A stretch of 64,000 nucleotides of DNA from Puniceicoccaceae bacterium (lineage in GTDB: Bacteria > Verrucomicrobiota > Verrucomicrobiia > Opitutales > Oceanipulchritudinaceae), in assembly GCA_040830765.1 (NCBI GenBank), contig JBFOMH010000009.1, forward strand, positions 64,001 to 128,000, read 5' to 3'. Below, piece after piece: positions 1-64,000 of this stretch. Under the pieces are notes generated by a model. The model was not told the DNA's origin and ran no database searches. It saw nothing but the letters and a program-made list of their open reading frames with translations. The position numbers were made by a program, and so were the translations under genes. Each line of letters opens with the position of its first letter. Position 1 is the stretch's first letter.

Positions 1-87
1 GGTGATAACGGGACCGAGTTGGGTCTGGGCGGAAGCCAGACTGGCTCCCACGAGGGTGAGTGCTGTTAGGAACAACTTGGTTTTCAT
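1..87 (-). CDS. Secreted protein, N-terminus only (runs off the window edge); partner gene downstream of the TBDR
   Basis: Hand translation from ATG at 87: MKTKLFLTALTLVGASLASAQTQLGPVIT, a Sec signal peptide with ASA-Q cleavage site; 36 nt after the TBDR stop; absent from the ORF track. Confidence 0.75.
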   Translation of the reverse strand, partial: MKTKLFLTALTLVGASLASAQTQLGPVIT

Positions 88-123
88 TTATATAATCGGT
101 TTGATGTTACGGTTGATTAGAAA

Positions 124-3100
124 TTACTCGAAAGTGTAGGAGAGGCTGATGGAGCCGGTGATGCCACGGGTGTAGCTCTCGTAGACAATGTTGTCGCCGT
201 CGGCCACGTCGTAGAACTTCTCGTAGGCCGGATCGAGGAGGTTCTCGAGTCCGATCTTCAGCTTCATGTTGCCGTTCAGACGCTGCGTGTAATAAAGGTT
301 CAGGCTGCCCCGGGATTTCTCGAAAACATTGCCCAGCCCGGAATTGTTGGGATTGACCACGGAGAGACGTTCACCGGTAAAGTTGTAGGAGAGATTCAGA
401 TACGTTCCCCAGTTATCATTGTCGTAGGACAGGTCGAAATTCACGAGCACCGGTGACTGACCCACCAACTGTCGGGTGCCTTCCGAGCTAAAGAAGAGTT
501 GCTCGTCCGCGGGGACAGATACTTCGGACTCAATCAGCGAAAGGTTGCCCCCGACACTGAAGTTGGAAAACCGCTCGGAAAGGCGCCCCAAGCCATAGCG
601 GGCCTCAAACTCAAGCCCGTAGACCGTCGCCTCGTCCACATTTTGGGGGACAATGTTGCCCCGCTGGAACGGCTGGATGTCGTTGTTGTCAATAACACCG
701 TCTCCATTGGTGTCGGCGCCTCCAAAGAAGAGGACCTCGATGGGGTCCTTCATCTGCTTGTAAAAGGCGGAAACAGCCACCATTTCAAGGCCCTCGATGA
801 ACCACTCCCAGCGGACATCGAAATTGTCGATAACCGTACGTGTCAGGTCAGGGTTCCCCTGGAAACGGTCACCAGTAAAAGAGTCGACAATGACCACCGG
901 GGAAAGCTCCTTGAAGGTCGGCTTGGCGATGGTCCGTCCGTAGGCCAGACGCAGGTTTTGCCTCTCATTGATGGCGTAGACAAGACTGAGGGCGGGCAGG
1001 AAGTCTTTTTCCTCAAAGCCACCTTCCCGGTTGTCGACGCCCTGCTGCTCGAGAATTTGGAGCACGTTCATCGCGTTGGTCTCGTAGCGGACCCCGGTGA
1101 TCATGCGCCACTTCTCGGCAATGGCAAAGTCGCCCATCAGGTAGAGGGCTTCCACGGAGCCATCGGCGATGTAATTGTTTCCCTCGATGCCCCGCTCAAT
1201 GAAATGGCGCCCCTCGAGGGCGGGAATAAGATTATAGGTATCAATTTCGCCATCCCCGTTCCGGTCGATGGGTATTACCTTTTCGAAGTCAAAGCCGAGA
1301 TAGGGGTCCGTGTAAATACCCTCGACCAGGGCAGTATCCGGCTGGCCCTGCCAGGTCAGGGGAGAAACCGAATAGGTAATCTCGTTGTAGTCGCGATTGG
1401 CATCGGACATCAGGGCACCCCACTTGATCTTGGACTTCTCAAGAACCGGCAGGGAGAAATCCACCTTGTATTCCTCGTTGTCCTCCACCATGTCACGATA
1501 GCGGCGCACCGGCGGATCGAGGTCGGAGGTATTGACCCGGCGGTATCGCTGTTCTTCATAATCCCATGCGGTAAAGAGCGTCCTGTAGTCCGGCTGGTCC
1601 TGGGTGCTTTCCGTCTGGGAAGCCTGCCACTTGACTTCGAGATCATTGAGACTGTTCAGAAGGTGGCGGCCATGGATCTGTCCCGAGGTCATGCCCCGCT
1701 CCGTGTAGAGGATGGACACAGCCTCAAAGAGTGTATCCCCGCTGAGGGAAGAATTAAATCCGTCTCCAACACCGTGTTTCACTTCATCCTCCGCCGATTG
1801 ATTGTGGAACATGGTAAACGAGAGCTCGTGGTTCGTCCCCGCGAGAAAGGCCAGCTTTGCGAAGGCTCCCCAGTTGACGCTGGCTATCGACCGGGTAACC
1901 CCAAAAGGGACGTCGCCTCCATATGGATCATCGAGGACGCCCCAGTATTCACGATACCATCGCAATCGGCCGAGAACTTCCGGATCGGTGGTGTAGACCT
2001 GGGCACTGTCCTTGAAGGAATCCGGGGTTTGCCAACGGGCCTCAATGCCGTTGCGGTAATGATGATAGTCACGATCCCAGGTCAGGCTGGCCGTGTAACC
2101 GAATTTACGGTCATTCTTGAAGACCAGGGTATCGCCAATCGATCCGTTGAATGAGTATGCGGGGCCGGCCTCTGCCTTTATCGGATAAAAACGGCGGGTG
2201 AACTCCCTCGTGACAGAGCCGATTTTCTCCGCAACGCTGAGGTCACCAGCGATGGCAGCCCCAACCGCCGTTGAAGTGGCACGTCCCGAAAGGACGGGGA
2301 TCTCGTCCGAGGGCACCTGTGTCCGGGGGCGGTCGTTGACCCCATCAGCCGTCCAGTTCACCCCTTCCGCACTGCGGTAAATGAATTCACCGGTGGTCTG
2401 GCTGTTGATCGAGAGGGAAGCCCCGGTCTTGAGGAAGAAGTGATCCGGGAAGGACTTGGTCTGGATATTGACCGAACCACCGGAAAAGGAACCGGGCTGG
2501 TCCGGGGTAAAGGACTTTGACGTGGAGATGGACTCCAGAAGGTCGCTGGGAAACTGGTCCATCTGCACGGCCTGACGATCCGGATCGGCACTGGGAATGC
2601 TGGCCCCGTTGAGGAGCGTGTTGGAGTAGCGATCCCCCAACCCGCGGATGTAGACATACTTGCCATCCACCACCGAAGCACCGGTTACCTTGGACATGGC
2701 CTCTGCCGCATCGCCCAACCCGAGACGGGAAAAGGCCTCCCCGCCAATGGCATCACCAATGGAAATGGAGCGCTGGCGGGACTTCAAAAGCGTGGCCTCC
2801 GTACTTTGAATGACTTCCGCCGTCACCTCGAACGCTGCCAGCTCAAAGATATCGGTTCCGTCCTCTGCGGTTGTCACTTCCGGAGTGACTGTCTTGGCCT
2901 TCTCGTCCTCTCGACGCGGTAGAGGAATGTCCAGTCGCGTGACTTCCCCTCCTGTGACCCGGACGCCCTTGACATCCTGAGGCTCGTAGCCGCCTTTGAA
3001 TACACGAACCGTGTAGGTGCCAGTGAATACGTCACTGAACCGGTAGGAACCGTTCAGATCCGTGCGTTCATAGAAGGTCGGGTCCTCAAGCAATGCAATG

Positions 3101-3246
3101 CTTGCCCCGGTGATGACTTCACCGGTTGCGGCATCGACAACCTGCCCGCTGATGCGGCCAAGGCCACTATCTCCTTCCTGCGCCTGCATAGTGACTGCTG
3201 CCCCAAGGACACCAGCATAGAAAAAAGCCAATAATCGTCTCTTCAT
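124..3246 (-). CDS. TonB-dependent receptor with N-terminal carboxypeptidase-regulatory-like domain
   Basis: Signal peptide MKRRLLAFFYAGVLGAAVTMQAQ; GRISGQVVDAATGE domain; plug motif YIRGLGDRYSNTLLNG; NPDL and ENLLD barrel motifs; C-terminal SLSYTFE. Start moved to ATG 3246. Confidence 0.92.
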   Translation of the reverse strand: MKRRLLAFFYAGVLGAAVTMQAQEGDSGLGRISGQVVDAATGEVITGASIALLEDPTFYERTDLNGSYRFSDVFTGTYTVRVFKGGYEPQDVKGVRVTGGEVTRLDIPLPRREDEKAKTVTPEVTTAEDGTDIFELAAFEVTAEVIQSTEATLLKSRQRSISIGDAIGGEAFSRLGLGDAAEAMSKVTGASVVDGKYVYIRGLGDRYSNTLLNGASIPSADPDRQAVQMDQFPSDLLESISTSKSFTPDQPGSFSGGSVNIQTKSFPDHFFLKTGASLSINSQTTGEFIYRSAEGVNWTADGVNDRPRTQVPSDEIPVLSGRATSTAVGAAIAGDLSVAEKIGSVTREFTRRFYPIKAEAGPAYSFNGSIGDTLVFKNDRKFGYTASLTWDRDYHHYRNGIEARWQTPDSFKDSAQVYTTDPEVLGRLRWYREYWGVLDDPYGGDVPFGVTRSIASVNWGAFAKLAFLAGTNHELSFTMFHNQSAEDEVKHGVGDGFNSSLSGDTLFEAVSILYTERGMTSGQIHGRHLLNSLNDLEVKWQASQTESTQDQPDYRTLFTAWDYEEQRYRRVNTSDLDPPVRRYRDMVEDNEEYKVDFSLPVLEKSKIKWGALMSDANRDYNEITYSVSPLTWQGQPDTALVEGIYTDPYLGFDFEKVIPIDRNGDGEIDTYNLIPALEGRHFIERGIEGNNYIADGSVEALYLMGDFAIAEKWRMITGVRYETNAMNVLQILEQQGVDNREGGFEEKDFLPALSLVYAINERQNLRLAYGRTIAKPTFKELSPVVIVDSFTGDRFQGNPDLTRTVIDNFDVRWEWFIEGLEMVAVSAFYKQMKDPIEVLFFGGADTNGDGVIDNNDIQPFQRGNIVPQNVDEATVYGLEFEARYGLGRLSERFSNFSVGGNLSLIESEVSVPADEQLFFSSEGTRQLVGQSPVLVNFDLSYDNDNWGTYLNLSYNFTGERLSVVNPNNSGLGNVFEKSRGSLNLYYTQRLNGNMKLKIGLENLLDPAYEKFYDVADGDNIVYESYTRGITGSISLSYTFE

Positions 3247-3318
3247 AACAATCATTCGCAGGTGACCGTTTGCCCGAATTTTCCTCCGGCAACCCCTTTC
3301 CAACAGGGAAACGGTATT

Positions 3319-3364
3319 ATCACACCAGCGTAACGCCGGCTTAACATTGTCACCTTACCGTGAC
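3319..3364 (-). promoter_or_regulatory. Array of PhoB/OmpR-like half-sites upstream of the TBDR
   Basis: Minus strand reads GTCAC-N6-GTGAC-N3-GTTAA-N6-GTTAC-N6-GTGAT, mostly 11-bp periodicity. Confidence 0.5.
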
Positions 3365-3404
3365 CTCCAGCAGCCTCTGGCTGCCTTCCGGACTGCAGCG
3401 GAAT

Positions 3405-4151
3405 CTAGAAGTCAGCCCGTCGGCGAATGACCGATGGCAGGTGGCGCAGGATGCTCATGATAATCCGCCAGTAGGCCGGGACATAAAGCCGTCCCCGTTT
3501 GCCCTTGTTGACCGCATTGACGATGCGGCGGGCGACCGGTTCCGGCTTGGCAAAGAAAAGGCCCCATTGCAGATGGGCAACCATCGGTGTGCGGACCGGC
3601 CCCGGCCGTATGTCGAGCACCTTGATGGAGGTACCGGCAAAGCGGGCATCCATCCCCTCCATGAGGGCGGAAAGACCGGCTTTGCTGGACCCGTAGACGT
3701 AATTGCTTCCCCGGCCAATGTCACCCGCGACACTGGACAGAGCAGCCAGGCAACCGGTACCTTGTTCCTCGAGCCGGTTGGCGGCCCGCATCAGCAACTC
3801 CGCTGGAACGGTAAAATTGGTCCGCAACACCGACTGGACCTTCTCCGGCGCTTCCTCCATTTCCTGGTTTTTCGGAAGGACACCGGCGGCCAGATAGAAG
3901 CAATCGACAACCCCGAGGGAAGCAAAGCCCCGCTTGATAATCGCTTCGCAGCCAGCCGGCTCGGAAATATCGAGGACTTCAGTACCAACAACCTCTCCGC
4001 CCAATTCCTTGAAGCGGGAAGCGGTTTCCTGGAGTCCCTCAGGATTGCGGGCAACCAGATAAGCACGCGCGCCAGAGGGAGCCCACAAGTCCAGACAGGA
4101 GCGGGCAATTCCGGAATTCGCACCAAGGAGAAAAATGTTGATTGCACCCAT
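3405..4151 (-). CDS. Short-chain dehydrogenase/reductase, DprE2-like subgroup
   Basis: GANSGIA nucleotide-binding motif; SSVAG and YGSSK catalytic motifs; RPGPVRTPM. Confidence 0.85.
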   Translation of the reverse strand: MGAINIFLLGANSGIARSCLDLWAPSGARAYLVARNPEGLQETASRFKELGGEVVGTEVLDISEPAGCEAIIKRGFASLGVVDCFYLAAGVLPKNQEMEEAPEKVQSVLRTNFTVPAELLMRAANRLEEQGTGCLAALSSVAGDIGRGSNYVYGSSKAGLSALMEGMDARFAGTSIKVLDIRPGPVRTPMVAHLQWGLFFAKPEPVARRIVNAVNKGKRGRLYVPAYWRIIMSILRHLPSVIRRRADF

Positions 4152-4228
4152 ATTGATCAACCGTTTGCGTGACTAAAGTGCCTCCAGCACACCACGACGA
4201 ACAAAAATTGAAGGAAATTCTCATTAGC

Positions 4229-5512
4229 ATGGAATCCCCACTGAAAATTCTGGTCATCGGCTCCGGTGGCCGCGAGCACTCGCTCCTGAAAGCTTGCTTG
4301 AAGAGTCCCATGGTTGAAAGAGCATGGGCTGCTCCCGGCAACGGCGGCATGGCCGTGGAGGCCGAATGCCACCCGCTCAATGTCGAAGACCCCGAAGCCT
4401 GCGTGGACCTCGCCCGGGAGCTCGGTGCCAATTTCGCCATCGTTGGTCCGGAAGTACCGTTGGCCCTCGGCGCTGCAGATGCCCTGCGCGAGGCGGGTAT
4501 TGCCACTTATGGCCCCGGAGCGGACGGTGCGGTTCTCGAGTCCAGCAAGGCCGCCTGCAAAGCCTTTTTCGCCAAGTATGACATTCCCACCGCGGCATGG
4601 GATACCTTCACCGAAGTTGAACCTGCCCTGGAATACCTTACGACCTGCAGCCTGCCAGTAGTCGTCAAGGCCAGCGGGTTGGCCGCCGGGAAAGGGGTCC
4701 TCATCTGTGAGACCCAGGAAGAAGCCGAAGCAGCGGTACGTGGCATGCTTGAGGGTGGCCAATTCGGGGAGAGCGGCCAGCAGGTGGTCATTGAGGAATT
4801 CCTGACGGGCCAGGAGGCCTCGATCATGGTTCTGGTATCCGGCAAGGAGTATGTCTGCCTCTCCCCCAGCCAGGACCACAAGCGGGTTGGCGAGGGCGAC
4901 ACGGGACTCAACACCGGAGGCATGGGTGCTTATGCACCGGCCGCGGTGGTTGATGAAGCGGTCATGGCCAAGGTGCGGGAATCCGTCATCGAGCCAACGC
5001 TGGACGGCTTTGAGGCCGAAGGGATTGACTTCCGGGGGACCCTTTTTGTCGGCCTGATGATCAATGATTCCGGTGAACCCAAGGTCCTCGAGTACAATGT
5101 TCGCTTTGGCGACCCAGAGTGCCAGGTGCTTTTGCCTCTCTGCGAAACGGATCCGGTCAGCCTGATGTGGGATTGCGCCAATGGCGCCCTAAAGCCGGCG
5201 GAGGTAAAATTCCACAATGAAGCGGCCATCAATGTGGTTGTCGCGGCAAAGGGCTACCCGGGGTCCTATCCCAAGGGAGACCTCATCAAGCTGCCGGATG
5301 AACTCCCCGAGGGCGTGGATATCGTCCATGCCGGGACCAAGCTCGATGAGGACGGTAACCTTCGCGCGAGCGGTGGACGGGTCCTCAGCGTGGTCGCCAT
5401 GGCCGCCAGCCTTGAGGAAGCGGCGGCAAAGGCCTACGCTGTCTGCGATGCCATTGAATGGGAAAACAAGTATTTCCGGCGTGACATCGGGCACCGGCAA
5501 CTGAAATCCTGA
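4229..5512 (+). CDS. purD: Phosphoribosylamine--glycine ligase
   Basis: ILVIGSGGREH, VGPEVPL, KASGLAAGKGV, QDHKR, GLNTGGMGAY, EYNVRFGDPE; start moved to ATG 4229. Confidence 0.97.
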   Translation: MESPLKILVIGSGGREHSLLKACLKSPMVERAWAAPGNGGMAVEAECHPLNVEDPEACVDLARELGANFAIVGPEVPLALGAADALREAGIATYGPGADGAVLESSKAACKAFFAKYDIPTAAWDTFTEVEPALEYLTTCSLPVVVKASGLAAGKGVLICETQEEAEAAVRGMLEGGQFGESGQQVVIEEFLTGQEASIMVLVSGKEYVCLSPSQDHKRVGEGDTGLNTGGMGAYAPAAVVDEAVMAKVRESVIEPTLDGFEAEGIDFRGTLFVGLMINDSGEPKVLEYNVRFGDPECQVLLPLCETDPVSLMWDCANGALKPAEVKFHNEAAINVVVAAKGYPGSYPKGDLIKLPDELPEGVDIVHAGTKLDEDGNLRASGGRVLSVVAMAASLEEAAAKAYAVCDAIEWENKYFRRDIGHRQLKS

Positions 5513-5528
5513 GCTATTTATATCAACA

Positions 5529-5810
5529 ATGAAGAGCGCGTACGAACTGGCAATGGAGCGTCTGGAGAAGGAGGATCCGCAAGGGTCTGTCTCCCTGACG
5601 GATGAGCAAAAAGCGGAACTGGATGCGATTGAGAAAAAATACCAGGCCCGGATCGCGGAAAAGGAGATTTTCCTGAAGAAGCAGCTCACGGAAGCCCGTC
5701 TGCAAGGCGACGGCCAGGCGCTTGAACAACTGGAGACACAATTGCGCAACGAGCGTCAGCGTCTCGAGGAAGAAAAGGAAGCAGCCAAGGAGAAAGTTCG
5801 CCAGGCATGA
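5529..5810 (+). CDS. Small charged coiled-coil hypothetical protein
   Basis: 93 aa beginning [18 protein letters not shown] overlap with thyA. Confidence 0.8.
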
Positions 5811-6607
5811 GGACCTATCTGGAGCTTCTTCAGCATGTCCTCGAGAACGGTCTGGAGAGGGAGGACCGTACGGGCGTCGGGACCCTTTCCTGCTTTGGAG
5901 CACAAAGCCGTTACGACCTCGGGGAAGGATTCCCCCTTGTCACGACCAAGAAACTGTACCTGCGGGCCATCATTCATGAGCTCCTGTGGTTTCTCAAAGG
6001 GGACACCAACATCAAGTACCTCAATGAGAACCGGGTCACCATCTGGGATGAATGGGCAGACCCCCAAGGCAACCTTGGCCGCGTCTATGGTGCTCAATGG
6101 ACCGACTGGCGCAAGCCGGACGGGGGCAGTGTCAACCAGATCGAAACGGTCATCAAGGCCATCAAGGCCAATCCGGCCAGCCGGCGGCATATTGTCTGCG
6201 CTTGGAATCCCGGGGAGCTGGAACAGATGGCCCTGCCCCCCTGCCATGCCTTTTTCCAGTTCTATGTGAATGAAAAGAAGGGTACCCTTTCCTGCCAGCT
6301 CTACCAGCGCAGCGCCGATCTCTTCCTCGGCGTTCCCTTCAACATCGCCTCCTACGCTCTATTGACGATGATGGTGGCCCAGGTGTGCGATCTCAAGCCA
6401 GGCGAATTTGTCCACACCTTCGGGGACCTGCACATCTACAAGAATCATATCGAACAGGTGAAACTGCAATTGTCCCGGGAACCACGGCCGCTGCCGGTCA
6501 TGCTCATCAATCCGGAAAGGAAGAATATCACCGACTTCGTATTCGAGGATTTCCAGCTGGAGGGCTACAACCCCCACCCGACCATCAAGGCCCCCATCGC
6601 AGTCTAA
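5807..6607 (+). CDS. thyA: Thymidylate synthase
   Basis: [42 protein letters not shown]. Confidence 0.98.
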
Positions 6608-6640
6608 TCTTATTCTTAGCCTTAATCTTAATCTCAATCT
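6605..6640 (+). repeat. Degenerate hexamer tandem repeat (TAATCT x6)
   Basis: TAATCT TATTCT TAGCCT TAATCT TAATCT CAATCT, then CCCCCC and the folA ATG. Confidence 0.85.
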
Positions 6641-6646
6641 CCCCCC

Positions 6647-7126
6647 ATGCCCTCGCCCGCCAACCGTCCCTGGAAAGCCATTGCCGCCATGTCGGAGAAC
6701 CGGGTCATCGGTGCTGACAACAAGATCCCCTGGCACCTTCCGGAGGACTTCAAATGGGTCAAGGCTTGCACCCAGGGAAAGGCCATCGCCATGGGGCGCA
6801 AGACCTTCGAATCGATGGGACGCCCGCTTCCCAATCGCGAGAATATCGTTATCTCACGGTCGGTGACGGAAATCCCAGGATGCGTTGTCCTGCCCTCCCT
6901 TCAAGCCCTCGAGGCCTATGAAACAGATCGGGAAATCTGGATTTTCGGCGGGGCCCAGATCTATGCCGCCGCCCTCGAGCGGATTGGCGAGCTCTACCTC
7001 ACCGTGGTCAAGGGAACCTATGAGGGCGATGCCTTCTTCCCTCCCTTCGAGGACCAGTTTGGCGAACCGGAAACCATCCGCGAAACGCCCGAATTCAGGA
7101 TCCTCAAATACACCCACAAGCCCTGA
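6647..7126 (+). CDS. folA: Dihydrofolate reductase
   Basis: AMSENRVIG, IPWHLPED, MGRKTFESM, PLPNRENIVIS, GGAQIY, GDAFFP. Confidence 0.97.
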   Translation: MPSPANRPWKAIAAMSENRVIGADNKIPWHLPEDFKWVKACTQGKAIAMGRKTFESMGRPLPNRENIVISRSVTEIPGCVVLPSLQALEAYETDREIWIFGGAQIYAAALERIGELYLTVVKGTYEGDAFFPPFEDQFGEPETIRETPEFRILKYTHKP

Positions 7127-7147
7127 TCAGACTTCGTTGGTTTCCCT

Positions 7148-7948
7148 TTAAAGCGCAGCCAGATCGATCTCGGGGAAAATCAGCCGTTCCGGATCGAGGC
7201 ACTCGACCGGCCAAGGGCAATGGCCGTTGCCCATCGCTTCAAGAACACAATCAGGGCGATTGCAGTCCTTGCTCAGGTGCCCCAGCAGGACACGCCGCCA
7301 GCGGGGCTTTTCTACCGAGCAAAGAAAACGGAAGGCAGCCTCGTTGGAGAGGTGTCCATGACGGCCAGTGATGCGCTGCTTGACCGAGTATGGGCGCTTG
7401 TTGTCCTGCTCAAGGAGTGCAGCGTCGTGGTTTGCCTCAAGCACCAGGAGCTGGACGTCGCGCACCATGTCGGCCAGGGCCGGCGGAGCATGACCGAGGT
7501 CTGTAATCCAAGCGAGGCTTCCATGCGGGGAAAACAGGTCGTCTCCACCGGTCCGGAAAGTGAAGCCGACCGGTTCCATGGCATCGTGTGGCAGGAGCAT
7601 GCTCTGGACGGTCAAGTCCTTGTAGGCGAAGGTCGTTCCGGTTTCGAATATCTTCCAGCTGATGTCCCGGTTCAACTTGCTCTGGGCCACCTGGGCTGTC
7701 GCGTAATTGGCAAAAAACTGCAGGTGCCGGTGCTTGGCCAGACCGCGCAGGCCGGCTGTGTGGTCACTGTGCTCGTGGGTCAGGAAGACGGCATCGATGC
7801 TTTCGATCGGCTTGCCGATTTCCTTCAGGAGTTCCTCCAGTCGCCGCCCGCTGAAACCGGCATCCAGCAGGATCCGGGTCTGTGAGCTCTCGATGAGGGC
7901 ACAATTGCCCGAACTGCTGGTTCCGAGAATGCGGAAGCGAAGACCCAT
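7148..7948 (-). CDS. Metallo-beta-lactamase-fold hydrolase, YycJ/WalJ-like
   Basis: SSSGNC, DAG, THEHSDH, PHDA, TDLG, EANHD, GHLSN, HLSKDCN. Confidence 0.9.
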   Translation of the reverse strand: MGLRFRILGTSSSGNCALIESSQTRILLDAGFSGRRLEELLKEIGKPIESIDAVFLTHEHSDHTAGLRGLAKHRHLQFFANYATAQVAQSKLNRDISWKIFETGTTFAYKDLTVQSMLLPHDAMEPVGFTFRTGGDDLFSPHGSLAWITDLGHAPPALADMVRDVQLLVLEANHDAALLEQDNKRPYSVKQRITGRHGHLSNEAAFRFLCSVEKPRWRRVLLGHLSKDCNRPDCVLEAMGNGHCPWPVECLDPERLIFPEIDLAAL

Positions 7949-8117
7949 GGAAACTTTTTCACGCAGTCAACTCGCGGTGTCACGCAAATTCACCCGAAAA
8001 CTGGCACTTCCTCTAAAATGCCCCATATTGCTGCATGTGAAAGTGACATTCGGATGCCAAATCGAAACTTGAAGCAACCGGATCAAGGACCTAGCTTCCC
8101 TAACTCATACTATCATC

Positions 8118-9011
8118 GTGAACGCTGAATACAGACAATCGCTGCCGGACACCCAGAACCGGGACGCCACCGAGATTCTCGGGGCCAACGTCCCGATCAT
8201 GCAGGTGGGCATCTCCAATTTCCGCATCCCCCTTCGCTTCATGACTGCCAAGGGCGAACCCCTCGCCCTCGAAGCCTCCGTCACGGGAACGGTCTCCCTG
8301 TCCGCGGACAAAAAAGGGATCAACATGTCCCGCATCATGCGAGTCTTCTACGAGTTCAAGGACCGTGTTTTTACCCCCGAATTGCTGGAGGAAATCCTTC
8401 TCGCCTACAAGGAACGAATTGGTTCCAGCCGGGCCAGGCTGAAACTCGGTTTCAGCTACCCCATCATCAAGAAGAGCCTCCGCAGTGAAATGGAGGGATA
8501 CCAGTACTACGAATGTGCCTATGAAGGGGAAATCGACGACCTCGGACGGTTCCGGAAGGTGATCCATTTTGACTTTGTCTACAGTTCCGCCTGCCCTTGT
8601 GCTTCCGATCTTTCCGAGCATGCTCGCGAAACCCGTGGCCAGTACGCCATTGCCCATTCCCAGCGCAGCAAGGCCCGTCTCAGTATCGAGGTCCGAAAAG
8701 GCAAGACGCTCACGGTCGAGGACCTGCAAGCCATGTGTGACAGAGCCCTCCTGACGGAGACCCAGGTCATGGTGCGCCGGGAAGACGAGCAGGCCTTTGC
8801 CGAGCTAAATGGAGATCAAACGAAATTCGTCGAGGATGCCGCCCGACTCCTCTATGAGGCGCTGGATGCGGATCCGCGGATATTCGATTTCCAGGTGGCC
8901 TGTGCCCATCTTGAGTCCCTTCACAACCACGACGCGGTTGCCGTTATCAACAAGGGCGTCGACCGGGGCTTCTCCGGACACATCGACGATTTTCGCAGCT
9001 TGATTTGCTAA
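8118..9011 (+). CDS. folE2: GTP cyclohydrolase I type 2
   Basis: [56 protein letters not shown] start. Confidence 0.92.
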
Positions 9012-9059
9012 AATCCCCGGAAAGGGAATATTCTGCGTTCTGGATTCTCCACCTGATGG

Positions 9060-9605
9060 ATGAAGACGAATAAACGCACTTTCCTTATTTGTACGGCGAC
9101 CCTCGCAGGATTGCTCCTGATGGTCCCCCGCATCATCGCAGATTCAGAACATAGTCCCATGAAAGAAACGGAAAAGGCACCCGAATCGATAGACCAGCCG
9201 GACAAACTCGACTCCAGCGACTGGAAGGAGAAGTTGACTCCGGAACAGTACCATATCCTGCGCAATGCCGGAACAGAGCGACCCAATGGCGCCGTCTATG
9301 ACCAGTTCAAAAAGCAGGGCGCTGGAACCTACTACTGTGCCGGCTGTGGGACAAAGTTGTTTTCCTCCGAGCACAAGTTTGATTCCCGTTGCGGTTGGCC
9401 CTCCTTCTGGGACCCGGCGGCCATCGACAGTGTCAAGCTCCGCGTGGATGACAGTCTTGGCATGCGCCGGGTGGAAGTTGTCTGCGCCAACTGCGAAGGG
9501 CACCTGGGACATGTCTTCGAGGGCGAGGGATTCAATACCCCGACCGACCAGCGCTACTGCATCAATGGGACCGTCCTCGTCTTCGTCCCTGAAGACAAGG
9601 ACTAG
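9060..9605 (+). CDS. msrB: Peptide-methionine (R)-S-oxide reductase with N-terminal signal/anchor
   Basis: [38 protein letters not shown]; two CxxC motifs; hydrophobic N-terminus. Confidence 0.95.
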
Positions 9606-10282
9606 ATATCCCGCGCCGCCCAGCGAGCTGCATTGTAGATGACCTTCTGCACCTGCGGGTGGTGGTATATGGGATAGGTTTCATGCCCCGGGCGAAAGTA
9701 GAAGATCCGCCCCTTGCCGCGCGTCCAGCAATTGCCGCTGCGGAAGACTTCACCTCCCTCGAACCAGGAAACAAAGACCTGCTCCTCCGGGGCGGGAATA
9801 TCGAAGGGCTCGCCGTACATTTCTGTATTCACTAGTTCGATACAGTCATCAATCCCGGCGGCAATCGGATGACCAGGGTTGGCCACCCAGATCCTTTCCT
9901 TTTTCCCGTCCTCCCGCCAACGCAGGGTACATTCCGTCCCCATAAGCGAAATGAAGATTTTCGAGAAGTGGCCCGAATGGAGGACAATCAGTCCCATGCC
10001 CTCAAGGACCCGTTGCCTGACCCGCTCCACGATAACATCATCCACCTCGTGATGCGCCCGGTGTCCCCACCAGAGGAGAACATCGGTCCGGTCAAGCACC
10101 TCCTGCTGCAGCCCGTGCTCAGCCAGGTCCATTGTGGCCGTGTTGACGGACAGCCGGTGATCGGGGTCGTGACTTCGAAGTCCCTCAGCGATGGCATTAT
10201 GGATACCGCCGGGATAGACTTCCTGTACCCGCGAATCGTCCTTCTCATGAAGGTATTCGTTCCAGACCAGTGTGCGTATCAT
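9602..10282 (-). CDS. thuA: ThuA-family (trehalose utilisation, GATase-like) protein
   Basis: [57 protein letters not shown]. Confidence 0.88.
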
Positions 10283-12051
10283 GTCCGGTGCTTCATGATT
10301 AGCTTCTGCACACTGTCAAGGGATTGCGTGTTGAAGACATCCCCTGCCGTCAGGCCCGCTTTCCGGGCCGCCTGTACACCGCAGCGCAGATACTCGAGAT
10401 GGTCCGTGTCGTGGGCGTCGGGGGTGATGACACAAGGAACCCCTGCCTCAGCAGCCTGACGCCAGTAGCGCCAGTCCATGTCCATACGCCAGGGATTGGC
10501 GTTGAGTTCGATCATGACCTTGTTGGCGGCGGCCGCCTCAATCACTTGCCGGTGATTGACGGCATAACCTTCACGGCGCAGCAACAGGCGACCGGTAAGG
10601 TGTCCGAGCATCTTCAGGCAGCCAGTATCGGTCTCGATGGCCCGAATAATCCGCCGTGTCATCTCCTCCTCACTCATACCGCTCATTGAGCCATGGACGG
10701 AGAGCACACAGTAATCGAGCTTGGTGGTGATTGACTTCTCGAAGTCGAGGGAACCATCCTTGAGAATATCAACTTCGGAACCAGCAAAGAGGTGGGCCTT
10801 CTCACCTGCTTCCTCATTGAGGACCCGGATCTGTTTGATTTGTTTGAGGAGACGTTCCTCATCAAGTCCGTTAGCCTGAAAACTGGCCTTGGAGTGGTCG
10901 GCGATGCCAATGTAGTCCAGTCCCAGGTCCTTTGCAGCCCGGGCCATTTCCTCAAGCGTGTTGTGTCCGTCCGAAGCCCGGGTGTGGTTGTGAAAGGTGC
11001 CAGTCAGGTCCACATACTCAAGGAGCTCAGGCAAGGAATTCGACTCAGCCAATTCCAACTCGTCCAGACCTTCCCGCATTTCCGGAGTTATGTAGTCCAG
11101 CCCGAGGGCCTTGAAGAGATCCGCCTCCTCCTTGATCCCGGTGCGTGCCAGCGGCCGATCGTAGGGGCGACTGCCCTCGGGTTCCTCCTCGTCCTTGTTG
11201 AAAATCCCCCACTCGGAAAGGGAAAGTCCCTGACTGAGGGCCCGCTGGCGCATCTTGACGTTGTGGTCCTTGGACCCGGTAAAGTGATGCAGGGCAAAGA
11301 CAAAGCGGTCATCGGGAACCACCCTCAGGTCGGCCTGCAAACCGCCATCAAAACGGACCGATGATTTTGTCTCCCCGTGGGCCGTCACCTCCACCACATT
11401 TGGTTGCCGGATGAACCAGTCCATGATCGGACCCGGCTTGGAGGACCCGACAATGAAGTCGAGGTCACCCACCGTTTCCCGGCTGCGACGAAAACTGCCC
11501 GCAACTTCCGCCCGCTCCACCTCGGGCAATGATCGCAGGCCCTCCAGAAGCGGCAAAGCTGTCTCACGCACATCCCACCAGAGGTGCCGCTGGCCATAAG
11601 CAATTCGATTAGCGATTCCACTGAGGATATTTTCTGCCGATTTCTTTCCAAAACCGGGCAACTCGGCGATGGCACCCGATTCACAGGCGGCCTGGAGCTC
11701 ATCAATGGTTTCAATGCCGAGCGACTCATGCACCTTGCGGATCTTCTTCGGTCCGAATCCGGGTATTTCCAGCATCTCAATGAGCCCGTCCGGAATGGAT
11801 TCGCGCAGGTTGTCATAAAAGGGAAGTTCCCCGCTTTCCCGCAGGGTGATGATCTTTTCGGTTAATGCTTTCCCGATTCCCTTGACCTCTCCCAGGCGCT
11901 CTTCCGCGATCAAGGTGTCCAGATCCTCCTCGAGGCTTTCCAAGGCACGGGCGCCCGATTGGTAAGCCCGGACCTTGAACGGGTTTTCCCCGGTCAATTC
12001 AAGCAGGGTACCAATCTCCTCCAGGCGTGAGACAATGTCACGAATTTCCAT
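10279..12051 (-). CDS. polX: DNA polymerase X / PHP 3'-5' exonuclease
   Basis: [10 protein letters not shown], HhH motifs, AGSFRR, GDLD with intact aspartates, [12 protein letters not shown] motifs HNHT..SDG, ADHS, GSEVDI, PDAH. Confidence 0.95.
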
Positions 12052-12095
12052 GGCTCCAATAATGACCACATTTCGGCCATCGGCAAGGGCAGGCT

Positions 12096-13805
12096 TTAAT
12101 CAAGCTCCCGTTGACGGCGCCAGGCAGAAAGGATGTCCTTCAGGAAGGCCCCGCATCCGGGCGGGACATGGCCGCGATCATGGTTTTCAGCGGCAATTGC
12201 AAAGGCGGTTCGCCACTGGGTTCGCAAGGTCCGGGTAGCGCAACGGAGGCTGTTGCGCGGATCGTAGATATGGGTCTCTTCAGAGGTCAGGCCGTTCAAT
12301 TCAATGACGCTCAGGTTCTTTCCGGCCAGCAGTGATGCCTCGTCTGGAACCTTAATATCAAAACGGCCGAAGTAGAAACCTTCATAGGACTGGGCGATGG
12401 CCTCCACCCGCGCGCTCAAGGCATCCGTGATGAAGTGCTGTCCATCGAGGAAAAGCGAGCCACGGGCATGGGTCCCCAGTTGGCCCAATCGGAAAACCTT
12501 GCCTTCAGGAAGGACCGTGTCGAGTTCCTCATCAAAACGGGCAAGGAAGACATCCAGCAAGGCAACAGCCCGTGGATGGGCATGGATAAGGTCCTCGATA
12601 GAATCTTCGCCATTCCCCGTAACGGTCAGCTGATCCTTGATCGTGATGGAGGTGACCCGGCCACGGACTTCCGACGGAAACCGGACGTAGAAAATACCGT
12701 ACTCTGGACCGGGAACATAGGCTTGTAGGATCGCCGGGGCTGCCGTTTTCGACAGCCAATCCCAGGCCTCCGTGTCATTCAGGATGATGCTGACGCCGTC
12801 ACCTCGTTGCCCTTCATCCGGCTTCAGGACAACAGGATAGTCAAGTGCCAGCTCCTCCATGGCACGGTCGAAAGCCTGCCGGCGTTCCTCCTCGCTTCCG
12901 GACTCGATACGGCGCCATTTAGGAATGGCTTCCCCCGCAGCGGAGAGACCCTCGAGAATGCTGCTCTTGCTTTCTCCGAGGAATCCCCCGTGTGGCATAC
13001 TGGGATTGACCACCGTAAACAGGGTCGGTCGCCGGTAGCGGACAAACCCAAGATAGAGGATATAGGGAATCACCAGGGCGTAGACCTGCCACCAGGGCCA
13101 GAATTCCCAGCGGGTCGCCCGAAGCCATTTCCCCTTGAGACGCCGGCGTCCTTTCCACGTGAGGAGTGGCATGCCGTAATGAAATATTAAGTACAGAAGA
13201 AGGCCAGTGGCAAGGAGAGCGGGTATGACCAGAGCCTCAAAGACTTCATATAATTCCAGCAGCTCCCTGCCGATGATGAAGCTGAGTCCGACAAGCAGCG
13301 GCGTCCACAGGGCGGCCGCAAAGGCAAAGACCCCCAGGAACCTGAGGAAGGGGGCATGGAGGGCACCGGCAGCGAAGTAAGTCGCCGTTCGAGTCCCCGG
13401 AATGAACCGGGTTGCCAGGATGAGCCAGACACCGTGGCGCTGGAACATATGCTGGGCATGCAGGACAGCCTTCCTGGAGATAAACCAGCGGGCCCAGCGG
13501 TGCTCAAGGAGGGGACGCCCAAAGTGAAAGCCGAGCCAATAAATGAGGAGGTCCCCGAGGAATATCCCGAGGAAACTGGCCATGACTGCCGAAGCGAAAG
13601 CCAGTTGGCCCGATGCGGCCAGCAACCCGGCACTGATGCAAGCCAGGTCCTCGGAAACAAGTGTTCCCAAGGCAATGCCCAGCATTGTTAACAGTTCCGC
13701 CTGGATCGATTCCATTGAACCGCCTCCCGGTTCAGCGGCCATGGCCAATGCCGCGGTGCTCAAAAAGGTCACCAGCAACAGCAAGGGCTCACGTTTATTC
13801 CGCAT
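12096..13805 (-). CDS. DedA/VTT membrane domain fused to an ATP-grasp ligase domain
   Basis: N-half [25 protein letters not shown] (DedA); C-half [34 protein letters not shown] (ATP-grasp). Confidence 0.85.
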
Positions 13806-14526
13806 ATGGTGGCTCGCGGTGATGGGTTATCTCGACCGGCTCCCTGTACCCCTGCCCTTCGGGTTCCCGGGCACGATAGGTAAACCGGATAGTCCCAGTG
13901 CTGATGAGGAGCTCGATCTGGCTCAGGGTCCTGGCATCGGGACGATCCATGGTCAGGCCATGGGACGGCTTCCCGGGATGGGTACGACGCATAAGTCCGG
14001 CCATGTCCAAAGGTGTTCCGCCAGCGGCATGAAATTGCTCATTCCACCACTGCCGCCTCCATGCGGTGATTGCTTCCGGCTGATGGGATGAAGTGGTCCA
14101 AAAGTCATTTGAGGGATTAATTCGATGCATTTGCTTCCCATCCCACTCAATGCCGAGAACCGCCTCCGGATCCAGAATGAAGAGGAAAAAAGGCGCGTAA
14201 CTACTGAAATCTTCTTCCTCCAACCAAACAGCCGCTTCCTGTGCAGCCATTGACGCCACCTTTAAAACAAGTTCTCCGCGGCTTCGGTATGAATCAGAGG
14301 GATCCATCGCGGAACCTGGGTAGTTATTCAGCAAGGCCACGGCAAAGCCACGGGTGGAGGCCGCAAACCAGGTCCCCCCACCCTGAGGATCGCACGCATA
14401 AATCAGGGGAACCGGATCAGCCGGGTGCAAGCGCGGGTCTTCAGCCAGCGGCCGGGAGCGCTGTTCATCGCGGTTGAAGCAGATCAGGAATCCCGCTTCG
14501 GCCTCTCCCCAAGCCAGAGTGCACAT
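13795..14526 (-). CDS. NRDE/TANGO2-family Ntn-hydrolase-fold protein
   Basis: MCT N-terminus (Cys2), NRDE motif, DPQGGGTW, LLN, SRGELV. Confidence 0.9.
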   Translation of the reverse strand: MCTLAWGEAEAGFLICFNRDEQRSRPLAEDPRLHPADPVPLIYACDPQGGGTWFAASTRGFAVALLNNYPGSAMDPSDSYRSRGELVLKVASMAAQEAAVWLEEEDFSSYAPFFLFILDPEAVLGIEWDGKQMHRINPSNDFWTTSSHQPEAITAWRRQWWNEQFHAAGGTPLDMAGLMRRTHPGKPSHGLTMDRPDARTLSQIELLISTGTIRFTYRAREPEGQGYREPVEITHHREPPYAE

Positions 14527-14529
14527 CCT

Positions 14530-15039
14530 TCAAGCACCCTTCTTTTCCAGATAATGAATCGTCGAAGGGGCAACGCCAAAGCCTTCCGGAAAGTCGCGGA
14601 CCCCAAACCGGGTCGCGATGGAAACAACAAGGGCATAGTGATGAATGCTGTGGCTGAGAAGGAACTGCAGCTCGCGACGCAATGTAGTCTGGCTCCATGT
14701 GGAATCCCCACCATCGTCCATCCGTATCTTCAGGGGACTGTCCAGTACGCTTGTTCGCATCGATTCAAGCTTATCCACCAATTCCTGCAAAACGCCAATG
14801 GCTGCTTCTCGATCCACCTCAATCGCCTCATCCCGCTGGCGGTCATCGTAGTCGACCTTCCCGGTTGGCTGCCCGCTGACGAAAGCCAGGTAATGGTCCA
14901 GGTTATGCCGCAGATGGCCGCCGATGGAACTGTTGAAAAGTTCCGGACACTTTCGGGAATAGAGCTCGGCCGGGAGTTTCTGCAGAAATTCGATGCCCTG
15001 CCCGAGGCAAGCCAGGTTGGCGTCAATTAAGGTGTTCAT
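14530..15039 (-). CDS. DinB/YfiT-family four-helix-bundle protein
   Basis: SIGGHLRHNLDHY, DYDDRQR, RELQFLLSHSIHHYAL, FGVAPST; start moved to ATG 15039. Confidence 0.85.
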   Translation of the reverse strand: MNTLIDANLACLGQGIEFLQKLPAELYSRKCPELFNSSIGGHLRHNLDHYLAFVSGQPTGKVDYDDRQRDEAIEVDREAAIGVLQELVDKLESMRTSVLDSPLKIRMDDGGDSTWSQTTLRRELQFLLSHSIHHYALVVSIATRFGVRDFPEGFGVAPSTIHYLEKKGA

Positions 15040-15156
15040 TGGCGGGTATGAGGGAACAGTTAAGCGATCCATTCCCATGAAATCAACCTTCGAAGCTTCC
15101 ACCATACCCCCTTGCCATTTGCCGCAATTGCAATTTTATTCCCCCTTTTCAAGACA

Positions 15157-16266
15157 ATGCCCGAAAATCCATTTGATAGTGTTGAGGCGGCCATCGATGA
15201 CATCGCCGCCGGGAAACTGGTTATCGTGGTCGATGACGAGGATCGTGAAAATGAGGGTGACCTCATCATGGCTGCCTCCAAAGCGACCCCGGAGACCGTA
15301 AACATGATGATCCGCCATGGACGTGGACTCATTTGTGTTCCCACAGTGGAGCACCAGCTGAAACGCCTTGGCCTCAATCCGATGGTTGCCAACAACCGGG
15401 AGAGCCACCGCACGGACTTCACCGTCTCGGTCGATGCTGCGGAAGGAGTGACCACCGGGATCAGCGCCGCCGACCGCTGCGAGGCAATTCGGGTTATTGC
15501 TGATCCGGATTCAACCGCTGACCTGCTCGTCCAACCGGGTCATGTCTTTCCCCTGCGCTCGCGTCCCGGAGGTGTTCTTCAACGGGCCGGTCACACGGAA
15601 GCTGCCGTCGACCTCGCGGTCCTTGCCGGCCTGCCCCCGGCTGGCGTCCTTTGTGAAATCCTTAATGAGGACGGTTCCATGGCCCGGCTGCCACAGCTCA
15701 TTGAGTACCGCCAGGAATTCAATTTGAAGCTGATTTCCATCAAGCAACTCATTGAATACCGCCACAACCGGGAGAAGCTTGTTGACCAAATCCTCAGCCA
15801 GCCGTTCAGCAATGCCTATGGGGACTGGACCCTCCACCTCTTTCGCTCCTTGACGGACCATCGCATCCACTTCGCCCTCACCATGGGTGACCTTGATGAC
15901 CAGCCCACCCTTGTCCGGGTCCAGTCCGAGAATATCCTCAGCGATGTCTTTGACAGCCACTCACCGGGCCAGAATCGCACCATCGATGTCGCCCTCAAGC
16001 ATATCGCAAGGGAGGGCAAAGGCGCATTCGTCTATATGACGCATTCCTGTTCCGGCCTGCAGGTACCTCAGGAAACCGGTGCAGACTCCGACTCCTGCAG
16101 CCTGGAGCCCATCAGCATGGACTTCCGCGGCTACGGTCTCGGAGCCCAGATCCTCTATGCCCTCGGCCTCCGCAGTATCCGCCTTCTCTCCTCTTCACAG
16201 CGCCGTCACGTCGCTCTCGACGGCTACGGACTCCATATCGATTCCTTCGTCACGCCTGAGGATTGA
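15157..16266 (+). CDS. ribB: 3,4-dihydroxy-2-butanone-4-phosphate synthase fused to a degenerate GTP cyclohydrolase II domain (RibBX type)
   Basis: VDDEDRENEGD, FTVSVDA, TTGISAADR, PGHVFPL, RAGHTEA; C-domain VRVQSENILSDVF lacks the Zn cysteines. Confidence 0.9.
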   Translation: MPENPFDSVEAAIDDIAAGKLVIVVDDEDRENEGDLIMAASKATPETVNMMIRHGRGLICVPTVEHQLKRLGLNPMVANNRESHRTDFTVSVDAAEGVTTGISAADRCEAIRVIADPDSTADLLVQPGHVFPLRSRPGGVLQRAGHTEAAVDLAVLAGLPPAGVLCEILNEDGSMARLPQLIEYRQEFNLKLISIKQLIEYRHNREKLVDQILSQPFSNAYGDWTLHLFRSLTDHRIHFALTMGDLDDQPTLVRVQSENILSDVFDSHSPGQNRTIDVALKHIAREGKGAFVYMTHSCSGLQVPQETGADSDSCSLEPISMDFRGYGLGAQILYALGLRSIRLLSSSQRRHVALDGYGLHIDSFVTPED

Positions 16267-16325
16267 CCGTTTATCCGGTTTATTGACCAGTTAACCTTCA
16301 AAACTGAAAAAATCCGATTCCTCAG

Positions 16326-16358
16326 TTGACGAATTACCAAAATTCAAGATGATATTAC
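16326..16358 (+). promoter_or_regulatory. Putative sigma70-type promoter for the metY leader
   Basis: TTGACG at 16326, then GATGAT (16-bp spacer) or TGn-TATTAC, in an AT-rich intergenic region. Confidence 0.45.
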
Positions 16359-16370
16359 TCGAATCAGTTA

Positions 16371-16397
16371 ATGATTCATACATTTTTGGGGTATTAG
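16371..16397 (+). other. Candidate leader peptide MIHTFLGY
   Basis: ATG ATT CAT ACA TTT TTG GGG TAT TAG, ending 12 nt before a terminator stem. Confidence 0.35.
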
Positions 16398-16409
16398 TAT
16401 AAGAGCTGG

Positions 16410-17876
<1,467 letters not shown>

Positions 17877-17901
17877 GGCAACAGCCATCCTCTTTTGCCA
17901 C

Positions 17902-17934
17902 AAGGCCGCCCAAAAAAGTGGGCGGCCTTTTTTT
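17902..17934 (+). terminator. Intrinsic terminator after metY
   Basis: AAGGCCGCCCA-aaaaag-TGGGCGGCCTT plus T tract. Confidence 0.9.
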
Positions 17935-18182
17935 GTTTTCCGGCCTCCGGCAGGCACTTATGAGGAAATTTGATAACTATAATAATTTCCTCCCCATAAG
18001 GCATAATTCCTAAGCTGCTTTGCTACCGCCGTATATTACCCCTGCCACCATGCCCAATTTCCATGTCCCTCATAAAGTGAAACTGGGGGAAATCCTTATT
18101 TTTTGCTTGTCGGGACCTCCCCGATTAATATTTATTAGACCCGTTCACGAAACGAAACAACTCCATCCCTACGAAAAGGCTC

Positions 18183-19079
18183 ATGAAAATGAAATTATCA
18201 CTCATCCTCACGGCATGCACGCTGCCCATCGCATTAAGCGCTCAAACTGTTTTCAATGACAGCTGGGCAGACGGTTCCCTTGCAGCAACCGAGGGCACGG
18301 ACATTCCCTGGTACACAACCACCTCGACGAGCGCACTTGAAGTCGGGACAGGATTCATGGGCCTGGTCAGTGGCTCTTCCGGACGGGGCATCCACGGGCT
18401 CTACACACCAACCGCCCTGAATGTTGGTGACAGCCTGACCTTGACCTACACCTTTACAACCCCGGCAACCATTGGAACCAGCCGCTCCGACGCATTGCGT
18501 GTCAGCCTGGCTAATTCACTGGGCCGGGCCATCGACAGCAACCAGACCCTCTCATCCGGTAGCCCGAACTTCCTCTTCGATGATTTACCCGCCTACATGT
18601 CTTCCTTCGACATTGCAACGGGAACAGAAGATGTCCGGATCCTCCGCCACCGGGAAGACCCGCTGATTGACGATGGTCGCTTCATGAGCACGACCGGTGA
18701 GTGGAACACTCTGGACGACAGTGCCAATGATGGCTACTCCTTTGCCGCTGCAACCGAATATGTCGGTGTCCTCACCATCACCCGTTCCGGGGCTGACGAA
18801 ATGACCATTTTCAGTTCCATGTCCCAGGGAGCAACCCTGATGGCCAGCTTCTCGGCTGTCGACGGAACGGGTTCTATTCCGACGACGTTTGACATGCTCG
18901 GTTTTCAGGTGAATTCCAACACCTTCGGTACCAGTAACTCACCGGATACCGCAGATAACGGAATCGACTTCACCAACATCAACCTGGTTTACACACCGGT
19001 ACCGGAACCGTCGACCTACGTCTTCCTCTTCGGTGCGCTGGCCTTTGTGCTCGTGTTCCTGCGCCGCCGCAGAAGTTGA
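18183..19079 (+). CDS. PEP-CTERM sorting-domain surface protein, Ser/Thr-rich
   Basis: Signal peptide; C-terminal VPEPST, TM helix, RRRRS. Confidence 0.95.
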   Translation: MKMKLSLILTACTLPIALSAQTVFNDSWADGSLAATEGTDIPWYTTTSTSALEVGTGFMGLVSGSSGRGIHGLYTPTALNVGDSLTLTYTFTTPATIGTSRSDALRVSLANSLGRAIDSNQTLSSGSPNFLFDDLPAYMSSFDIATGTEDVRILRHREDPLIDDGRFMSTTGEWNTLDDSANDGYSFAAATEYVGVLTITRSGADEMTIFSSMSQGATLMASFSAVDGTGSIPTTFDMLGFQVNSNTFGTSNSPDTADNGIDFTNINLVYTPVPEPSTYVFLFGALAFVLVFLRRRRS

Positions 19080-19097
19080 TTATAATTTCATCCTATG

Positions 19098-19136
19098 AAA
19101 AAGGAGCCCGGTCGACATGGCCGGGCTTCTTTTTTT
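19098..19136 (+). terminator. Intrinsic terminator after the PEP-CTERM gene
   Basis: AAAAAGGAGCCCGGTC-gacat-GGCCGGGCTTCTTTTTTT. Confidence 0.85.
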
Positions 19137-19211
19137 GCCAACTCGGCTGGAACCGTTCAGCGCCACCCTGAGGATTGACCCCGGGACTGAATGGGTATTG
19201 ATTGGGACACT

Positions 19212-20260
<1,049 letters not shown>

Positions 20261-20264
<4 letters not shown>

Positions 20265-21649
20265 ACGGCCCCGGGCTCCCTCCGCCCCGGGAACTGGAAG
20301 GCAACCTGAGACGATTCATCCGGTTCCGTCTCTTCTTCAACGCCCGTTTTTACTACCCCGTCTTCACGATCCTTTTCCTCGATTACGGACTGACCCTTGA
20401 GCAATTTTCCATCCTCAATCTCGCTTGGGCCCTGACCATCGTCTTCGCTGAAGTCCCCTCTGGGGCAATGGCTGATATCATCGGGAGAAAACGCCTTTTG
20501 GTATTCGCTTCCATCCTCATGTTCATCGAGATGGGCCTGCTGGTCATCGTGCCTATCGGCACATCCCCGGTGCTCTTCCTGGTTTTTCTGATCAACCGGA
20601 TTTGCTCGGGACTTGCTGAGGCGGCAGCCAGTGGGGCGGATGAGGCACTGGCTTATGATTCCCTGAAAGCACTCGACCGGGAAGATGACTGGGCGGGCCT
20701 GCTCGAAAAGACCACCCGAGTCATGTCGATCGGTTTCTTTGTGACCATGATTATCGGTGCCTTCTGTTATGATCCAAAGGTCGTCAATACGGTTCTTGGA
20801 TTCTTCAACGACCAGTGGTCTCTGCCGCCGGAAACGATTATCCGTCTCCCAATCATCCTGACCTTGGGTACCTCCTTCATCGTTTTATGGACGACCGTCC
20901 GCATGCGCGAAATCGAGCTTCCTGAAGAGAAGAACGGCGAAGCGGTTGATCAGAGCAAGTCTCTCTGGCAATCGATCGCCCAACCCTTTAAACAGGTCAT
21001 CCAGGCGGCTGGCTGGACGCTCAATCATCGCTTCGTCTTGTTTGTCATCCTGGCTGCCCTGGCCCTGGATAGCGTCGGCCGCCAATTCGTCATTCTGGCT
21101 AGCGAGTACTACCGCATCATCCATATCCCGCCAGCGTGGTTTGGATTTATCGGGGCTGGCATGGCCTTGCTGGGTCTGGTTATTGCACGCATCTCCCGGT
21201 ACCTGGTGACACATCACTCACCCATCTTCAACTTCCTCATCCTTTCCGCTATCCTCATGGTCGGGCTCATCGGAATCATGTTCACCATTCCATGGTTCGG
21301 TGTCCTCTTTGCCATCTGTGCCTTCTCCATGATGGGCATGGTCAATTACCAGTCCAGTTTCTACCTCAACCGGGAAGTCGATTCCAGTAGACGGGCAACC
21401 GTTCTCAGCTTCCGTGGACTGGCGTTGAACCTCGGTCTCGGCCTGGCCAGTCTCCTCTATACCGGACTCATCGCAGTCATGAAGGCAGGGGAAGAAGGGA
21501 ATCTCTCTCCGGAAGAGCTGCAAGAGCACGTTTTTGTCGGTTCCTTAAGGGCATTTCCAGTCTACTTCCTGGTGCTCTTTTTCCTCATTCTCATCCTTGG
21601 AAAACTGTTCATCCGGCGAGCTTCAATCTGCTCCGAGGTTCCTCAGTAA
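20261..21649 (+). CDS. MFS transporter
   Basis: EVPSGAMADIIGRKR (motif A), ASGADEALAYDSL, RRATVLS; about 12 hydrophobic segments; ATGA overlap with the HAD gene. Confidence 0.9.
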
Positions 21650-21808
21650 GGTCCGGATAACCGGTTCCGTTCGAGTCCGTTTGTGAACAGGCTGGTGAAT
21701 AAGATTTGAATATCTCCAGCTTGTCATTTCTGGAAGCATGTGAGGGGATGAAAGCAGCCCCCCTCGTATCCCTTAAAAAAGTTTGCTTTTGGCACTTCAA
21801 ATTCGTTG

Positions 21809-21824
21809 ACACCATATATAGGGC
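21809..21824. promoter_or_regulatory. NrdR box 1, overlapping a TTGACA at 21806
   Basis: ACACCATATATAGGGC versus consensus acaCwAtATaTwGtgt. Confidence 0.85.
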
Positions 21825-21840
21825 TGTATTTCTCTTGATA

Positions 21841-21856
21841 CCCCAATATGTTGGGG
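21841..21856. promoter_or_regulatory. NrdR box 2
   Basis: CCCCAATATGTTGGGG; starts 32 bp after box 1, a typical tandem spacing. Confidence 0.85.
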
Positions 21857-21932
21857 GTGCCTGCGCGCCGGGTGCCACAATTTCAAAACCTCTTTATTCA
21901 CTTAACCATCAACATTTTAGCGATTACGCTTC

Positions 21933-23024
21933 ATGGAAACAACCACCGTCAGGATAGGAAACAAGGAATTCATACTCGACAAGCGGAAGGCTGAAGAGGC
22001 CTTCGACTCCAAGAGAGTCATCAATGGCAAGGATACGATGTTCTTCAACATCCTCCCCTTGAAGTACCAGTGGGCCTACGACACCTACAAGACCATGAAG
22101 GCCAACCATTGGGAACCTGAAGATGTCCCCATGCAAAAGGATGTTGAGCAATGGCGCGACACCACGGGTTCCATCACCGACATCGACCGCTGGATTATCA
22201 AGATGGCGATTGGTTACTTCAGCGCGGCTGAAGGCATTGTTGGAGACAACATCCTTCATGTGACCCGCGAGGTTGTCACCGCACCGGAATTGAAACTCGT
22301 CCTCGGCCGCCATGCCCATGAGGAAAATATTCACGCCGACAGCCTGGTCTACATGATCAGTTCCCTTGGCCTCAATCCCCACGAATGTGAGGCCATGTTC
22401 GAGGACGTTCCCACCATCAAGGCCAAGAACTCCCTCGTCGTGAACAACAGCCGGGCCTTACGGCGCGACATCGACCTAACCGAGACGCGCAACAAACAGG
22501 ATCTTGCCAAGAACATGTTCCTCTTCGGCCAGTGCATGGAGGGGACCCAGTTCTATGGATTGTTCGGGATGGTCCTCAGCTTGTACCGCCAGAACAAGTT
22601 CCCAGGTATCGGCCAAATGTTCCGCTACACCCTGCGTGACGAATCCAATCACATTTCCGTCTTCAAGAATCTCCTCCTTGATCTCGTCGATGAGAACCCC
22701 GACATCTGGACTCCCGCGTTCAAGGAAGAGTTGACGGAACTGATGAAGGAAGCTGTCCGACTGGAAAAGGCCTTCATCGAAGATTGCCTCCCGGTCAACG
22801 CCCTTGGTCTCAGCGCCGAGGAGTTCACCACCTACATCGACTACATTGCTGACCGTCGCCTCGAAAGCGTTGGGTTGGCTCCCCTCAATCCCGGCATCAA
22901 GAACCCGCTCCCATGGCTGGCCGAAATGATGGACATCAAGAAGGAGCAGAACTTCTTCGAAGGCCGGGTCACCGAGTACCAGAAAGCCAGCGCGCTGGGC
23001 GTCGTCGATGACGATGAGCTTTGA
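21933..23024 (+). CDS. nrdB: Ribonucleotide reductase beta subunit, class Ic (R2c)-like
   Basis: ANHWEPED, FSAAEG, EENIH, MEGTQFY, RDESNH, NFFEGRVTEYQ. Confidence 0.95.
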   Translation: METTTVRIGNKEFILDKRKAEEAFDSKRVINGKDTMFFNILPLKYQWAYDTYKTMKANHWEPEDVPMQKDVEQWRDTTGSITDIDRWIIKMAIGYFSAAEGIVGDNILHVTREVVTAPELKLVLGRHAHEENIHADSLVYMISSLGLNPHECEAMFEDVPTIKAKNSLVVNNSRALRRDIDLTETRNKQDLAKNMFLFGQCMEGTQFYGLFGMVLSLYRQNKFPGIGQMFRYTLRDESNHISVFKNLLLDLVDENPDIWTPAFKEELTELMKEAVRLEKAFIEDCLPVNALGLSAEEFTTYIDYIADRRLESVGLAPLNPGIKNPLPWLAEMMDIKKEQNFFEGRVTEYQKASALGVVDDDEL

Positions 23025-23052
23025 GCCCGGACCTGCTCTGATTCAATTTCAG

Positions 23053-23084
23053 GCGCGGGTCCCCGGGAGGGTCCGCGCTTTTTT
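23053..23084 (+). terminator. Terminator-like hairpin between nrdB and nrdA
   Basis: GCGCGGGTCC-ccggga-GGGTCCGCGC plus TTTTTT (two G-U pairs). Confidence 0.7.
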
Positions 23085-23145
23085 ATCTCCTCCCATCCTC
23101 CCCACTTGAAAACAACCCGGTAAAACAACAAGGAACCAGCATCAC

Positions 23146-26100
23146 ATGATCAAACATCCAGCGTACGAAGAAGATCTCGCTCTCAAGCGCTTTGCCCTTT
23201 CCGACAACCAGACCAAGCCCCGATTCGACTGGCGGGGCATCGTCAAGGATGACTCCCTCTTTCCGGCCGACATGATCCCTTCCACCGTCAAGGTCAAGGA
23301 AGGGGAAAACGTGGCTGACTTTGACCTCGCCGAGGTTGCCGAAACCGTTGGCACCGCCCTGACCAACCTGATCCTCTCCCGCGATGAGGAGGAAACCGAC
23401 ATCTTCAACGACAAGAACTGCCAGTTTGTCGCTGCCGTCGCGACCACGGTCGCCACCCGGCTTGGGCAACTGGCCAAGGAAGGCAAGCCGCTGACCCTGA
23501 GCGAATCCGAGGTCTACCTCCTGGTCGAGAAGACCCTTATCGAGAACAACGCCCCGGACGTCGCCAAGAGCCTCCTTCTCCTGCGCAATTCCTCTCGCGA
23601 TACCATCCGTCCGGCCAAACTGGATGTCTCGGTCATCCGCCGTAACAACAAGGTTGTCCAGTGGGATTCGACCAAGGTGGAAGTTGCCGTCCGCAAGGCT
23701 TTCCTGACCTTGGGACTCGATTCCGAGCCAGCCGTCAAGGTGACGGAAGCCGTCGGGGACCAGATCCATGCCCAGCACATGACCCGGATCCACATCGAGG
23801 AAATCCAGGACATCGTACAGGAGGAACTGATGCGCCTGGGCCACTTCAAGGTGGCAGAGGCTTATATCCTCTACCGGGCCCACCGGCGCCATCTCCGCGA
23901 GGAGGAACTGGGCAAGCCGGCCGAGGATGATCGTCAGGAAAGCATGATCATGATCACCCTTCCCGATGGAACCAACGAGTTCTGGGATGGGATTGACCTT
24001 AAGAAGCGGGTTGAGTTCGCCATGATTGGACTGGACCTCTGCCTCAGCAAGGACGAGATCGAGGCCGAGTTGCGCCGCTCCCTCTACAGCGAAATGAAGC
24101 AGGAGGACCTCAAGCAGACCATCATCCTCAACGCCAAGAGCCTTATCGAGTATGATGCCGACTTCTCCAAGTTTGCCGGGCGGATCCTGCTCAGTTACAT
24201 TTACGAGGAAGTCCTCGACTGGAGCATTGTCCAGGATGGCATCGGCAAACTCAAGGAAGCCCACCAGAAGGCATTCCGCCGCTACCTCCACCGGGGCATT
24301 GAAATTGACCGTCTCAATCCAGCTATTCTCGAGCGCTACGACGTGACCAAGCTGGCCCTGGCCCTCGATCCGGGCGCGGACATGGACTTCGACTACCTTG
24401 GCATCCAGACGCTTTATGACCGTTACCTCATCGTCGACAAGATGAAGAAGCCGACCCGCCGACTGGAGGTCCCCCAGTTCTTCTGGATGCGCGTTGCTAT
24501 GGGTATCTTCATTGCTGAGCGGGAAGAACCGGAAGAGTGGGTCATCCAGCTGTACAGCATGTACAAAAGCCGCCGCTTCTGCAGCAGCACGCCTACCCTG
24601 TTCAATTCCGGCACCCTGCACAGCCAGCTCTCCAGTTGTTACCTCTACCGGGTCAGCGATTCCATCGAGAGCATCATGCAACGCGGCATTGCCGAAAACG
24701 CCTACCTCTCGAAGTGGGCCGGCGGCCTCGGTGGTTCATGGACATCCGTGCGCGGTACCGGTTCCTACATCAAGGGAACCAACGGGGAAAGCCAGGGTGT
24801 CATTCCGTTCCTCAAGTTGCATAACGACCAGTTGGTGGCAGTCAACCAGGGCGGCAAGCGTCGGGGATCCGGCTGTGCCTATCTCGAGACCTGGCACAAC
24901 GATATTCTCGACTTCCTCGAACTGCGCAAGAACACCGGGGATGACCGCCGCCGGACTCATGACATGAACACTGCCAACTGGATCCCGGACTTGTTCATGA
25001 AACGGATGGAAGGTCGTCAGGAGTGGACCCTGTTCCGCTCCAACGAGGTGCCGGACCTCCATGACCTCTACGGCAAGGCCTTCGAGGAAAAATATGAGCA
25101 CTACGAGCAGCTGGCCGAGGAAGGCAAAATCTGGGGCCAGAAGATGCCCGCCATCGACCTCTGGAAGCAGATGCTGAAGATGCTCTTTGAGACCGGTCAC
25201 CCCTGGATCACATTCAAGGACACCTGCAATCTGCGCAGCCCGCAGGACCATGCCGGCGTCATCCACAGTTCCAATCTCTGCACGGAGATCACCCTCAACA
25301 CGGGTGAGGATGAAACCGCGGTCTGTAACCTGGGTTCCGTGGTCTTGGAAAACCATATCGCCGACGATGGCTCTATCGACCACAAGAAGCTTCGTGAAAC
25401 CATCCGGATTGCTATCCGGGCCCTCGACAACGTCATCGACATCAACTTCTATCCGACCCAGGCAGCCAAGAATGCCAATCAGCGACACCGTCCCATCGGC
25501 ATGGGCGTCATGGGGCTGCAGAACGCGCTCTTCAGGCTCGGACACAGCTTCGCCAGTGAGGAAGCCGTTGAATTCAACGACACCTTCATGGAAGCGATTT
25601 CCTACTATGCCTATGAAGCCTCCAGCGATCTTGCCGGTGAACGGGGAACCTACAGCAGCTACAAGGGCTCGAAGTGGGACCGCGGTCTCCTCCCGCAAGA
25701 TACCATCGATCTCCTCGAAAAGGAACGCGGCACGGAACTCGAAGTGGTCCGTGAGGCCAAGATGGACTGGCAACCGGTGCGGGACAAAATCGCCCGTCAG
25801 GGAATGCGCAATTCCAACGTTCTCGCCATCGCCCCTACAGCGACCATCTCCAACATCATGGGCTCCAGCCCCTGTATCGAGCCGACTTACAAGAACATCT
25901 TCGTCAAGTCGAACCTGTCCGGTGAATTCATTGTCCTTAATGCCTACCTTGTCCGCGAGCTGAAGCAGCGGAACATGTGGGACGATGACATCCGCGACCA
26001 GTTGAAGTACTTTGATGGTGACTTGAGTAAGATTGAGGCCATTCCGGAGGACATCCGGCAGAAGTACCTGACCGCCTTCGATATCGACTACACCTGGATC

Positions 26101-26388
26101 GTCAAGGCGGCCTCCCGCCGCCAGAAGTGGATCGACCAGGCCCAGTCGGTCAACCTATGGCTCCCCAATCCGGACCTGAAAACCCTTTCCCATATGTACC
26201 GCAGCGCGTGGCATATGGGCCTGAAAACGACGTATTACCTCCGCACCCTTGGTGCCTCCAATATCGAGAAAGCCACGGTCTCCATCAAACAGGAAGCCAA
26301 TGAGCGCAAGACCTATACGGAGGCTGAAAAACAGGCCTGCTCGATTGAAGCCATGATGCGCGGAGAGGAATGTGAAGCCTGCCAGTAA
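23146..26388 (+). CDS. nrdA: Ribonucleotide reductase alpha subunit with multiple N-terminal ATP-cone-like domains
   Basis: STPTLFNSG, LSSCYL, SSNLCTEI, VCNLGS, IAPTATIS, DQAQS, KTTYYLR, C-terminal CEACQ. Confidence 0.97.
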   Translation: MIKHPAYEEDLALKRFALSDNQTKPRFDWRGIVKDDSLFPADMIPSTVKVKEGENVADFDLAEVAETVGTALTNLILSRDEEETDIFNDKNCQFVAAVATTVATRLGQLAKEGKPLTLSESEVYLLVEKTLIENNAPDVAKSLLLLRNSSRDTIRPAKLDVSVIRRNNKVVQWDSTKVEVAVRKAFLTLGLDSEPAVKVTEAVGDQIHAQHMTRIHIEEIQDIVQEELMRLGHFKVAEAYILYRAHRRHLREEELGKPAEDDRQESMIMITLPDGTNEFWDGIDLKKRVEFAMIGLDLCLSKDEIEAELRRSLYSEMKQEDLKQTIILNAKSLIEYDADFSKFAGRILLSYIYEEVLDWSIVQDGIGKLKEAHQKAFRRYLHRGIEIDRLNPAILERYDVTKLALALDPGADMDFDYLGIQTLYDRYLIVDKMKKPTRRLEVPQFFWMRVAMGIFIAEREEPEEWVIQLYSMYKSRRFCSSTPTLFNSGTLHSQLSSCYLYRVSDSIESIMQRGIAENAYLSKWAGGLGGSWTSVRGTGSYIKGTNGESQGVIPFLKLHNDQLVAVNQGGKRRGSGCAYLETWHNDILDFLELRKNTGDDRRRTHDMNTANWIPDLFMKRMEGRQEWTLFRSNEVPDLHDLYGKAFEEKYEHYEQLAEEGKIWGQKMPAIDLWKQMLKMLFETGHPWITFKDTCNLRSPQDHAGVIHSSNLCTEITLNTGEDETAVCNLGSVVLENHIADDGSIDHKKLRETIRIAIRALDNVIDINFYPTQAAKNANQRHRPIGMGVMGLQNALFRLGHSFASEEAVEFNDTFMEAISYYAYEASSDLAGERGTYSSYKGSKWDRGLLPQDTIDLLEKERGTELEVVREAKMDWQPVRDKIARQGMRNSNVLAIAPTATISNIMGSSPCIEPTYKNIFVKSNLSGEFIVLNAYLVRELKQRNMWDDDIRDQLKYFDGDLSKIEAIPEDIRQKYLTAFDIDYTWIVKAASRRQKWIDQAQSVNLWLPNPDLKTLSHMYRSAWHMGLKTTYYLRTLGASNIEKATVSIKQEANERKTYTEAEKQACSIEAMMRGEECEACQ

Positions 26389-26414
26389 AGGCTGAACACG
26401 TCCTGCCCCTCTAC

Positions 26415-26450
26415 GAAAAGTCCCGCAGCCTGGAGGTTGCGGGACTTTTC
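26415..26450. terminator. Bidirectional terminator between nrdA and argG
   Basis: GAAAAGTCCCGCAGCC-TGGA-GGTTGCGGGACTTTTC between convergent genes. Confidence 0.9.
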
Positions 26451-26470
26451 TATTTTAACTAGAAAGCTGT

Positions 26471-27724
26471 TTACTCGCGGTTGAGTTCCGGTTCCGGCCC
26501 GGCATCGGGTGCCCCCTGGGCCTTCGCCCGGGCCCGCAAACGCAAGCCCTGCAGCCGAATGAATCCACTCGCATCGTCCGGATTGTAGTCACTCATGACA
26601 CCTTCCATGGAGGCGATATTTTCATCGTAAAGGGAATAAGGCGACTTGCGGCCAACGGTGGTAATGTTGCCCTTGTAGAGCTTGAGGCGGATCGTTCCAG
26701 TAACCTTCTCCTGACTCTTGTCGAAGAAGGCCTGCAAGGCTTCGCGCTCCGGAGCATACCAGAATCCGTTGTAGATCAGTTCCCCGTACTTCGGAATCAA
26801 GCTGTCGCGCAAATGCTCCAGATCCCGGTCCAAGGTCAGGGTTTCCATCTGCTTGCGGGCATGCAGCAGGATGGTCCCGCCCGGGGTCTCATAGACGCCA
26901 CGGCTCTTCATCCCGACAAAGCGATTTTCCACGATATCCACCCGCCCGATGCCATGCTTGCCAGCCAGGGCGTTCAGTTCCTTAAAAGCGCTGCCTGGAC
27001 TCAACTTTGTTCCATTGACGGCAACACAATCGCCGGACTCGAATTCCAATTCGACATACTCCGGCTCTTCCGGTGCATCCATCGGGTCAGCCGTCAGCTT
27101 GAACATGTCCTTGTTCTCGTCAGTCGTCGGGTCGAACCAGGGATCCTCCAGGATACCTGCCTCATAGGAAATATGGAGCAGGTTGCGGTCCATTGAGTAG
27201 GGTTTGCTGGCTGAAGCCTCGACATCGATGTTCTGTTCCTGGCAGTAGGCGATCATCTCTGAGCGACCAGGGAACTGCTTGCGGAACTCCGGCATGCGCC
27301 AGGGGGAAATGATCTGCAGGTCCGGCGCAAGGGCGGCATAGGTCAGCTCAAAGCGAACCTGGTCGTTGCCCTTCCCAGTGGCCCCGTGGGCGACGGCATC
27401 CGCCCCTTCCTTGCGGGCGATGGCAATCTGCGCCTTGGCAATGAGGGGACGGGCAATGGACGTCCCGAGGTAATACTGATTCTCGTAAAGGGCGTTGCCG
27501 CGCATCATCGGATAGATGAAATCGCGGGCAAATTCCTCCACTAGATCGACCGTGTAGTGGGCACTGGCGCCCGTGGCCTTGGCCTTTTCGGCGAGGCCGT
27601 CCAGTTCCTCCTCCTGCCCGACATCAGCCGCAAAGGTGATGATCTCGGCGTTGAAGTGGTTCTTCAGCCAGTTGACGAGTACGGAGGTATCGAGACCGCC
27701 GGAGTATGCCAGAACTATTTTCAT
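26471..27724 (-). CDS. argG: Argininosuccinate synthase
   Basis: [48 protein letters not shown]. Confidence 0.98.
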
Positions 27725-27738
27725 GATGATAAAAGGAT

Positions 27739-28695
27739 TTAGACGTTCGCGCTGTCAGAAAGGAAGGAAAGAATCGCCTTCTGGGCATGCAAGCGATTTT
27801 CTGCCTGATCGAAGACAATGCTTTGTCCGCTCTGGTAAACTTCAGCGGAAACTTCCTCCCCTTCATGGGCCGGAAGGCAATGCATGAAGAGGGCATCCGG
27901 CTTGGCAGCAGCCATCAAGGTGGTATTTACCTGGTAGGGGGCCAACTCCTGCAGGCGCTGGTCGCGTTCCTCCTCATCGCCCATGCTGACCCAGACATCC
28001 GTGTAGATAACATCGGCTCCGGAAGCAGCATCCATGGGATCAGTTGTGAAACGGTAGGTCTTTTCCAAACCCGCCTGTTCCAACCATTGGTCGACCGCCG
28101 TATCCGGGGTGTAGCCTGCCGGACCTGTGAGAACTACTTCCATGCCGGCCATGGCGCCACCAAGAATAAGGGAATGAGCCATGTTGGAGGCACAGTCGCC
28201 GGCAAAGACCAGCTTGCGGCCTTTTAGGGATTCCAACAATCCACCAACATTCCCCCAGCGCTCGGCCATTGTCAGGAGGTCCGCCACGACCTGGCAGGGA
28301 TGGAGGGCATCCGTCAAAGCATTGACTACCGGGATACCCCCTTCATGGGCAAATTCCTCAATGAAGCTGTGCTCAAACGTCCGGATGATGACACCATGGA
28401 TGTAGCGCGAAAGCACCTTGGCGGTGTCGGCTACGGTCTCACCACGACCGGTCTGCATCCGGTTCTGGTCAAGGATCATCGCATGGCCACCCAGCTCATT
28501 GATGCCAACCTCAAAGGAGACACGGGTCCGGGTTGAGGACTTGTGGAAGAGGAGTGCCCACGTTTGTCCAGCCAGCGGCTTGAAAGAGCCCTGGCCCCGG
28601 GAGGCCTTCAGCTCTGCAGCTAGTTCAAGGGCTTCCCCCAGCTGGGCCGGGGTCATGTCGGTTATCTTAAGAAAATGGGAAAGCTTGTTCATCAT
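27739..28695 (-). CDS. argF: Ornithine carbamoyltransferase
   Basis: [31 protein letters not shown]. Confidence 0.96.
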
Positions 28696-29924
28696 TCAGA
28701 ATGGGTTCCAAAAACAAAATCGAGAATTTCTAGTGAGGTATCGAGTTCCTCCTTACTGACAGTCAGTGGAGGCATCAGGCGAATGGCGTCGGTCCCCCCA
28801 CGCACGGTCAGGAGCCCGTTTTCGCGGAGGCGGTTGACCCATGGCACGGGATCCCCCTTGACCGTCAAGGCCATGTGGTATCCGAGCCCGCGGGTTCCGC
28901 AAAGATGGTCTGGATGGCGCTTCACGAGATCCTTCAAGGCAGAAATCCAAGGTTCGCTGAGATCATTGACCTTCTGCAGCAATTCTTCCTCTTCAATGAC
29001 ATCAAGCGTAGCCAGGGCTGCTGTACAGGCCAGTGGCGTCCCGCCAAAAGTCGTTCCGTGGGAACCCGGCGTGAAGAGGTCCGCAAAGGCCTCACTGACC
29101 CAGCCGGCTCCAATAGGGAATCCCCCGCCGAGGCCCTTGGCCATGCCGATGGCATCGGCCTTGATCCCGGCATGCTCGAAGGCAAAGAACTTTCCGGTCC
29201 GGCCGATGCCGCACTGCACCTCGTCGATGAGAAGGAGGATATCCTTCTCGTCGCAAAGGTCGCGCAGCCCCTTCAGGAAATCTGTAGTGGCAGGATGGAT
29301 ACCGCCTTCACCCTGAATGGACTCAACCATGATCGCAGCTACCGTTTCGTCCACCTGCTCCCGGAAGCTTTCGACATCATTGAACCGCGCATGCCGGAAT
29401 CCATCCAGCAAGGGCCCAAACCCTTCCTGGACTTTCTTCTGGGGGGTCGCGCTCATGCCGCCGTAGGTCCGGCCATGAAACGCGTTCTCCGCCGTGATGA
29501 CCCGGTAGCACTGGCCTTCTTCTCCCCCGGACTTCTTGCGGCCCCACAAACGGGCCAGCTTGATCAGGAACTCGTTGGCCTCCGCCCCGCTGTTGCAGAA
29601 GAAGACCTTCCCCTCCCCTGCTTGCTGGCAGAGCCGCATGGCCAACTCCCCCTGCTGGGGAACATGGAAGAGATTGCTCACATGTGCCAGTTGGGCAGCC
29701 TGATCCTGCACCTTCCCAACCCAGTGAGGATGCGAATGGCCGACCGCGGTCACCGCAATACCACTCAGGAAATCCAGATAGCGTCGGTTCTCGGCATCCC
29801 AGACAAAACTCCCCTCGCCCCGGACCAAGGTCATGGGTGCTGGGCCATAGTTCTTCAGGACGTGAGCATCATAGAGGGCCGCAACCTTCTTCGATGTCAC
29901 CTTACTCGCTGTTCTTGATGGCAT
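28692..29924 (-). CDS. argD: Acetylornithine aminotransferase
   Basis: NSGAEANE, FHGRT, IQGEGG, DEVQCGIGRTG, AKGLGGGFPIG, HGTTFGG; inside the arg operon. Confidence 0.93.
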   Translation of the reverse strand: MPSRTASKVTSKKVAALYDAHVLKNYGPAPMTLVRGEGSFVWDAENRRYLDFLSGIAVTAVGHSHPHWVGKVQDQAAQLAHVSNLFHVPQQGELAMRLCQQAGEGKVFFCNSGAEANEFLIKLARLWGRKKSGGEEGQCYRVITAENAFHGRTYGGMSATPQKKVQEGFGPLLDGFRHARFNDVESFREQVDETVAAIMVESIQGEGGIHPATTDFLKGLRDLCDEKDILLLIDEVQCGIGRTGKFFAFEHAGIKADAIGMAKGLGGGFPIGAGWVSEAFADLFTPGSHGTTFGGTPLACTAALATLDVIEEEELLQKVNDLSEPWISALKDLVKRHPDHLCGTRGLGYHMALTVKGDPVPWVNRLRENGLLTVRGGTDAIRLMPPLTVSKEELDTSLEILDFVFGTHSE

Positions 29925-29938
29925 GGCTATCTGTTGGA

Positions 29939-30823
29939 TTATTTCACGGCGTGGACAATTTCCGTACCCACACCCTTGTCAGTAAAGATTTCCAGGAGAA
30001 TGCTATGGGGCATCCTTCCGTCGATAAGGTGAACCCGGTGAACACCACGGCTCATTGCATTGACCGCGCTTTCCACCTTGGGCAGCATCCCGGATCCAAT
30101 AATGCCCGCGTCCCGCAAACCGGGAACCTCCGCTTCAGAAACACTGGAAATCAAGGTTTCCGGATCCTTGGGGTCCCGCAAAAGGCCGGGTACATCACAG
30201 AGGTAGACCAGGCGCCGAGCGCCAATGGCGGAAGCCAGATGTGCCGCGGCCACATCGGCGTTAACGTTGTAGAACTGGCCCTTCTTGTCCTGGGCCACCG
30301 GTGACACAATCGGAGTGTAGCTTTGTTCGAGGTACTTCAGGAGCCGTCCTGTTTCTACACTGGTGATGTCACCAACAAAGCCGAGATCAACGGGATTGCC
30401 ATCCCGGTCCGTTTCAAGGCGCTGACACCGGAACACATCCTGGCCTTTGACGCCGATGGGTTTTCCCCTGCGGGTCTGGATGTTTTCACAGATACCCAGA
30501 TTGATGCCCTCGTTCAGGGTCCGCTCGACAATGCCGATGGTCTTCTCGTCGGTGTAGCGCAGCCCGTTCTTCCAGACCGGTTCTATGTCAGCTTCCGCCA
30601 TCGCCTTGTTGATCGCCGGACCACCTCCATGGACCACGATGACGTGTATCCCGACAGTCGCGAGAAAGACAAGGTCGGTTGCCACACCCACCCGTGCGGC
30701 CTCGGTATCCATGAAGGACCCACCGAACTTAACCACAAAGATACTCCCCTTGAACTGCTGGAGGTAAGGCAACGCCTCCATCAGCACCTCGGTTTTTGTC
30801 TCAATATCAATATCGACCGGCAT
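29939..30823 (-). CDS. argB: Acetylglutamate kinase
   Basis: EALPYL, VVKFGG, VHGGGP, NVNAD, GMLPKV, LLEIFT. Confidence 0.96.
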   Translation of the reverse strand: MPVDIDIETKTEVLMEALPYLQQFKGSIFVVKFGGSFMDTEAARVGVATDLVFLATVGIHVIVVHGGGPAINKAMAEADIEPVWKNGLRYTDEKTIGIVERTLNEGINLGICENIQTRRGKPIGVKGQDVFRCQRLETDRDGNPVDLGFVGDITSVETGRLLKYLEQSYTPIVSPVAQDKKGQFYNVNADVAAAHLASAIGARRLVYLCDVPGLLRDPKDPETLISSVSEAEVPGLRDAGIIGSGMLPKVESAVNAMSRGVHRVHLIDGRMPHSILLEIFTDKGVGTEIVHAVK

Positions 30824-30825
30824 GA

Positions 30826-32064
30826 TTACTCCGATTTGTTGAAATTAACATATCCCTCAGTGAGGTCCGTCGACCAAACCCGGGAGCTTCCACTGCCCTG
30901 ACCAAGGTTCACCTGGATGCAGAACTTTTTGGCGGCCACGATCGTCTTCCAGTCCTCCAGCCGGTCCTCGTGAATCGTGCCCTTGATAAAAGCAGGCACA
31001 GGGTCACCTTCCAACGGGGCATAATGAATGCTGATAGTGTCCTCCTCCATGGCTGCACCACTGTAGCCCAAGGCGTCCATCAGCCGTCCCCAGTTGGGGT
31101 CGTTGCCGTACCAGGAGGACTTGACGAGAAGGGAATTGGCAATGGCTCGCGCCGCCATTTCCGCTTCGGTATCATTGGCCGCCCCGTCGATGCAAACCTC
31201 CACCACCTTGGTAATTTTTTCGCCGTCCCCGACAATCTTCTGGGCCAGGTCATGGCAGACTGCGGACAGTGCAGCCTTGAAGGAAGACCAATCGGGATGT
31301 CCCGGAGACAGCTTCATCCCGCTGGCTCCATTGGCAAAAACAAGGACGGTGTCATTTGTGCTTTCATCTCCATCAACCGTGACCGCGTTGAAGGTCGCCT
31401 TCACACTTTCCGAAAGGAGACGTTGCAGATCAGCCTGGGCCACCTCGGCATCAGTGCAAATAAAGGCCAGCATGGTGGCCATATTGGGCTCGATCATGCC
31501 GGCCCCCTTGGCCATTCCACCGATGGTCACGGAACCTGACTCGGTTTTCACTTCCACCGTACAGACTTTCCGCCGGGTGTCCGACGTTAGAATGGCATCG
31601 GCTGCCCGGAGGCCGGCCTCGGCCGTATCGTCCAATTTGGCGGCTGCTTCCGCAATACCGCAGACAATCCGCTCCATCGGGAGCCGCTTTCCAATTCGAC
31701 CGGTGGAACAGACAAAAACCTCGTTTGGGCTACAGCCGGCCGCAGTCGCGACCGCTGCCTGCATCAATTGCGCATCCTCCATCCCGTTTTCCCCGGTGCA
31801 GGCATTGGCATTGCCACTGTTGGCGACAAATCCCCGGTAAAGACCCCCTTTCGAGAGCAGGTCCCGACCGAGCCTCACCGGAGCGGCCGCCACCCGGTTG
31901 CGGGTAAAGACTCCGGCTACGGTCGCTGGCTCGTCCGAAATCAGCAAGGCGAGATCCAGCCGTTCGTCCGCCTTGTTCCGGACATCACAATGAACGCCGG
32001 CAATCCGGAATCCGGTCGCATCGACACAACCCTTGCTAGCCTCACTATATTTGAATCCGTTCAT
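30826..32064 (-). CDS. argJ: Bifunctional ornithine acetyltransferase
   Basis: NSGNANACTG, STGRIG, AKGAGMIEPNMATML, DGDESTND, DPNWGR. Confidence 0.96.
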   Translation of the reverse strand: MNGFKYSEASKGCVDATGFRIAGVHCDVRNKADERLDLALLISDEPATVAGVFTRNRVAAAPVRLGRDLLSKGGLYRGFVANSGNANACTGENGMEDAQLMQAAVATAAGCSPNEVFVCSTGRIGKRLPMERIVCGIAEAAAKLDDTAEAGLRAADAILTSDTRRKVCTVEVKTESGSVTIGGMAKGAGMIEPNMATMLAFICTDAEVAQADLQRLLSESVKATFNAVTVDGDESTNDTVLVFANGASGMKLSPGHPDWSSFKAALSAVCHDLAQKIVGDGEKITKVVEVCIDGAANDTEAEMAARAIANSLLVKSSWYGNDPNWGRLMDALGYSGAAMEEDTISIHYAPLEGDPVPAFIKGTIHEDRLEDWKTIVAAKKFCIQVNLGQGSGSSRVWSTDLTEGYVNFNKSE

Positions 32065-32082
32065 GATTGATGCCCCCTACGC

Positions 32083-33105
32083 TCAGGTAAGACCGGCGAA
32101 CTCAGGCCAGCCCAGCTTGAGGTTCATGATTTGTACCGCCTGGCCGCTGGCTCCCTTCATCAGGTTGTCCTCGGCACTGGTGATAATGAGGTTCCCGGTC
32201 CGGTTATCGGCATAGGCCGAAAACTCAACCCGATTCCGGCCGAGGACAGTGCGTGTCTCCGGTGCCTTGCCAGAAGGGAGGATGCGGACACCAGGCCGTC
32301 CCTCATAGGCCCGCTGCCAGCTGGAATAGATCTCGAGCACTCCTGCATGGCAGGGAACGACAATTGTCGTCGCAATCCCCCGCATCATGGGCACCAGGTG
32401 GGGGGTGAATTGAACAACAACCGGTTTGCCGGCAGCTTCCGAAAGTTGTTCCTCGATTTCCGACAAGTGCCGATGCTGGCCAATCCCGTAGGCGACCGCA
32501 CTCTCACTGCGCTCACAGTAGCTGTAAAACAGGCTTTCCTTTTTACCTGCGCCGGAAACCCCGCTCATGGAATTGATGACGATCCCGTCCGTAGACAGGA
32601 TACCATCCTTTATCAGCGGAAGCAGTGGGAGCAGGATACTGGTTGGATAGCAGCCCGGACAGGCGATTAGCGAGGATTTCTCCCAGCCCTCGGACGTGAA
32701 CTCCGGAAGGACATAGGGCGCCTTGGCCAGCCACTGCGGTTCCGGATGGGGTTTGCCATAATAGGACTCATAAACCTCCGGTGAGTTCAGCCGGAAGTCC
32801 GCGCTGAGGTCGATGACAGTGCGGCCCGCATCCACCAGCTTGAGAGCATACTCAGCCGCTACCCCATGGGGAAGAGCCAGGAACCACACGTCCACCTTCT
32901 CCTTGGCCAGCCCTTCGGCACTGGCCGGAAGAAAGGTCAAGTCCCCTACCACGCCGACAAGCCGTGGGAGCACGGAATCGACTCGTTGTCCGGCGTGGGA
33001 CCGCGAAGCGACGACCAGCCGCTCAACATGCGGATGTTTTGCCAAAATCTCCAGCAGGACTTCCCCGGAATACCCGGATGCCCCGACGATACCAATTGTC
33101 TGCAT
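32083..33105 (-). CDS. argC: N-acetyl-gamma-glutamyl-phosphate reductase
   Basis: IVGASGYSG, ALPHG, DLSADFR, CPGCYPT, SGVSGAG, DNLMKGASGQAVQ. Confidence 0.97.
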   Translation of the reverse strand: MQTIGIVGASGYSGEVLLEILAKHPHVERLVVASRSHAGQRVDSVLPRLVGVVGDLTFLPASAEGLAKEKVDVWFLALPHGVAAEYALKLVDAGRTVIDLSADFRLNSPEVYESYYGKPHPEPQWLAKAPYVLPEFTSEGWEKSSLIACPGCYPTSILLPLLPLIKDGILSTDGIVINSMSGVSGAGKKESLFYSYCERSESAVAYGIGQHRHLSEIEEQLSEAAGKPVVVQFTPHLVPMMRGIATTIVVPCHAGVLEIYSSWQRAYEGRPGVRILPSGKAPETRTVLGRNRVEFSAYADNRTGNLIITSAEDNLMKGASGQAVQIMNLKLGWPEFAGLT

Positions 33106-33135
33106 AAATTTGAAAGTTGAGGATTATCAGAGTGG

Positions 33136-33195
33136 AAAAACAAAAAGGGCCCTTTCTTCGACGGCAGGCGACTGCCGAGGAAGAAAGGACCCTTT
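33136..33195 (-). terminator. Long terminator hairpin after rpsI
   Basis: AAAGGGCCCTTTCTTC-GA-CGGCAG-gcga-CTGCCG-AG-GAAGAAAGGACCCTTT; T-rich tail on the minus strand. Confidence 0.85.
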
Positions 33196-33229
33196 GCAAA
33201 AGGTTTCGAAGCCTCGATAACAGAACGCC

Positions 33230-33631
33230 TTAGCGCTTGCTGAACTGGAAGCGCTTGCGCGCACCCGGTTGTCCAGCCTTCTTGCGCTCACGTCGTCGAG
33301 GGTCGCGCTTCAGGTGGCCTGCCTTCTTGAGGGGGCTCCGCAGCTCGCTGTCATACTTCTCCAGGGCCCGGGCGAGGCCGTGGGCAACCGCTGTAGCCTG
33401 CCCGTTCGGGCCGCCACCCTGCACCTTGGCTATGACGTCCATCTTTCCCTTGAGGTCGACCGTAACGAGCGGTCCCTCCGCCGTCCGGGCAAGGGTTTCA
33501 AAATAGCAGTAGGTTTCCATGTCCTTCCCGTTGACAGTGAAGGATCCGGTTCCATTCGGGATCAGGCGAACCCGCGCCGTGGACCGCTTACGCCGTCCGG
33601 TGGCAGTGATAACTGTAGCTGTTTCCGTCAT
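33230..33631 (-). CDS. rpsI: 30S ribosomal protein uS9
   Basis: TGRRKRSTARV, GGGPNGQA, RERKKAG, QFSKR. Confidence 0.98.
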   Translation of the reverse strand: MTETATVITATGRRKRSTARVRLIPNGTGSFTVNGKDMETYCYFETLARTAEGPLVTVDLKGKMDVIAKVQGGGPNGQATAVAHGLARALEKYDSELRSPLKKAGHLKRDPRRRERKKAGQPGARKRFQFSKR

Positions 33632-33650
33632 CTTGAGAGAAAATTATCGG

Positions 33651-34079
33651 TTAGGCGCTGTAGGGCACCGGGTTTTGTGATTCGTGCGGATGCTCGGCAC
33701 CAGCGTAGATCTTGAGCTTCTTCATCTGGGCCCGGCCAAGACGGTTTCTGGGCATCATGCCCTTGACGGCATGCTCGATGATGAATTCGGGCCGACGCTC
33801 ACGGAAGTCCTTGATGCCCACATACTTCTCGTTGCCAAAGTAACCACTGTAGAACATGTACTTCTTCTGCTCCTCCTTGCGGCCCGTCACCACCACCTTT
33901 TCGGCGTTGGTCACAATGACGAAGTCACCCGTATCGGTGTGGGGAGTGTAAGTCGGGCGGTGCCGACCCCTTAGAATATTCGCGATCTGAACCGCGAGGC
34001 GGCCGAGGACCTGCCCTTCAGCGTCGATCACGTACCACTTGGGTTCTACTTCACCTTGTTTTGCCAGATAGCTTTTCAT
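33651..34079 (-). CDS. rplM: 50S ribosomal protein uL13
   Basis: WYVIDA, LGRLA, YTPHTDTGD, AVKGMMP, HPHESQ. Confidence 0.98.
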   Translation of the reverse strand: MKSYLAKQGEVEPKWYVIDAEGQVLGRLAVQIANILRGRHRPTYTPHTDTGDFVIVTNAEKVVVTGRKEEQKKYMFYSGYFGNEKYVGIKDFRERRPEFIIEHAVKGMMPRNRLGRAQMKKLKIYAGAEHPHESQNPVPYSA

Positions 34080-34097
34080 CGTCCGAAAAAAGGAAGC

Positions 34098-34125
34098 ACC
34101 GTAGATTTCACCCCACCCCTGTCAA
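34098..34125 (-). promoter_or_regulatory. sigma70-type promoter of rplM-rpsI
   Basis: TTGACA-N16-TACGGT on the minus strand. Confidence 0.7.
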
Positions 34126-34137
34126 CTTAATTTGTCG

Positions 34138-34177
34138 GAAAAAGAAAAGGCGCGCTCCCGCGAGGAAGCGCGCCTTT
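34138..34177 (-). terminator. Intrinsic terminator after the porin gene
   Basis: AAAGGCGCGCT-loop-AGCGCGCCTTT preceded by an A run on the plus strand. Confidence 0.85.
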
Positions 34178-34197
34178 GTGGTTAATTTCGAATTGAT

Positions 34198-34881
34198 TTA
34201 GAATCCGGCAGAGAAGCTGATTCCGTAGGCAAGCTCGTTGTCGTCACCACCGAACATGGTGTCTTCCTCAGAACCATACCAGTTGACACCAACGCTAGCC
34301 GAGGCGTTGTCGGTGAAGGCATGGGTCAAGGCAACACCAAGACCGTAGTAGTACCAGTCGAAGCCGTCAGCGTCAACGTAGCCAAGGTAGGCCGAGAAGT
34401 CGACGGTGCCTTCTTCGCTGATTTCGACGGAGTGACCACCGGAAGCTTCAATTGTCAGAGCTTCGAGGTCGAAGTCGTAGAACACGTAAACCGACGGGCT
34501 CAGCGGAGCTTCGAAGCTCACACCACCGTAGATTTCGAACGTGTTGACGGAATCGAAGAACTCGTCACCAGCATCCGGGTAGGTGTAGTAGGTGAAACCG
34601 AAGTCGGCACTCACCGTTTCACTCAGCCCAACACCGTAACCAGCGTAGAAGTCAACTTCGTTGCCGTATACGGCGTCCACCGGAAGGGCGGCCCAGATAC
34701 CGGCATAGAAGTCACCATAGCTGATGTCGATGGAAGGAGCAAAGTACTCCTCAGCCAACTGGACGCCACGGAAGACATAGTCTGACTCCCAGGCAACAGT
34801 CGTGCTGATGGACAACTCCTGCGCGTTTACCAATGAAGTGCCAGCCACAGCGGCTGCCAGAATTGCAATAGTCTTCTTCAT
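34198..34881 (-). CDS. TorF/Gcw_chp-family putative outer-membrane porin
   Basis: Signal peptide MKKTIAILAAAVAG; SDYVFRG, EVDFYAGY, YYTYP; terminal Phe; start moved to ATG 34881. Confidence 0.85.
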   Translation of the reverse strand: MKKTIAILAAAVAGTSLVNAQELSISTTVAWESDYVFRGVQLAEEYFAPSIDISYGDFYAGIWAALPVDAVYGNEVDFYAGYGVGLSETVSADFGFTYYTYPDAGDEFFDSVNTFEIYGGVSFEAPLSPSVYVFYDFDLEALTIEASGGHSVEISEEGTVDFSAYLGYVDADGFDWYYYGLGVALTHAFTDNASASVGVNWYGSEEDTMFGGDDNELAYGISFSAGF

Positions 34882-35121
34882 TTTATTATCTCGTTTTGTA
34901 GTTGTAGTTATTTTATATATAACCAAAGCAATAGAACATGCTTTCGGGAACAATTGTCAATTAAGAAGTTAAAGCGATTTCCGTTCCAATTTTGGCCGAA
35001 TTTTAACTTTTTTTTATATTTCTGCAGCAATTGGATGATCCTTTTCCAGACCGTGTAAAACGGGCCTTTCCAGAGTGAGAAGTGGATTGTCAAGGTAGCC
35101 AATTTGAATCAAGGTGGGAGA

Positions 35122-36114
35122 ATGACAGAAGCACAAGCAATGAGCGGGACCCTGACGGACCAGCTGACGCAATTAAAGCAGTACACAACCGTCGTCGCGG
35201 ACACGGGAGATTTCGGTTCCATCAAGGCCTATGAGCCACAGGATGCGACAACCAATCCCACCTTGATCTACAAGGCCGTCCAGATGGAAGCCTACATGCC
35301 ATTGCTTGAAAAGGCGGCGGAAATGGCGGAGAAGGAAGGCAGTCACGGAACCGTCCTGGTGGAAAGTGTATTGGACCATTTGCTCGTTCTCTTTGGGAAG
35401 GAAATACTCGATATCATCCCGGGTCGCGTTTCCACCGAAGTGGATGCCCGGCTCTCTTTCGATGTTGAGGGGACAATCTCCAAGGCCCGTCACATTATCC
35501 AACTATTCGACAACCAGGGTATCGACCGGGAGCGGGTACTGATCAAGATCGCCTCGACCTGGGAGGGCCTCCAGGCGGCCGGGCAATTGGAGAAGGAGGG
35601 CATCCACTGCAATCTCACCCTGCTCTTCTCGCTCATTCAAGCCATCACGGCGGCGGATAACGACTGCACCCTCATCAGCCCCTTTGTGGGACGCATCCTC
35701 GACTGGTACAAGGCCGAGACCGGAGCGGATTATGCCGCCCACGACGATCCGGGTGTCCAGTCGGTTACCCAGATTTACCACTACCTGAAGCATCATGACA
35801 TGAAGACCGAGGTCATGGGAGCCAGCTTCCGCAACATTGGGGAAATCCAGGCCCTTGCCGGGTGCGACCTGTTGACCATCAGTCCGGACCTTCTCGAAGA
35901 GCTGAAGAATAACCATGAGCCGCTGGAACGGCAATTGTCGGTAGCCCGCGCCAAGGCGGAACCCATCCAGAAGCTGGATGTCGATGAGAAGACCTTCCGC
36001 TGGCACTTGAACGCGGACCCAATGGCCACAGACAAGCTGGCTGAGGGCATACGCAAGTTTGCCGCGGATACGGAGAATCTCATCGAGCTCATCGAACAGG
36101 AAATCATTGATTAA
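35122..36114 (+). CDS. tal: Transaldolase
   Basis: [49 protein letters not shown]; start at 35122 or 35140. Confidence 0.97.
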
Positions 36115-36128
36115 TCCGGTCGCCCAAA

Positions 36129-36431
36129 ATGATCATCCATCTGGTCTTTTTTAACATGCTCCCCGAGGCAGAGGGGGCTTCCGGTGAGGAAAATGCACAA
36201 AAACTGGTCACCCAGTTGCGGGAGTTACCTGCAAAGATTCCGGAGATTGTAGAATTGGAGGCAGGATTGGACTTCAGCCGCACTCCCGCCTCCTATGAAG
36301 TGGGCCTGCTGACCAAATTCGCTTCAAAAGCGGATTTGGAAACTTACCGGGTCCATCCTGAGCACCAGAAGGTGGTGGCATTTGTCCAGGCAACAACAGC
36401 CAGCCGGGCGGTCACGGATTACGAGATTTAA
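36129..36431 (+). CDS. Dabb (stress-responsive alpha/beta barrel) protein
   Basis: MIIHLVFF, L..IP.I, F.S..DL..YRVHPEHQ, terminal DY. Confidence 0.88.
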   Translation: MIIHLVFFNMLPEAEGASGEENAQKLVTQLRELPAKIPEIVELEAGLDFSRTPASYEVGLLTKFASKADLETYRVHPEHQKVVAFVQATTASRAVTDYEI

Positions 36432-38404
36432 CGCGTTTTCTCGATCAGGAAAATGTGGGCTGGACCGCGCCGCGGGTCCAGCTGGACAAAATTACGTGCG
36501 CCACGCCAGGTGAACTCCGGTTTTGCCGGATCGTAAAGGTCCTTTACGGCAAAGGCCCGGTCCGACCCGATACCCATGTCCTGCAATGGGAGCAGCACAT
36601 GCCCGGACTGGGAGTTGTGCCAGTCGAAATTGACGACCACGAGGATCTGGTCCGAACGGTCTGGAGTCTGCTTAAGGTAGGCCAGAATCCGGTCGTTGTC
36701 CGTTTCCACGAAGCGGATGTTGTTCGTCCGCTGCAGGGAAGGATGCGTCCGACGCAGGTGATTCACACGGGCAATGTCATTCTTGAGGTTGCCCGGCCGG
36801 TCCCAGTCCCAGTTCTTCAGCTCGTACTTCTCGTTGTGATTGTACTCCTCCTTGCCCGGAAACGGCTCATGTTCCATCAACTCAAAGGCTGGTCCGTAAA
36901 TCCCCGTGTTGGATGTCAGGGTGGCAGCGAGAATATAACGGGCCATGAAGGTAGCCCGGTTGCCACGCTGCAGGTCCTCGTGAAGGATATCCGGGGTGTT
37001 GGGCCAGAAATTGGGAATGAAGAATTCCTTAACCTCGGTCTGTGTCAGTTCCTCCAGGTAGGAACGGATCTCCAGGGGATGGTTGCGCCAGGTAAAATAG
37101 GTATATCCCTGGGTGAATCCGGCCTTGGCCAGCCGGTACTTGCGCTTCGGGCGGGTAAAGGCCTCCGCAAGGAAGAGGACCTCCGGGTGCTCCTTTTTCA
37201 ACTCCATGATGCACCAGCGCCAGAATTCCATCGGCTTGGTGTGCGGGTTATCCACCCGGAATATCTTTACCCCGGCATCAATCCAGAAATCGAAAACGCT
37301 TTTCAGCTCAATCCACAGCGCCTTCCAGTCATCGGTCTCGAAGTCAAAGGGAAGAATGTCCTGATACTTTTTGGGCGGGTTCTCGGCATATTGAACCGTT
37401 CCATCCGGGCGCCATTTGAACCATTGGGGATGCTCCTTCACATAGGGATGGTCCGGTGCACATTGGAAGGCGATGTCCATCGCAACCTCCAGACCAAATT
37501 TGTTGGCTTCCTGGAGGAGCTCCTTGAAGTCATCCATGGTGCCCAGTTCCGGGTGGATGGACTTGTGTCCGCCCTCCTCTGCTCCAATGGCCCATGGGCT
37601 CCCGACATCCCCATCAGCGGCCTCAAGTGCATTGTTGCGGCCTTTGCGGAAAACACGGCCAATCGGATGGATCGGCGGGAAATAGACGATGTCGAATCCC
37701 ATCCGGGCTATTTCGGGAAAGCGGCTACAGGCATCCTTGAATGTTCCGTGCCGGGTAACATCATCAGCGCAGGACCGGGGAAAAAACTCATACCAGGTAC
37801 TGAAATAGGCCTTTTCGCGCTCTACGATGAGTTGATATACGGGGCTGCTGGTCTCACGGGAACGATCGGGACAGGCCCGGACGCCATTGAAAAACGCATC
37901 ACTACGGGCCAGTGACACCTTCTGCAACAGGTCCCGGGAATGGTCGCTGAGGAAGGCCGCCCATTCCTTGAGCTGCTTGGCCTGCTTTCCCTTTGCCCGA
38001 GCAGCAGTCTCTTCGACCAGTTTGGCCCCGATATCCAATTCCACGCCAATCTTGGAATCACCACTGTCGGATTTCTTAATGAACCCGATATGCCAGTTGC
38101 GGAAGGGATCCGCCCAACCAATAACCTTGTACTCGTAGAGTCCAATCGCTTCCGGGATAATGGAACCCGCGAATTCATCATTTCCGATATCCTGCAGGGA
38201 AATCTCTTGCCATTTGCGCGACCCCACCGGCCGGAAAGCCAGGACAACGTCCAGATGGTCATGACCATCCGCAATGACGTGGGCAACAACACCCAGTGAT
38301 TCGCCCAACGGCCGCTTGACTGGGAACTGGCCATCCCCAAGGGATGGTGTGACATGGTCGACCACAACACGGGCGGGTCCGGAAAAACGATCAAGTGATT
38401 TCAT
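36428..38404 (-). CDS. glgE: Alpha-1,4-glucan:maltose-1-phosphate maltosyltransferase (GH13_3)
   Basis: ADGHD, WYEFFPRS, PPIHPIG, RKGRNN, GSPWAIG, AENPPKKYQDI, FRVDNPHTKP, LAEAFT, NTPDIL; start moved to 38404. Confidence 0.96.
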   Translation of the reverse strand: MKSLDRFSGPARVVVDHVTPSLGDGQFPVKRPLGESLGVVAHVIADGHDHLDVVLAFRPVGSRKWQEISLQDIGNDEFAGSIIPEAIGLYEYKVIGWADPFRNWHIGFIKKSDSGDSKIGVELDIGAKLVEETAARAKGKQAKQLKEWAAFLSDHSRDLLQKVSLARSDAFFNGVRACPDRSRETSSPVYQLIVEREKAYFSTWYEFFPRSCADDVTRHGTFKDACSRFPEIARMGFDIVYFPPIHPIGRVFRKGRNNALEAADGDVGSPWAIGAEEGGHKSIHPELGTMDDFKELLQEANKFGLEVAMDIAFQCAPDHPYVKEHPQWFKWRPDGTVQYAENPPKKYQDILPFDFETDDWKALWIELKSVFDFWIDAGVKIFRVDNPHTKPMEFWRWCIMELKKEHPEVLFLAEAFTRPKRKYRLAKAGFTQGYTYFTWRNHPLEIRSYLEELTQTEVKEFFIPNFWPNTPDILHEDLQRGNRATFMARYILAATLTSNTGIYGPAFELMEHEPFPGKEEYNHNEKYELKNWDWDRPGNLKNDIARVNHLRRTHPSLQRTNNIRFVETDNDRILAYLKQTPDRSDQILVVVNFDWHNSQSGHVLLPLQDMGIGSDRAFAVKDLYDPAKPEFTWRGARNFVQLDPRRGPAHIFLIEKTR

Positions 38405-38435
38405 GGATATTACTCTCCCTGGAAAAGAGAACGGT

Positions 38436-39638
38436 TTAATCAACAAGCGAAGCGTACAAGTCAGCGGTCTGGCGGGCAATATTGGCCCAACTGAAGGTGT
38501 CGACAGCGCGCTCCCGGCCAGCCTTGCCAAATGCCACCATGTTATCCGGTCGGGACATCAACCGGTTGATCTGGCGAGCCAGATCCTTGGAAAAGTGTTC
38601 CGGCTCCAATGGGGTGAATGGAGACTCATGCAGTTGAGCCACCGGAACCAGATATCCCGTGCGGTCATGGACGACCACCTCCGGAATCCCGCCAACCGAT
38701 GAAGCGACGACCGGGGTTTCACAGGCCATCGCCTCAAGGTTGATTATCCCAAACGGCTCGTAGATTGACGGACAGCAGAAGACCGAGGCCCCCGAATAAA
38801 GTTGGATGACCGTCTTCTTGTCGACCATCTCGTCGATCCAGAAAATCCCCTCGCGGTCCTTGCTCGCCTCAGCAACGGCCTGTTTCATCTCGGCAGCAAT
38901 CTCCGGGGTGTCCGGAGCACCGGCACAGAGCACAATCTGGAAGCCCGGATCCATGTGCCTGATGGCATTGACCAGATAGATGATCCCTTTCTGCCGTGTT
39001 ATGCGACCGACAAAAAGAACAAAAGGTTTTTGCGGATCAATCCCGTACTTTTCCAGTGCAGGAGCGGCGTCCACTTTCTGGTACTCGACCGGATCAATTC
39101 CATTGTAAATGATGTGGACCTTCTCCGGATCGACGTTGAACAGTTTCAGGACATCATTGCGGGTTCCTTCAGAAACAGCGATGACCGCATCTGCCATCTC
39201 AATGGCGGTTTTCTCCACCCAGCAACTAAAGTCGTAGCCTCCGCCAAGCTGTTCCCGCTTCCAAGGACGCAAGGGTTCCAGTGAGTGGACAGTTATAACC
39301 AGGGGGATTCCGTAGTTCAGTTTGGCAAAGATACCTCCCAGGTGCGTGTACCAGGTGTGGCAATGAACGAGGTCCGCATCGATATTGCGGGTATTGAAGT
39401 TCAAGCTGCGTTGGGCGGCCCCAAATACACTGGCCAGGCCCTTGGGGCAGGTATAGCCGGTGTTGTCGATTTCCGTGCCGAATACCGAAAGGTCAGGGTC
39501 CGTGACCGACTGATCACCGAAGGCCCGGACCTCGACTGGATGTAATCGGCTCAGCTCGCGGCTGAGGTATTCAACATGGACACCCGCTCCACCATAGGTG
39601 TAGGGCGGATATTCGTTAGTCAGTAGAAGCGCTTTCAT
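38436..39638 (-). CDS. glgM: GT4 alpha-maltose-1-phosphate synthase (actinobacterial-type GlgA/GlgM)
   Basis: [61 protein letters not shown]. Confidence 0.9.
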   Translation of the reverse strand: MKALLLTNEYPPYTYGGAGVHVEYLSRELSRLHPVEVRAFGDQSVTDPDLSVFGTEIDNTGYTCPKGLASVFGAAQRSLNFNTRNIDADLVHCHTWYTHLGGIFAKLNYGIPLVITVHSLEPLRPWKREQLGGGYDFSCWVEKTAIEMADAVIAVSEGTRNDVLKLFNVDPEKVHIIYNGIDPVEYQKVDAAPALEKYGIDPQKPFVLFVGRITRQKGIIYLVNAIRHMDPGFQIVLCAGAPDTPEIAAEMKQAVAEASKDREGIFWIDEMVDKKTVIQLYSGASVFCCPSIYEPFGIINLEAMACETPVVASSVGGIPEVVVHDRTGYLVPVAQLHESPFTPLEPEHFSKDLARQINRLMSRPDNMVAFGKAGRERAVDTFSWANIARQTADLYASLVD

Positions 39639-40641
39639 TCAATTCCTCCTCCGGAAGTTCATATTCAAGACGGATGCTGAAAATCTTAACCAGCAACAAA
39701 AGGCAGATGACTGTGAGTCCGAGAACCACCCAACCGGTAAAGTCGTGGATATTGCCGAGGTCCATACCAAAAATGACCACATGGTCATTGAGCCCCTCCG
39801 GTCCGTGCCCATAAGCCCATGCCGTCAGGAACAGGCTGCGGAAAATGTTGTTGATGAAGGCAAACAGCATGGCCGTTCCGACCAGAAAGACCTTCTTCCA
39901 AAATTGGGCAAAGTAGACCGAGCCCAGAAACGAACCAGCAAACAGGCAGGCGGTCAGTGAGCGGATACCCGAGCAGGCATCCTCCACTCCCACATCCCCG
40001 AGCGGGAGCTTAAGGACACTTCCCTCCCGAACCACCGCATATCCCAAAAGGTCGAAGGAATGGTAAACCACAATAGCCACCTTGTTCATCAGGAAGGTGC
40101 TGATGGTCTTGTGGACCGCATTGAACATAGGAACTGAAAGCATCCAGATGAGAGCGGGAAACAGGAATAGCATCGCCAGGTGCCAACGCTCCGGGAGCCC
40201 AATCGTCTCACCACCGGCCCGTCGGCCAGAATACAGGTAAGCTCCCCCGAGCAGGATGTTGGCATACCCAAAAGCCAGAAAATTGGAGGCGATCAGGTTC
40301 TGTCCTTCCATGGCCCGGTAGAGCACGCCCAGCAGAAAGGACAACAGCCCTCCCAGAACCATCAACAGCGAAATGGCCTGCAGGCCGCGGTCGACCAGAA
40401 TCAGGGAGCCCTTGGAGGCTCCGTCCTTCGGAGAGCTATCTTCCTCCCCGATCAATCCCCCGGCGATGAGAGGCCAGCGCTCATAAAGGATATAGGCCAC
40501 GAAAAGGGGAACAATAAAGCCGAATGCATACTCATCCCGCAATTTCCACCAGTGGTGCTGGTCCCAGATGAGGAAGAGGGATAATCCAGCGAGGGCGTAG
40601 GCTGCCCATTGCGTGGAAACTGGTAACGAACGGAAATTCAT
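39616..40641 (-). CDS. Exosortase/archaeosortase-family protein
   Basis: About 8 TM segments; triad [10 protein letters not shown] (Cys), NIFR (Arg), IHDFTG (His); start moved to 40641. Confidence 0.92.
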
Positions 40642-40785
40642 AGGGTAAAAACTTGGCGAACTTGGCAAATGCCGCAACTGAACTCAAGAAAGAATACCAT
40701 GCCGGCGATGGCCTTTACGTTGAGTCTTCCCGGATCGGTTTTTTTTCTTGCCATGCCTGATTTATGTGCCTTCTTTCGACCGCTT

Positions 40786-40974
40786 ATGACAACTGAGGAA
40801 CAACGCCACAAGAACCCTCTTGAGCTGACGCACACGGATGTGGAAATCCTTTCCCGGTTCGTGACGGACACCGGTAAAATCCTGCCGCGCCGCATCACCG
40901 GGCTGACTGCCCGGCAGCAACGCCACATCACCAAGGTAATTAAGCAGGCCCGCAACCTCCTTCTCATGAAGTAA
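40786..40974 (+). CDS. rpsR: 30S ribosomal protein bS18
   Basis: [35 protein letters not shown]; 62 aa from ATG 40786. Confidence 0.95.
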
Positions 40975-41002
40975 GGTGCTCCTGCGCTAACCGGTGGTTT
41001 CC

Positions 41003-42037
41003 ATGCCACTCAACAGTACAGATTTTTACAAGAAGGCTCCCCCGGAAAAGGGAGCCTCTTCTTTTATCTACCCGCCAACCCCCGGCAACATCGCTTTTTT
41101 TGTAGAAGCCCTTCAAGCCGGCTGCGTTGTGGCCATCCCAACGGAAACCGTGTACGGCCTCTCGGGCCTGGCGCTTGATGAGAAGGCCTGTCACTCCATA
41201 TTCTCAATCAAGGGACGCCCCTTGGTCGATCCCCTCATTGTCCATGTCAACAACCCGGAAATGGCTGCACAACTGGCTGAATTGCCGCCGGCCTTTACAG
41301 CTCTGGCGGAAGCCTTCTGGCCCGGTCCGCTGACCCTCATTCTCAAGAAACGTCCGATTGTTCCAGACTTGGTCACGGCTGGTAAGCCGACAGTCGCCAT
41401 CCGCATGCCCCGGCATCCCGTCGCCTTGGAACTTCTCCAAGGCCTCCAGGCTCCCCTGGCCGCCCCTAGTGCCAATCCGTTCGGCTACGTATCACCTGTG
41501 AGAGCAGAACATGTGGCGGACTCCTTTGGAGAAACGGTTCCTTTCATTCTCGACGGCGGTCCCTGCGACATTGGGTTGGAGTCGACAATCCTCGACCTGA
41601 CCGATGACAGCGCGCCTAAAGTGCTCCGCCCCGGAGCGGTTTCACCTGACCAGATCAGCAAGGTTCTGGGAAAGCCCGTGCCCTTGCTGAATGTGAATCT
41701 GCATCACGAGGACTCGGCAACGGCACCCGGCACCTTCAGCCGCCACTACAGCCCGGATAAAGAACTCCTGCTCTTTGAGGAGGGCTCAAATCCCTCCCCC
41801 AGCCCGGATGATGCCCTAGTCTATTTGCAGCGGCCCACAGGCGACAGCCCAAGTAGCGTCTTCTGGCTCTCTGAGAAGGGAGACGCGGAATCAGTCGCCC
41901 AGTCGCTCTTCAGCCTGCTGCGGCAATTGGACCGGCAGGACTTCAGCCGTATCCTCTGGGAACTGCCTGCAGCTACCAGAAGCGGCCTTTGGCTGGCTAT
42001 CCGCGACCGCATGAAGCGGGCCGCCGCCAACAAATAA
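41003..42037 (+). CDS. tsaC: L-threonylcarbamoyladenylate synthase, Sua5 type
   Basis: PTETVYGL, KGRP..DPLIVH, FWPGPLT, APSAN, ESTI; linker APG..RHYSP plus SUA5 domain. Confidence 0.94.
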   Translation: MPLNSTDFYKKAPPEKGASSFIYPPTPGNIAFFVEALQAGCVVAIPTETVYGLSGLALDEKACHSIFSIKGRPLVDPLIVHVNNPEMAAQLAELPPAFTALAEAFWPGPLTLILKKRPIVPDLVTAGKPTVAIRMPRHPVALELLQGLQAPLAAPSANPFGYVSPVRAEHVADSFGETVPFILDGGPCDIGLESTILDLTDDSAPKVLRPGAVSPDQISKVLGKPVPLLNVNLHHEDSATAPGTFSRHYSPDKELLLFEEGSNPSPSPDDALVYLQRPTGDSPSSVFWLSEKGDAESVAQSLFSLLRQLDRQDFSRILWELPAATRSGLWLAIRDRMKRAAANK

Positions 42038-42066
42038 AACGGGCGGCTCCCGGAGAAGCCGCCCGT
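42036..42066 (-). terminator. Terminator hairpin between convergent tsaC and secretin genes
   Basis: ACGGGCGGCT-cccggaga-AGCCGCCCGT preceded by an A run. Confidence 0.8.
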
Positions 42067-42135
42067 GTGAAAGGCCAGTATTAATGATGGCTGATTAGCC
42101 AGGACCTGTGTCGCTTGGAACTGAGTTCCGTGCGC

Positions 42136-43866
42136 TTACTGGTCTTCGGCCTGTGCCTCAATATTCCATTCAGTCCGTTGCTTCAGGGAATCCAGCAACT
42201 GCAGCTCCTCACGGAGTTCCAGTTCCTTCATCAGGGCCTCGGCATCTTCGCGCGACTTCATGACCTCGTCCGTCAGAGCTCTCTGTGCTTCAGACGGTTC
42301 ATAGCCAGGAACATCGCTCGGGCTGACACCCATTTCATGCAACTTGCTGTTGGAGAAAACGTCCTCGTAGGTCGCACCACTGGCGCTGAGAATCTTCGCC
42401 GTGATGAAGACAATCAGATTCCGGCGATCCGTGGAGTTGTTCTCGCTGCTGAAGAGACGTCCGAGGTACGGGATGTCTCCAAGGACAGGTACCTTCGATT
42501 CGCCCTGGCCGGTGACCTTCTCAATGAGACCGCCAATGGCCAGCGTGTATCCGCTCTTGATAGTCACTGTGCTCAGCGTCTTGCGAGTGGTGATAATCGG
42601 AATCGTTGCTCCGGAAGCTCCACCGAACTGGACTTCACCGGTCCGGCTGCTGATTTCCGGTTCAATGTTCAGGTTAATGAATCCAGCACTGTTGATCTGC
42701 GGAGTCACCTGCATGTTGATACCGATGTTCTTGTATTCAAAGTTGCTCACTTCAAACGTGCCCCGCTCGTCATTGTAGGTGTAGGCCGGAATCGGGTATT
42801 CCTCACCAATGTTGATGCGGGCCGGTGAATTGTTCATTGTGACAACGGTCGGATTGGACACCAGCTCGATATCCGTATTCGACTCGAGGGCACTGAGGAC
42901 AACACGGAAGGAATCCGTGGAGAAAACAGCACTGTCAAAACGCTCGATGCCGTTGATGGGCTCAACGTAGGTAAGCGGATACTGCTCGTTTGTTACCTGA
43001 TCGGTAACCAACTGGGTCTCCGTGTCATATCCCCGGTTACGGGTGTAGACCCGCTGCGGCGAGTTCATGGCAACGCCCCATCCTTCGAGGGACTGCCAGT
43101 CGATGCCAAGGTTTTCACCTTCACGACCCGTGATCTCGACAAATTTCGATTCAATCATGACCTGCTCGGTCGGACGGTCCAGGGTCTCGATGATTTCCTG
43201 GATGTCGTTCATGCGGCTTGGGCGCTCGGTAATGACAAGCGCGTTGCTCCGGACATCAACCTGAATCTTGCCCCCACTGGCGGCATCGACGAGCGGCTCG
43301 ATGGAAGAGCGAATCTCGGCAGCCTTGGCAAAGTCCACGATGAAGACCCGGGTATCAACTGGCTCGACTGCCAATTCATCACGGCTCTTGATCTTGATGA
43401 TGTTGCCATCAACAATGTAGGTGTAATTCAGCGGCTCCAGAACGACGTCAAAGACCTGTGTCCAGGTAACTTCGCGCAGCTTGATGCTGACGCTACCGGC
43501 AAGGCTGTCGGGAATGACAACATTGAGTTCATAGAGCTCAGCAACACTGCGGATAATGTCCCGGACATCTTCTTCCGGGAAGTCCACGGAAATTGTCTCC
43601 GAATCCATGGCAACTGCCGTGGCTTCATCGTCGCTACCGGGCAGATCGAGGAATACCTCGTCGCTGGGAACTTCGAAGACAGGTTCTTCAGGCAGTTCGG
43701 GTTCGTCAACGGCATCCATGACTTCCGCCTGACTGGCTTGAGATTCGGCATCGGCAGATGCTATCGCCTCTTCAGCACGGTCAAGGGCTGCCATCTGTGC
43801 CTCTTGGGCGGTCAATGGTGCTACCAGCAGAACTGACAGCAATGGGATGAGTATTTGGCCTTTCAT
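42136..43866 (-). CDS. Secretin (PilQ/GspD family)
   Basis: Signal peptide; STN-like and N3 domains (DVRSNALVITE); QVMIESKFVE, LGIDW, GINMQVTPQI, KVPVLGDIPYLGRLF, LIVFIT. Confidence 0.93.
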   Translation of the reverse strand: MKGQILIPLLSVLLVAPLTAQEAQMAALDRAEEAIASADAESQASQAEVMDAVDEPELPEEPVFEVPSDEVFLDLPGSDDEATAVAMDSETISVDFPEEDVRDIIRSVAELYELNVVIPDSLAGSVSIKLREVTWTQVFDVVLEPLNYTYIVDGNIIKIKSRDELAVEPVDTRVFIVDFAKAAEIRSSIEPLVDAASGGKIQVDVRSNALVITERPSRMNDIQEIIETLDRPTEQVMIESKFVEITGREGENLGIDWQSLEGWGVAMNSPQRVYTRNRGYDTETQLVTDQVTNEQYPLTYVEPINGIERFDSAVFSTDSFRVVLSALESNTDIELVSNPTVVTMNNSPARINIGEEYPIPAYTYNDERGTFEVSNFEYKNIGINMQVTPQINSAGFINLNIEPEISSRTGEVQFGGASGATIPIITTRKTLSTVTIKSGYTLAIGGLIEKVTGQGESKVPVLGDIPYLGRLFSSENNSTDRRNLIVFITAKILSASGATYEDVFSNSKLHEMGVSPSDVPGYEPSEAQRALTDEVMKSREDAEALMKELELREELQLLDSLKQRTEWNIEAQAEDQ

Positions 43867-43926
43867 TGGTGATCCTTTCGTAAGGTACTCTCGTTTGAGT
43901 GAAGGTTGTTTGTTAGTTGTTAAGCG

Positions 43927-44436
43927 TTATTGGCTTGATCCGGTTGTAGTTAAAAAGGACTTCTGCACAGTGGCTGTGCCGATGGACAAGGAGTAACCCT
44001 TGCTGGTCACATCTCCGATTTTGACCTCGTAGACGACCCCCTGAATTTCCGCCTTGAAGGTATCGCCTTCAGCAATGGTGCGGCCACTGGCCAATTGCAG
44101 GACACCACGGTCCCCCATCACCAGGCTGCCGAGCGGATTGAACTGACGGCTGATTGCCTTGAGGGCCTGGTCGTCAGGGAGCACTTCGCCAATGCCGGTG
44201 GAAACCGGTACATCCGCAAGATCTTTGGTTACCGGGGCCGGTATTTCCTTCTTGCGGACGCTGAAAGGCGAACGGATGTTACTGTAGTCGCCTTCCTCAG
44301 CATCGACGTTTTGCAAAGTGGCCTGCATGCCTGAAAGCATACTCTGTCGGGAATCGGCCGGCGTGATGACTTGTGAGAGGCCGGCGTGGCTAGCCAGGCA
44401 CATCACCATCGAGAAAAGAATGAATGCTTTATTCAT
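43927..44436 (-). CDS. PilP-position exported protein
   Basis: Signal peptide, RSPF motif, beta-rich C-domain; directly upstream of the secretin. Confidence 0.55.
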   Translation of the reverse strand: MNKAFILFSMVMCLASHAGLSQVITPADSRQSMLSGMQATLQNVDAEEGDYSNIRSPFSVRKKEIPAPVTKDLADVPVSTGIGEVLPDDQALKAISRQFNPLGSLVMGDRGVLQLASGRTIAEGDTFKAEIQGVVYEVKIGDVTSKGYSLSIGTATVQKSFLTTTGSSQ

Positions 44437-45013
44437 TTTTAAATGCCAGCACATGACAACGAAGGCGGGCGTTGAGTTGGTCTAGATCAGGTTCCTCTCC
44501 AGCGGACTTGGACACATTCAAGAGGTCCATGCGCACGATGAAGTCCTGCCGGTCCAGGAGATCCAGGAATGACAGGATTTGCTGTAGCGTTCCCTTCATG
44601 ACAACGTCATAAGGAATCACGGAAAAATGACGCAGCGGGTCCCTGCCAAGAGGCAGCGTTGCGCCATCCGAGGCGACTCCTTGGGAAAACTGGCGGACCG
44701 TCACGCCGGAAACCCGTTCCAACTCATAGAAAAACTCGTAATTGGAGGCAACGTTGTCGACGTTCATGAGTCGTCCCTTGATCGATGACAGTCCATCTTC
44801 AATGGAAGAAATGTCATCCTCCAATCCAGTCGAGCGCTCCACATTCTCCTGAATGTTTTTCCACTTGCGCTCCAGATCGGTTTGCTGGGATTCGTACTCC
44901 TGTATCTTAGGTCCACGCATAATTAACAGGACCAAAGATATGGGGATAATCAGCCCGCAAACAAATAGGATGGGATATTGCCTGATTTTTTTACTGATTA
45001 GTGACAAATTCAT
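44429..45013 (-). CDS. PilO/GspM-like bitopic protein
   Basis: N-terminal TM, coiled coil, ferredoxin-like motif IPYDVVMKGTLQQILSFL. Confidence 0.7.
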   Translation of the reverse strand: MNLSLISKKIRQYPILFVCGLIIPISLVLLIMRGPKIQEYESQQTDLERKWKNIQENVERSTGLEDDISSIEDGLSSIKGRLMNVDNVASNYEFFYELERVSGVTVRQFSQGVASDGATLPLGRDPLRHFSVIPYDVVMKGTLQQILSFLDLLDRQDFIVRMDLLNVSKSAGEEPDLDQLNARLRCHVLAFKNE

Positions 45014-45663
45014 AGCGAAGGCGCCTTTTCCACGCTGATTTTTACCAGCAACGTAAAATCGAAGTGCCCGAACTGGTTATTCCGGCTGAATTGGGCCATC
45101 TCCATTTCAATTCCTTTGCCCTGCAGCGAGGGCAGTTGCAGAAGCGCTTCCTGGAAGTCGCTCAGCACCTGGGCAGGTTTTGCCGGGGCATCCTCCAGCA
45201 CTTGCCCTTGCAACTGGATTACGAAGGGCGGGAGCTTGGTGTTCTGCTCCACGATGATCTCACTCTGCATTTCAACAACCGAAAGAACCATCCCCTCCTG
45301 CAGGGACTCACCCAACTGGGAAAGGAATGGATGGAACTGAAGGGCTTGATGATCAAATGCAACTGCCTCCGCAACCACCTCCGCACTCTGGCGGAATCGC
45401 TTGTTGGTATCGAGGATTTCCCGATTCTGTGAATCACTGGAGGCAACTTGCTGCTCCAGCTCCTTGACCGACTTGATCAAGGTCTGCAGGGAGTATTCGC
45501 GCATCCCATAAAGGGTGATGCTTCCCAACGCGAGTGCCAGGGCAATGAAGTTGAGAAGGAAACCAGTCCGGATCACTTTCGTGTCTGGAAGGGATTGCAC
45601 ATCCCTGAAGTCAGGGCGCCACAGCCGTTGGGTCGCAGTCTTGCTTTTTCTCAGGGTGGCCAT
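45010..45663 (-). CDS. PilN-like bitopic protein
   Basis: Single TM, coiled coil, L..L...L.EGMVL, IQLQG; position in the MNOPQ order. Confidence 0.6.
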   Translation of the reverse strand: MATLRKSKTATQRLWRPDFRDVQSLPDTKVIRTGFLLNFIALALALGSITLYGMREYSLQTLIKSVKELEQQVASSDSQNREILDTNKRFRQSAEVVAEAVAFDHQALQFHPFLSQLGESLQEGMVLSVVEMQSEIIVEQNTKLPPFVIQLQGQVLEDAPAKPAQVLSDFQEALLQLPSLQGKGIEMEMAQFSRNNQFGHFDFTLLVKISVEKAPSL

Positions 45664-45667
45664 CTTC

Positions 45668-46693
45668 TTATGCTTCCAGATTTATAAACAGGCTGAACAG
45701 GCCAAAGGCGGATGGGCCGAGGTCAGCAGATGAACAGGAGTCGCCGAAAGTCACTCCGATACCGTCCGCCCAGCCTTCCCAATCGACATCAAGAAGCTTG
45801 ATATCGAGTTCTTTGGAAATGACATCCGGGATCCAGTTCAAGTTCTCCGGCAAGGAGGTCATGTAAAGGTAGGGAATCGTCTGGCCGGTTTGTACTTCGT
45901 AAAACCCGGTCGATGCATTGAGCTCCTTGAGGATCTTGTTGAGCAACTTGGGCCCGATTTCACGGAAATCAAACGTGTTTGAAGAAAACAAGTTCCTTGC
46001 CGACTCTTCGTCCTTCAAACCCAGTTCTTGTTGGATAACGGGGAGGACCGCATTGAATCCGAAATTAACGGGACGGCACAAATCAACCTTGTCCTGCGAA
46101 AGTATGAAAAGGTTGGCTGAGTTTTGCGTCACCTCGAGTAAGAGCACCGGGTCTTCAATCTCCTTGACCTTTAAGTAGTGCTTCAGGCCGGCCAAACCGG
46201 ACAGTGTTCCGAGCTGCAGGCTCTGCGGGAAAATACCACACTCGACAAGGTTCTCCTGAAAGGCGGAAATTTCCCGCTTATCGGCACCACAAAGGAGCAA
46301 CTCCTTCTGGCTTGCCAACGCCCGGTCCGGAGAGAAGGCGGTGCCGCTCTGAACATTGATGGTAGCCATCATGCTCGAACCCGGGGTGATCCTGAACTGG
46401 TCTTCAAGAATCTTGGCAAAGTAATCCGGATCCTTCGCCTTCGACATCGATTCCAGGGTATGCAACCGGAAGAAACGACTCTCCGGGATAATACTGCAAT
46501 GCGAATGGATATAGCGGTTTCGGCGTCCAGAGGTTGCCTGTTCCAGGAACTCCTTGAGTTTGCCCGGCTCACTGCGCGGAAACTCGTTTATCGACTCGAT
46601 GGAAAAGGGCGGCGTCAGTCCGGTGACACCCGCCACCAGATAGGAGAACCCGTTAACCTCTACAAACAAGCCTTTGGTTTTCTTTGATAACAT
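45668..46693 (-). CDS. PilM-like cytoplasmic protein, divergent
   Basis: 341 aa, first gene of the secretin operon; CRPVNFG, KELNASTGFYE resemble PilM. Confidence 0.65.
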   Translation of the reverse strand: MLSKKTKGLFVEVNGFSYLVAGVTGLTPPFSIESINEFPRSEPGKLKEFLEQATSGRRNRYIHSHCSIIPESRFFRLHTLESMSKAKDPDYFAKILEDQFRITPGSSMMATINVQSGTAFSPDRALASQKELLLCGADKREISAFQENLVECGIFPQSLQLGTLSGLAGLKHYLKVKEIEDPVLLLEVTQNSANLFILSQDKVDLCRPVNFGFNAVLPVIQQELGLKDEESARNLFSSNTFDFREIGPKLLNKILKELNASTGFYEVQTGQTIPYLYMTSLPENLNWIPDVISKELDIKLLDVDWEGWADGIGVTFGDSCSSADLGPSAFGLFSLFINLEA

Positions 46694-46782
46694 TTAAACG
46701 GTACAGATTTTCATGTAGATCAAAGAGGGGAATCCTCCCGTCTTCCCTAAACTTTCATAAGTTTACAGCCTTTGAAGACAAG

Positions 46783-46812
46783 AAAAAAGCCACAGTTGGA
46801 AAAACTGTGGCT
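46783..46812 (-). terminator. Terminator after the small basic protein gene
   Basis: AGCCACAGTT-ggaaa-AACTGTGGCT preceded by an A run. Confidence 0.8.
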
Positions 46813-46844
46813 GTTATTCACTACAAATTTACGAACGACCGGGA

Positions 46845-46943
46845 TTAACCCCATGTACGCTTTTTATGGCGATTGGAGCGCGAGCGCTTCTTGCGCTTGT
46901 GCTGGGCGATTTTCCGGCGACGTTTCTTTCTAAGATTTCCCAT
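46845..46943 (-). CDS. 32-aa basic protein, AURKAIP1/COX24 (bS22/mS38-like) family
   Basis: Hand translation [32 protein letters not shown]; own terminator; below the ORF-track cutoff. Confidence 0.88.
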
Positions 46944-47020
46944 AACTAAAGTAATAAAACCGGGAAGAGTTTTTGTTTTTCCGAAGCAAGTAAAGCCTTT
47001 TCTGAGAAAAATACCTTATT

Positions 47021-47821
47021 TCAGGATCCGCGATGTTTTTCAAGTTGGCGGCAGAGTCCGTTCCACCTTGGAGGCAAGGGGCCTTTGACCACCTTGCCAT
47101 TTCCAAGGTCCAACGCCTTCAGGTAATAGGCTGGGCCGTCATAAAGAGGCCGTTCTTCAAGGTCGGCTTTGGGTTGGTAGCCGCGTTTGATTTTGGAAAG
47201 GAGTGGCAATGGGTCCCGAGCGTATCGGTGGTCGCCGAGTACCGGCAAACCGCATTCCATGGCATGAAGCAGTATCTGATGCCGCCTGGGGAAGGTGGTT
47301 TTGGCGGTCCATTCCCGGCATCCCGCCACCGGCCCATCCAGTTCAAGGCAAGTAGTGCTCCGCTTTCCGGTGGTATGGGATACCAGCATCCGGGGTTGGT
47401 GGCGATGTCGGGAAATCGGCAGCGTGCATTCCTGGGTTACTTCCACTGTTTTGCCGCGGGTGAGAAAACGGAAGGTGAAAGTGAAGTCGCCAGAACCGAG
47501 GCTGCTTCGCAGGTCTTCAGCCGTGTCCCGGTTCCGTGCGAAGAGGACGGGCCCGTAACACTCGGGATCCAGATCCGTCACTGCCCATAAGCCCTCCTCC
47601 CCAATGCTCATCCGCTGGAACTCACCTTTGCCATGATGGCTTTGGTGCCGGATGGCTTCCACCAGCACCGGCAGGCGGGGATACCAGCCATCTTCCTGGA
47701 CGAGGACACCAACAGGCTTGGCCAGTGCCAGCAGGTCGCCATCATCAAATAGGACGGGCAAACGGGCGGGCTGCATCCCGAGAAGGGGCACGGGAAAGCC
47801 GAGTTGAGGCATCTTCTCCAT
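47021..47821 (-). CDS. Divergent RluA-family pseudouridine-synthase-like protein
   Basis: LALAKPVGVLV, VTDLDPECYGPVLFAR, RRHQILLH, PVLGDHRY; the 5' extension in the ORF track overlaps rpsT and was discarded. Confidence 0.75.
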   Translation of the reverse strand: MEKMPQLGFPVPLLGMQPARLPVLFDDGDLLALAKPVGVLVQEDGWYPRLPVLVEAIRHQSHHGKGEFQRMSIGEEGLWAVTDLDPECYGPVLFARNRDTAEDLRSSLGSGDFTFTFRFLTRGKTVEVTQECTLPISRHRHQPRMLVSHTTGKRSTTCLELDGPVAGCREWTAKTTFPRRHQILLHAMECGLPVLGDHRYARDPLPLLSKIKRGYQPKADLEERPLYDGPAYYLKALDLGNGKVVKGPLPPRWNGLCRQLEKHRGS

Positions 47822-47848
47822 ATCTGGCCGGAAATTCAGGCTGTATTT

Positions 47849-47883
47849 AAAACAAAAACCCCCCGATGCAAAGACCGGAGGGT
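47849..47883 (-). terminator. Terminator after rpsT
   Basis: Minus strand ACCCTCCG-loop-CGGGGGGT plus TTTTGTTTT. Confidence 0.7.
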
Positions 47884-47910
47884 GAAAATTACCATGGTCC
47901 TGAGAACGGA

Positions 47911-48162
47911 CTAATGGGTGCTCTTGGAATGCAAGGCGTTGCGGGAAAGCTTGGACTTCTCGCGGTTTGCCTTGTTCTTGTGCAGGACACCAGACTTCAC
48001 TGCCTTGTCGAGGGCCGATGAGTAGGCACTCTTGTCGGCGTCGGAAGCTTCGCCCAAAGCCTTCTTGCGAAGCGTCTTCAATCGGCTCGTTGTGGCGGTG
48101 TTGCGCTCCGTCCGGCGGGAAATGCGACGAATGTCTTTCTTGGATGATTTTAGATTGGCCAT
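47911..48162 (-). CDS. rpsT: 30S ribosomal protein bS20
   Basis: MANLKSSKKDIR, LDKAVKSGVLHKNKANREKSKL. Confidence 0.96.
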   Translation of the reverse strand: MANLKSSKKDIRRISRRTERNTATTSRLKTLRKKALGEASDADKSAYSSALDKAVKSGVLHKNKANREKSKLSRNALHSKSTH

Positions 48163-48188
48163 AGAAAATTCCTTTAAAGAAACGGAGC

Positions 48189-48216
48189 AAGCTAGGTTCG
48201 AAGGCCCGCCTGTCAA
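48189..48216 (-). promoter_or_regulatory. sigma70-type promoter of rpsT
   Basis: TTGACA-N16-TAGCTT on the minus strand. Confidence 0.7.
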
Positions 48217-48222
48217 GGGAAT

Positions 48223-48891
48223 TTAAGCCTCCGTGAAGGGAAAAGGCTCGTCGGCTGACCAGGCGTGCAGGTCCTGCAGGTTCCATAATCCCAGCTTCCC
48301 GGCTTCCTTGAGCATGCGCAGGAGTATTTGTGCCGTCATGAATGCATCACCCAGGGCGGTATGCCGGTCATGGGGAATTATCCTGAACCAGTCGCAAAGG
48401 GCATCAAAGGAATATCCTTCCGGCTTGGGCTTTCGGGTAAAGCCTCCGGCCCCGGTGATGGCCAGAAACGCCTCCATGGTATCGATGGCCCTGTTCCGCA
48501 GCTGAAAGTTGAAATGCTTTTCACAGGCTACATTCAGCAAGGTAATATCATGCTGAATATGGTGGCCGACAATGATGCCATCCTGCAGCCACTCTAGAAA
48601 CTGGCAAATGGCCTCGGGCTCCTCCACTCCCTCTGCGGCCGCCTCGCGGGTAATTCCGTGTACGGTCACGGAAGAGGTGTTGTAATCGATCGGCAGAAGA
48701 ACAGAAAACTGGTCGTCGAGATGGATTTCCCCTTGCCTGACACCGACACCAGCGATGCTGATGATTCGGTCACGATGCGGATCCAGGCCGGTGGACTCTG
48801 AATCGACACAGGCGAAACGGAACGATTCCCAGTTGGCATCCTCAGGCAACCGGAATTTGTTGGCTTCGATATACTTTTCGACGCGCTTCAC
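48223..48891 (-). CDS. DEDDh 3'-5' exonuclease-like partner of DUF294
   Basis: VDSESTGLDP, VHGIT, GHHIQHD, RHTALGDA; GTGA overlap with the upstream gene. Confidence 0.9.
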   Translation of the reverse strand: MKRVEKYIEANKFRLPEDANWESFRFACVDSESTGLDPHRDRIISIAGVGVRQGEIHLDDQFSVLLPIDYNTSSVTVHGITREAAAEGVEEPEAICQFLEWLQDGIIVGHHIQHDITLLNVACEKHFNFQLRNRAIDTMEAFLAITGAGGFTRKPKPEGYSFDALCDWFRIIPHDRHTALGDAFMTAQILLRMLKEAGKLGLWNLQDLHAWSADEPFPFTEA

Positions 48892-50852
48892 CACTCCCAG
48901 GTACTGAGGTCAAACCGCTTGGCCGTTGATTCGAGGATTTTCAGGATGGTCCTGAAGGTCGTGATAAGAAGGGTCCGCGTCTCCGCATCCAAACCGGCAG
49001 GATCAATAACCGCGCCGTCCGTCCCCAGCTTCAATCCTTGTGAAATACGGGCATACTGGGCTATCAGGAAACCCTCGGACGCCTCGTGGAGAATATTGCC
49101 CATGTCCGTCCCCAGCCGGGCCTGCTTGGCCGCCTCATCGAGTCGCTTGTAAGTAGCCGTCGGCTGATGAGAGCCCGTTTCCAGGGTCAGGACCCTTCCG
49201 ACATCGACCAATGGCAGCAGGGCGTGGGATTTAATCGCCAATTCGCTGCGATGGATACCCTCCTGATCGACGACATAGCCACTGAAAAGGGTTTTTGGTG
49301 GCTGGTTGAGAAGGGAGTCACTGGCCATGTAAACGATGAATCCCGGGTTCGCAGTCAGCTCCTGGTGAATGTGCTTGCTCAGTTCTTCTGCCAGGGTAGA
49401 GCCGGCTTCCATGGCCGGTTTAAAGTCAAATGCATCCCGCGCACTGTAGACGTGGGAATCGACGGGCTCACGAATATATCTCGTGAATTTGGCCTTCATT
49501 TCGGAAAGCGGGAGGCACCACTCAGCCTTCTGGGCAAGCACGTTCTGCGGGCTTTCAAGGAAGCCACAATGACGATGCCCCTGGGCCACCCGGTCGGCAA
49601 GATTGTGGAAGAAGCTCCTCGCCTTCTCCTCCAGTTCGGATTCCGGATCCGCATAAACCAAGGCGTGGTATACCGCAGAGCGAATAAGCAATTCGTCGCG
49701 GCCACCGCTGCCCATCATGAGCCAGGAGAATTCAACGGGTGGAACACCCATTCCTTCCTCCTCCATGGCGATTAGGCTTAATTCGATGATCCGCTGGGTC
49801 AGCTTGCGGTTGAGCACCCCGACCATTTCCATCAACCAGATGAGCGACTGCCTGTTTTCAAGGAATTCAAGAATCAGTGCCTCCAGCCGGTCCCTTAAGC
49901 TACGCAGGGATGTGATATCAGGAGCCGAGGCAATCGCTTCCCCAATAACAGAGGGAAAGCGCCCATATTGCAGAAACAGGTTGCGTTCCGACACTAAGCC
50001 GACGGCCCGCGTGTCAAGGGTCCCGTCCTCTGTCACAATGAGGAAATTTCTTCCCGACCGGGTCAGCTTAATCAACATGTCGCCAGTGTTGTCGGTTGGA
50101 CTGGCCGCATCCAGGTCGCGGAACATCAGATCGCGAACCGGGGCGTAGGGTTGGATGGAACCTTCAAGGATGCGATCCCGCAAGTGACCATCGGTCAGCT
50201 TCCCAATTGGCCGGCCGGCATCATCAATCACCACAATGCAATCGATCCGCTTTGACTGGAGCTTCATCGCCACCTCACGGATTGAGGCGTCTCCCATGAC
50301 AGTAACGAGTGAATCCTTTGCCACCTGCTGGGGTTGGTCGACCTCCCACAATCCGCCTTTGCGCAAGGTAACGAGTGCCTTGTCACCTCCGGGTACTTCC
50401 TCCTCATGGAGGAACCCACCCCAGTGGTAGCTTGGGCTTAGGCTGAAATAGGCGGCCAGGTAGCGCCGGGCCTGGGCTGACTTTTCCGCCAAGTCTACAA
50501 AAAGTGCCCTTGGGAAACCATAGAGAATGGTTTCCGTTTCGGTACGACAGGTGTGCAGATAGGGCTCATCCGACCGAATTCCCTGCAAGCCCAGCATGTC
50601 CCCCGGACCCCGCAAATCGACCAGGGCTTCACCTTTTTCCGTCTCCTCAAGGATTTTAACCTGCCCTTCCTGGATGACATAGAGCCACTGGTTCCTGGGC
50701 TGACCTTGCGAGAAGACAATTTCCCCGTCCTCGTGAAACTTCACCTTGCTGTGCCCGGCCAGTTCCCGCAAGACATCGACCCCGAGGTATTCGAAGGGGG
50801 GATATTCCTTCAGGAAGTCAGCAATACGAACTGAGATGGAGGAACCTTTCAT
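48888..50852 (-). CDS. cNMP-binding + CBS pair + DUF294 nucleotidyltransferase-like protein with degenerate active site
   Basis: FLKEYPPF, LYVIQEGQV (cNMP); tandem CBS; MGSGGRDE; DUF294_C-like LLPLVDVGR and TYKRL. Confidence 0.88.
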   Translation of the reverse strand: MKGSSISVRIADFLKEYPPFEYLGVDVLRELAGHSKVKFHEDGEIVFSQGQPRNQWLYVIQEGQVKILEETEKGEALVDLRGPGDMLGLQGIRSDEPYLHTCRTETETILYGFPRALFVDLAEKSAQARRYLAAYFSLSPSYHWGGFLHEEEVPGGDKALVTLRKGGLWEVDQPQQVAKDSLVTVMGDASIREVAMKLQSKRIDCIVVIDDAGRPIGKLTDGHLRDRILEGSIQPYAPVRDLMFRDLDAASPTDNTGDMLIKLTRSGRNFLIVTEDGTLDTRAVGLVSERNLFLQYGRFPSVIGEAIASAPDITSLRSLRDRLEALILEFLENRQSLIWLMEMVGVLNRKLTQRIIELSLIAMEEEGMGVPPVEFSWLMMGSGGRDELLIRSAVYHALVYADPESELEEKARSFFHNLADRVAQGHRHCGFLESPQNVLAQKAEWCLPLSEMKAKFTRYIREPVDSHVYSARDAFDFKPAMEAGSTLAEELSKHIHQELTANPGFIVYMASDSLLNQPPKTLFSGYVVDQEGIHRSELAIKSHALLPLVDVGRVLTLETGSHQPTATYKRLDEAAKQARLGTDMGNILHEASEGFLIAQYARISQGLKLGTDGAVIDPAGLDAETRTLLITTFRTILKILESTAKRFDLSTWEW

Positions 50853-50912
50853 AGGGGCAGGGGTATAAGACGGATAATGACCATTATGAGAGCTCTGCAA
50901 GCAATTCCCGTG

Positions 50913-51824
50913 TCAGATTGCACAAGATATGCCCATCCGGTCTCCCACCCGGGCATAAAGTTCAGTCCCACTGGCCGTTAATTCAAGCAAATCGTCGGAG
51001 AGACGGATCCGACCAGGTTGAAAAATCGTGATCACAGAAGACCCCCCGAATTCGAACCAACCGAAGGGCTCACCCTTTAGGAAGGATTGGTCCCCGCGGG
51101 GACAGCGATAGCGGATCGAGCCGACATTAGTGGCCCCAACGGCAATAAAGAGGACATGCCCCAGCGAGTCGGTCTGGATGTGGCTCAAGTGCCGCTTGTT
51201 CTCCCAGATGCAGGAAAGCCGGTACCGGAGGGCGATGGGACTGACTGAATAGAGCCGTTTCCCCAGCCACCAGGAGTCAACCATGCTTCCTGGGACCGGG
51301 TAATGGAAATGATGATAATCAACCGGGCAGAGACGGCTGAGGACAAGGCTGCCACCGGTGAAGAGCTGGACCAGCTCCGGATCTCCTCCGAGCAACTTCT
51401 CAAGGTCCCATTGCTGTCCCTTGACAAAGACCCTTTGCTCGGTTCCCAGCTCCTGCCAGCCGAGATGTCGCCCGTCGGCCGGGAACACTACCGAAGCAAG
51501 GGCAGCATCAACAGGACGGGCATCCGGTTTCAGCTCCCGGCAGAAAAAGTCATTGAAGGAAACGAAGGATTCGGGTGGTTGGAGAAATTCTGAAACATTG
51601 AGTCCATACCTTTCAATAAAGGGCAGGATGCGTTTCCTCGATGCGGGGCGCTTCATCCACCAGCCAAAGATGGCTGAAAAGAAGGGTCTGGAAAAAAACA
51701 ACCAGCCAAGGGCCCGGCCCGGCAGGGTTTCGTAGGCGAACCGCAAGGCCCCATCCCCATAAACCGCCTCTTGCTGCATCGCCTTTTTGTAGCGGTCAAA
51801 GTAAGTAATGGGTTGCCCGTTCAT
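50913..51824 (-). CDS. psd: Phosphatidylserine decarboxylase proenzyme
   Basis: SFNDFFCRELK, PADG, RLCPVDYHHFHYP, VGATNVGSI, FEFGGSS cleavage site. Confidence 0.93.
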   Translation of the reverse strand: MNGQPITYFDRYKKAMQQEAVYGDGALRFAYETLPGRALGWLFFSRPFFSAIFGWWMKRPASRKRILPFIERYGLNVSEFLQPPESFVSFNDFFCRELKPDARPVDAALASVVFPADGRHLGWQELGTEQRVFVKGQQWDLEKLLGGDPELVQLFTGGSLVLSRLCPVDYHHFHYPVPGSMVDSWWLGKRLYSVSPIALRYRLSCIWENKRHLSHIQTDSLGHVLFIAVGATNVGSIRYRCPRGDQSFLKGEPFGWFEFGGSSVITIFQPGRIRLSDDLLELTASGTELYARVGDRMGISCAI

Positions 51825-51855
51825 TGCCTTCAGGGAAGATAGATGATTGGGCCTG

Positions 51856-52515
51856 TCAAAACAGTTCCTGCTGGGGCTCGATCCCCTGGCTTAATTGCAG
51901 CAACCAGCGGATCGACATTCGATCGCACATTTCATCAAGACTTTCCAGGTAGGTCAGCAGGAGCGAAGAAGCGATTGCGTCGTAAAGCGCACAATGCGGC
52001 TTTCGCCGTTTCTGCGGACAGTATTCATTGGCTGCCGCTTCCAATTGCTGCTGAAGCCCGAAGGTCTTGACGAGGTCACCCAGCCCGTAGGAATCCAGGC
52101 CCGGGAATATGGATTTATACAAGCTGAGCGTATCCACCCAGGGTCCCCATTCCTGGGAAGTGCCAAATCCGGCCCGCCAATCCGGAACCACCGGAGGAAC
52201 TGCCCAGGTGTTTTTAATAAAACTATTCTCGGCATGGCGGTTGTGCGCGGCAAAAATACCCTTCCGCCGCAACTCGACAAAGTGCGCATAATGGGAACTG
52301 AATAGTTCATGAGCCATCGCCTCGGTTTCCCCTATCCCATGCACCTCCCTGTCACGGGAATGGATCGACCCAGTTGGCCGGCATAGACTGGTCTCCGTGG
52401 CATTGATTTGGCCGCCAATCAGATGAACGACTCCATACTCCACCACTCCGCTGGCTGGGCTGCCTTCGAAATCGAGCATGTAGATGTGAGTGGATTTCCA
52501 GTCCGTTCCATCCAT
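51856..52515 (-). CDS. DEDDh 3'-5' exonuclease (DnaQ-like)
   Basis: LDFEG, VHGI, AHNRHAE, VDTL, HCALYDA. Confidence 0.82.
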   Translation of the reverse strand: MDGTDWKSTHIYMLDFEGSPASGVVEYGVVHLIGGQINATETSLCRPTGSIHSRDREVHGIGETEAMAHELFSSHYAHFVELRRKGIFAAHNRHAENSFIKNTWAVPPVVPDWRAGFGTSQEWGPWVDTLSLYKSIFPGLDSYGLGDLVKTFGLQQQLEAAANEYCPQKRRKPHCALYDAIASSLLLTYLESLDEMCDRMSIRWLLQLSQGIEPQQELF

Positions 52516-52638
52516 GCCACCACAATGAAGAACCTCTGGTGAAGCCTGCAAGCCTGCAGCAGCTTCGGACCCATCCGCTGCATTTGCTGCTTTTACAACT
52601 TGCCCAAAAAATGCGGATGCGTTTGGGTCGCAAAAATC

Positions 52639-54402
52639 ATGGATATTTCCTTCAATCCAGCCGACTTCATTGATGGAGCCCTGCGCAAGGCAGCCAGCGC
52701 GACCGGGCTCGACCGTGACTTTGAACCCGTGGTCCGCCCCGCAGATCCCCGTTTTGGAGACTACCAGGCCAATGGAATCCTGCCTTATGCCAAGAAAAAC
52801 GGCCTGAATCCACGGGAGACAGCGACACGGCTGCTCGACAAGGCAATAGCCGAAAATCTTCTCGATGACAGTATTCTCGAGTGGTCAATTGCCGGACCGG
52901 GCTTTATCAATTTCACCCTCAAGCCGGCCTTTTCGATTCAATGGCTGCGCCGCTTCGGCACCGAGGAAGCCCTGAAAACAGGAGCTGGCGGACAGATGCA
53001 GGGCCAGACCATCGTGGTCGACTTCAGCTCTCCCAATACTGCCAAGGAGATGCATGTGGGGCACATTCGTTCCACCGTGATCGGGGAAACCCTCTCCCGC
53101 TTGCTGGAATTTGCCGGGGCAAAGGTCATCCGGGACAATCATATCGGGGACTGGGGGACGCAGTTTGGGATGCTTATCTGGGCCATCAAGCAATCCGGAT
53201 TTGATCCTGAAAAAGCCAATCAGGATTCCGCCGTCGCGGAACTGGAGGCCCTCTACAAGCAAGGCCATGCTGCCTACAAGGAATCCGAGGAGAACGCTGA
53301 AGCGATCCGCAACGAACTGGTCAAGCTGCAGACTGGCGATCCCGGAAATGTCCGCATATGGGAAGCGATAACCAAGGTCAGCTGGGAAGCCTTTGAGGCC
53401 ATCTACTCACAGCTTGGCATCTCATTTGACGAAGTTCTCGGGGAAAGCTTCTACCGGGACAAGGTCGAGGCTGTTTGTAAGGAACTGGAGTCGACTTCCC
53501 TGGCTGAGGAAAGCGAGGGCGCCCTGGTGGTCTTTCACCCGGAGCACAAACGCTTTGCCAAGCAACCGTTCATTGTACGTAAGGCGGATGGCGCCAGCAA
53601 TTACGCAACTACAGACCTCGCAACTGTTCTCTACCGGGTCGACCATTTCAAGGCGGATGCCATGATGTATGTTGTCGATTCACGGCAGGCAGACCATTTC
53701 CAGCAGCTCTTCCTGACCGTGGAGAAGTGGTTCAAAGAGACAGGTCGCACGGTTCCCCGCATGGAACATGTCTCCTTTGGCAGCGTCCTCGGGGAAAACG
53801 GCAAGCCGATCAAGACCAAGGAAGGAGGCTCCGTTAAGTTAAAGGACCTCCTCAGCGAGGCCGTCAGCCGCTCGGCGGACATCGTCCGGGAGAAAAATCC
53901 CGACCTGCCGGAGGCAGAAGTGACTATAGTCGCGCGTGCCGTCGGCCTGGGAGCCATCCGCTACATCGACCTCAGCCAGAACCGAACCAGTGATTACCTG
54001 TTCTCCTGGGATCGTATGCTCAGTTTCGAGGGAAACACCGCGCCTTACCTTCTCTACGCGGTGGCACGCATACACAGCATTTTCCGCAAGGCTGGTATCG
54101 ATGAATTCGATACCTTCTCCAGGGCTTCGGAATTCTCTACCCCGGAGGAATTGGCCCTCGCCCGCAAACTCCTTGCATTTCCGAGTACAATCGAGCTCGT
54201 CCTCTCGGACCTGCGCCCGCACATCCTCTGCACCTACCTGTTCGAGCTGGCCGGTGTCTTCAGCAGCTTCTACAATGCCAACAAGGTCATTGTCGGGGAG
54301 GAGGATGTCCGGGACAGGCGTTTGCTCCTCTGCTCCCGGACCCTGACCGTGATGGAAAGCGGGCTCCACTTGCTGGGTCTGGAAACGCTTGAACGGATGT
54401 AG
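52639..54402 (+). CDS. argS: Arginine--tRNA ligase
   Basis: FGDYQAN, AGPGFINF, SPNTAKEMHVGHIRST, GDWGTQFG, GESFY, GNTAPYLLYA. Confidence 0.98.
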   Translation: MDISFNPADFIDGALRKAASATGLDRDFEPVVRPADPRFGDYQANGILPYAKKNGLNPRETATRLLDKAIAENLLDDSILEWSIAGPGFINFTLKPAFSIQWLRRFGTEEALKTGAGGQMQGQTIVVDFSSPNTAKEMHVGHIRSTVIGETLSRLLEFAGAKVIRDNHIGDWGTQFGMLIWAIKQSGFDPEKANQDSAVAELEALYKQGHAAYKESEENAEAIRNELVKLQTGDPGNVRIWEAITKVSWEAFEAIYSQLGISFDEVLGESFYRDKVEAVCKELESTSLAEESEGALVVFHPEHKRFAKQPFIVRKADGASNYATTDLATVLYRVDHFKADAMMYVVDSRQADHFQQLFLTVEKWFKETGRTVPRMEHVSFGSVLGENGKPIKTKEGGSVKLKDLLSEAVSRSADIVREKNPDLPEAEVTIVARAVGLGAIRYIDLSQNRTSDYLFSWDRMLSFEGNTAPYLLYAVARIHSIFRKAGIDEFDTFSRASEFSTPEELALARKLLAFPSTIELVLSDLRPHILCTYLFELAGVFSSFYNANKVIVGEEDVRDRRLLLCSRTLTVMESGLHLLGLETLERM

Positions 54403-54414
54403 GAAGGTAGCAAC

Positions 54415-55566
54415 CTACCGGATGTGCCAACGGTAACCATGCTTCGAAAGAAGCTCCGGTTCCCCCGAAGTGACGCGGATCACATCCTCAACCCGCACCC
54501 CGCCAAGCCCGGGATAATAAAGCCCCGGTTCCACCGTAATGACCTGCCCCTTGCGGAGCCGGCTGCCCGCCGCATTGACCCGTGGCGGTTCATGGACCGC
54601 CAGCCCGAGCCCATGGCCTAAACCGTGGATAAAGCCCACCGGCGTCCCGTTCTTGGTCGTACTGGGAAAGCCTCTTTCATCGAAACCTGCCTTGACCTTC
54701 TGGTAAATCAAGGATCCCGAGCGCCCACTGCGGTGAGCCTGGAGCGCCTTCTGCTGCTCCTCGAAGACTGCCACATAGAGATCCCGCTGCAGGTCCGATG
54801 GGGTTCCCTTGAGGTAGGTCCGGGTCATGTCCCCATGATACCCCGTGGCCGAAACCCGCGGGAAAATGTCGACAATAATAAACTCATTCGCCCGCAAAGG
54901 ACCCGTCCCGCGGCAATGCGGATCACAGGCCTGGTCGCCACCCGCGACGATGGTGTTGCTGGCAACAGCGCCCCGGTTCAGGCACTCGATGGAAATTGCC
55001 CGCTGGAGGATTTCTGAAGTCAGCCGCTTTCCCGAATGATAGAGGTAACCGCGTTTGATCTCCGCTTCCCGTAGTAATTTCTCCACTACACGGAATCCGG
55101 CGGCCGCGGCATCATTGCCTTGCCGGATAAAGCGGGCCTCCTCGTCAGTCTTGCGTTCCCTTTCAGGAAACAACAGGCCATCGGCAACGTCCAGCCGGAC
55201 CTTTAATTGTTGCAGCTGGAGTGCCGGCCCGCAGGGGAAGGTTGACGACACCCGGAATCCCTTGATCCCGTAGCGGCGGGCCAGCCAGGCAATTATGGAT
55301 CCGGGATAGAGGAATTCCCTGCGGGCGGATTTTCTGGCCTCCTGCTCGACCGCTTCAAGGGAAAGGACCTCATCATAGCGCCCTTCCTTCCGGACCCTGG
55401 CATACTCGAGCCGGCTCAGGACAGCGATCCGCCGGCCTTTGCATGAAAAGGCGATGAACGGGTCGGGAACCATGGCCCCACCAAAATAAAGGACATCGGT
55501 GTCTGTTTCCGAGTCAGCGTAAAGAAGCGCTTCGAAGGTATGTTTCTGGGGACGTTTTTTGGCCAT
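54415..55566 (-). CDS. Xaa-Pro aminopeptidase family (M24)
   Basis: DPH, IVDIFP, YHGDMTRT, HGLGHGLGL.VHE, TVEPGLY, VRVED. Confidence 0.92.
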   Translation of the reverse strand: MAKKRPQKHTFEALLYADSETDTDVLYFGGAMVPDPFIAFSCKGRRIAVLSRLEYARVRKEGRYDEVLSLEAVEQEARKSARREFLYPGSIIAWLARRYGIKGFRVSSTFPCGPALQLQQLKVRLDVADGLLFPERERKTDEEARFIRQGNDAAAAGFRVVEKLLREAEIKRGYLYHSGKRLTSEILQRAISIECLNRGAVASNTIVAGGDQACDPHCRGTGPLRANEFIIVDIFPRVSATGYHGDMTRTYLKGTPSDLQRDLYVAVFEEQQKALQAHRSGRSGSLIYQKVKAGFDERGFPSTTKNGTPVGFIHGLGHGLGLAVHEPPRVNAAGSRLRKGQVITVEPGLYYPGLGGVRVEDVIRVTSGEPELLSKHGYRWHIR

Positions 55567-55615
55567 TTAAAGTATTGGGTTGAGAAGTTTGAATGTTCCT
55601 CACTTAAATCGACCC

Positions 55616-56134
55616 ATGTCATGGCGTCTATCCAAATTTCTTCCAATCCTCCTCGTCATCCTGTGCGCCTGCTCGCCGGAGGAGGAGCAGCTCATCGCGA
55701 CGGCATCCGTTGACTCATGGTTGCCCCTGTCCGTGGGCGGTATGGATATTGAAGTCCAAGTGGCCATTACCTCCGTGGAGTTGCGCAAGGGCTTGATGTA
55801 CCGGCAATCACTGGGGTCGGACCAAGGCATGCTCTTCCCATATGCCCGGCCCCAGAAAATGACCTTCTGGATGGCCAATACACCGCTTCCCCTGGATATT
55901 GGCTTTTTCGACAGCGAAGGGGTCCTGATCGAGATTCATCGGATGTACCCATTTGATACAAACCGAACTGTCTCACGGTCGGATGCTGCCCAATTCGCAC
56001 TTGAAATGAACCAGGGCTGGTTTGGCCGAAATGGCATATTCCCCGGTGCCCGTTTAGATCTGGATAAAGTCGCCAGAGCCCTCCGGAAAAGGGGCGTCAA
56101 TCCTCGCGAATATGGCTTTCAGGAAGTGGATTGA
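55616..56134 (+). CDS. DUF192-domain lipoprotein
   Basis: GLMYR, GMLF, FWMANTPLPLDIGF, ALEMNQG; lipobox-like LCAC. Confidence 0.88.
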   Translation: MSWRLSKFLPILLVILCACSPEEEQLIATASVDSWLPLSVGGMDIEVQVAITSVELRKGLMYRQSLGSDQGMLFPYARPQKMTFWMANTPLPLDIGFFDSEGVLIEIHRMYPFDTNRTVSRSDAAQFALEMNQGWFGRNGIFPGARLDLDKVARALRKRGVNPREYGFQEVD

Positions 56135-56139
56135 CCCAT

Positions 56140-57426
56140 TCAGACAGGCGCACCGCTGACCTGCAAGGCAGCCTCGCAAAAACGGCGTGTCGCCTCGGGC
56201 AACAACTCCTTTTCAAGCGCACCAAAGCTGAGCCGGACGCAATTGTGGGGCTTGCCCTCTGCAAAACAAAGATCACCCGGCACATAGAGGATTTCCTGCT
56301 CCAGGCAGGCCTTGTGAAAAGCCGAGCCAATGCGGGTATCGACACCTGAAGGCCCCCGGGCCCAGAGCAGCAAGCCGCCCAATGGCTGCTCCCAGCGCCA
56401 ACCGGCCTCAGGAAGTCCATGCTCCACCAGAGCAGCTTCCATGATGTCCCGCTTTTCCTTGTAATGTCCCCGGATGGACAAGAGATGCTCCTCATACTCC
56501 CCAGCCTCAATGACGGACTCAATGATAGCTTGATTGAAATGAGCTGAGCCGAAGTCCTGGTGACCCTTGATTTTGGCCATGGTAGTGAGGCAGTCCTTGT
56601 CGCGGCTAACCATGAATCCAATCTTCAGACCCGTGGCGAACGGCTTGGTGAAGGTCCCGGAGTAGACAACCGGATAGTCCTCCCACTCATCCAGCGATAG
56701 CAGGCTGCGGGCCGGATAGGGTTCATCAAAATACAGTTCCCGGTAGGCCATGTCCTCGACCAGCGGAATCCAGTAGTCGAGCGAATTGAGGATGCCGGCG
56801 AGCATCTTCTTCTCATCCTCGGAAATGCTCCGGGCGGATGGATTGGCAAAGGCCCCCATCAGGTAGACCAGCTTGACTGACTCCAGCTCTCCACGGTCGC
56901 GCAGATCGTCAAGAAGCTTGCTCAATCCCTCCGGATCCAGCCTGCCCGTTTCATCACTGGGAATGGAGATAGCCCGCACACCAAGTCCGTCCAGCAGCTC
57001 GAGGAAAACAAAATAACTTGGGCTCTCGACCAAGACAATATCCCCTGGATTACAGAGCATCTGGACCAGAATATAAAGCCCCTGCTGGGATCCGGTCGTG
57101 ATGAGGATGTTCTCCTCCTCGAGGTCATTGACTTTTTCCCCGGGGTAACTTTGCAGCAATTGGGCCACATGCCTCCGCAAGGCGGGCCGCCCCCGGTTCA
57201 TGCCATATTGAAGATGGGTCCGCCCCTCGCTCAGCGAAAGCCGCTCAATGGCCTGCTTTATCTGACCCTCCGGCAGAACCCGGTTGTCCGTGAATCCGGC
57301 GGCCAGCGATAGCATTTCCGGATGAGCCAACTTGTCGGCCATGAGCCGCGTAATGACGGATTCCACGCTCCGGGCGCACTTCCCGAGCTTGGAGTAGCTG
57401 ATTTCCTTTTCCTTCATTGAAGGCAT
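56140..57426 (-). CDS. PLP-dependent aminotransferase class I/II (LysN/ARO8-like)
   Basis: LSLAAG, LQYG, ITTGSQQGL, FANP, EDMAY, GTFTK...GLKIG, VRLSF; start at 57426 or 57417. Confidence 0.9.
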   Translation of the reverse strand: MPSMKEKEISYSKLGKCARSVESVITRLMADKLAHPEMLSLAAGFTDNRVLPEGQIKQAIERLSLSEGRTHLQYGMNRGRPALRRHVAQLLQSYPGEKVNDLEEENILITTGSQQGLYILVQMLCNPGDIVLVESPSYFVFLELLDGLGVRAISIPSDETGRLDPEGLSKLLDDLRDRGELESVKLVYLMGAFANPSARSISEDEKKMLAGILNSLDYWIPLVEDMAYRELYFDEPYPARSLLSLDEWEDYPVVYSGTFTKPFATGLKIGFMVSRDKDCLTTMAKIKGHQDFGSAHFNQAIIESVIEAGEYEEHLLSIRGHYKEKRDIMEAALVEHGLPEAGWRWEQPLGGLLLWARGPSGVDTRIGSAFHKACLEQEILYVPGDLCFAEGKPHNCVRLSFGALEKELLPEATRRFCEAALQVSGAPV

Positions 57427-57442
57427 GATGATTACGGTTCTA

Positions 57443-57898
57443 TCAGTGAATCCGACCTTCGTCAAAGTCGATAATGTCGGCGAAGGAAAGGAGATCATCC
57501 CGGTCCCCGGCTTCCATCGTATTCTTTGCCTGTTGCAGAGCCTCGCGGCCCATCTCGCTCATCCCTTTCTGGACAAGCTCCCGGTTCCATTTCTCAACCC
57601 GGAGGTTTTCCGGAAAAAGCGCGGCCAGTTTTTCTTCCAGCAACGCCTCATCCTCTCCCGAGGACTCGACGGCTTCAATGACTGCCGATGGATCCAATCC
57701 CAGATGGAGGCAGAGGAAGCGGTCGAATCCGCGGCAGAAATTCCGCTGATAGGAAGCGGGCAGTTCCCCTTGCAAATGTTTGCGGATCTTGGCGATAAAG
57801 CGGGGTAGATGCAGCAGGCCCGTCGCCTTGTGCGGGATGTAAGGTGACGGGAGGTCACGACAGATAGCTCCCGTGGGACCAAGGTTTTCCTCATTCAT
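57443..57898 (-). CDS. DUF5069-like protein
   Basis: LPSPY, GLLHLPRFIAKIR, GFDRFLCLHLG, IIDFDEGR. Confidence 0.7.
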   Translation of the reverse strand: MNEENLGPTGAICRDLPSPYIPHKATGLLHLPRFIAKIRKHLQGELPASYQRNFCRGFDRFLCLHLGLDPSAVIEAVESSGEDEALLEEKLAALFPENLRVEKWNRELVQKGMSEMGREALQQAKNTMEAGDRDDLLSFADIIDFDEGRIH

Positions 57899-58025
57899 AC
57901 GATTCTCCAAGGTGAAGGTTTCGTCTGCCTTGTAAAGCGCGGAAGCACATCGGGAAATTCCAAAACCATTTTGACAAAAACTGCCGGCTGGAGAACCCTG
58001 CTTCTGGCAATTCCTTTTCGATTCG

Positions 58026-59774
58026 ATGAAAATTATCTGGCGCGTCTCACAATACCTCTTTCGTTATCCGCTCTTATTTGGTCTGGTCCAAATGCTTGCT
58101 GTAGGGATGACGCTGCTGACCATCGCCATTCCCAAGTTCATCGAGTCCATTTTGACCAACATCCAGACTTCATCGGAAATAGCCCCCCTACTCTACGGCA
58201 TCCTGGGAATCATTGCGCTCTACCTTGGCAGCGAAATTTTCAACGGGTTGCGCATTGTCTGCAACAACACCCTTGAACAAAAGGTGCTCTTCGACATGCG
58301 CCAGGACCTGCACCGCAAACTCTTGATTCTCCCGGTCTCCTTCTATGATCAGAGGAAGTCGGGCGAAATTTCCTCCCGGGTAATTGAGGATGTGATGGCT
58401 GTGGAGCGGGCGCTGCTGGACGGGACGGAACTGGGTGGTCGTGCCCTGGTCATGATCGTCGGGGTAACGATCATGCTCTTCCTGACTAATCCCGTCCTGG
58501 CCTGGTTTGTCTTTCTGCCAGTGCCTATCCTGATCATTCTTGGAATCTACTATGCGAAGGGATCCAGGAAGGTCTGGAAGGGTGTCCGCGAAGCCGCCGG
58601 CGACCTCAATAGCCTGCTCGTTGAAGATATTCAAGGCAACCGGCTGATTCAGACATTTGCCCTGCAGAAGAGGGAGAGCCGCCGCTTTGACACCAAAGCC
58701 GCCCTACTACGGAAGCGGACATTGCGCGCGATGTTTCGCTGGGCCGCCTACAGTCCGGGAACCACTTTCCTGACTAACCTCGGTATTGTCGCCGTCATCG
58801 GTATCGGGGGATGGATGATCCTCGATGGAGAAAGCTCCTTCGGCTTTCCCCAGCTAATCGCTTTTCTCATGTACGCCAACATGCTGTACATGCCGATGGG
58901 ACAGCTTCACGGCATCAATCACCTGCTGGCGGCTGGGAAGGCTTCCGGCGAGCGGGTTTTCGAAATTCTCGATGCCGAGGTCGAGGTGGAAAACCCGGCC
59001 CAGCCCAAGCCCTTCCCCGAAGGCCCCCTCCATGTCCGGTTCAACGCAGTTTCATTCCAGTACCCGGGACGACCCGAAGTACTGACGAATTTTGAACTCG
59101 AACTGCCTCCCGGCAAGGTCACGGCACTGGTTGGCCATACCGGTGCCGGGAAGAGCACCGTTGCCAATCTCGCCATGCGAACCTATGATGTCACGGGCGG
59201 CTCCATTACCGTTAATGGCATCCCCATCGAGGAACTCGACCTGGAGGAAATCCATTCCAACATCGGTCATGTCGCCCAGGACCCATTCCTCTTTGAGGGC
59301 ACGGTCAGGGAGAATCTGCTTCTGGCCCGTCCCGAAGCCAACGAGCAGGACCTCATTGACTCGTTGGATGGTGCCTGCGCATGGGATTTTGTGCAAAAGC
59401 TCCCCGAGGGACTGGATACCAATATCGGCGAAAAAGGCATCCGTCTATCCCAGGGGGAAAAGCAACGCATGACCATCGCCCGGGTCCTTCTGAAGAATCC
59501 ACCCTTTGTCATTCTGGACGAAGCCACCGCCAGCGTGGACACCATTACCGAGCGACTGATCCAGCAGGCCCTGGAAAATCTTACCGCTCACCGGACAGTG
59601 CTGGTTATTGCCCACCGGCTCTCGACCGTCCGCAAAGCCGACCAGATTGTCTGCATGAAGGAGGGAGCGATCATTGAAATCGGCTCCCATGAGGACCTCA
59701 TCCTGCAGGACGGGCACTACGCCAAACTCTGGAGCTACCAGAACGATCTCATCCCGGAATCTGTCAATCTCTAG
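58026..59774 (+). CDS. ABC exporter, fused TMD-NBD (MsbA/Sav1866-like)
   Basis: Six TM segments; GHTGAGKST, AQDPFLF, LSQGEKQR, ILDEAT, IAHRLST. Confidence 0.94.
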   Translation: MKIIWRVSQYLFRYPLLFGLVQMLAVGMTLLTIAIPKFIESILTNIQTSSEIAPLLYGILGIIALYLGSEIFNGLRIVCNNTLEQKVLFDMRQDLHRKLLILPVSFYDQRKSGEISSRVIEDVMAVERALLDGTELGGRALVMIVGVTIMLFLTNPVLAWFVFLPVPILIILGIYYAKGSRKVWKGVREAAGDLNSLLVEDIQGNRLIQTFALQKRESRRFDTKAALLRKRTLRAMFRWAAYSPGTTFLTNLGIVAVIGIGGWMILDGESSFGFPQLIAFLMYANMLYMPMGQLHGINHLLAAGKASGERVFEILDAEVEVENPAQPKPFPEGPLHVRFNAVSFQYPGRPEVLTNFELELPPGKVTALVGHTGAGKSTVANLAMRTYDVTGGSITVNGIPIEELDLEEIHSNIGHVAQDPFLFEGTVRENLLLARPEANEQDLIDSLDGACAWDFVQKLPEGLDTNIGEKGIRLSQGEKQRMTIARVLLKNPPFVILDEATASVDTITERLIQQALENLTAHRTVLVIAHRLSTVRKADQIVCMKEGAIIEIGSHEDLILQDGHYAKLWSYQNDLIPESVNL

Positions 59775-61632
59775 GCTGTCTGGATTTCTTCCGGAACGGA
59801 TTGGGGGCCGGTTGCTTCTGGGAACGGGACTTATGGAAGGCCAGGAAATGACGGGCACCCTCAGTTCCCATGTATTTCTCGAGAATTCTCACCGGTGTCC
59901 TCCGTAAATCAACCAGCATCAGCCCATCGAGGGCGTCATTGAAAGCCGGATCCACATTGAAGCTGAGCAAGGTTGCGTTGAGTTTCAAATACTGGCGCAA
60001 AAGGACCGGCACCCCCTTCTCCTCCCGCTCAATTTCCGATATGAGGGCGGAGACATCATCGATGTCCCGAACGGAACGGCGAAAGGATGACTTGTCGAGA
60101 GAACCAAACGACCGGGACCTCGCCGGTTTCCGCGGCTTCACCTTGGAAGCGAAGACAGGATCCAGGTTGTGCTCCTTGAGATACGCCACCATCAGGTTCT
60201 TGGAAAGGCTCTGGTACTCCTTGCTGATGCTGACAGGTCCGAAGAGCGTGCAGTGTTCCGGATGGCGGACGATGAATTGTCCGATCCCCTTCCAAAGAAG
60301 CCCCAGGGAGAGCGGCTTGCGCTGGTATTTTTCAACGACAAATGAGCGGCCCAGCTCGATCGCCGGATTGATCGAGGAAAGCACTGCCGTCTTGATACGG
60401 AACAGGGTCGTTGTGTAGAGGCCGTGCTTGCCATGTTTGGCGAGAATTTCATCCGTCAGTCCGAGGCGGTAGGCACCGACTATCTCCCGTTCCTCGCGAT
60501 TCCAGATGAAAAGGTGCCAGTAGTCGGAATCAAATTTGTCAATATCGGTTGACTGCCCGGTCCCCTCCCCGACTGCCCGAAAGGTTATTTCCCGCAAGCG
60601 GCCCAGCTCCAGCAGGATATGCGGAATCTGGTCGGCCTTGGCCGCATAGACCACAAAGGCAGCGTGTTCGGCCAATACGGACTCCCGAGGCAAGTCAGCC
60701 AATTCCTCCTCCAGCTTTTCGACTGGCTGGGCGGGTGTGATTGGTTTTCCAGAATGGGCCCGCCGGAGATCCGGGGCAAAGACTGTTTTGTCCGCTACCT
60801 GGCGGTTTTGCAGGATGTAGGTTCGCAAACGGAGAAAGTCCATGACCTCCCGATGGGAACGGAAGCGCTCAAGCCGTCTGGCTGAAATGGGATTGCCGAC
60901 ACGAACCTCGATGACCCGGTTCTTGGCCCGCAGCATTTCGCGTGGGAGAAGGGCTGTCCGGAGCCTTGGATGAAGAAGCCCGGCGACTTGGAAAAAGATG
61001 GAGTTGTGCCCCTTGAAGTAGACCGGCACCACGGCAGCGCCGCTTTTAAGGAGCAGGGGTGCGAGGTTTTCGGCCCATACAGGATCGCTAACCCGGCGAG
61101 AGCCCCACTTCAAGTGAGAGACCGTTCCGGACGGGAATGTGGCCAGGGCGTGACCATCCTTCAACCAGCGCAAGCTGTCCTTCATCCCCTTGAAATTTGC
61201 CTTGGCCGCACCAGGGCCTCCGAAAGGATCGACATAGAAGCAGCGACCGCCCATGTCATCGACCCGGGAAAGGAGATAGTTGGCGAGGAACATCCCATCA
61301 TCCCGCACGCGGTCCAGCATGGACCCAAAGACCAGACCGTCGACGCCCCCATAGGGGTGGTTGGCGACAAGGAAAACAGGACCAGTCTTTGGAATTCGCT
61401 GCAGATCCGCTTCACTGACCTTGTACCGGACACCAAGAACCCCAAGCCCCTGATCAAAGAAGCCGGCCTCGCTGCTTTGGCGGACGTCAAGAAATTGCCG
61501 ATAGTGCTCGTTCAGGCTGGAGATACGGAGCAACGGCTCCATTATCTTCCCGGCAATCCGGAAGAATGGCCGCTGCCATGGACGGCGGGCCAATTCTTGG
61601 AAATCGGCAACTCGGGGTTCAGTATCAGGCAT
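59764..61632 (-). CDS. PlsC-type acyltransferase + GNAT N-acyltransferase fusion (OlsF-like)
   Basis: N-domain ANHPYGGVDG and FPSG; C-domain GRLREITFR.VGEG, DKFD..Y.HL, VGAYRLG, ELGRSF, LFGPVSIS, PVLLRQY, FNVDPAF. Confidence 0.88.
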   Translation of the reverse strand: MPDTEPRVADFQELARRPWQRPFFRIAGKIMEPLLRISSLNEHYRQFLDVRQSSEAGFFDQGLGVLGVRYKVSEADLQRIPKTGPVFLVANHPYGGVDGLVFGSMLDRVRDDGMFLANYLLSRVDDMGGRCFYVDPFGGPGAAKANFKGMKDSLRWLKDGHALATFPSGTVSHLKWGSRRVSDPVWAENLAPLLLKSGAAVVPVYFKGHNSIFFQVAGLLHPRLRTALLPREMLRAKNRVIEVRVGNPISARRLERFRSHREVMDFLRLRTYILQNRQVADKTVFAPDLRRAHSGKPITPAQPVEKLEEELADLPRESVLAEHAAFVVYAAKADQIPHILLELGRLREITFRAVGEGTGQSTDIDKFDSDYWHLFIWNREEREIVGAYRLGLTDEILAKHGKHGLYTTTLFRIKTAVLSSINPAIELGRSFVVEKYQRKPLSLGLLWKGIGQFIVRHPEHCTLFGPVSISKEYQSLSKNLMVAYLKEHNLDPVFASKVKPRKPARSRSFGSLDKSSFRRSVRDIDDVSALISEIEREEKGVPVLLRQYLKLNATLLSFNVDPAFNDALDGLMLVDLRRTPVRILEKYMGTEGARHFLAFHKSRSQKQPAPNPFRKKSRQPRD

Positions 61633-61714
61633 GGCAGGAATTGGGAGTAGCCCACTATCGGATGCTGCCTCAGCTTATCTCCAGCCAAATCTTACGCAAG
61701 CCCCATCCTCCGGG

Positions 61715-61738
61715 GTTAAGTATGTGTAACAAGGTGAC
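61715..61738 (-). promoter_or_regulatory. PhoB/OmpR-like half-site array upstream of the OlsF-like gene
   Basis: Minus strand GTCAC-N3-GTTAC-N6-TTAAC, same spacing as the TBDR element. Confidence 0.45.
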
Positions 61739-61767
61739 AGGTTCCTTGCGATTGCCTGACGGGGAAG

Positions 61768-63354
61768 TTACTCGTCCGAAATCATCAACTTGTAGCGGAA
61801 TGAATCCCTAAGCGCCTGCCAACTGGCCTCGATGACGTTGGGGTTGGCCCCACAGGTCCACCAGGTATTTTCCCCGTCTCCGGAAAGCATCAGGACCTGG
61901 ACCACGGAATCGGTCCCCAGCCCGGTTTGCAGGATCCGCACCTTGTAGTCAATCAGCTGGACGCTGCGCAGCTCGGGAAAGTGCGCCCCGAAGGCCAACC
62001 GCATGGCATGGTCAAGGGCACCAACCGGACCGGTCGATTCGGCCACGCTGATCTTGATGTCTTCCTCGTCGACAACACGGATTTTAACCACGGCCTCACT
62101 GATGTTCTCATGCTTGTCGCGGACGACTTCTGATATGGTCCGGTAGCTGACAAGGTTGAAATTGTCTTCCATCCCGTGGAAGTGCTGGGCCAGCAAGACC
62201 TTGAAGCTGGCATCAGCGTTTTCGTACTCGTAACCCTTAGCCTCACGTTCCTTCAGCTTCTTGATGAACGAGCGCATCTCCTTGGACTTCGGCTCAACTT
62301 CTATACCCAGCTCCGCGGCCTTCATGGCCACGCTGCTGCCGCCAGCCATGTCGGAAAGCAGAATGCGCTGGCGGTTACCGACGCACTCGGGCTGGACATG
62401 TTCGTAGCTGCGGGAGACCTTTTGCGCGGCATTGGCATGCACGCCCCCTTTGTGGGCGAAGGCACTCCGTCCAACATAGGGTGCCTTCGGGTTGGGCACA
62501 TGGTTGGCCATGTTATCGATCCCATGAGCCAGTTCACACAGTTTATTGAGATGCTTATCCGAGTTGAAGGAATAGCCCAGCTTCAGGGAAAGGTTGGCCA
62601 TGACTGTTGTCAGGTCGGCGTTGCCGACCCGTTCGCCATAACCGTTCTGGGTACCCTGAACCATCCGTGCACCTGCTTCCACCGCAACCTGGGAAAGGGC
62701 GACTCCGAGCCCGCAATCATTATGGGCATGAATCCCCACTTTGACTGATCCCATCTCCCGGACAACTTCCTCCACCACACCGGAGAGCCATTTGACCTGG
62801 GAACCTCCGTTTGTATCACACAGGACCACCCAGTCCGCCCCACCAGCAGCGGCTGCCTTGAGCGTTTGCATTGCATAAGCCGGGTCATCCCTGTAGCCGT
62901 CAAAAAAATGCTCTGCGTCGTAGATGACCTCGCGCCCGGCCTCCTTCAGAAAGCGGACGGATTCCTCGATCATGGCCAGGTTCTCCTCTGCCGTCGTCCG
63001 CAGGACCTCCGTCACATGCAGTAACCAGGTCTTGCCGAAGATGGTCACCACCGGCGTTTCGGCCTCCAGCAAAGTGGCCAGCTGGGGATCTTCCTCCGCC
63101 TTGAGGCTGGCCCGGCGGGTTGAGCCGAATGCGGTTACCCGGGCATGCTTAAAGGTTTTCTTCTTGGCCAGTTCAAAGAAGACCATATCCCGCGGATTGG
63201 AACCCGGCCAGCCGCCTTCAATGTAGTCAATCCCGAATGCATCCAGTTTCTCGGCGACGAGGATCTTGTCCTCGGCAGAGAAGGAAATGCCCTCCCCCTG
63301 GGTGCCATCACGCAGGGTGGTATCGTAGATCATTACATTTTCAGCCTCTTTCAT
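61768..63354 (-). CDS. cimA: Citramalate synthase (LeuA/CimA family)
   Basis: [59 protein letters not shown]; regulatory domain GPVGALD. Confidence 0.9.
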
Positions 63355-63448
63355 CACATCCGGTGTTTGCCCTTTGCGCCTTTTGGTCAATGGCAAAATG
63401 CCTTTGCCCTTGCCTTTGGGACCTGCTAGTGAAGGCCGGTTTAGAGCA

Positions 63449-64000
63449 ATGCGCTATCGTGAAATCAACTTTGATGGCCTTGTCGGGCCAACCCATAATT
63501 ATGCCGGGCTCTCCCTAGGGAATGTCGCCTCCCAGGAAAACAAGGACGCTGTTTCCAATCCACGGAAAGCCGCCTTGCAGGGTCTGGAAAAGGCCAAATC
63601 CCTTGCCGAACGGGGAATTCTCCAGGCAATCCTGCCCCCCCAGGAAAGGCCTTCCATCAACGCCCTGCTCGACTGGGGTATCAAGGGCATTTCCGATGAG
63701 GAAGTTCTGGAGCAAGCAGCCAGCCAGGCCCCGCAGCTCCTCGCCGCCGCTGCCTCCGCGTCCTCGATGTGGACCGCCAATGCCTGCACCATGACTCCTT
63801 CCATCGACACCAGGGACGAGCGGACCCATTTCACCCCGGCCAACCTGTCCTCCAAGCTGCACCGCAGCATCGAGGCGCCGTTCACCTTTCGGCTCCTGAA
63901 AGCAATTTTCTCAGACGAGGATCGCTTCGTTGTCCATCCTCCCCTTGGTGGAGGAGCCGCCATGGCGGATGAGGGAGCAGCCAACCATACCCGCTTTTGC
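63449..64000 (+). CDS. astB: N-succinylarginine dihydrolase, truncated at the window edge
   Basis: Hand translation [28 protein letters not shown]...[13 protein letters not shown]...PPQERP...[10 protein letters not shown]...HRSIE...DEGAANHTR; absent from the ORF track. Confidence 0.93.

What the first reader, a model, noticed from the sequence alone, without database searches (positions are those of the whole stretch)
12096..15039. Uncharacterised DinB - NRDE/TANGO2 - DedA/ATP-grasp module: candidate membrane-linked amide ligation/hydrolysis system
Seen: three tightly coupled genes (3-nt gap, then 11-nt overlap). They encode a DinB protein with candidate metal-binding histidines (HLRH, SHSIHH), an NRDE protein with Cys2, and a DedA domain fused to an ATP-grasp domain with intact K-P, GRFD and ELN motifs plus an insert (GEDSIEDLI...VLPEG...LGTHARG) resembling cyanophycin synthetase/GshF ligases. 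Established: ATP-grasp enzymes form amide bonds, Ntn-fold proteins use an N-terminal nucleophile on amides or acyl groups, DinB/YfiT proteins are often thiol S-transferases, and DedA proteins move lipids or undecaprenyl phosphate. Inference: a pathway that makes, edits and flips a lipid-linked or thiol-containing amide conjugate. I know of no described function for this trio, and it would give genomic context for the debated function of TANGO2.
Basis: partly seen in the sequence, partly recalled or inferred. Interest (0 to 1): 0.8.

Follow-up and report, generated by a model that had tools for sequence, protein, structure and literature searches.

The report
Uncharacterised membrane-lipid tailoring gene module
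Three tightly packed genes (a metal-binding DinB protein, a bacterial relative of the human disease protein TANGO2, and a membrane DedA domain fused to an ATP-dependent ligase) belong to a widespread, unstudied module that travels with the genes for amino-acid-containing membrane lipids, so it probably alters those lipids and gives a bacterial handle on what TANGO2-type proteins do.

Summary

The trio is a conserved module. The order DinB > NRDE > [alpha/beta-hydrolase-]DedA-ATP-grasp recurs in at least seven phyla. In 27 of 52 adequately flanked loci it sits within 5 kb of OlsB/OlsA- or OlsF-type aminolipid synthase genes.

Genome-wide counts agree:
- 17 of 17 (Verrucomicrobiota) and 13 of 14 (Acidobacteriota) ligase-bearing genomes carry an OlsB-type gene. 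The background is 78 of 134 and 12 of 107.
- In Verrucomicrobiota, TANGO2 and this DinB type occur in the same 14 genomes, all ligase-positive.
- This genome has one OlsF-like gene, at window 59764-61632.

Best reading (inferred, not shown): an aminolipid head-group tailoring system. The cytoplasmic, membrane-tethered ATP-grasp would add an amine to the lipid's free carboxylate. DedA would present or flip the lipid. The Cys2 Ntn-type NRDE would cleave or exchange a lipid amide.

My searches found no paper describing the module. The scan has reported the same module before on other DNA (27 notes), with the same reading. The thiol reading is unsupported.

The parts
14530..15105 (-). DinB/YfiT-fold protein (longest ORF 191 aa; probable start at 15039, M23)
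   Evidence: Pfam DinB_2 3.8e-7. AF2 model pLDDT 90.9. Foldseek best hits are DinB/YfiT structures, 3dka at 2.9e-4. Invariant H67, H152, H155, H156, R66, R89, R91, R144 and E145 in 33 sequences.
13795..14526 (-). NRDE/TANGO2-family protein, 243 aa, N-terminal Met-Cys
   Evidence: Pfam TANGO2 1.2e-10. C2, R19, D20, E21, G51, W53, N67 and S82-R83-G84 are invariant in 28 module sequences.
12096..13805 (-). DedA::ATP-grasp fusion gene, 569 aa
13164..13715 (-). DedA/VTT membrane domain (aa 31-214), preceded by an N-terminal hydrophobic helix (aa 5-27)
   Evidence: Pfam VTT_dom 4.4e-17. Invariant E52, D53, D85, R133 and R139 in 76 sequences. Hydropathy and loop charges.
12099..13133 (-). ATP-grasp ligase module (aa 225-569) with its aromatic, K/R-flanked membrane-interface segment (WEFWP...)
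   Evidence: Invariant K328, R481, D483, E502 and N504. Foldseek to CphA1, GshF and Ddl. Alignment to CphA1 7lg5 over residues 311-513. Stand-alone forms of 366-395 aa cover 225-569.
59764..61632 (-). OlsF-like bifunctional aminolipid synthase, 622 aa; the presumed supplier of the lipid substrate; not adjacent to the trio
   Evidence: The only PF13444 match in the genome. Pfam Acyltransf_2 plus Acetyltransf_5. NCBIfam OlsF 382.5 bits, below the 620 cut-off.

Best explanation
The trio is this Puniceicoccaceae genome's copy of a widespread module that tailors ornithine-lipid-type aminolipids (N-acyl-amino-acid lipids). Proposed mechanism, step by step. (1) The OlsF-like enzyme (window 59764-61632) makes an acyloxyacyl amino-acid lipid whose head group keeps a free alpha-carboxylate. 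(2) The ATP-grasp domain lacks the usual N-terminal substrate domain. It is held on the cytoplasmic face of the membrane directly behind the last DedA helix. It phosphorylates that lipid carboxylate to an acyl-phosphate and couples it to a small amine or amino acid, extending the head group by a second amide bond. Its nearest relatives (CphA1 G domain, GshF, RimK) extend a C-terminal carboxylate in the same way. (3) The DedA domain presents the lipid to the ligase and/or flips it to the outer leaflet. In most other lineages a probably periplasmic alpha/beta-hydrolase domain is fused in front; here that domain has been lost. (4) The NRDE protein is a Cys2 N-terminal-nucleophile amidase or transacylase that cleaves or exchanges an amide of the lipid (editing or turnover). 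(5) The three-His DinB protein is its metal-dependent partner, of unknown chemistry. Shown here: the domain identities, the conserved catalytic residues, the synteny and the co-occurrence with aminolipid synthase genes. Inferred: the substrate, the direction of ligation and the roles of NRDE, DinB and DedA.
For: Synteny. Among 80 loci from 80 species, 65 have at least 2600 nt upstream. Of those, 46 have DinB, 41 have NRDE, 53 have either and 34 have both, always upstream on the same strand. Of 52 loci with at least 4700 nt upstream and 3600 nt downstream, 28 carry an OlsB/OlsF-type gene (27 within -5 to +2 kb) and 22 an OlsA-type gene. The phyla covered are Verrucomicrobiota, Desulfobacterota, Acidobacteriota, Gemmatimonadota, Planctomycetota, Calditrichota and KSB1. 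All 23 adjacent N-acyltransferases scanned hit OlsB or OlsF models best. Co-occurrence. In a Verrucomicrobiota sample of 151 genomes, 17 have the ligase and all 17 have PF13444, against 78 of 134 without the ligase. In an Acidobacteriota sample of 121 genomes, 13 of 14 against 12 of 107, and 10 of the 14 lie within 5 kb. Four of 5 Desulfobacterota genomes whose module is not next to an ols gene have an OlsF-like gene elsewhere. In Verrucomicrobiota, TANGO2 and this DinB type occur in the same 14 genomes, all ligase-positive and 0 of 134 ligase-negative. NRDE lies beside the ligase in 11 of 14 and DinB beside NRDE in 13 of 14. Enzyme features. ATP-grasp fold and invariant K328, R481-x-D483, E502-x-N504. 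No N-domain: a K/R-rich segment, then an aromatic segment that is not TM-grade, follows the last DedA helix. Fusions. Stand-alone, DedA-fused and hydrolase-DedA-fused forms exist, and two single-ORF NRDE-hydrolase-DedA-ligase predictions. Literature. An ATP-dependent transfer of taurine onto the ornithine-lipid carboxylate (cerilipin) is known biochemically, with its gene stated as unknown (PMC12971839, passages). The human TANGO2 structure suggests a Cys-Ntn hydrolase with a large amphipathic cavity for substrates above 500 Da, and was compared with bile-salt hydrolase, acid ceramidase and NAAA (PMC13044924, passages).
Against: No lipid product, enzyme activity or mutant phenotype exists for any member. 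In this window the trio is not next to an ols gene: the OlsF-like gene is 46 kb away, and the neighbours are ribBA (divergent) and PolX. PF13444 is common in Verrucomicrobiota (95 of 151), so co-occurrence there is weak, and related genomes are not independent. One ligase-positive Acidobacteriota genome (G223) and one Desulfobacterota genome (G276) showed no PF13444 match. Five of 52 well-flanked loci had none of DinB, NRDE or OlsB. NRDE is missing from 12 loci that have DinB, and DinB from 8 that have NRDE, so neither is obligatory. Which partner supplies the carboxylate is not settled: all linked synthases are OlsB/OlsF-like, so the lipid could equally offer a free amine. The adjacent synthases all score below the NCBIfam equivalog cut-offs, so their amino-acid specificity is unknown. 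The only studied bacterial TANGO2 homologue was reported as a heme-trafficking protein (PMC10470608, passages).
Confidence: 0.5

Rival explanations
1. Same module and same lipid class, but opposite polarity. The ATP-grasp activates a small acid or a free fatty acid (which the fused alpha/beta-hydrolase could release) and acylates the free side-chain amine of the ornithine or lysine lipid, or makes an N-acyl amino acid itself.
For: All 23 linked synthases are OlsB/OlsF-like, so the lipid would carry a free amine. Most family members carry a hydrolase domain with GxSxG, Asp and His. OlsH shows that ATP-dependent N-acylation of ornithine exists (PMC12971839, passages).
Against: The nearest structural relatives extend the carboxylate of the large substrate with a small amine (the enzymology is recalled). 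The N-domain, which normally holds the carboxylate substrate, is replaced by a membrane-interface segment. That fits a lipid carboxylate. The window's own protein lacks the hydrolase domain yet keeps every ligase residue.
Confidence: 0.15
2. The ligase/DedA pair acts on another membrane substrate (a phospholipid head group such as phosphatidylserine, a polyprenyl-linked intermediate, or lipid A). It merely shares regulation or operons with ols genes as part of a membrane-remodelling response.
For: DedA proteins are linked to phospholipid and undecaprenyl-phosphate transport; the best NCBIfam hit is UptA at 69.5 bits, far below its cut-off of 250. In this window and in many Verrucomicrobiota the module is not adjacent to ols genes.
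Against: Ligase-positive genomes are strongly enriched for PF13444 in Acidobacteriota, 13 of 14 against 12 of 107. Same-strand operon order OlsB-OlsA-DinB-NRDE-ligase holds in several phyla. No other lipid-synthesis family is a recurrent neighbour.
Confidence: 0.15
3. A soluble low-molecular-weight thiol or detoxification pathway: a GshF-like ligase makes a thiol peptide, DinB is an S-transferase, NRDE is an EgtC-like amidase and DedA is an exporter.
For: GshF is among the top fold matches. Mycothiol S-transferase and OvsA appear among weaker DinB fold matches.
Against: No cysteine ligase or thiol gene is a conserved neighbour. The ligase is membrane-tethered and lacks the N-domain. The conserved neighbours are lipid acyltransferases. 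The best DinB matches are uncharacterised proteins.
Confidence: 0.05
4. The NRDE protein is a heme-trafficking protein like Shewanella HtpA, and the neighbourhood is incidental.
For: HtpA and TANGO2 were reported to bind heme (PMC10470608, passages).
Against: No heme or cytochrome c maturation gene is a conserved neighbour. Cys2 and the NRDE motif are invariant in 28 of 28 sequences, as expected for catalysis. The 2026 TANGO2 structure paper calls the heme interaction nonspecific (PMC13044924, abstract in search listing). NRDE presence is nested within ligase presence.
Confidence: 0.03

Closest known systems
ATP-dependent taurine transfer to the ornithine-lipid carboxylate (cerilipin formation, Gluconobacter cerinus): an orphan enzyme activity
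   Same: ATP-dependent amide formation on the free carboxylate of an ornithine lipid. This is exactly what a membrane-tethered ATP-grasp next to ols genes would be expected to do. The review states that the gene is unknown (PMC12971839, passages).
   Different: No sequence exists for comparison. The amine used by this module is unknown. Acetobacteraceae were not among the 80 loci listed.
OlsBA / OlsF aminolipid pathways and their tailoring enzymes OlsC, OlsD, OlsE, OlsG
   Same: Encoded with ols genes in operons; presumed to act on the finished or lyso lipid.
   Different: The known tailoring enzymes are hydroxylases and a methyltransferase. None is an ATP-grasp, DedA, Ntn-type or DinB protein.
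Cyanophycin synthetase G domain, GshF ATP-grasp domain, Ddl, RimK (carboxylate-amine ligases)
   Same: The fold; the ATP-binding Lys in [12 protein letters not shown]-x-D and E-x-N; and the lid insert ([11 protein letters not shown]...VLPEG...GTHARG), which aligns with CphA1.
   Different: 18-22% identity. No N-terminal substrate domain. Membrane-tethered and fused to DedA. Scores are far below the family cut-offs (32.5 bits against 877).
Human TANGO2 / Shewanella HtpA (Pfam PF05742)
   Same: Family membership by Pfam. The N-terminal Cys2, the NRDE motif, GGTW and SRG are conserved.
   Different: Only the N-terminal half matches the Pfam profile. phmmer to human TANGO2 gives E = 0.1. A distinct module-type subfamily gives full-length matches, whereas other bacterial paralogues match only the N-terminal half.
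MprF (aminoacyl-phosphatidylglycerol synthase fused to a flippase); recalled, not tested
   Same: The same logic: a cytoplasmic lipid head-group-modifying domain fused to a membrane domain that moves the product.
   Different: MprF uses aminoacyl-tRNA, not ATP. The folds and the lipid class differ.
Vibrio cholerae VCA0649-VCA0646 putative operon ending in the OlsF gene VCA0646
   Same: Earlier scan notes say it holds split DedA, ATP-grasp, DinB and NRDE genes. The paper describes a putative four-gene operon ending in a functional OlsF (PMC12186959, passages).
   Different: I did not verify the identity of VCA0647-0649. In the passages I saw, the paper does not characterise them. VCA0646 alone gave unmodified ornithine lipid in E. 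coli.

Membership tests
ATP-grasp superfamily (carboxylate-amine ligases) | ATP-grasp fold of the central and C-terminal domains | tested here: met
   AF2 model pLDDT 86. Foldseek: 7wae CphA1 at 2.2e-10, 367 PDB matches at E<=0.001, with Ddl, GshF and CphA2 among the top hits.
ATP-grasp superfamily (carboxylate-amine ligases) | ATP-binding Lys and the R-x-D ... E-x-N catalytic/Mg2+ set | tested here: met
   K328, R481, D483, E502 and N504 are invariant in 76 sequences. They align with the corresponding CphA1 segments. The residue roles are recalled from Ddl.
ATP-grasp superfamily (carboxylate-amine ligases) | N-terminal substrate-binding (pre-ATP-grasp) domain | tested here: not met
   Residues 215-296 are a K/R-rich, then aromatic, membrane-interface segment plus short helices. 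Stand-alone forms start at this segment.
Cyanophycin synthetase (CphA1) | Score above the NCBIfam cut-off and the three-domain N/G/M architecture | tested here: not met
   32.5 bits against a cut-off of 877; only residues 314-408 match. There is no Mur-ligase-like domain.
DedA / VTT domain | Pfam PF09335 above the gathering score | tested here: met
   63.1 bits against 33.9.
DedA / VTT domain | Conserved membrane-embedded acidic and basic residues (E/D pair, R-x-x-P-G-x-R) | tested here: met
   E52, D53, D85, R133, P136, G137 and R139 are invariant in 76 sequences. Their functional importance is recalled from E. coli YqjA.
TANGO2 / NRDE (PF05742) | Pfam score above the gathering cut-off | tested here: met
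   42.4 bits against 22.6, but only profile positions 1-128 of 257.
TANGO2 / NRDE (PF05742) | N-terminal Cys2 and the N-R-D-E motif proposed as the catalytic set | tested here: met
   C2, R19, D20 and E21 in 28 of 28 sequences, N18 in at least 90%. The human residues Cys2, Asn25, Arg26 and Asp27 come from PMC13044924.
TANGO2 / NRDE (PF05742) | Hydrolase or transacylase activity on an amide | not testable with these tools
   No substrate is known for any family member.
DinB/YfiT superfamily (DinB_2) | Four-helix-bundle fold and a Pfam score above cut-off | tested here: met
   31.1 bits against 24.8. Foldseek TM 0.52-0.59 by query and up to 0.77 by target to DinB/YfiT structures.
DinB/YfiT superfamily (DinB_2) | Three-His metal site | tested here: inconclusive
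   H67, H152, H155 and H156 are invariant in 33 sequences. The spacing resembles the YfiT triad (recalled). Metal binding was not tested.
OlsF (NCBIfam NF052615), for window 59764-61632 | Equivalog cut-off and the O-acyltransferase plus N-acyltransferase architecture | tested here: inconclusive
   The architecture is met. The score of 382.5 is below the 620 cut-off, so it is an OlsF-family member of unproven amino-acid specificity.

The most novel reading that the evidence does not exclude
The module is a complete make-flip-trim pathway across the membrane that produces a so far unassigned class of head-group-extended (dipeptide- or amine-capped) aminolipids. It would be the first ATP-grasp enzyme acting on a membrane lipid and the missing enzyme type behind cerilipin-like lipids. 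The ancestral job of the TANGO2/NRDE family would then be to hydrolyse or exchange amide bonds of N-acyl-amino-acid lipids. That would point to N-acyl amide lipids, not heme, as the substrate class of human TANGO2.
Probability: 0.2. Interest if true: 0.88.

Novelty: new variant of a known kind. Interest (0 to 1): 0.72.

Why it matters
1. It offers a concrete gene candidate for a biochemically known but genetically orphan reaction: ATP-dependent amide formation on the ornithine-lipid carboxylate.
2. As far as I recall, no ATP-grasp ligase is known to act on a membrane lipid.
3. It places a bacterial TANGO2 homologue in a defined lipid context. Its presence is nested within that of the ligase. 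The substrate of human TANGO2, the protein mutated in TANGO2 deficiency disorder, is stated as unknown. That question therefore becomes testable in bacteria.
4. It gives a DedA domain a specific candidate cargo.
5. The family is large: 1034 clusters at 50% identity score E<=1e-30. It spans many environmental phyla, so an unassigned lipid class may be common in sediments, soils and host-associated communities.

Tried and rejected
- Complex prediction of DinB with NRDE: no answer. It is not evidence either way.
- My naive ORF caller over-extends ORFs in high-GC loci. The apparent DinB-NRDE and four-domain fusions in L032, L067 and L077 were artefacts and I dropped them. Synteny counts therefore rest on tblastn.
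- The Pfam TANGO2 genome search missed the NRDE gene of G151, which hmmscan does detect. I used a profile of module NRDEs for Acidobacteriota instead.
- The promoter and terminator scan was uninformative: 4 promoter-like sites against 2.5 +/- 1.6 in shuffles, and 5 terminator-like sites against 5.8 +/- 2.8.
- Rfam found only a chance match at E = 0.19.
- No family was found for the Desulfobacterota 240-aa membrane protein that precedes the module. Only weak M48/SprT hits appeared for the exported protein that follows it in Acidobacteriota-type loci.
- RNA-library contigs cover the trio at 100% identity but cannot show strand, transcript ends or a single transcript. Stretches without cover mean nothing.
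- Literature searches found nothing that joins the parts:
  - DedA + ATP-grasp: 3 unrelated papers.
  - Ornithine lipid + ATP-grasp: 1 review, with the term only in its reference list.
  - Any two of OlsF, aminolipid, DedA, DinB, TANGO2, alpha-beta hydrolase: none of the 18 papers listed (of 23 found) joins an aminolipid term with DedA, DinB or TANGO2.
  - TANGO2 + ornithine: 14 papers, 10 listed, all clinical.
Full report
OBSERVATION. One search shows three minus-strand ORFs at 14530-15105 (191 aa), 13795-14526 (243 aa) and 12096-13805 (569 aa). There is a 3-nt gap between the first two and an 11-nt overlap between the last two. Pfam calls DinB_2 (3.8e-7), TANGO2 (1.2e-10, N-terminal half only) and VTT/DedA (4.4e-17).

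Pfam misses the ATP-grasp half in this protein. It is recovered three ways:
- NCBIfam cyanophycin synthetase, 2.6e-8, far below its cut-off.
- A 76-sequence family profile against PDB: CphA1 at 3.3e-7.
- Foldseek on an AF2 model (pLDDT 86.0, pTM 0.71): CphA1 7wae at 2.2e-10, then CphA2, GshF and Ddl.

A pairwise alignment to Synechocystis CphA1 covers residues 311-513. It lines up [11 protein letters not shown], the lid insert, FGRFD and IELN.

Three things favour it. Homologues align only from residue 17-26 onward. The AF2 model is disordered before residue 25. The upstream 60-70 nt are conserved in four Puniceicoccaceae genomes without keeping the reading frame.

IS IT A UNIT? The ligase family is large. 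There were 997 hits among 8000 scored candidates. Clusters at 50% identity number 2562, 1897 and 1034 at E<=1e-3, 1e-10 and 1e-30.

By length, the best 150 representatives split as follows:

| Length (aa) | Count | Form |
|---|---|---|
| 701-1000 | 77 | alpha/beta-hydrolase + DedA + ligase |
| 451-700 | 52 | DedA + ligase, as here |
| 331-450 | 16 | stand-alone ligase |
| <=330 | 3 | fragments |
| >1000 | 2 | longer fusions |

The Atlas confirms the same three architectures.

I fetched 80 loci with 10-kb flanks. tblastn with the window's own proteins finds NRDE in 46 of 80 and DinB in 49 of 80. PolX, ThuA and RibBA appear in only 5, 2 and 5 loci, all from close relatives.

- Of 65 loci with at least 2600 nt upstream: 46 have DinB, 41 have NRDE, 53 have either and 34 have both. 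All lie upstream on the same strand.
- The hydrolase domain is present in 49 of 71 loci with at least 1100 nt upstream.

The window's lineage has lost the hydrolase domain. A relative (L007) has DinB-NRDE-hydrolase/DedA/ligase-PolX.

In a sample of 151 Verrucomicrobiota genomes:
- The ligase is in 17.
- Pfam TANGO2 is in 14.
- This DinB type is in 14.
- The two sets of 14 are identical and lie entirely inside the 17. None of the 134 ligase-negative genomes has either.
- NRDE lies within about 3.5 kb of the ligase, on the same strand, in 11 of 14.
- DinB lies beside NRDE in 13 of 14, including the three genomes where the pair sits away from the ligase.

In 121 Acidobacteriota genomes:
- The ligase is in 14.
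- A profile of module NRDEs gives full-length matches at E<=1e-35 in 10 genomes. Eight are ligase-positive and two are not.
- Another 18 genomes give only weak N-terminal matches, i.e. other NRDE paralogues.

WHAT TRAVELS WITH IT. I clustered all ORFs of the 80 loci and scanned representatives. The recurrent extra neighbours are:
- A GNAT of Pfam Acetyltransf_5, best NCBIfam hit OlsB at 124-155 bits.
- A PlsC-type acyltransferase, best hit OlsA.
- Or their fusion, best hit OlsF at 377-430 bits.

All 23 N-acyltransferases scanned hit OlsB or OlsF best. All are below the equivalog cut-offs.

The typical order is OlsB-OlsA-DinB-NRDE-hydrolase/DedA/ligase. An exported HExxH protein (10 of 71 loci) or a DoxX protein sometimes follows.

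Of 52 loci with enough flank, 28 have an OlsB/OlsF-type gene (27 within -5 to +2 kb) and 22 an OlsA-type gene. Five have none of DinB, NRDE or OlsB.

Genome-wide co-occurrence with PF13444:

| Sample | Ligase-positive with PF13444 | Ligase-negative with PF13444 |
|---|---|---|
| Verrucomicrobiota (151) | 17 of 17 | 78 of 134 |
| Acidobacteriota (121) | 13 of 14 (10 within 5 kb) | 12 of 107 |

Also, 4 of 5 Desulfobacterota genomes whose module is not beside an ols gene have an OlsF-like gene elsewhere.

One-sided Fisher values are 2e-4 and 7e-10. They overstate the case, because related genomes are not independent.

This genome's single PF13444 match is an OlsF-like gene in the same window at 59764-61632.

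ANATOMY AND MECHANISM. In the fusion protein, the DedA acidic and basic residues E52, D53, D85, R133 and R139 are invariant. So are the ligase residues K328, R481-x-D483 and E502-x-N504.

Hydropathy and loop charges give this layout:
- An N-terminal helix at residues 5-27.
- The DedA helices up to residue 214.
- A segment at 214-237 with eight K/R residues.
- An aromatic segment at 238-256 that does not reach TM-grade hydrophobicity and is followed by RYRR.

I infer that the ligase sits on the cytoplasmic face at the membrane interface. Its missing N-terminal substrate domain would be replaced by this interfacial segment. Stand-alone forms begin exactly there.

The nearest relatives (CphA1 G domain, GshF, RimK, Ddl) all activate the carboxylate of the larger substrate and add a small amine. 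This enzymology is recalled, not tested here.

Aminolipids of the OlsB/OlsF type carry a free alpha-carboxylate. A 2026 review states that taurine transfer to that carboxylate (cerilipin) is ATP-dependent and that its gene is unknown (PMC12971839, passages).

My committed reading follows:
- The ligase extends the aminolipid head group by an amide at its carboxylate.
- DedA presents or flips the lipid.
- The hydrolase domain, where present, is probably periplasmic. Two things suggest this: the N-terminal anchor, and two single-ORF predictions in which a cytoplasmic-type NRDE precedes it (P0121 and P0262). This step is weak.

NRDE keeps Cys2 and N-R-D-E in 28 of 28 sequences. The human TANGO2 structure paper proposes the equivalent residues as the catalytic set of a Cys-Ntn hydrolase. 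It describes a large amphipathic cavity and likens the protein to bile-salt hydrolase, acid ceramidase and NAAA. It states that the substrate is unknown (PMC13044924, passages). I therefore read NRDE as an amidase or transacylase on a lipid amide.

DinB has the DinB/YfiT fold (pLDDT 90.9; the best fold matches are uncharacterised proteins). It has invariant His67, His152, His155 and His156 and four invariant Arg. Its chemistry is open.

Twelve loci have DinB without NRDE and eight have NRDE without DinB. Neither is obligatory.

Only domain identity, residue conservation, synteny and co-occurrence are shown here. Substrate, polarity and roles are inference.

RIVALS.
- The ligase might acylate the lipid's free amine instead. 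All linked synthases are OlsB/OlsF-like, so I could not exclude this.
- It might act on another membrane substrate and merely be co-regulated with ols genes.
- A soluble thiol pathway has no neighbourhood support.
- A heme-trafficking role like Shewanella HtpA (PMC10470608, passages) has none either.

EXPRESSION AND SOURCE. Contigs of three metatranscriptomic runs from one study, and of one run from a second study, hold the region at 100% identity.
- One contig bridges the PolX/ligase junction.
- Contigs of three runs stop at 15024-15038, next to the M23 start.
- A fourth contig runs on past that point.

This is weak. DNA carry-over cannot be excluded, and contigs show neither strand nor transcript ends.

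KNOWN OR NEW. Four literature searches found no paper that joins these parts. The supplements of these papers were not read. The V. cholerae paper mentions a putative four-gene operon ending in the OlsF gene VCA0646. In the passages I saw it does not characterise the other genes.

The scan's own earlier notes describe the same module in at least 26 other genomes, with the same reading. I reached the aminolipid link, before reading them.

VERDICT. This is a real, conserved, unpublished module. Its components belong to known superfamilies. Its function is inferred only from context.

Noticed in passing
window 58026-59774 (+) and 59764-61632 (-): An MsbA-like ABC exporter (ABC_membrane + ABC_tran, 582 aa) converges on the OlsF-like gene, and the two overlap by 11 nt at their 3' ends. 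It may be a lipid exporter partner.
   Followed up: no
window 15040-15111: A conserved box, TGGCAAGG(N)GG, plus about 60 nt of conserved sequence lie upstream of the DinB M23 start in the window, L002, L004 and L005. The reading frame is not kept, so this is probably a promoter or leader shared with the divergent ribBA. No Rfam match.
   Followed up: partly
window 10279-12069 (-) and 9602-10282 (-): PolX (polymerase beta-like plus PHP, 596 aa) starts 26 nt after the ligase gene, and ThuA overlaps PolX by 4 nt. This adjacency occurs only in close relatives (PolX in 5 of 80 loci). RNA-library contigs over PolX/ThuA have a higher stated depth than those over the trio, which is not a reliable measure.
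   Followed up: partly
L017:8010-8732, L010:8416-9123 and eight further Desulfobacterota loci: A roughly 240-aa membrane protein with no Pfam or NCBIfam family always precedes (DinB-)NRDE-DedA/ligase in 10 Desulfobacterota loci. It is followed on the other strand by an ATG22/MFS transporter.
   Followed up: partly
L060:11693-12349, L038:11639-12361 and others: An exported protein of 220-260 aa, with only weak M48/SprT (HExxH) similarity, follows the ligase gene in 10 of 71 loci, mostly of the Acidobacteriota type.
   Followed up: partly
P0121 (1158 aa) and P0262 (1130 aa): Two metagenomic predictions join NRDE, alpha/beta-hydrolase, DedA and ATP-grasp in one ORF. They may be real fusions or frameshift merges of overlapping genes.
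   Followed up: partly
L042, L047, L053, L074, L076: Records labelled Heliomicrobium or Clostridia carry loci with the same gene order as the Blastocatellia records (for example L074 against L060). The taxonomic labels of these MAGs may be wrong.
   Followed up: no
window 26474-33105 (-): A complete argC-argJ-argB-argD-argF-argG operon (ornithine/arginine synthesis). This is ordinary housekeeping, but it is the source of ornithine.
   Followed up: no
window 18183-19079 (+), 39619-40677 (-), 42139-46693 (-): A PEP-CTERM-tailed protein, an exosortase (EpsH) and a secretin with four unannotated upstream genes.
   Followed up: no
L033:5989-7843: A ferric-reductase-type membrane domain fused to a Rieske domain, plus a second membrane protein, lie upstream of OlsA-DinB-ligase in a gammaproteobacterial locus. 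Related genes occur in L028, L066 and L071. This may be an oxidative tailoring step.
   Followed up: no
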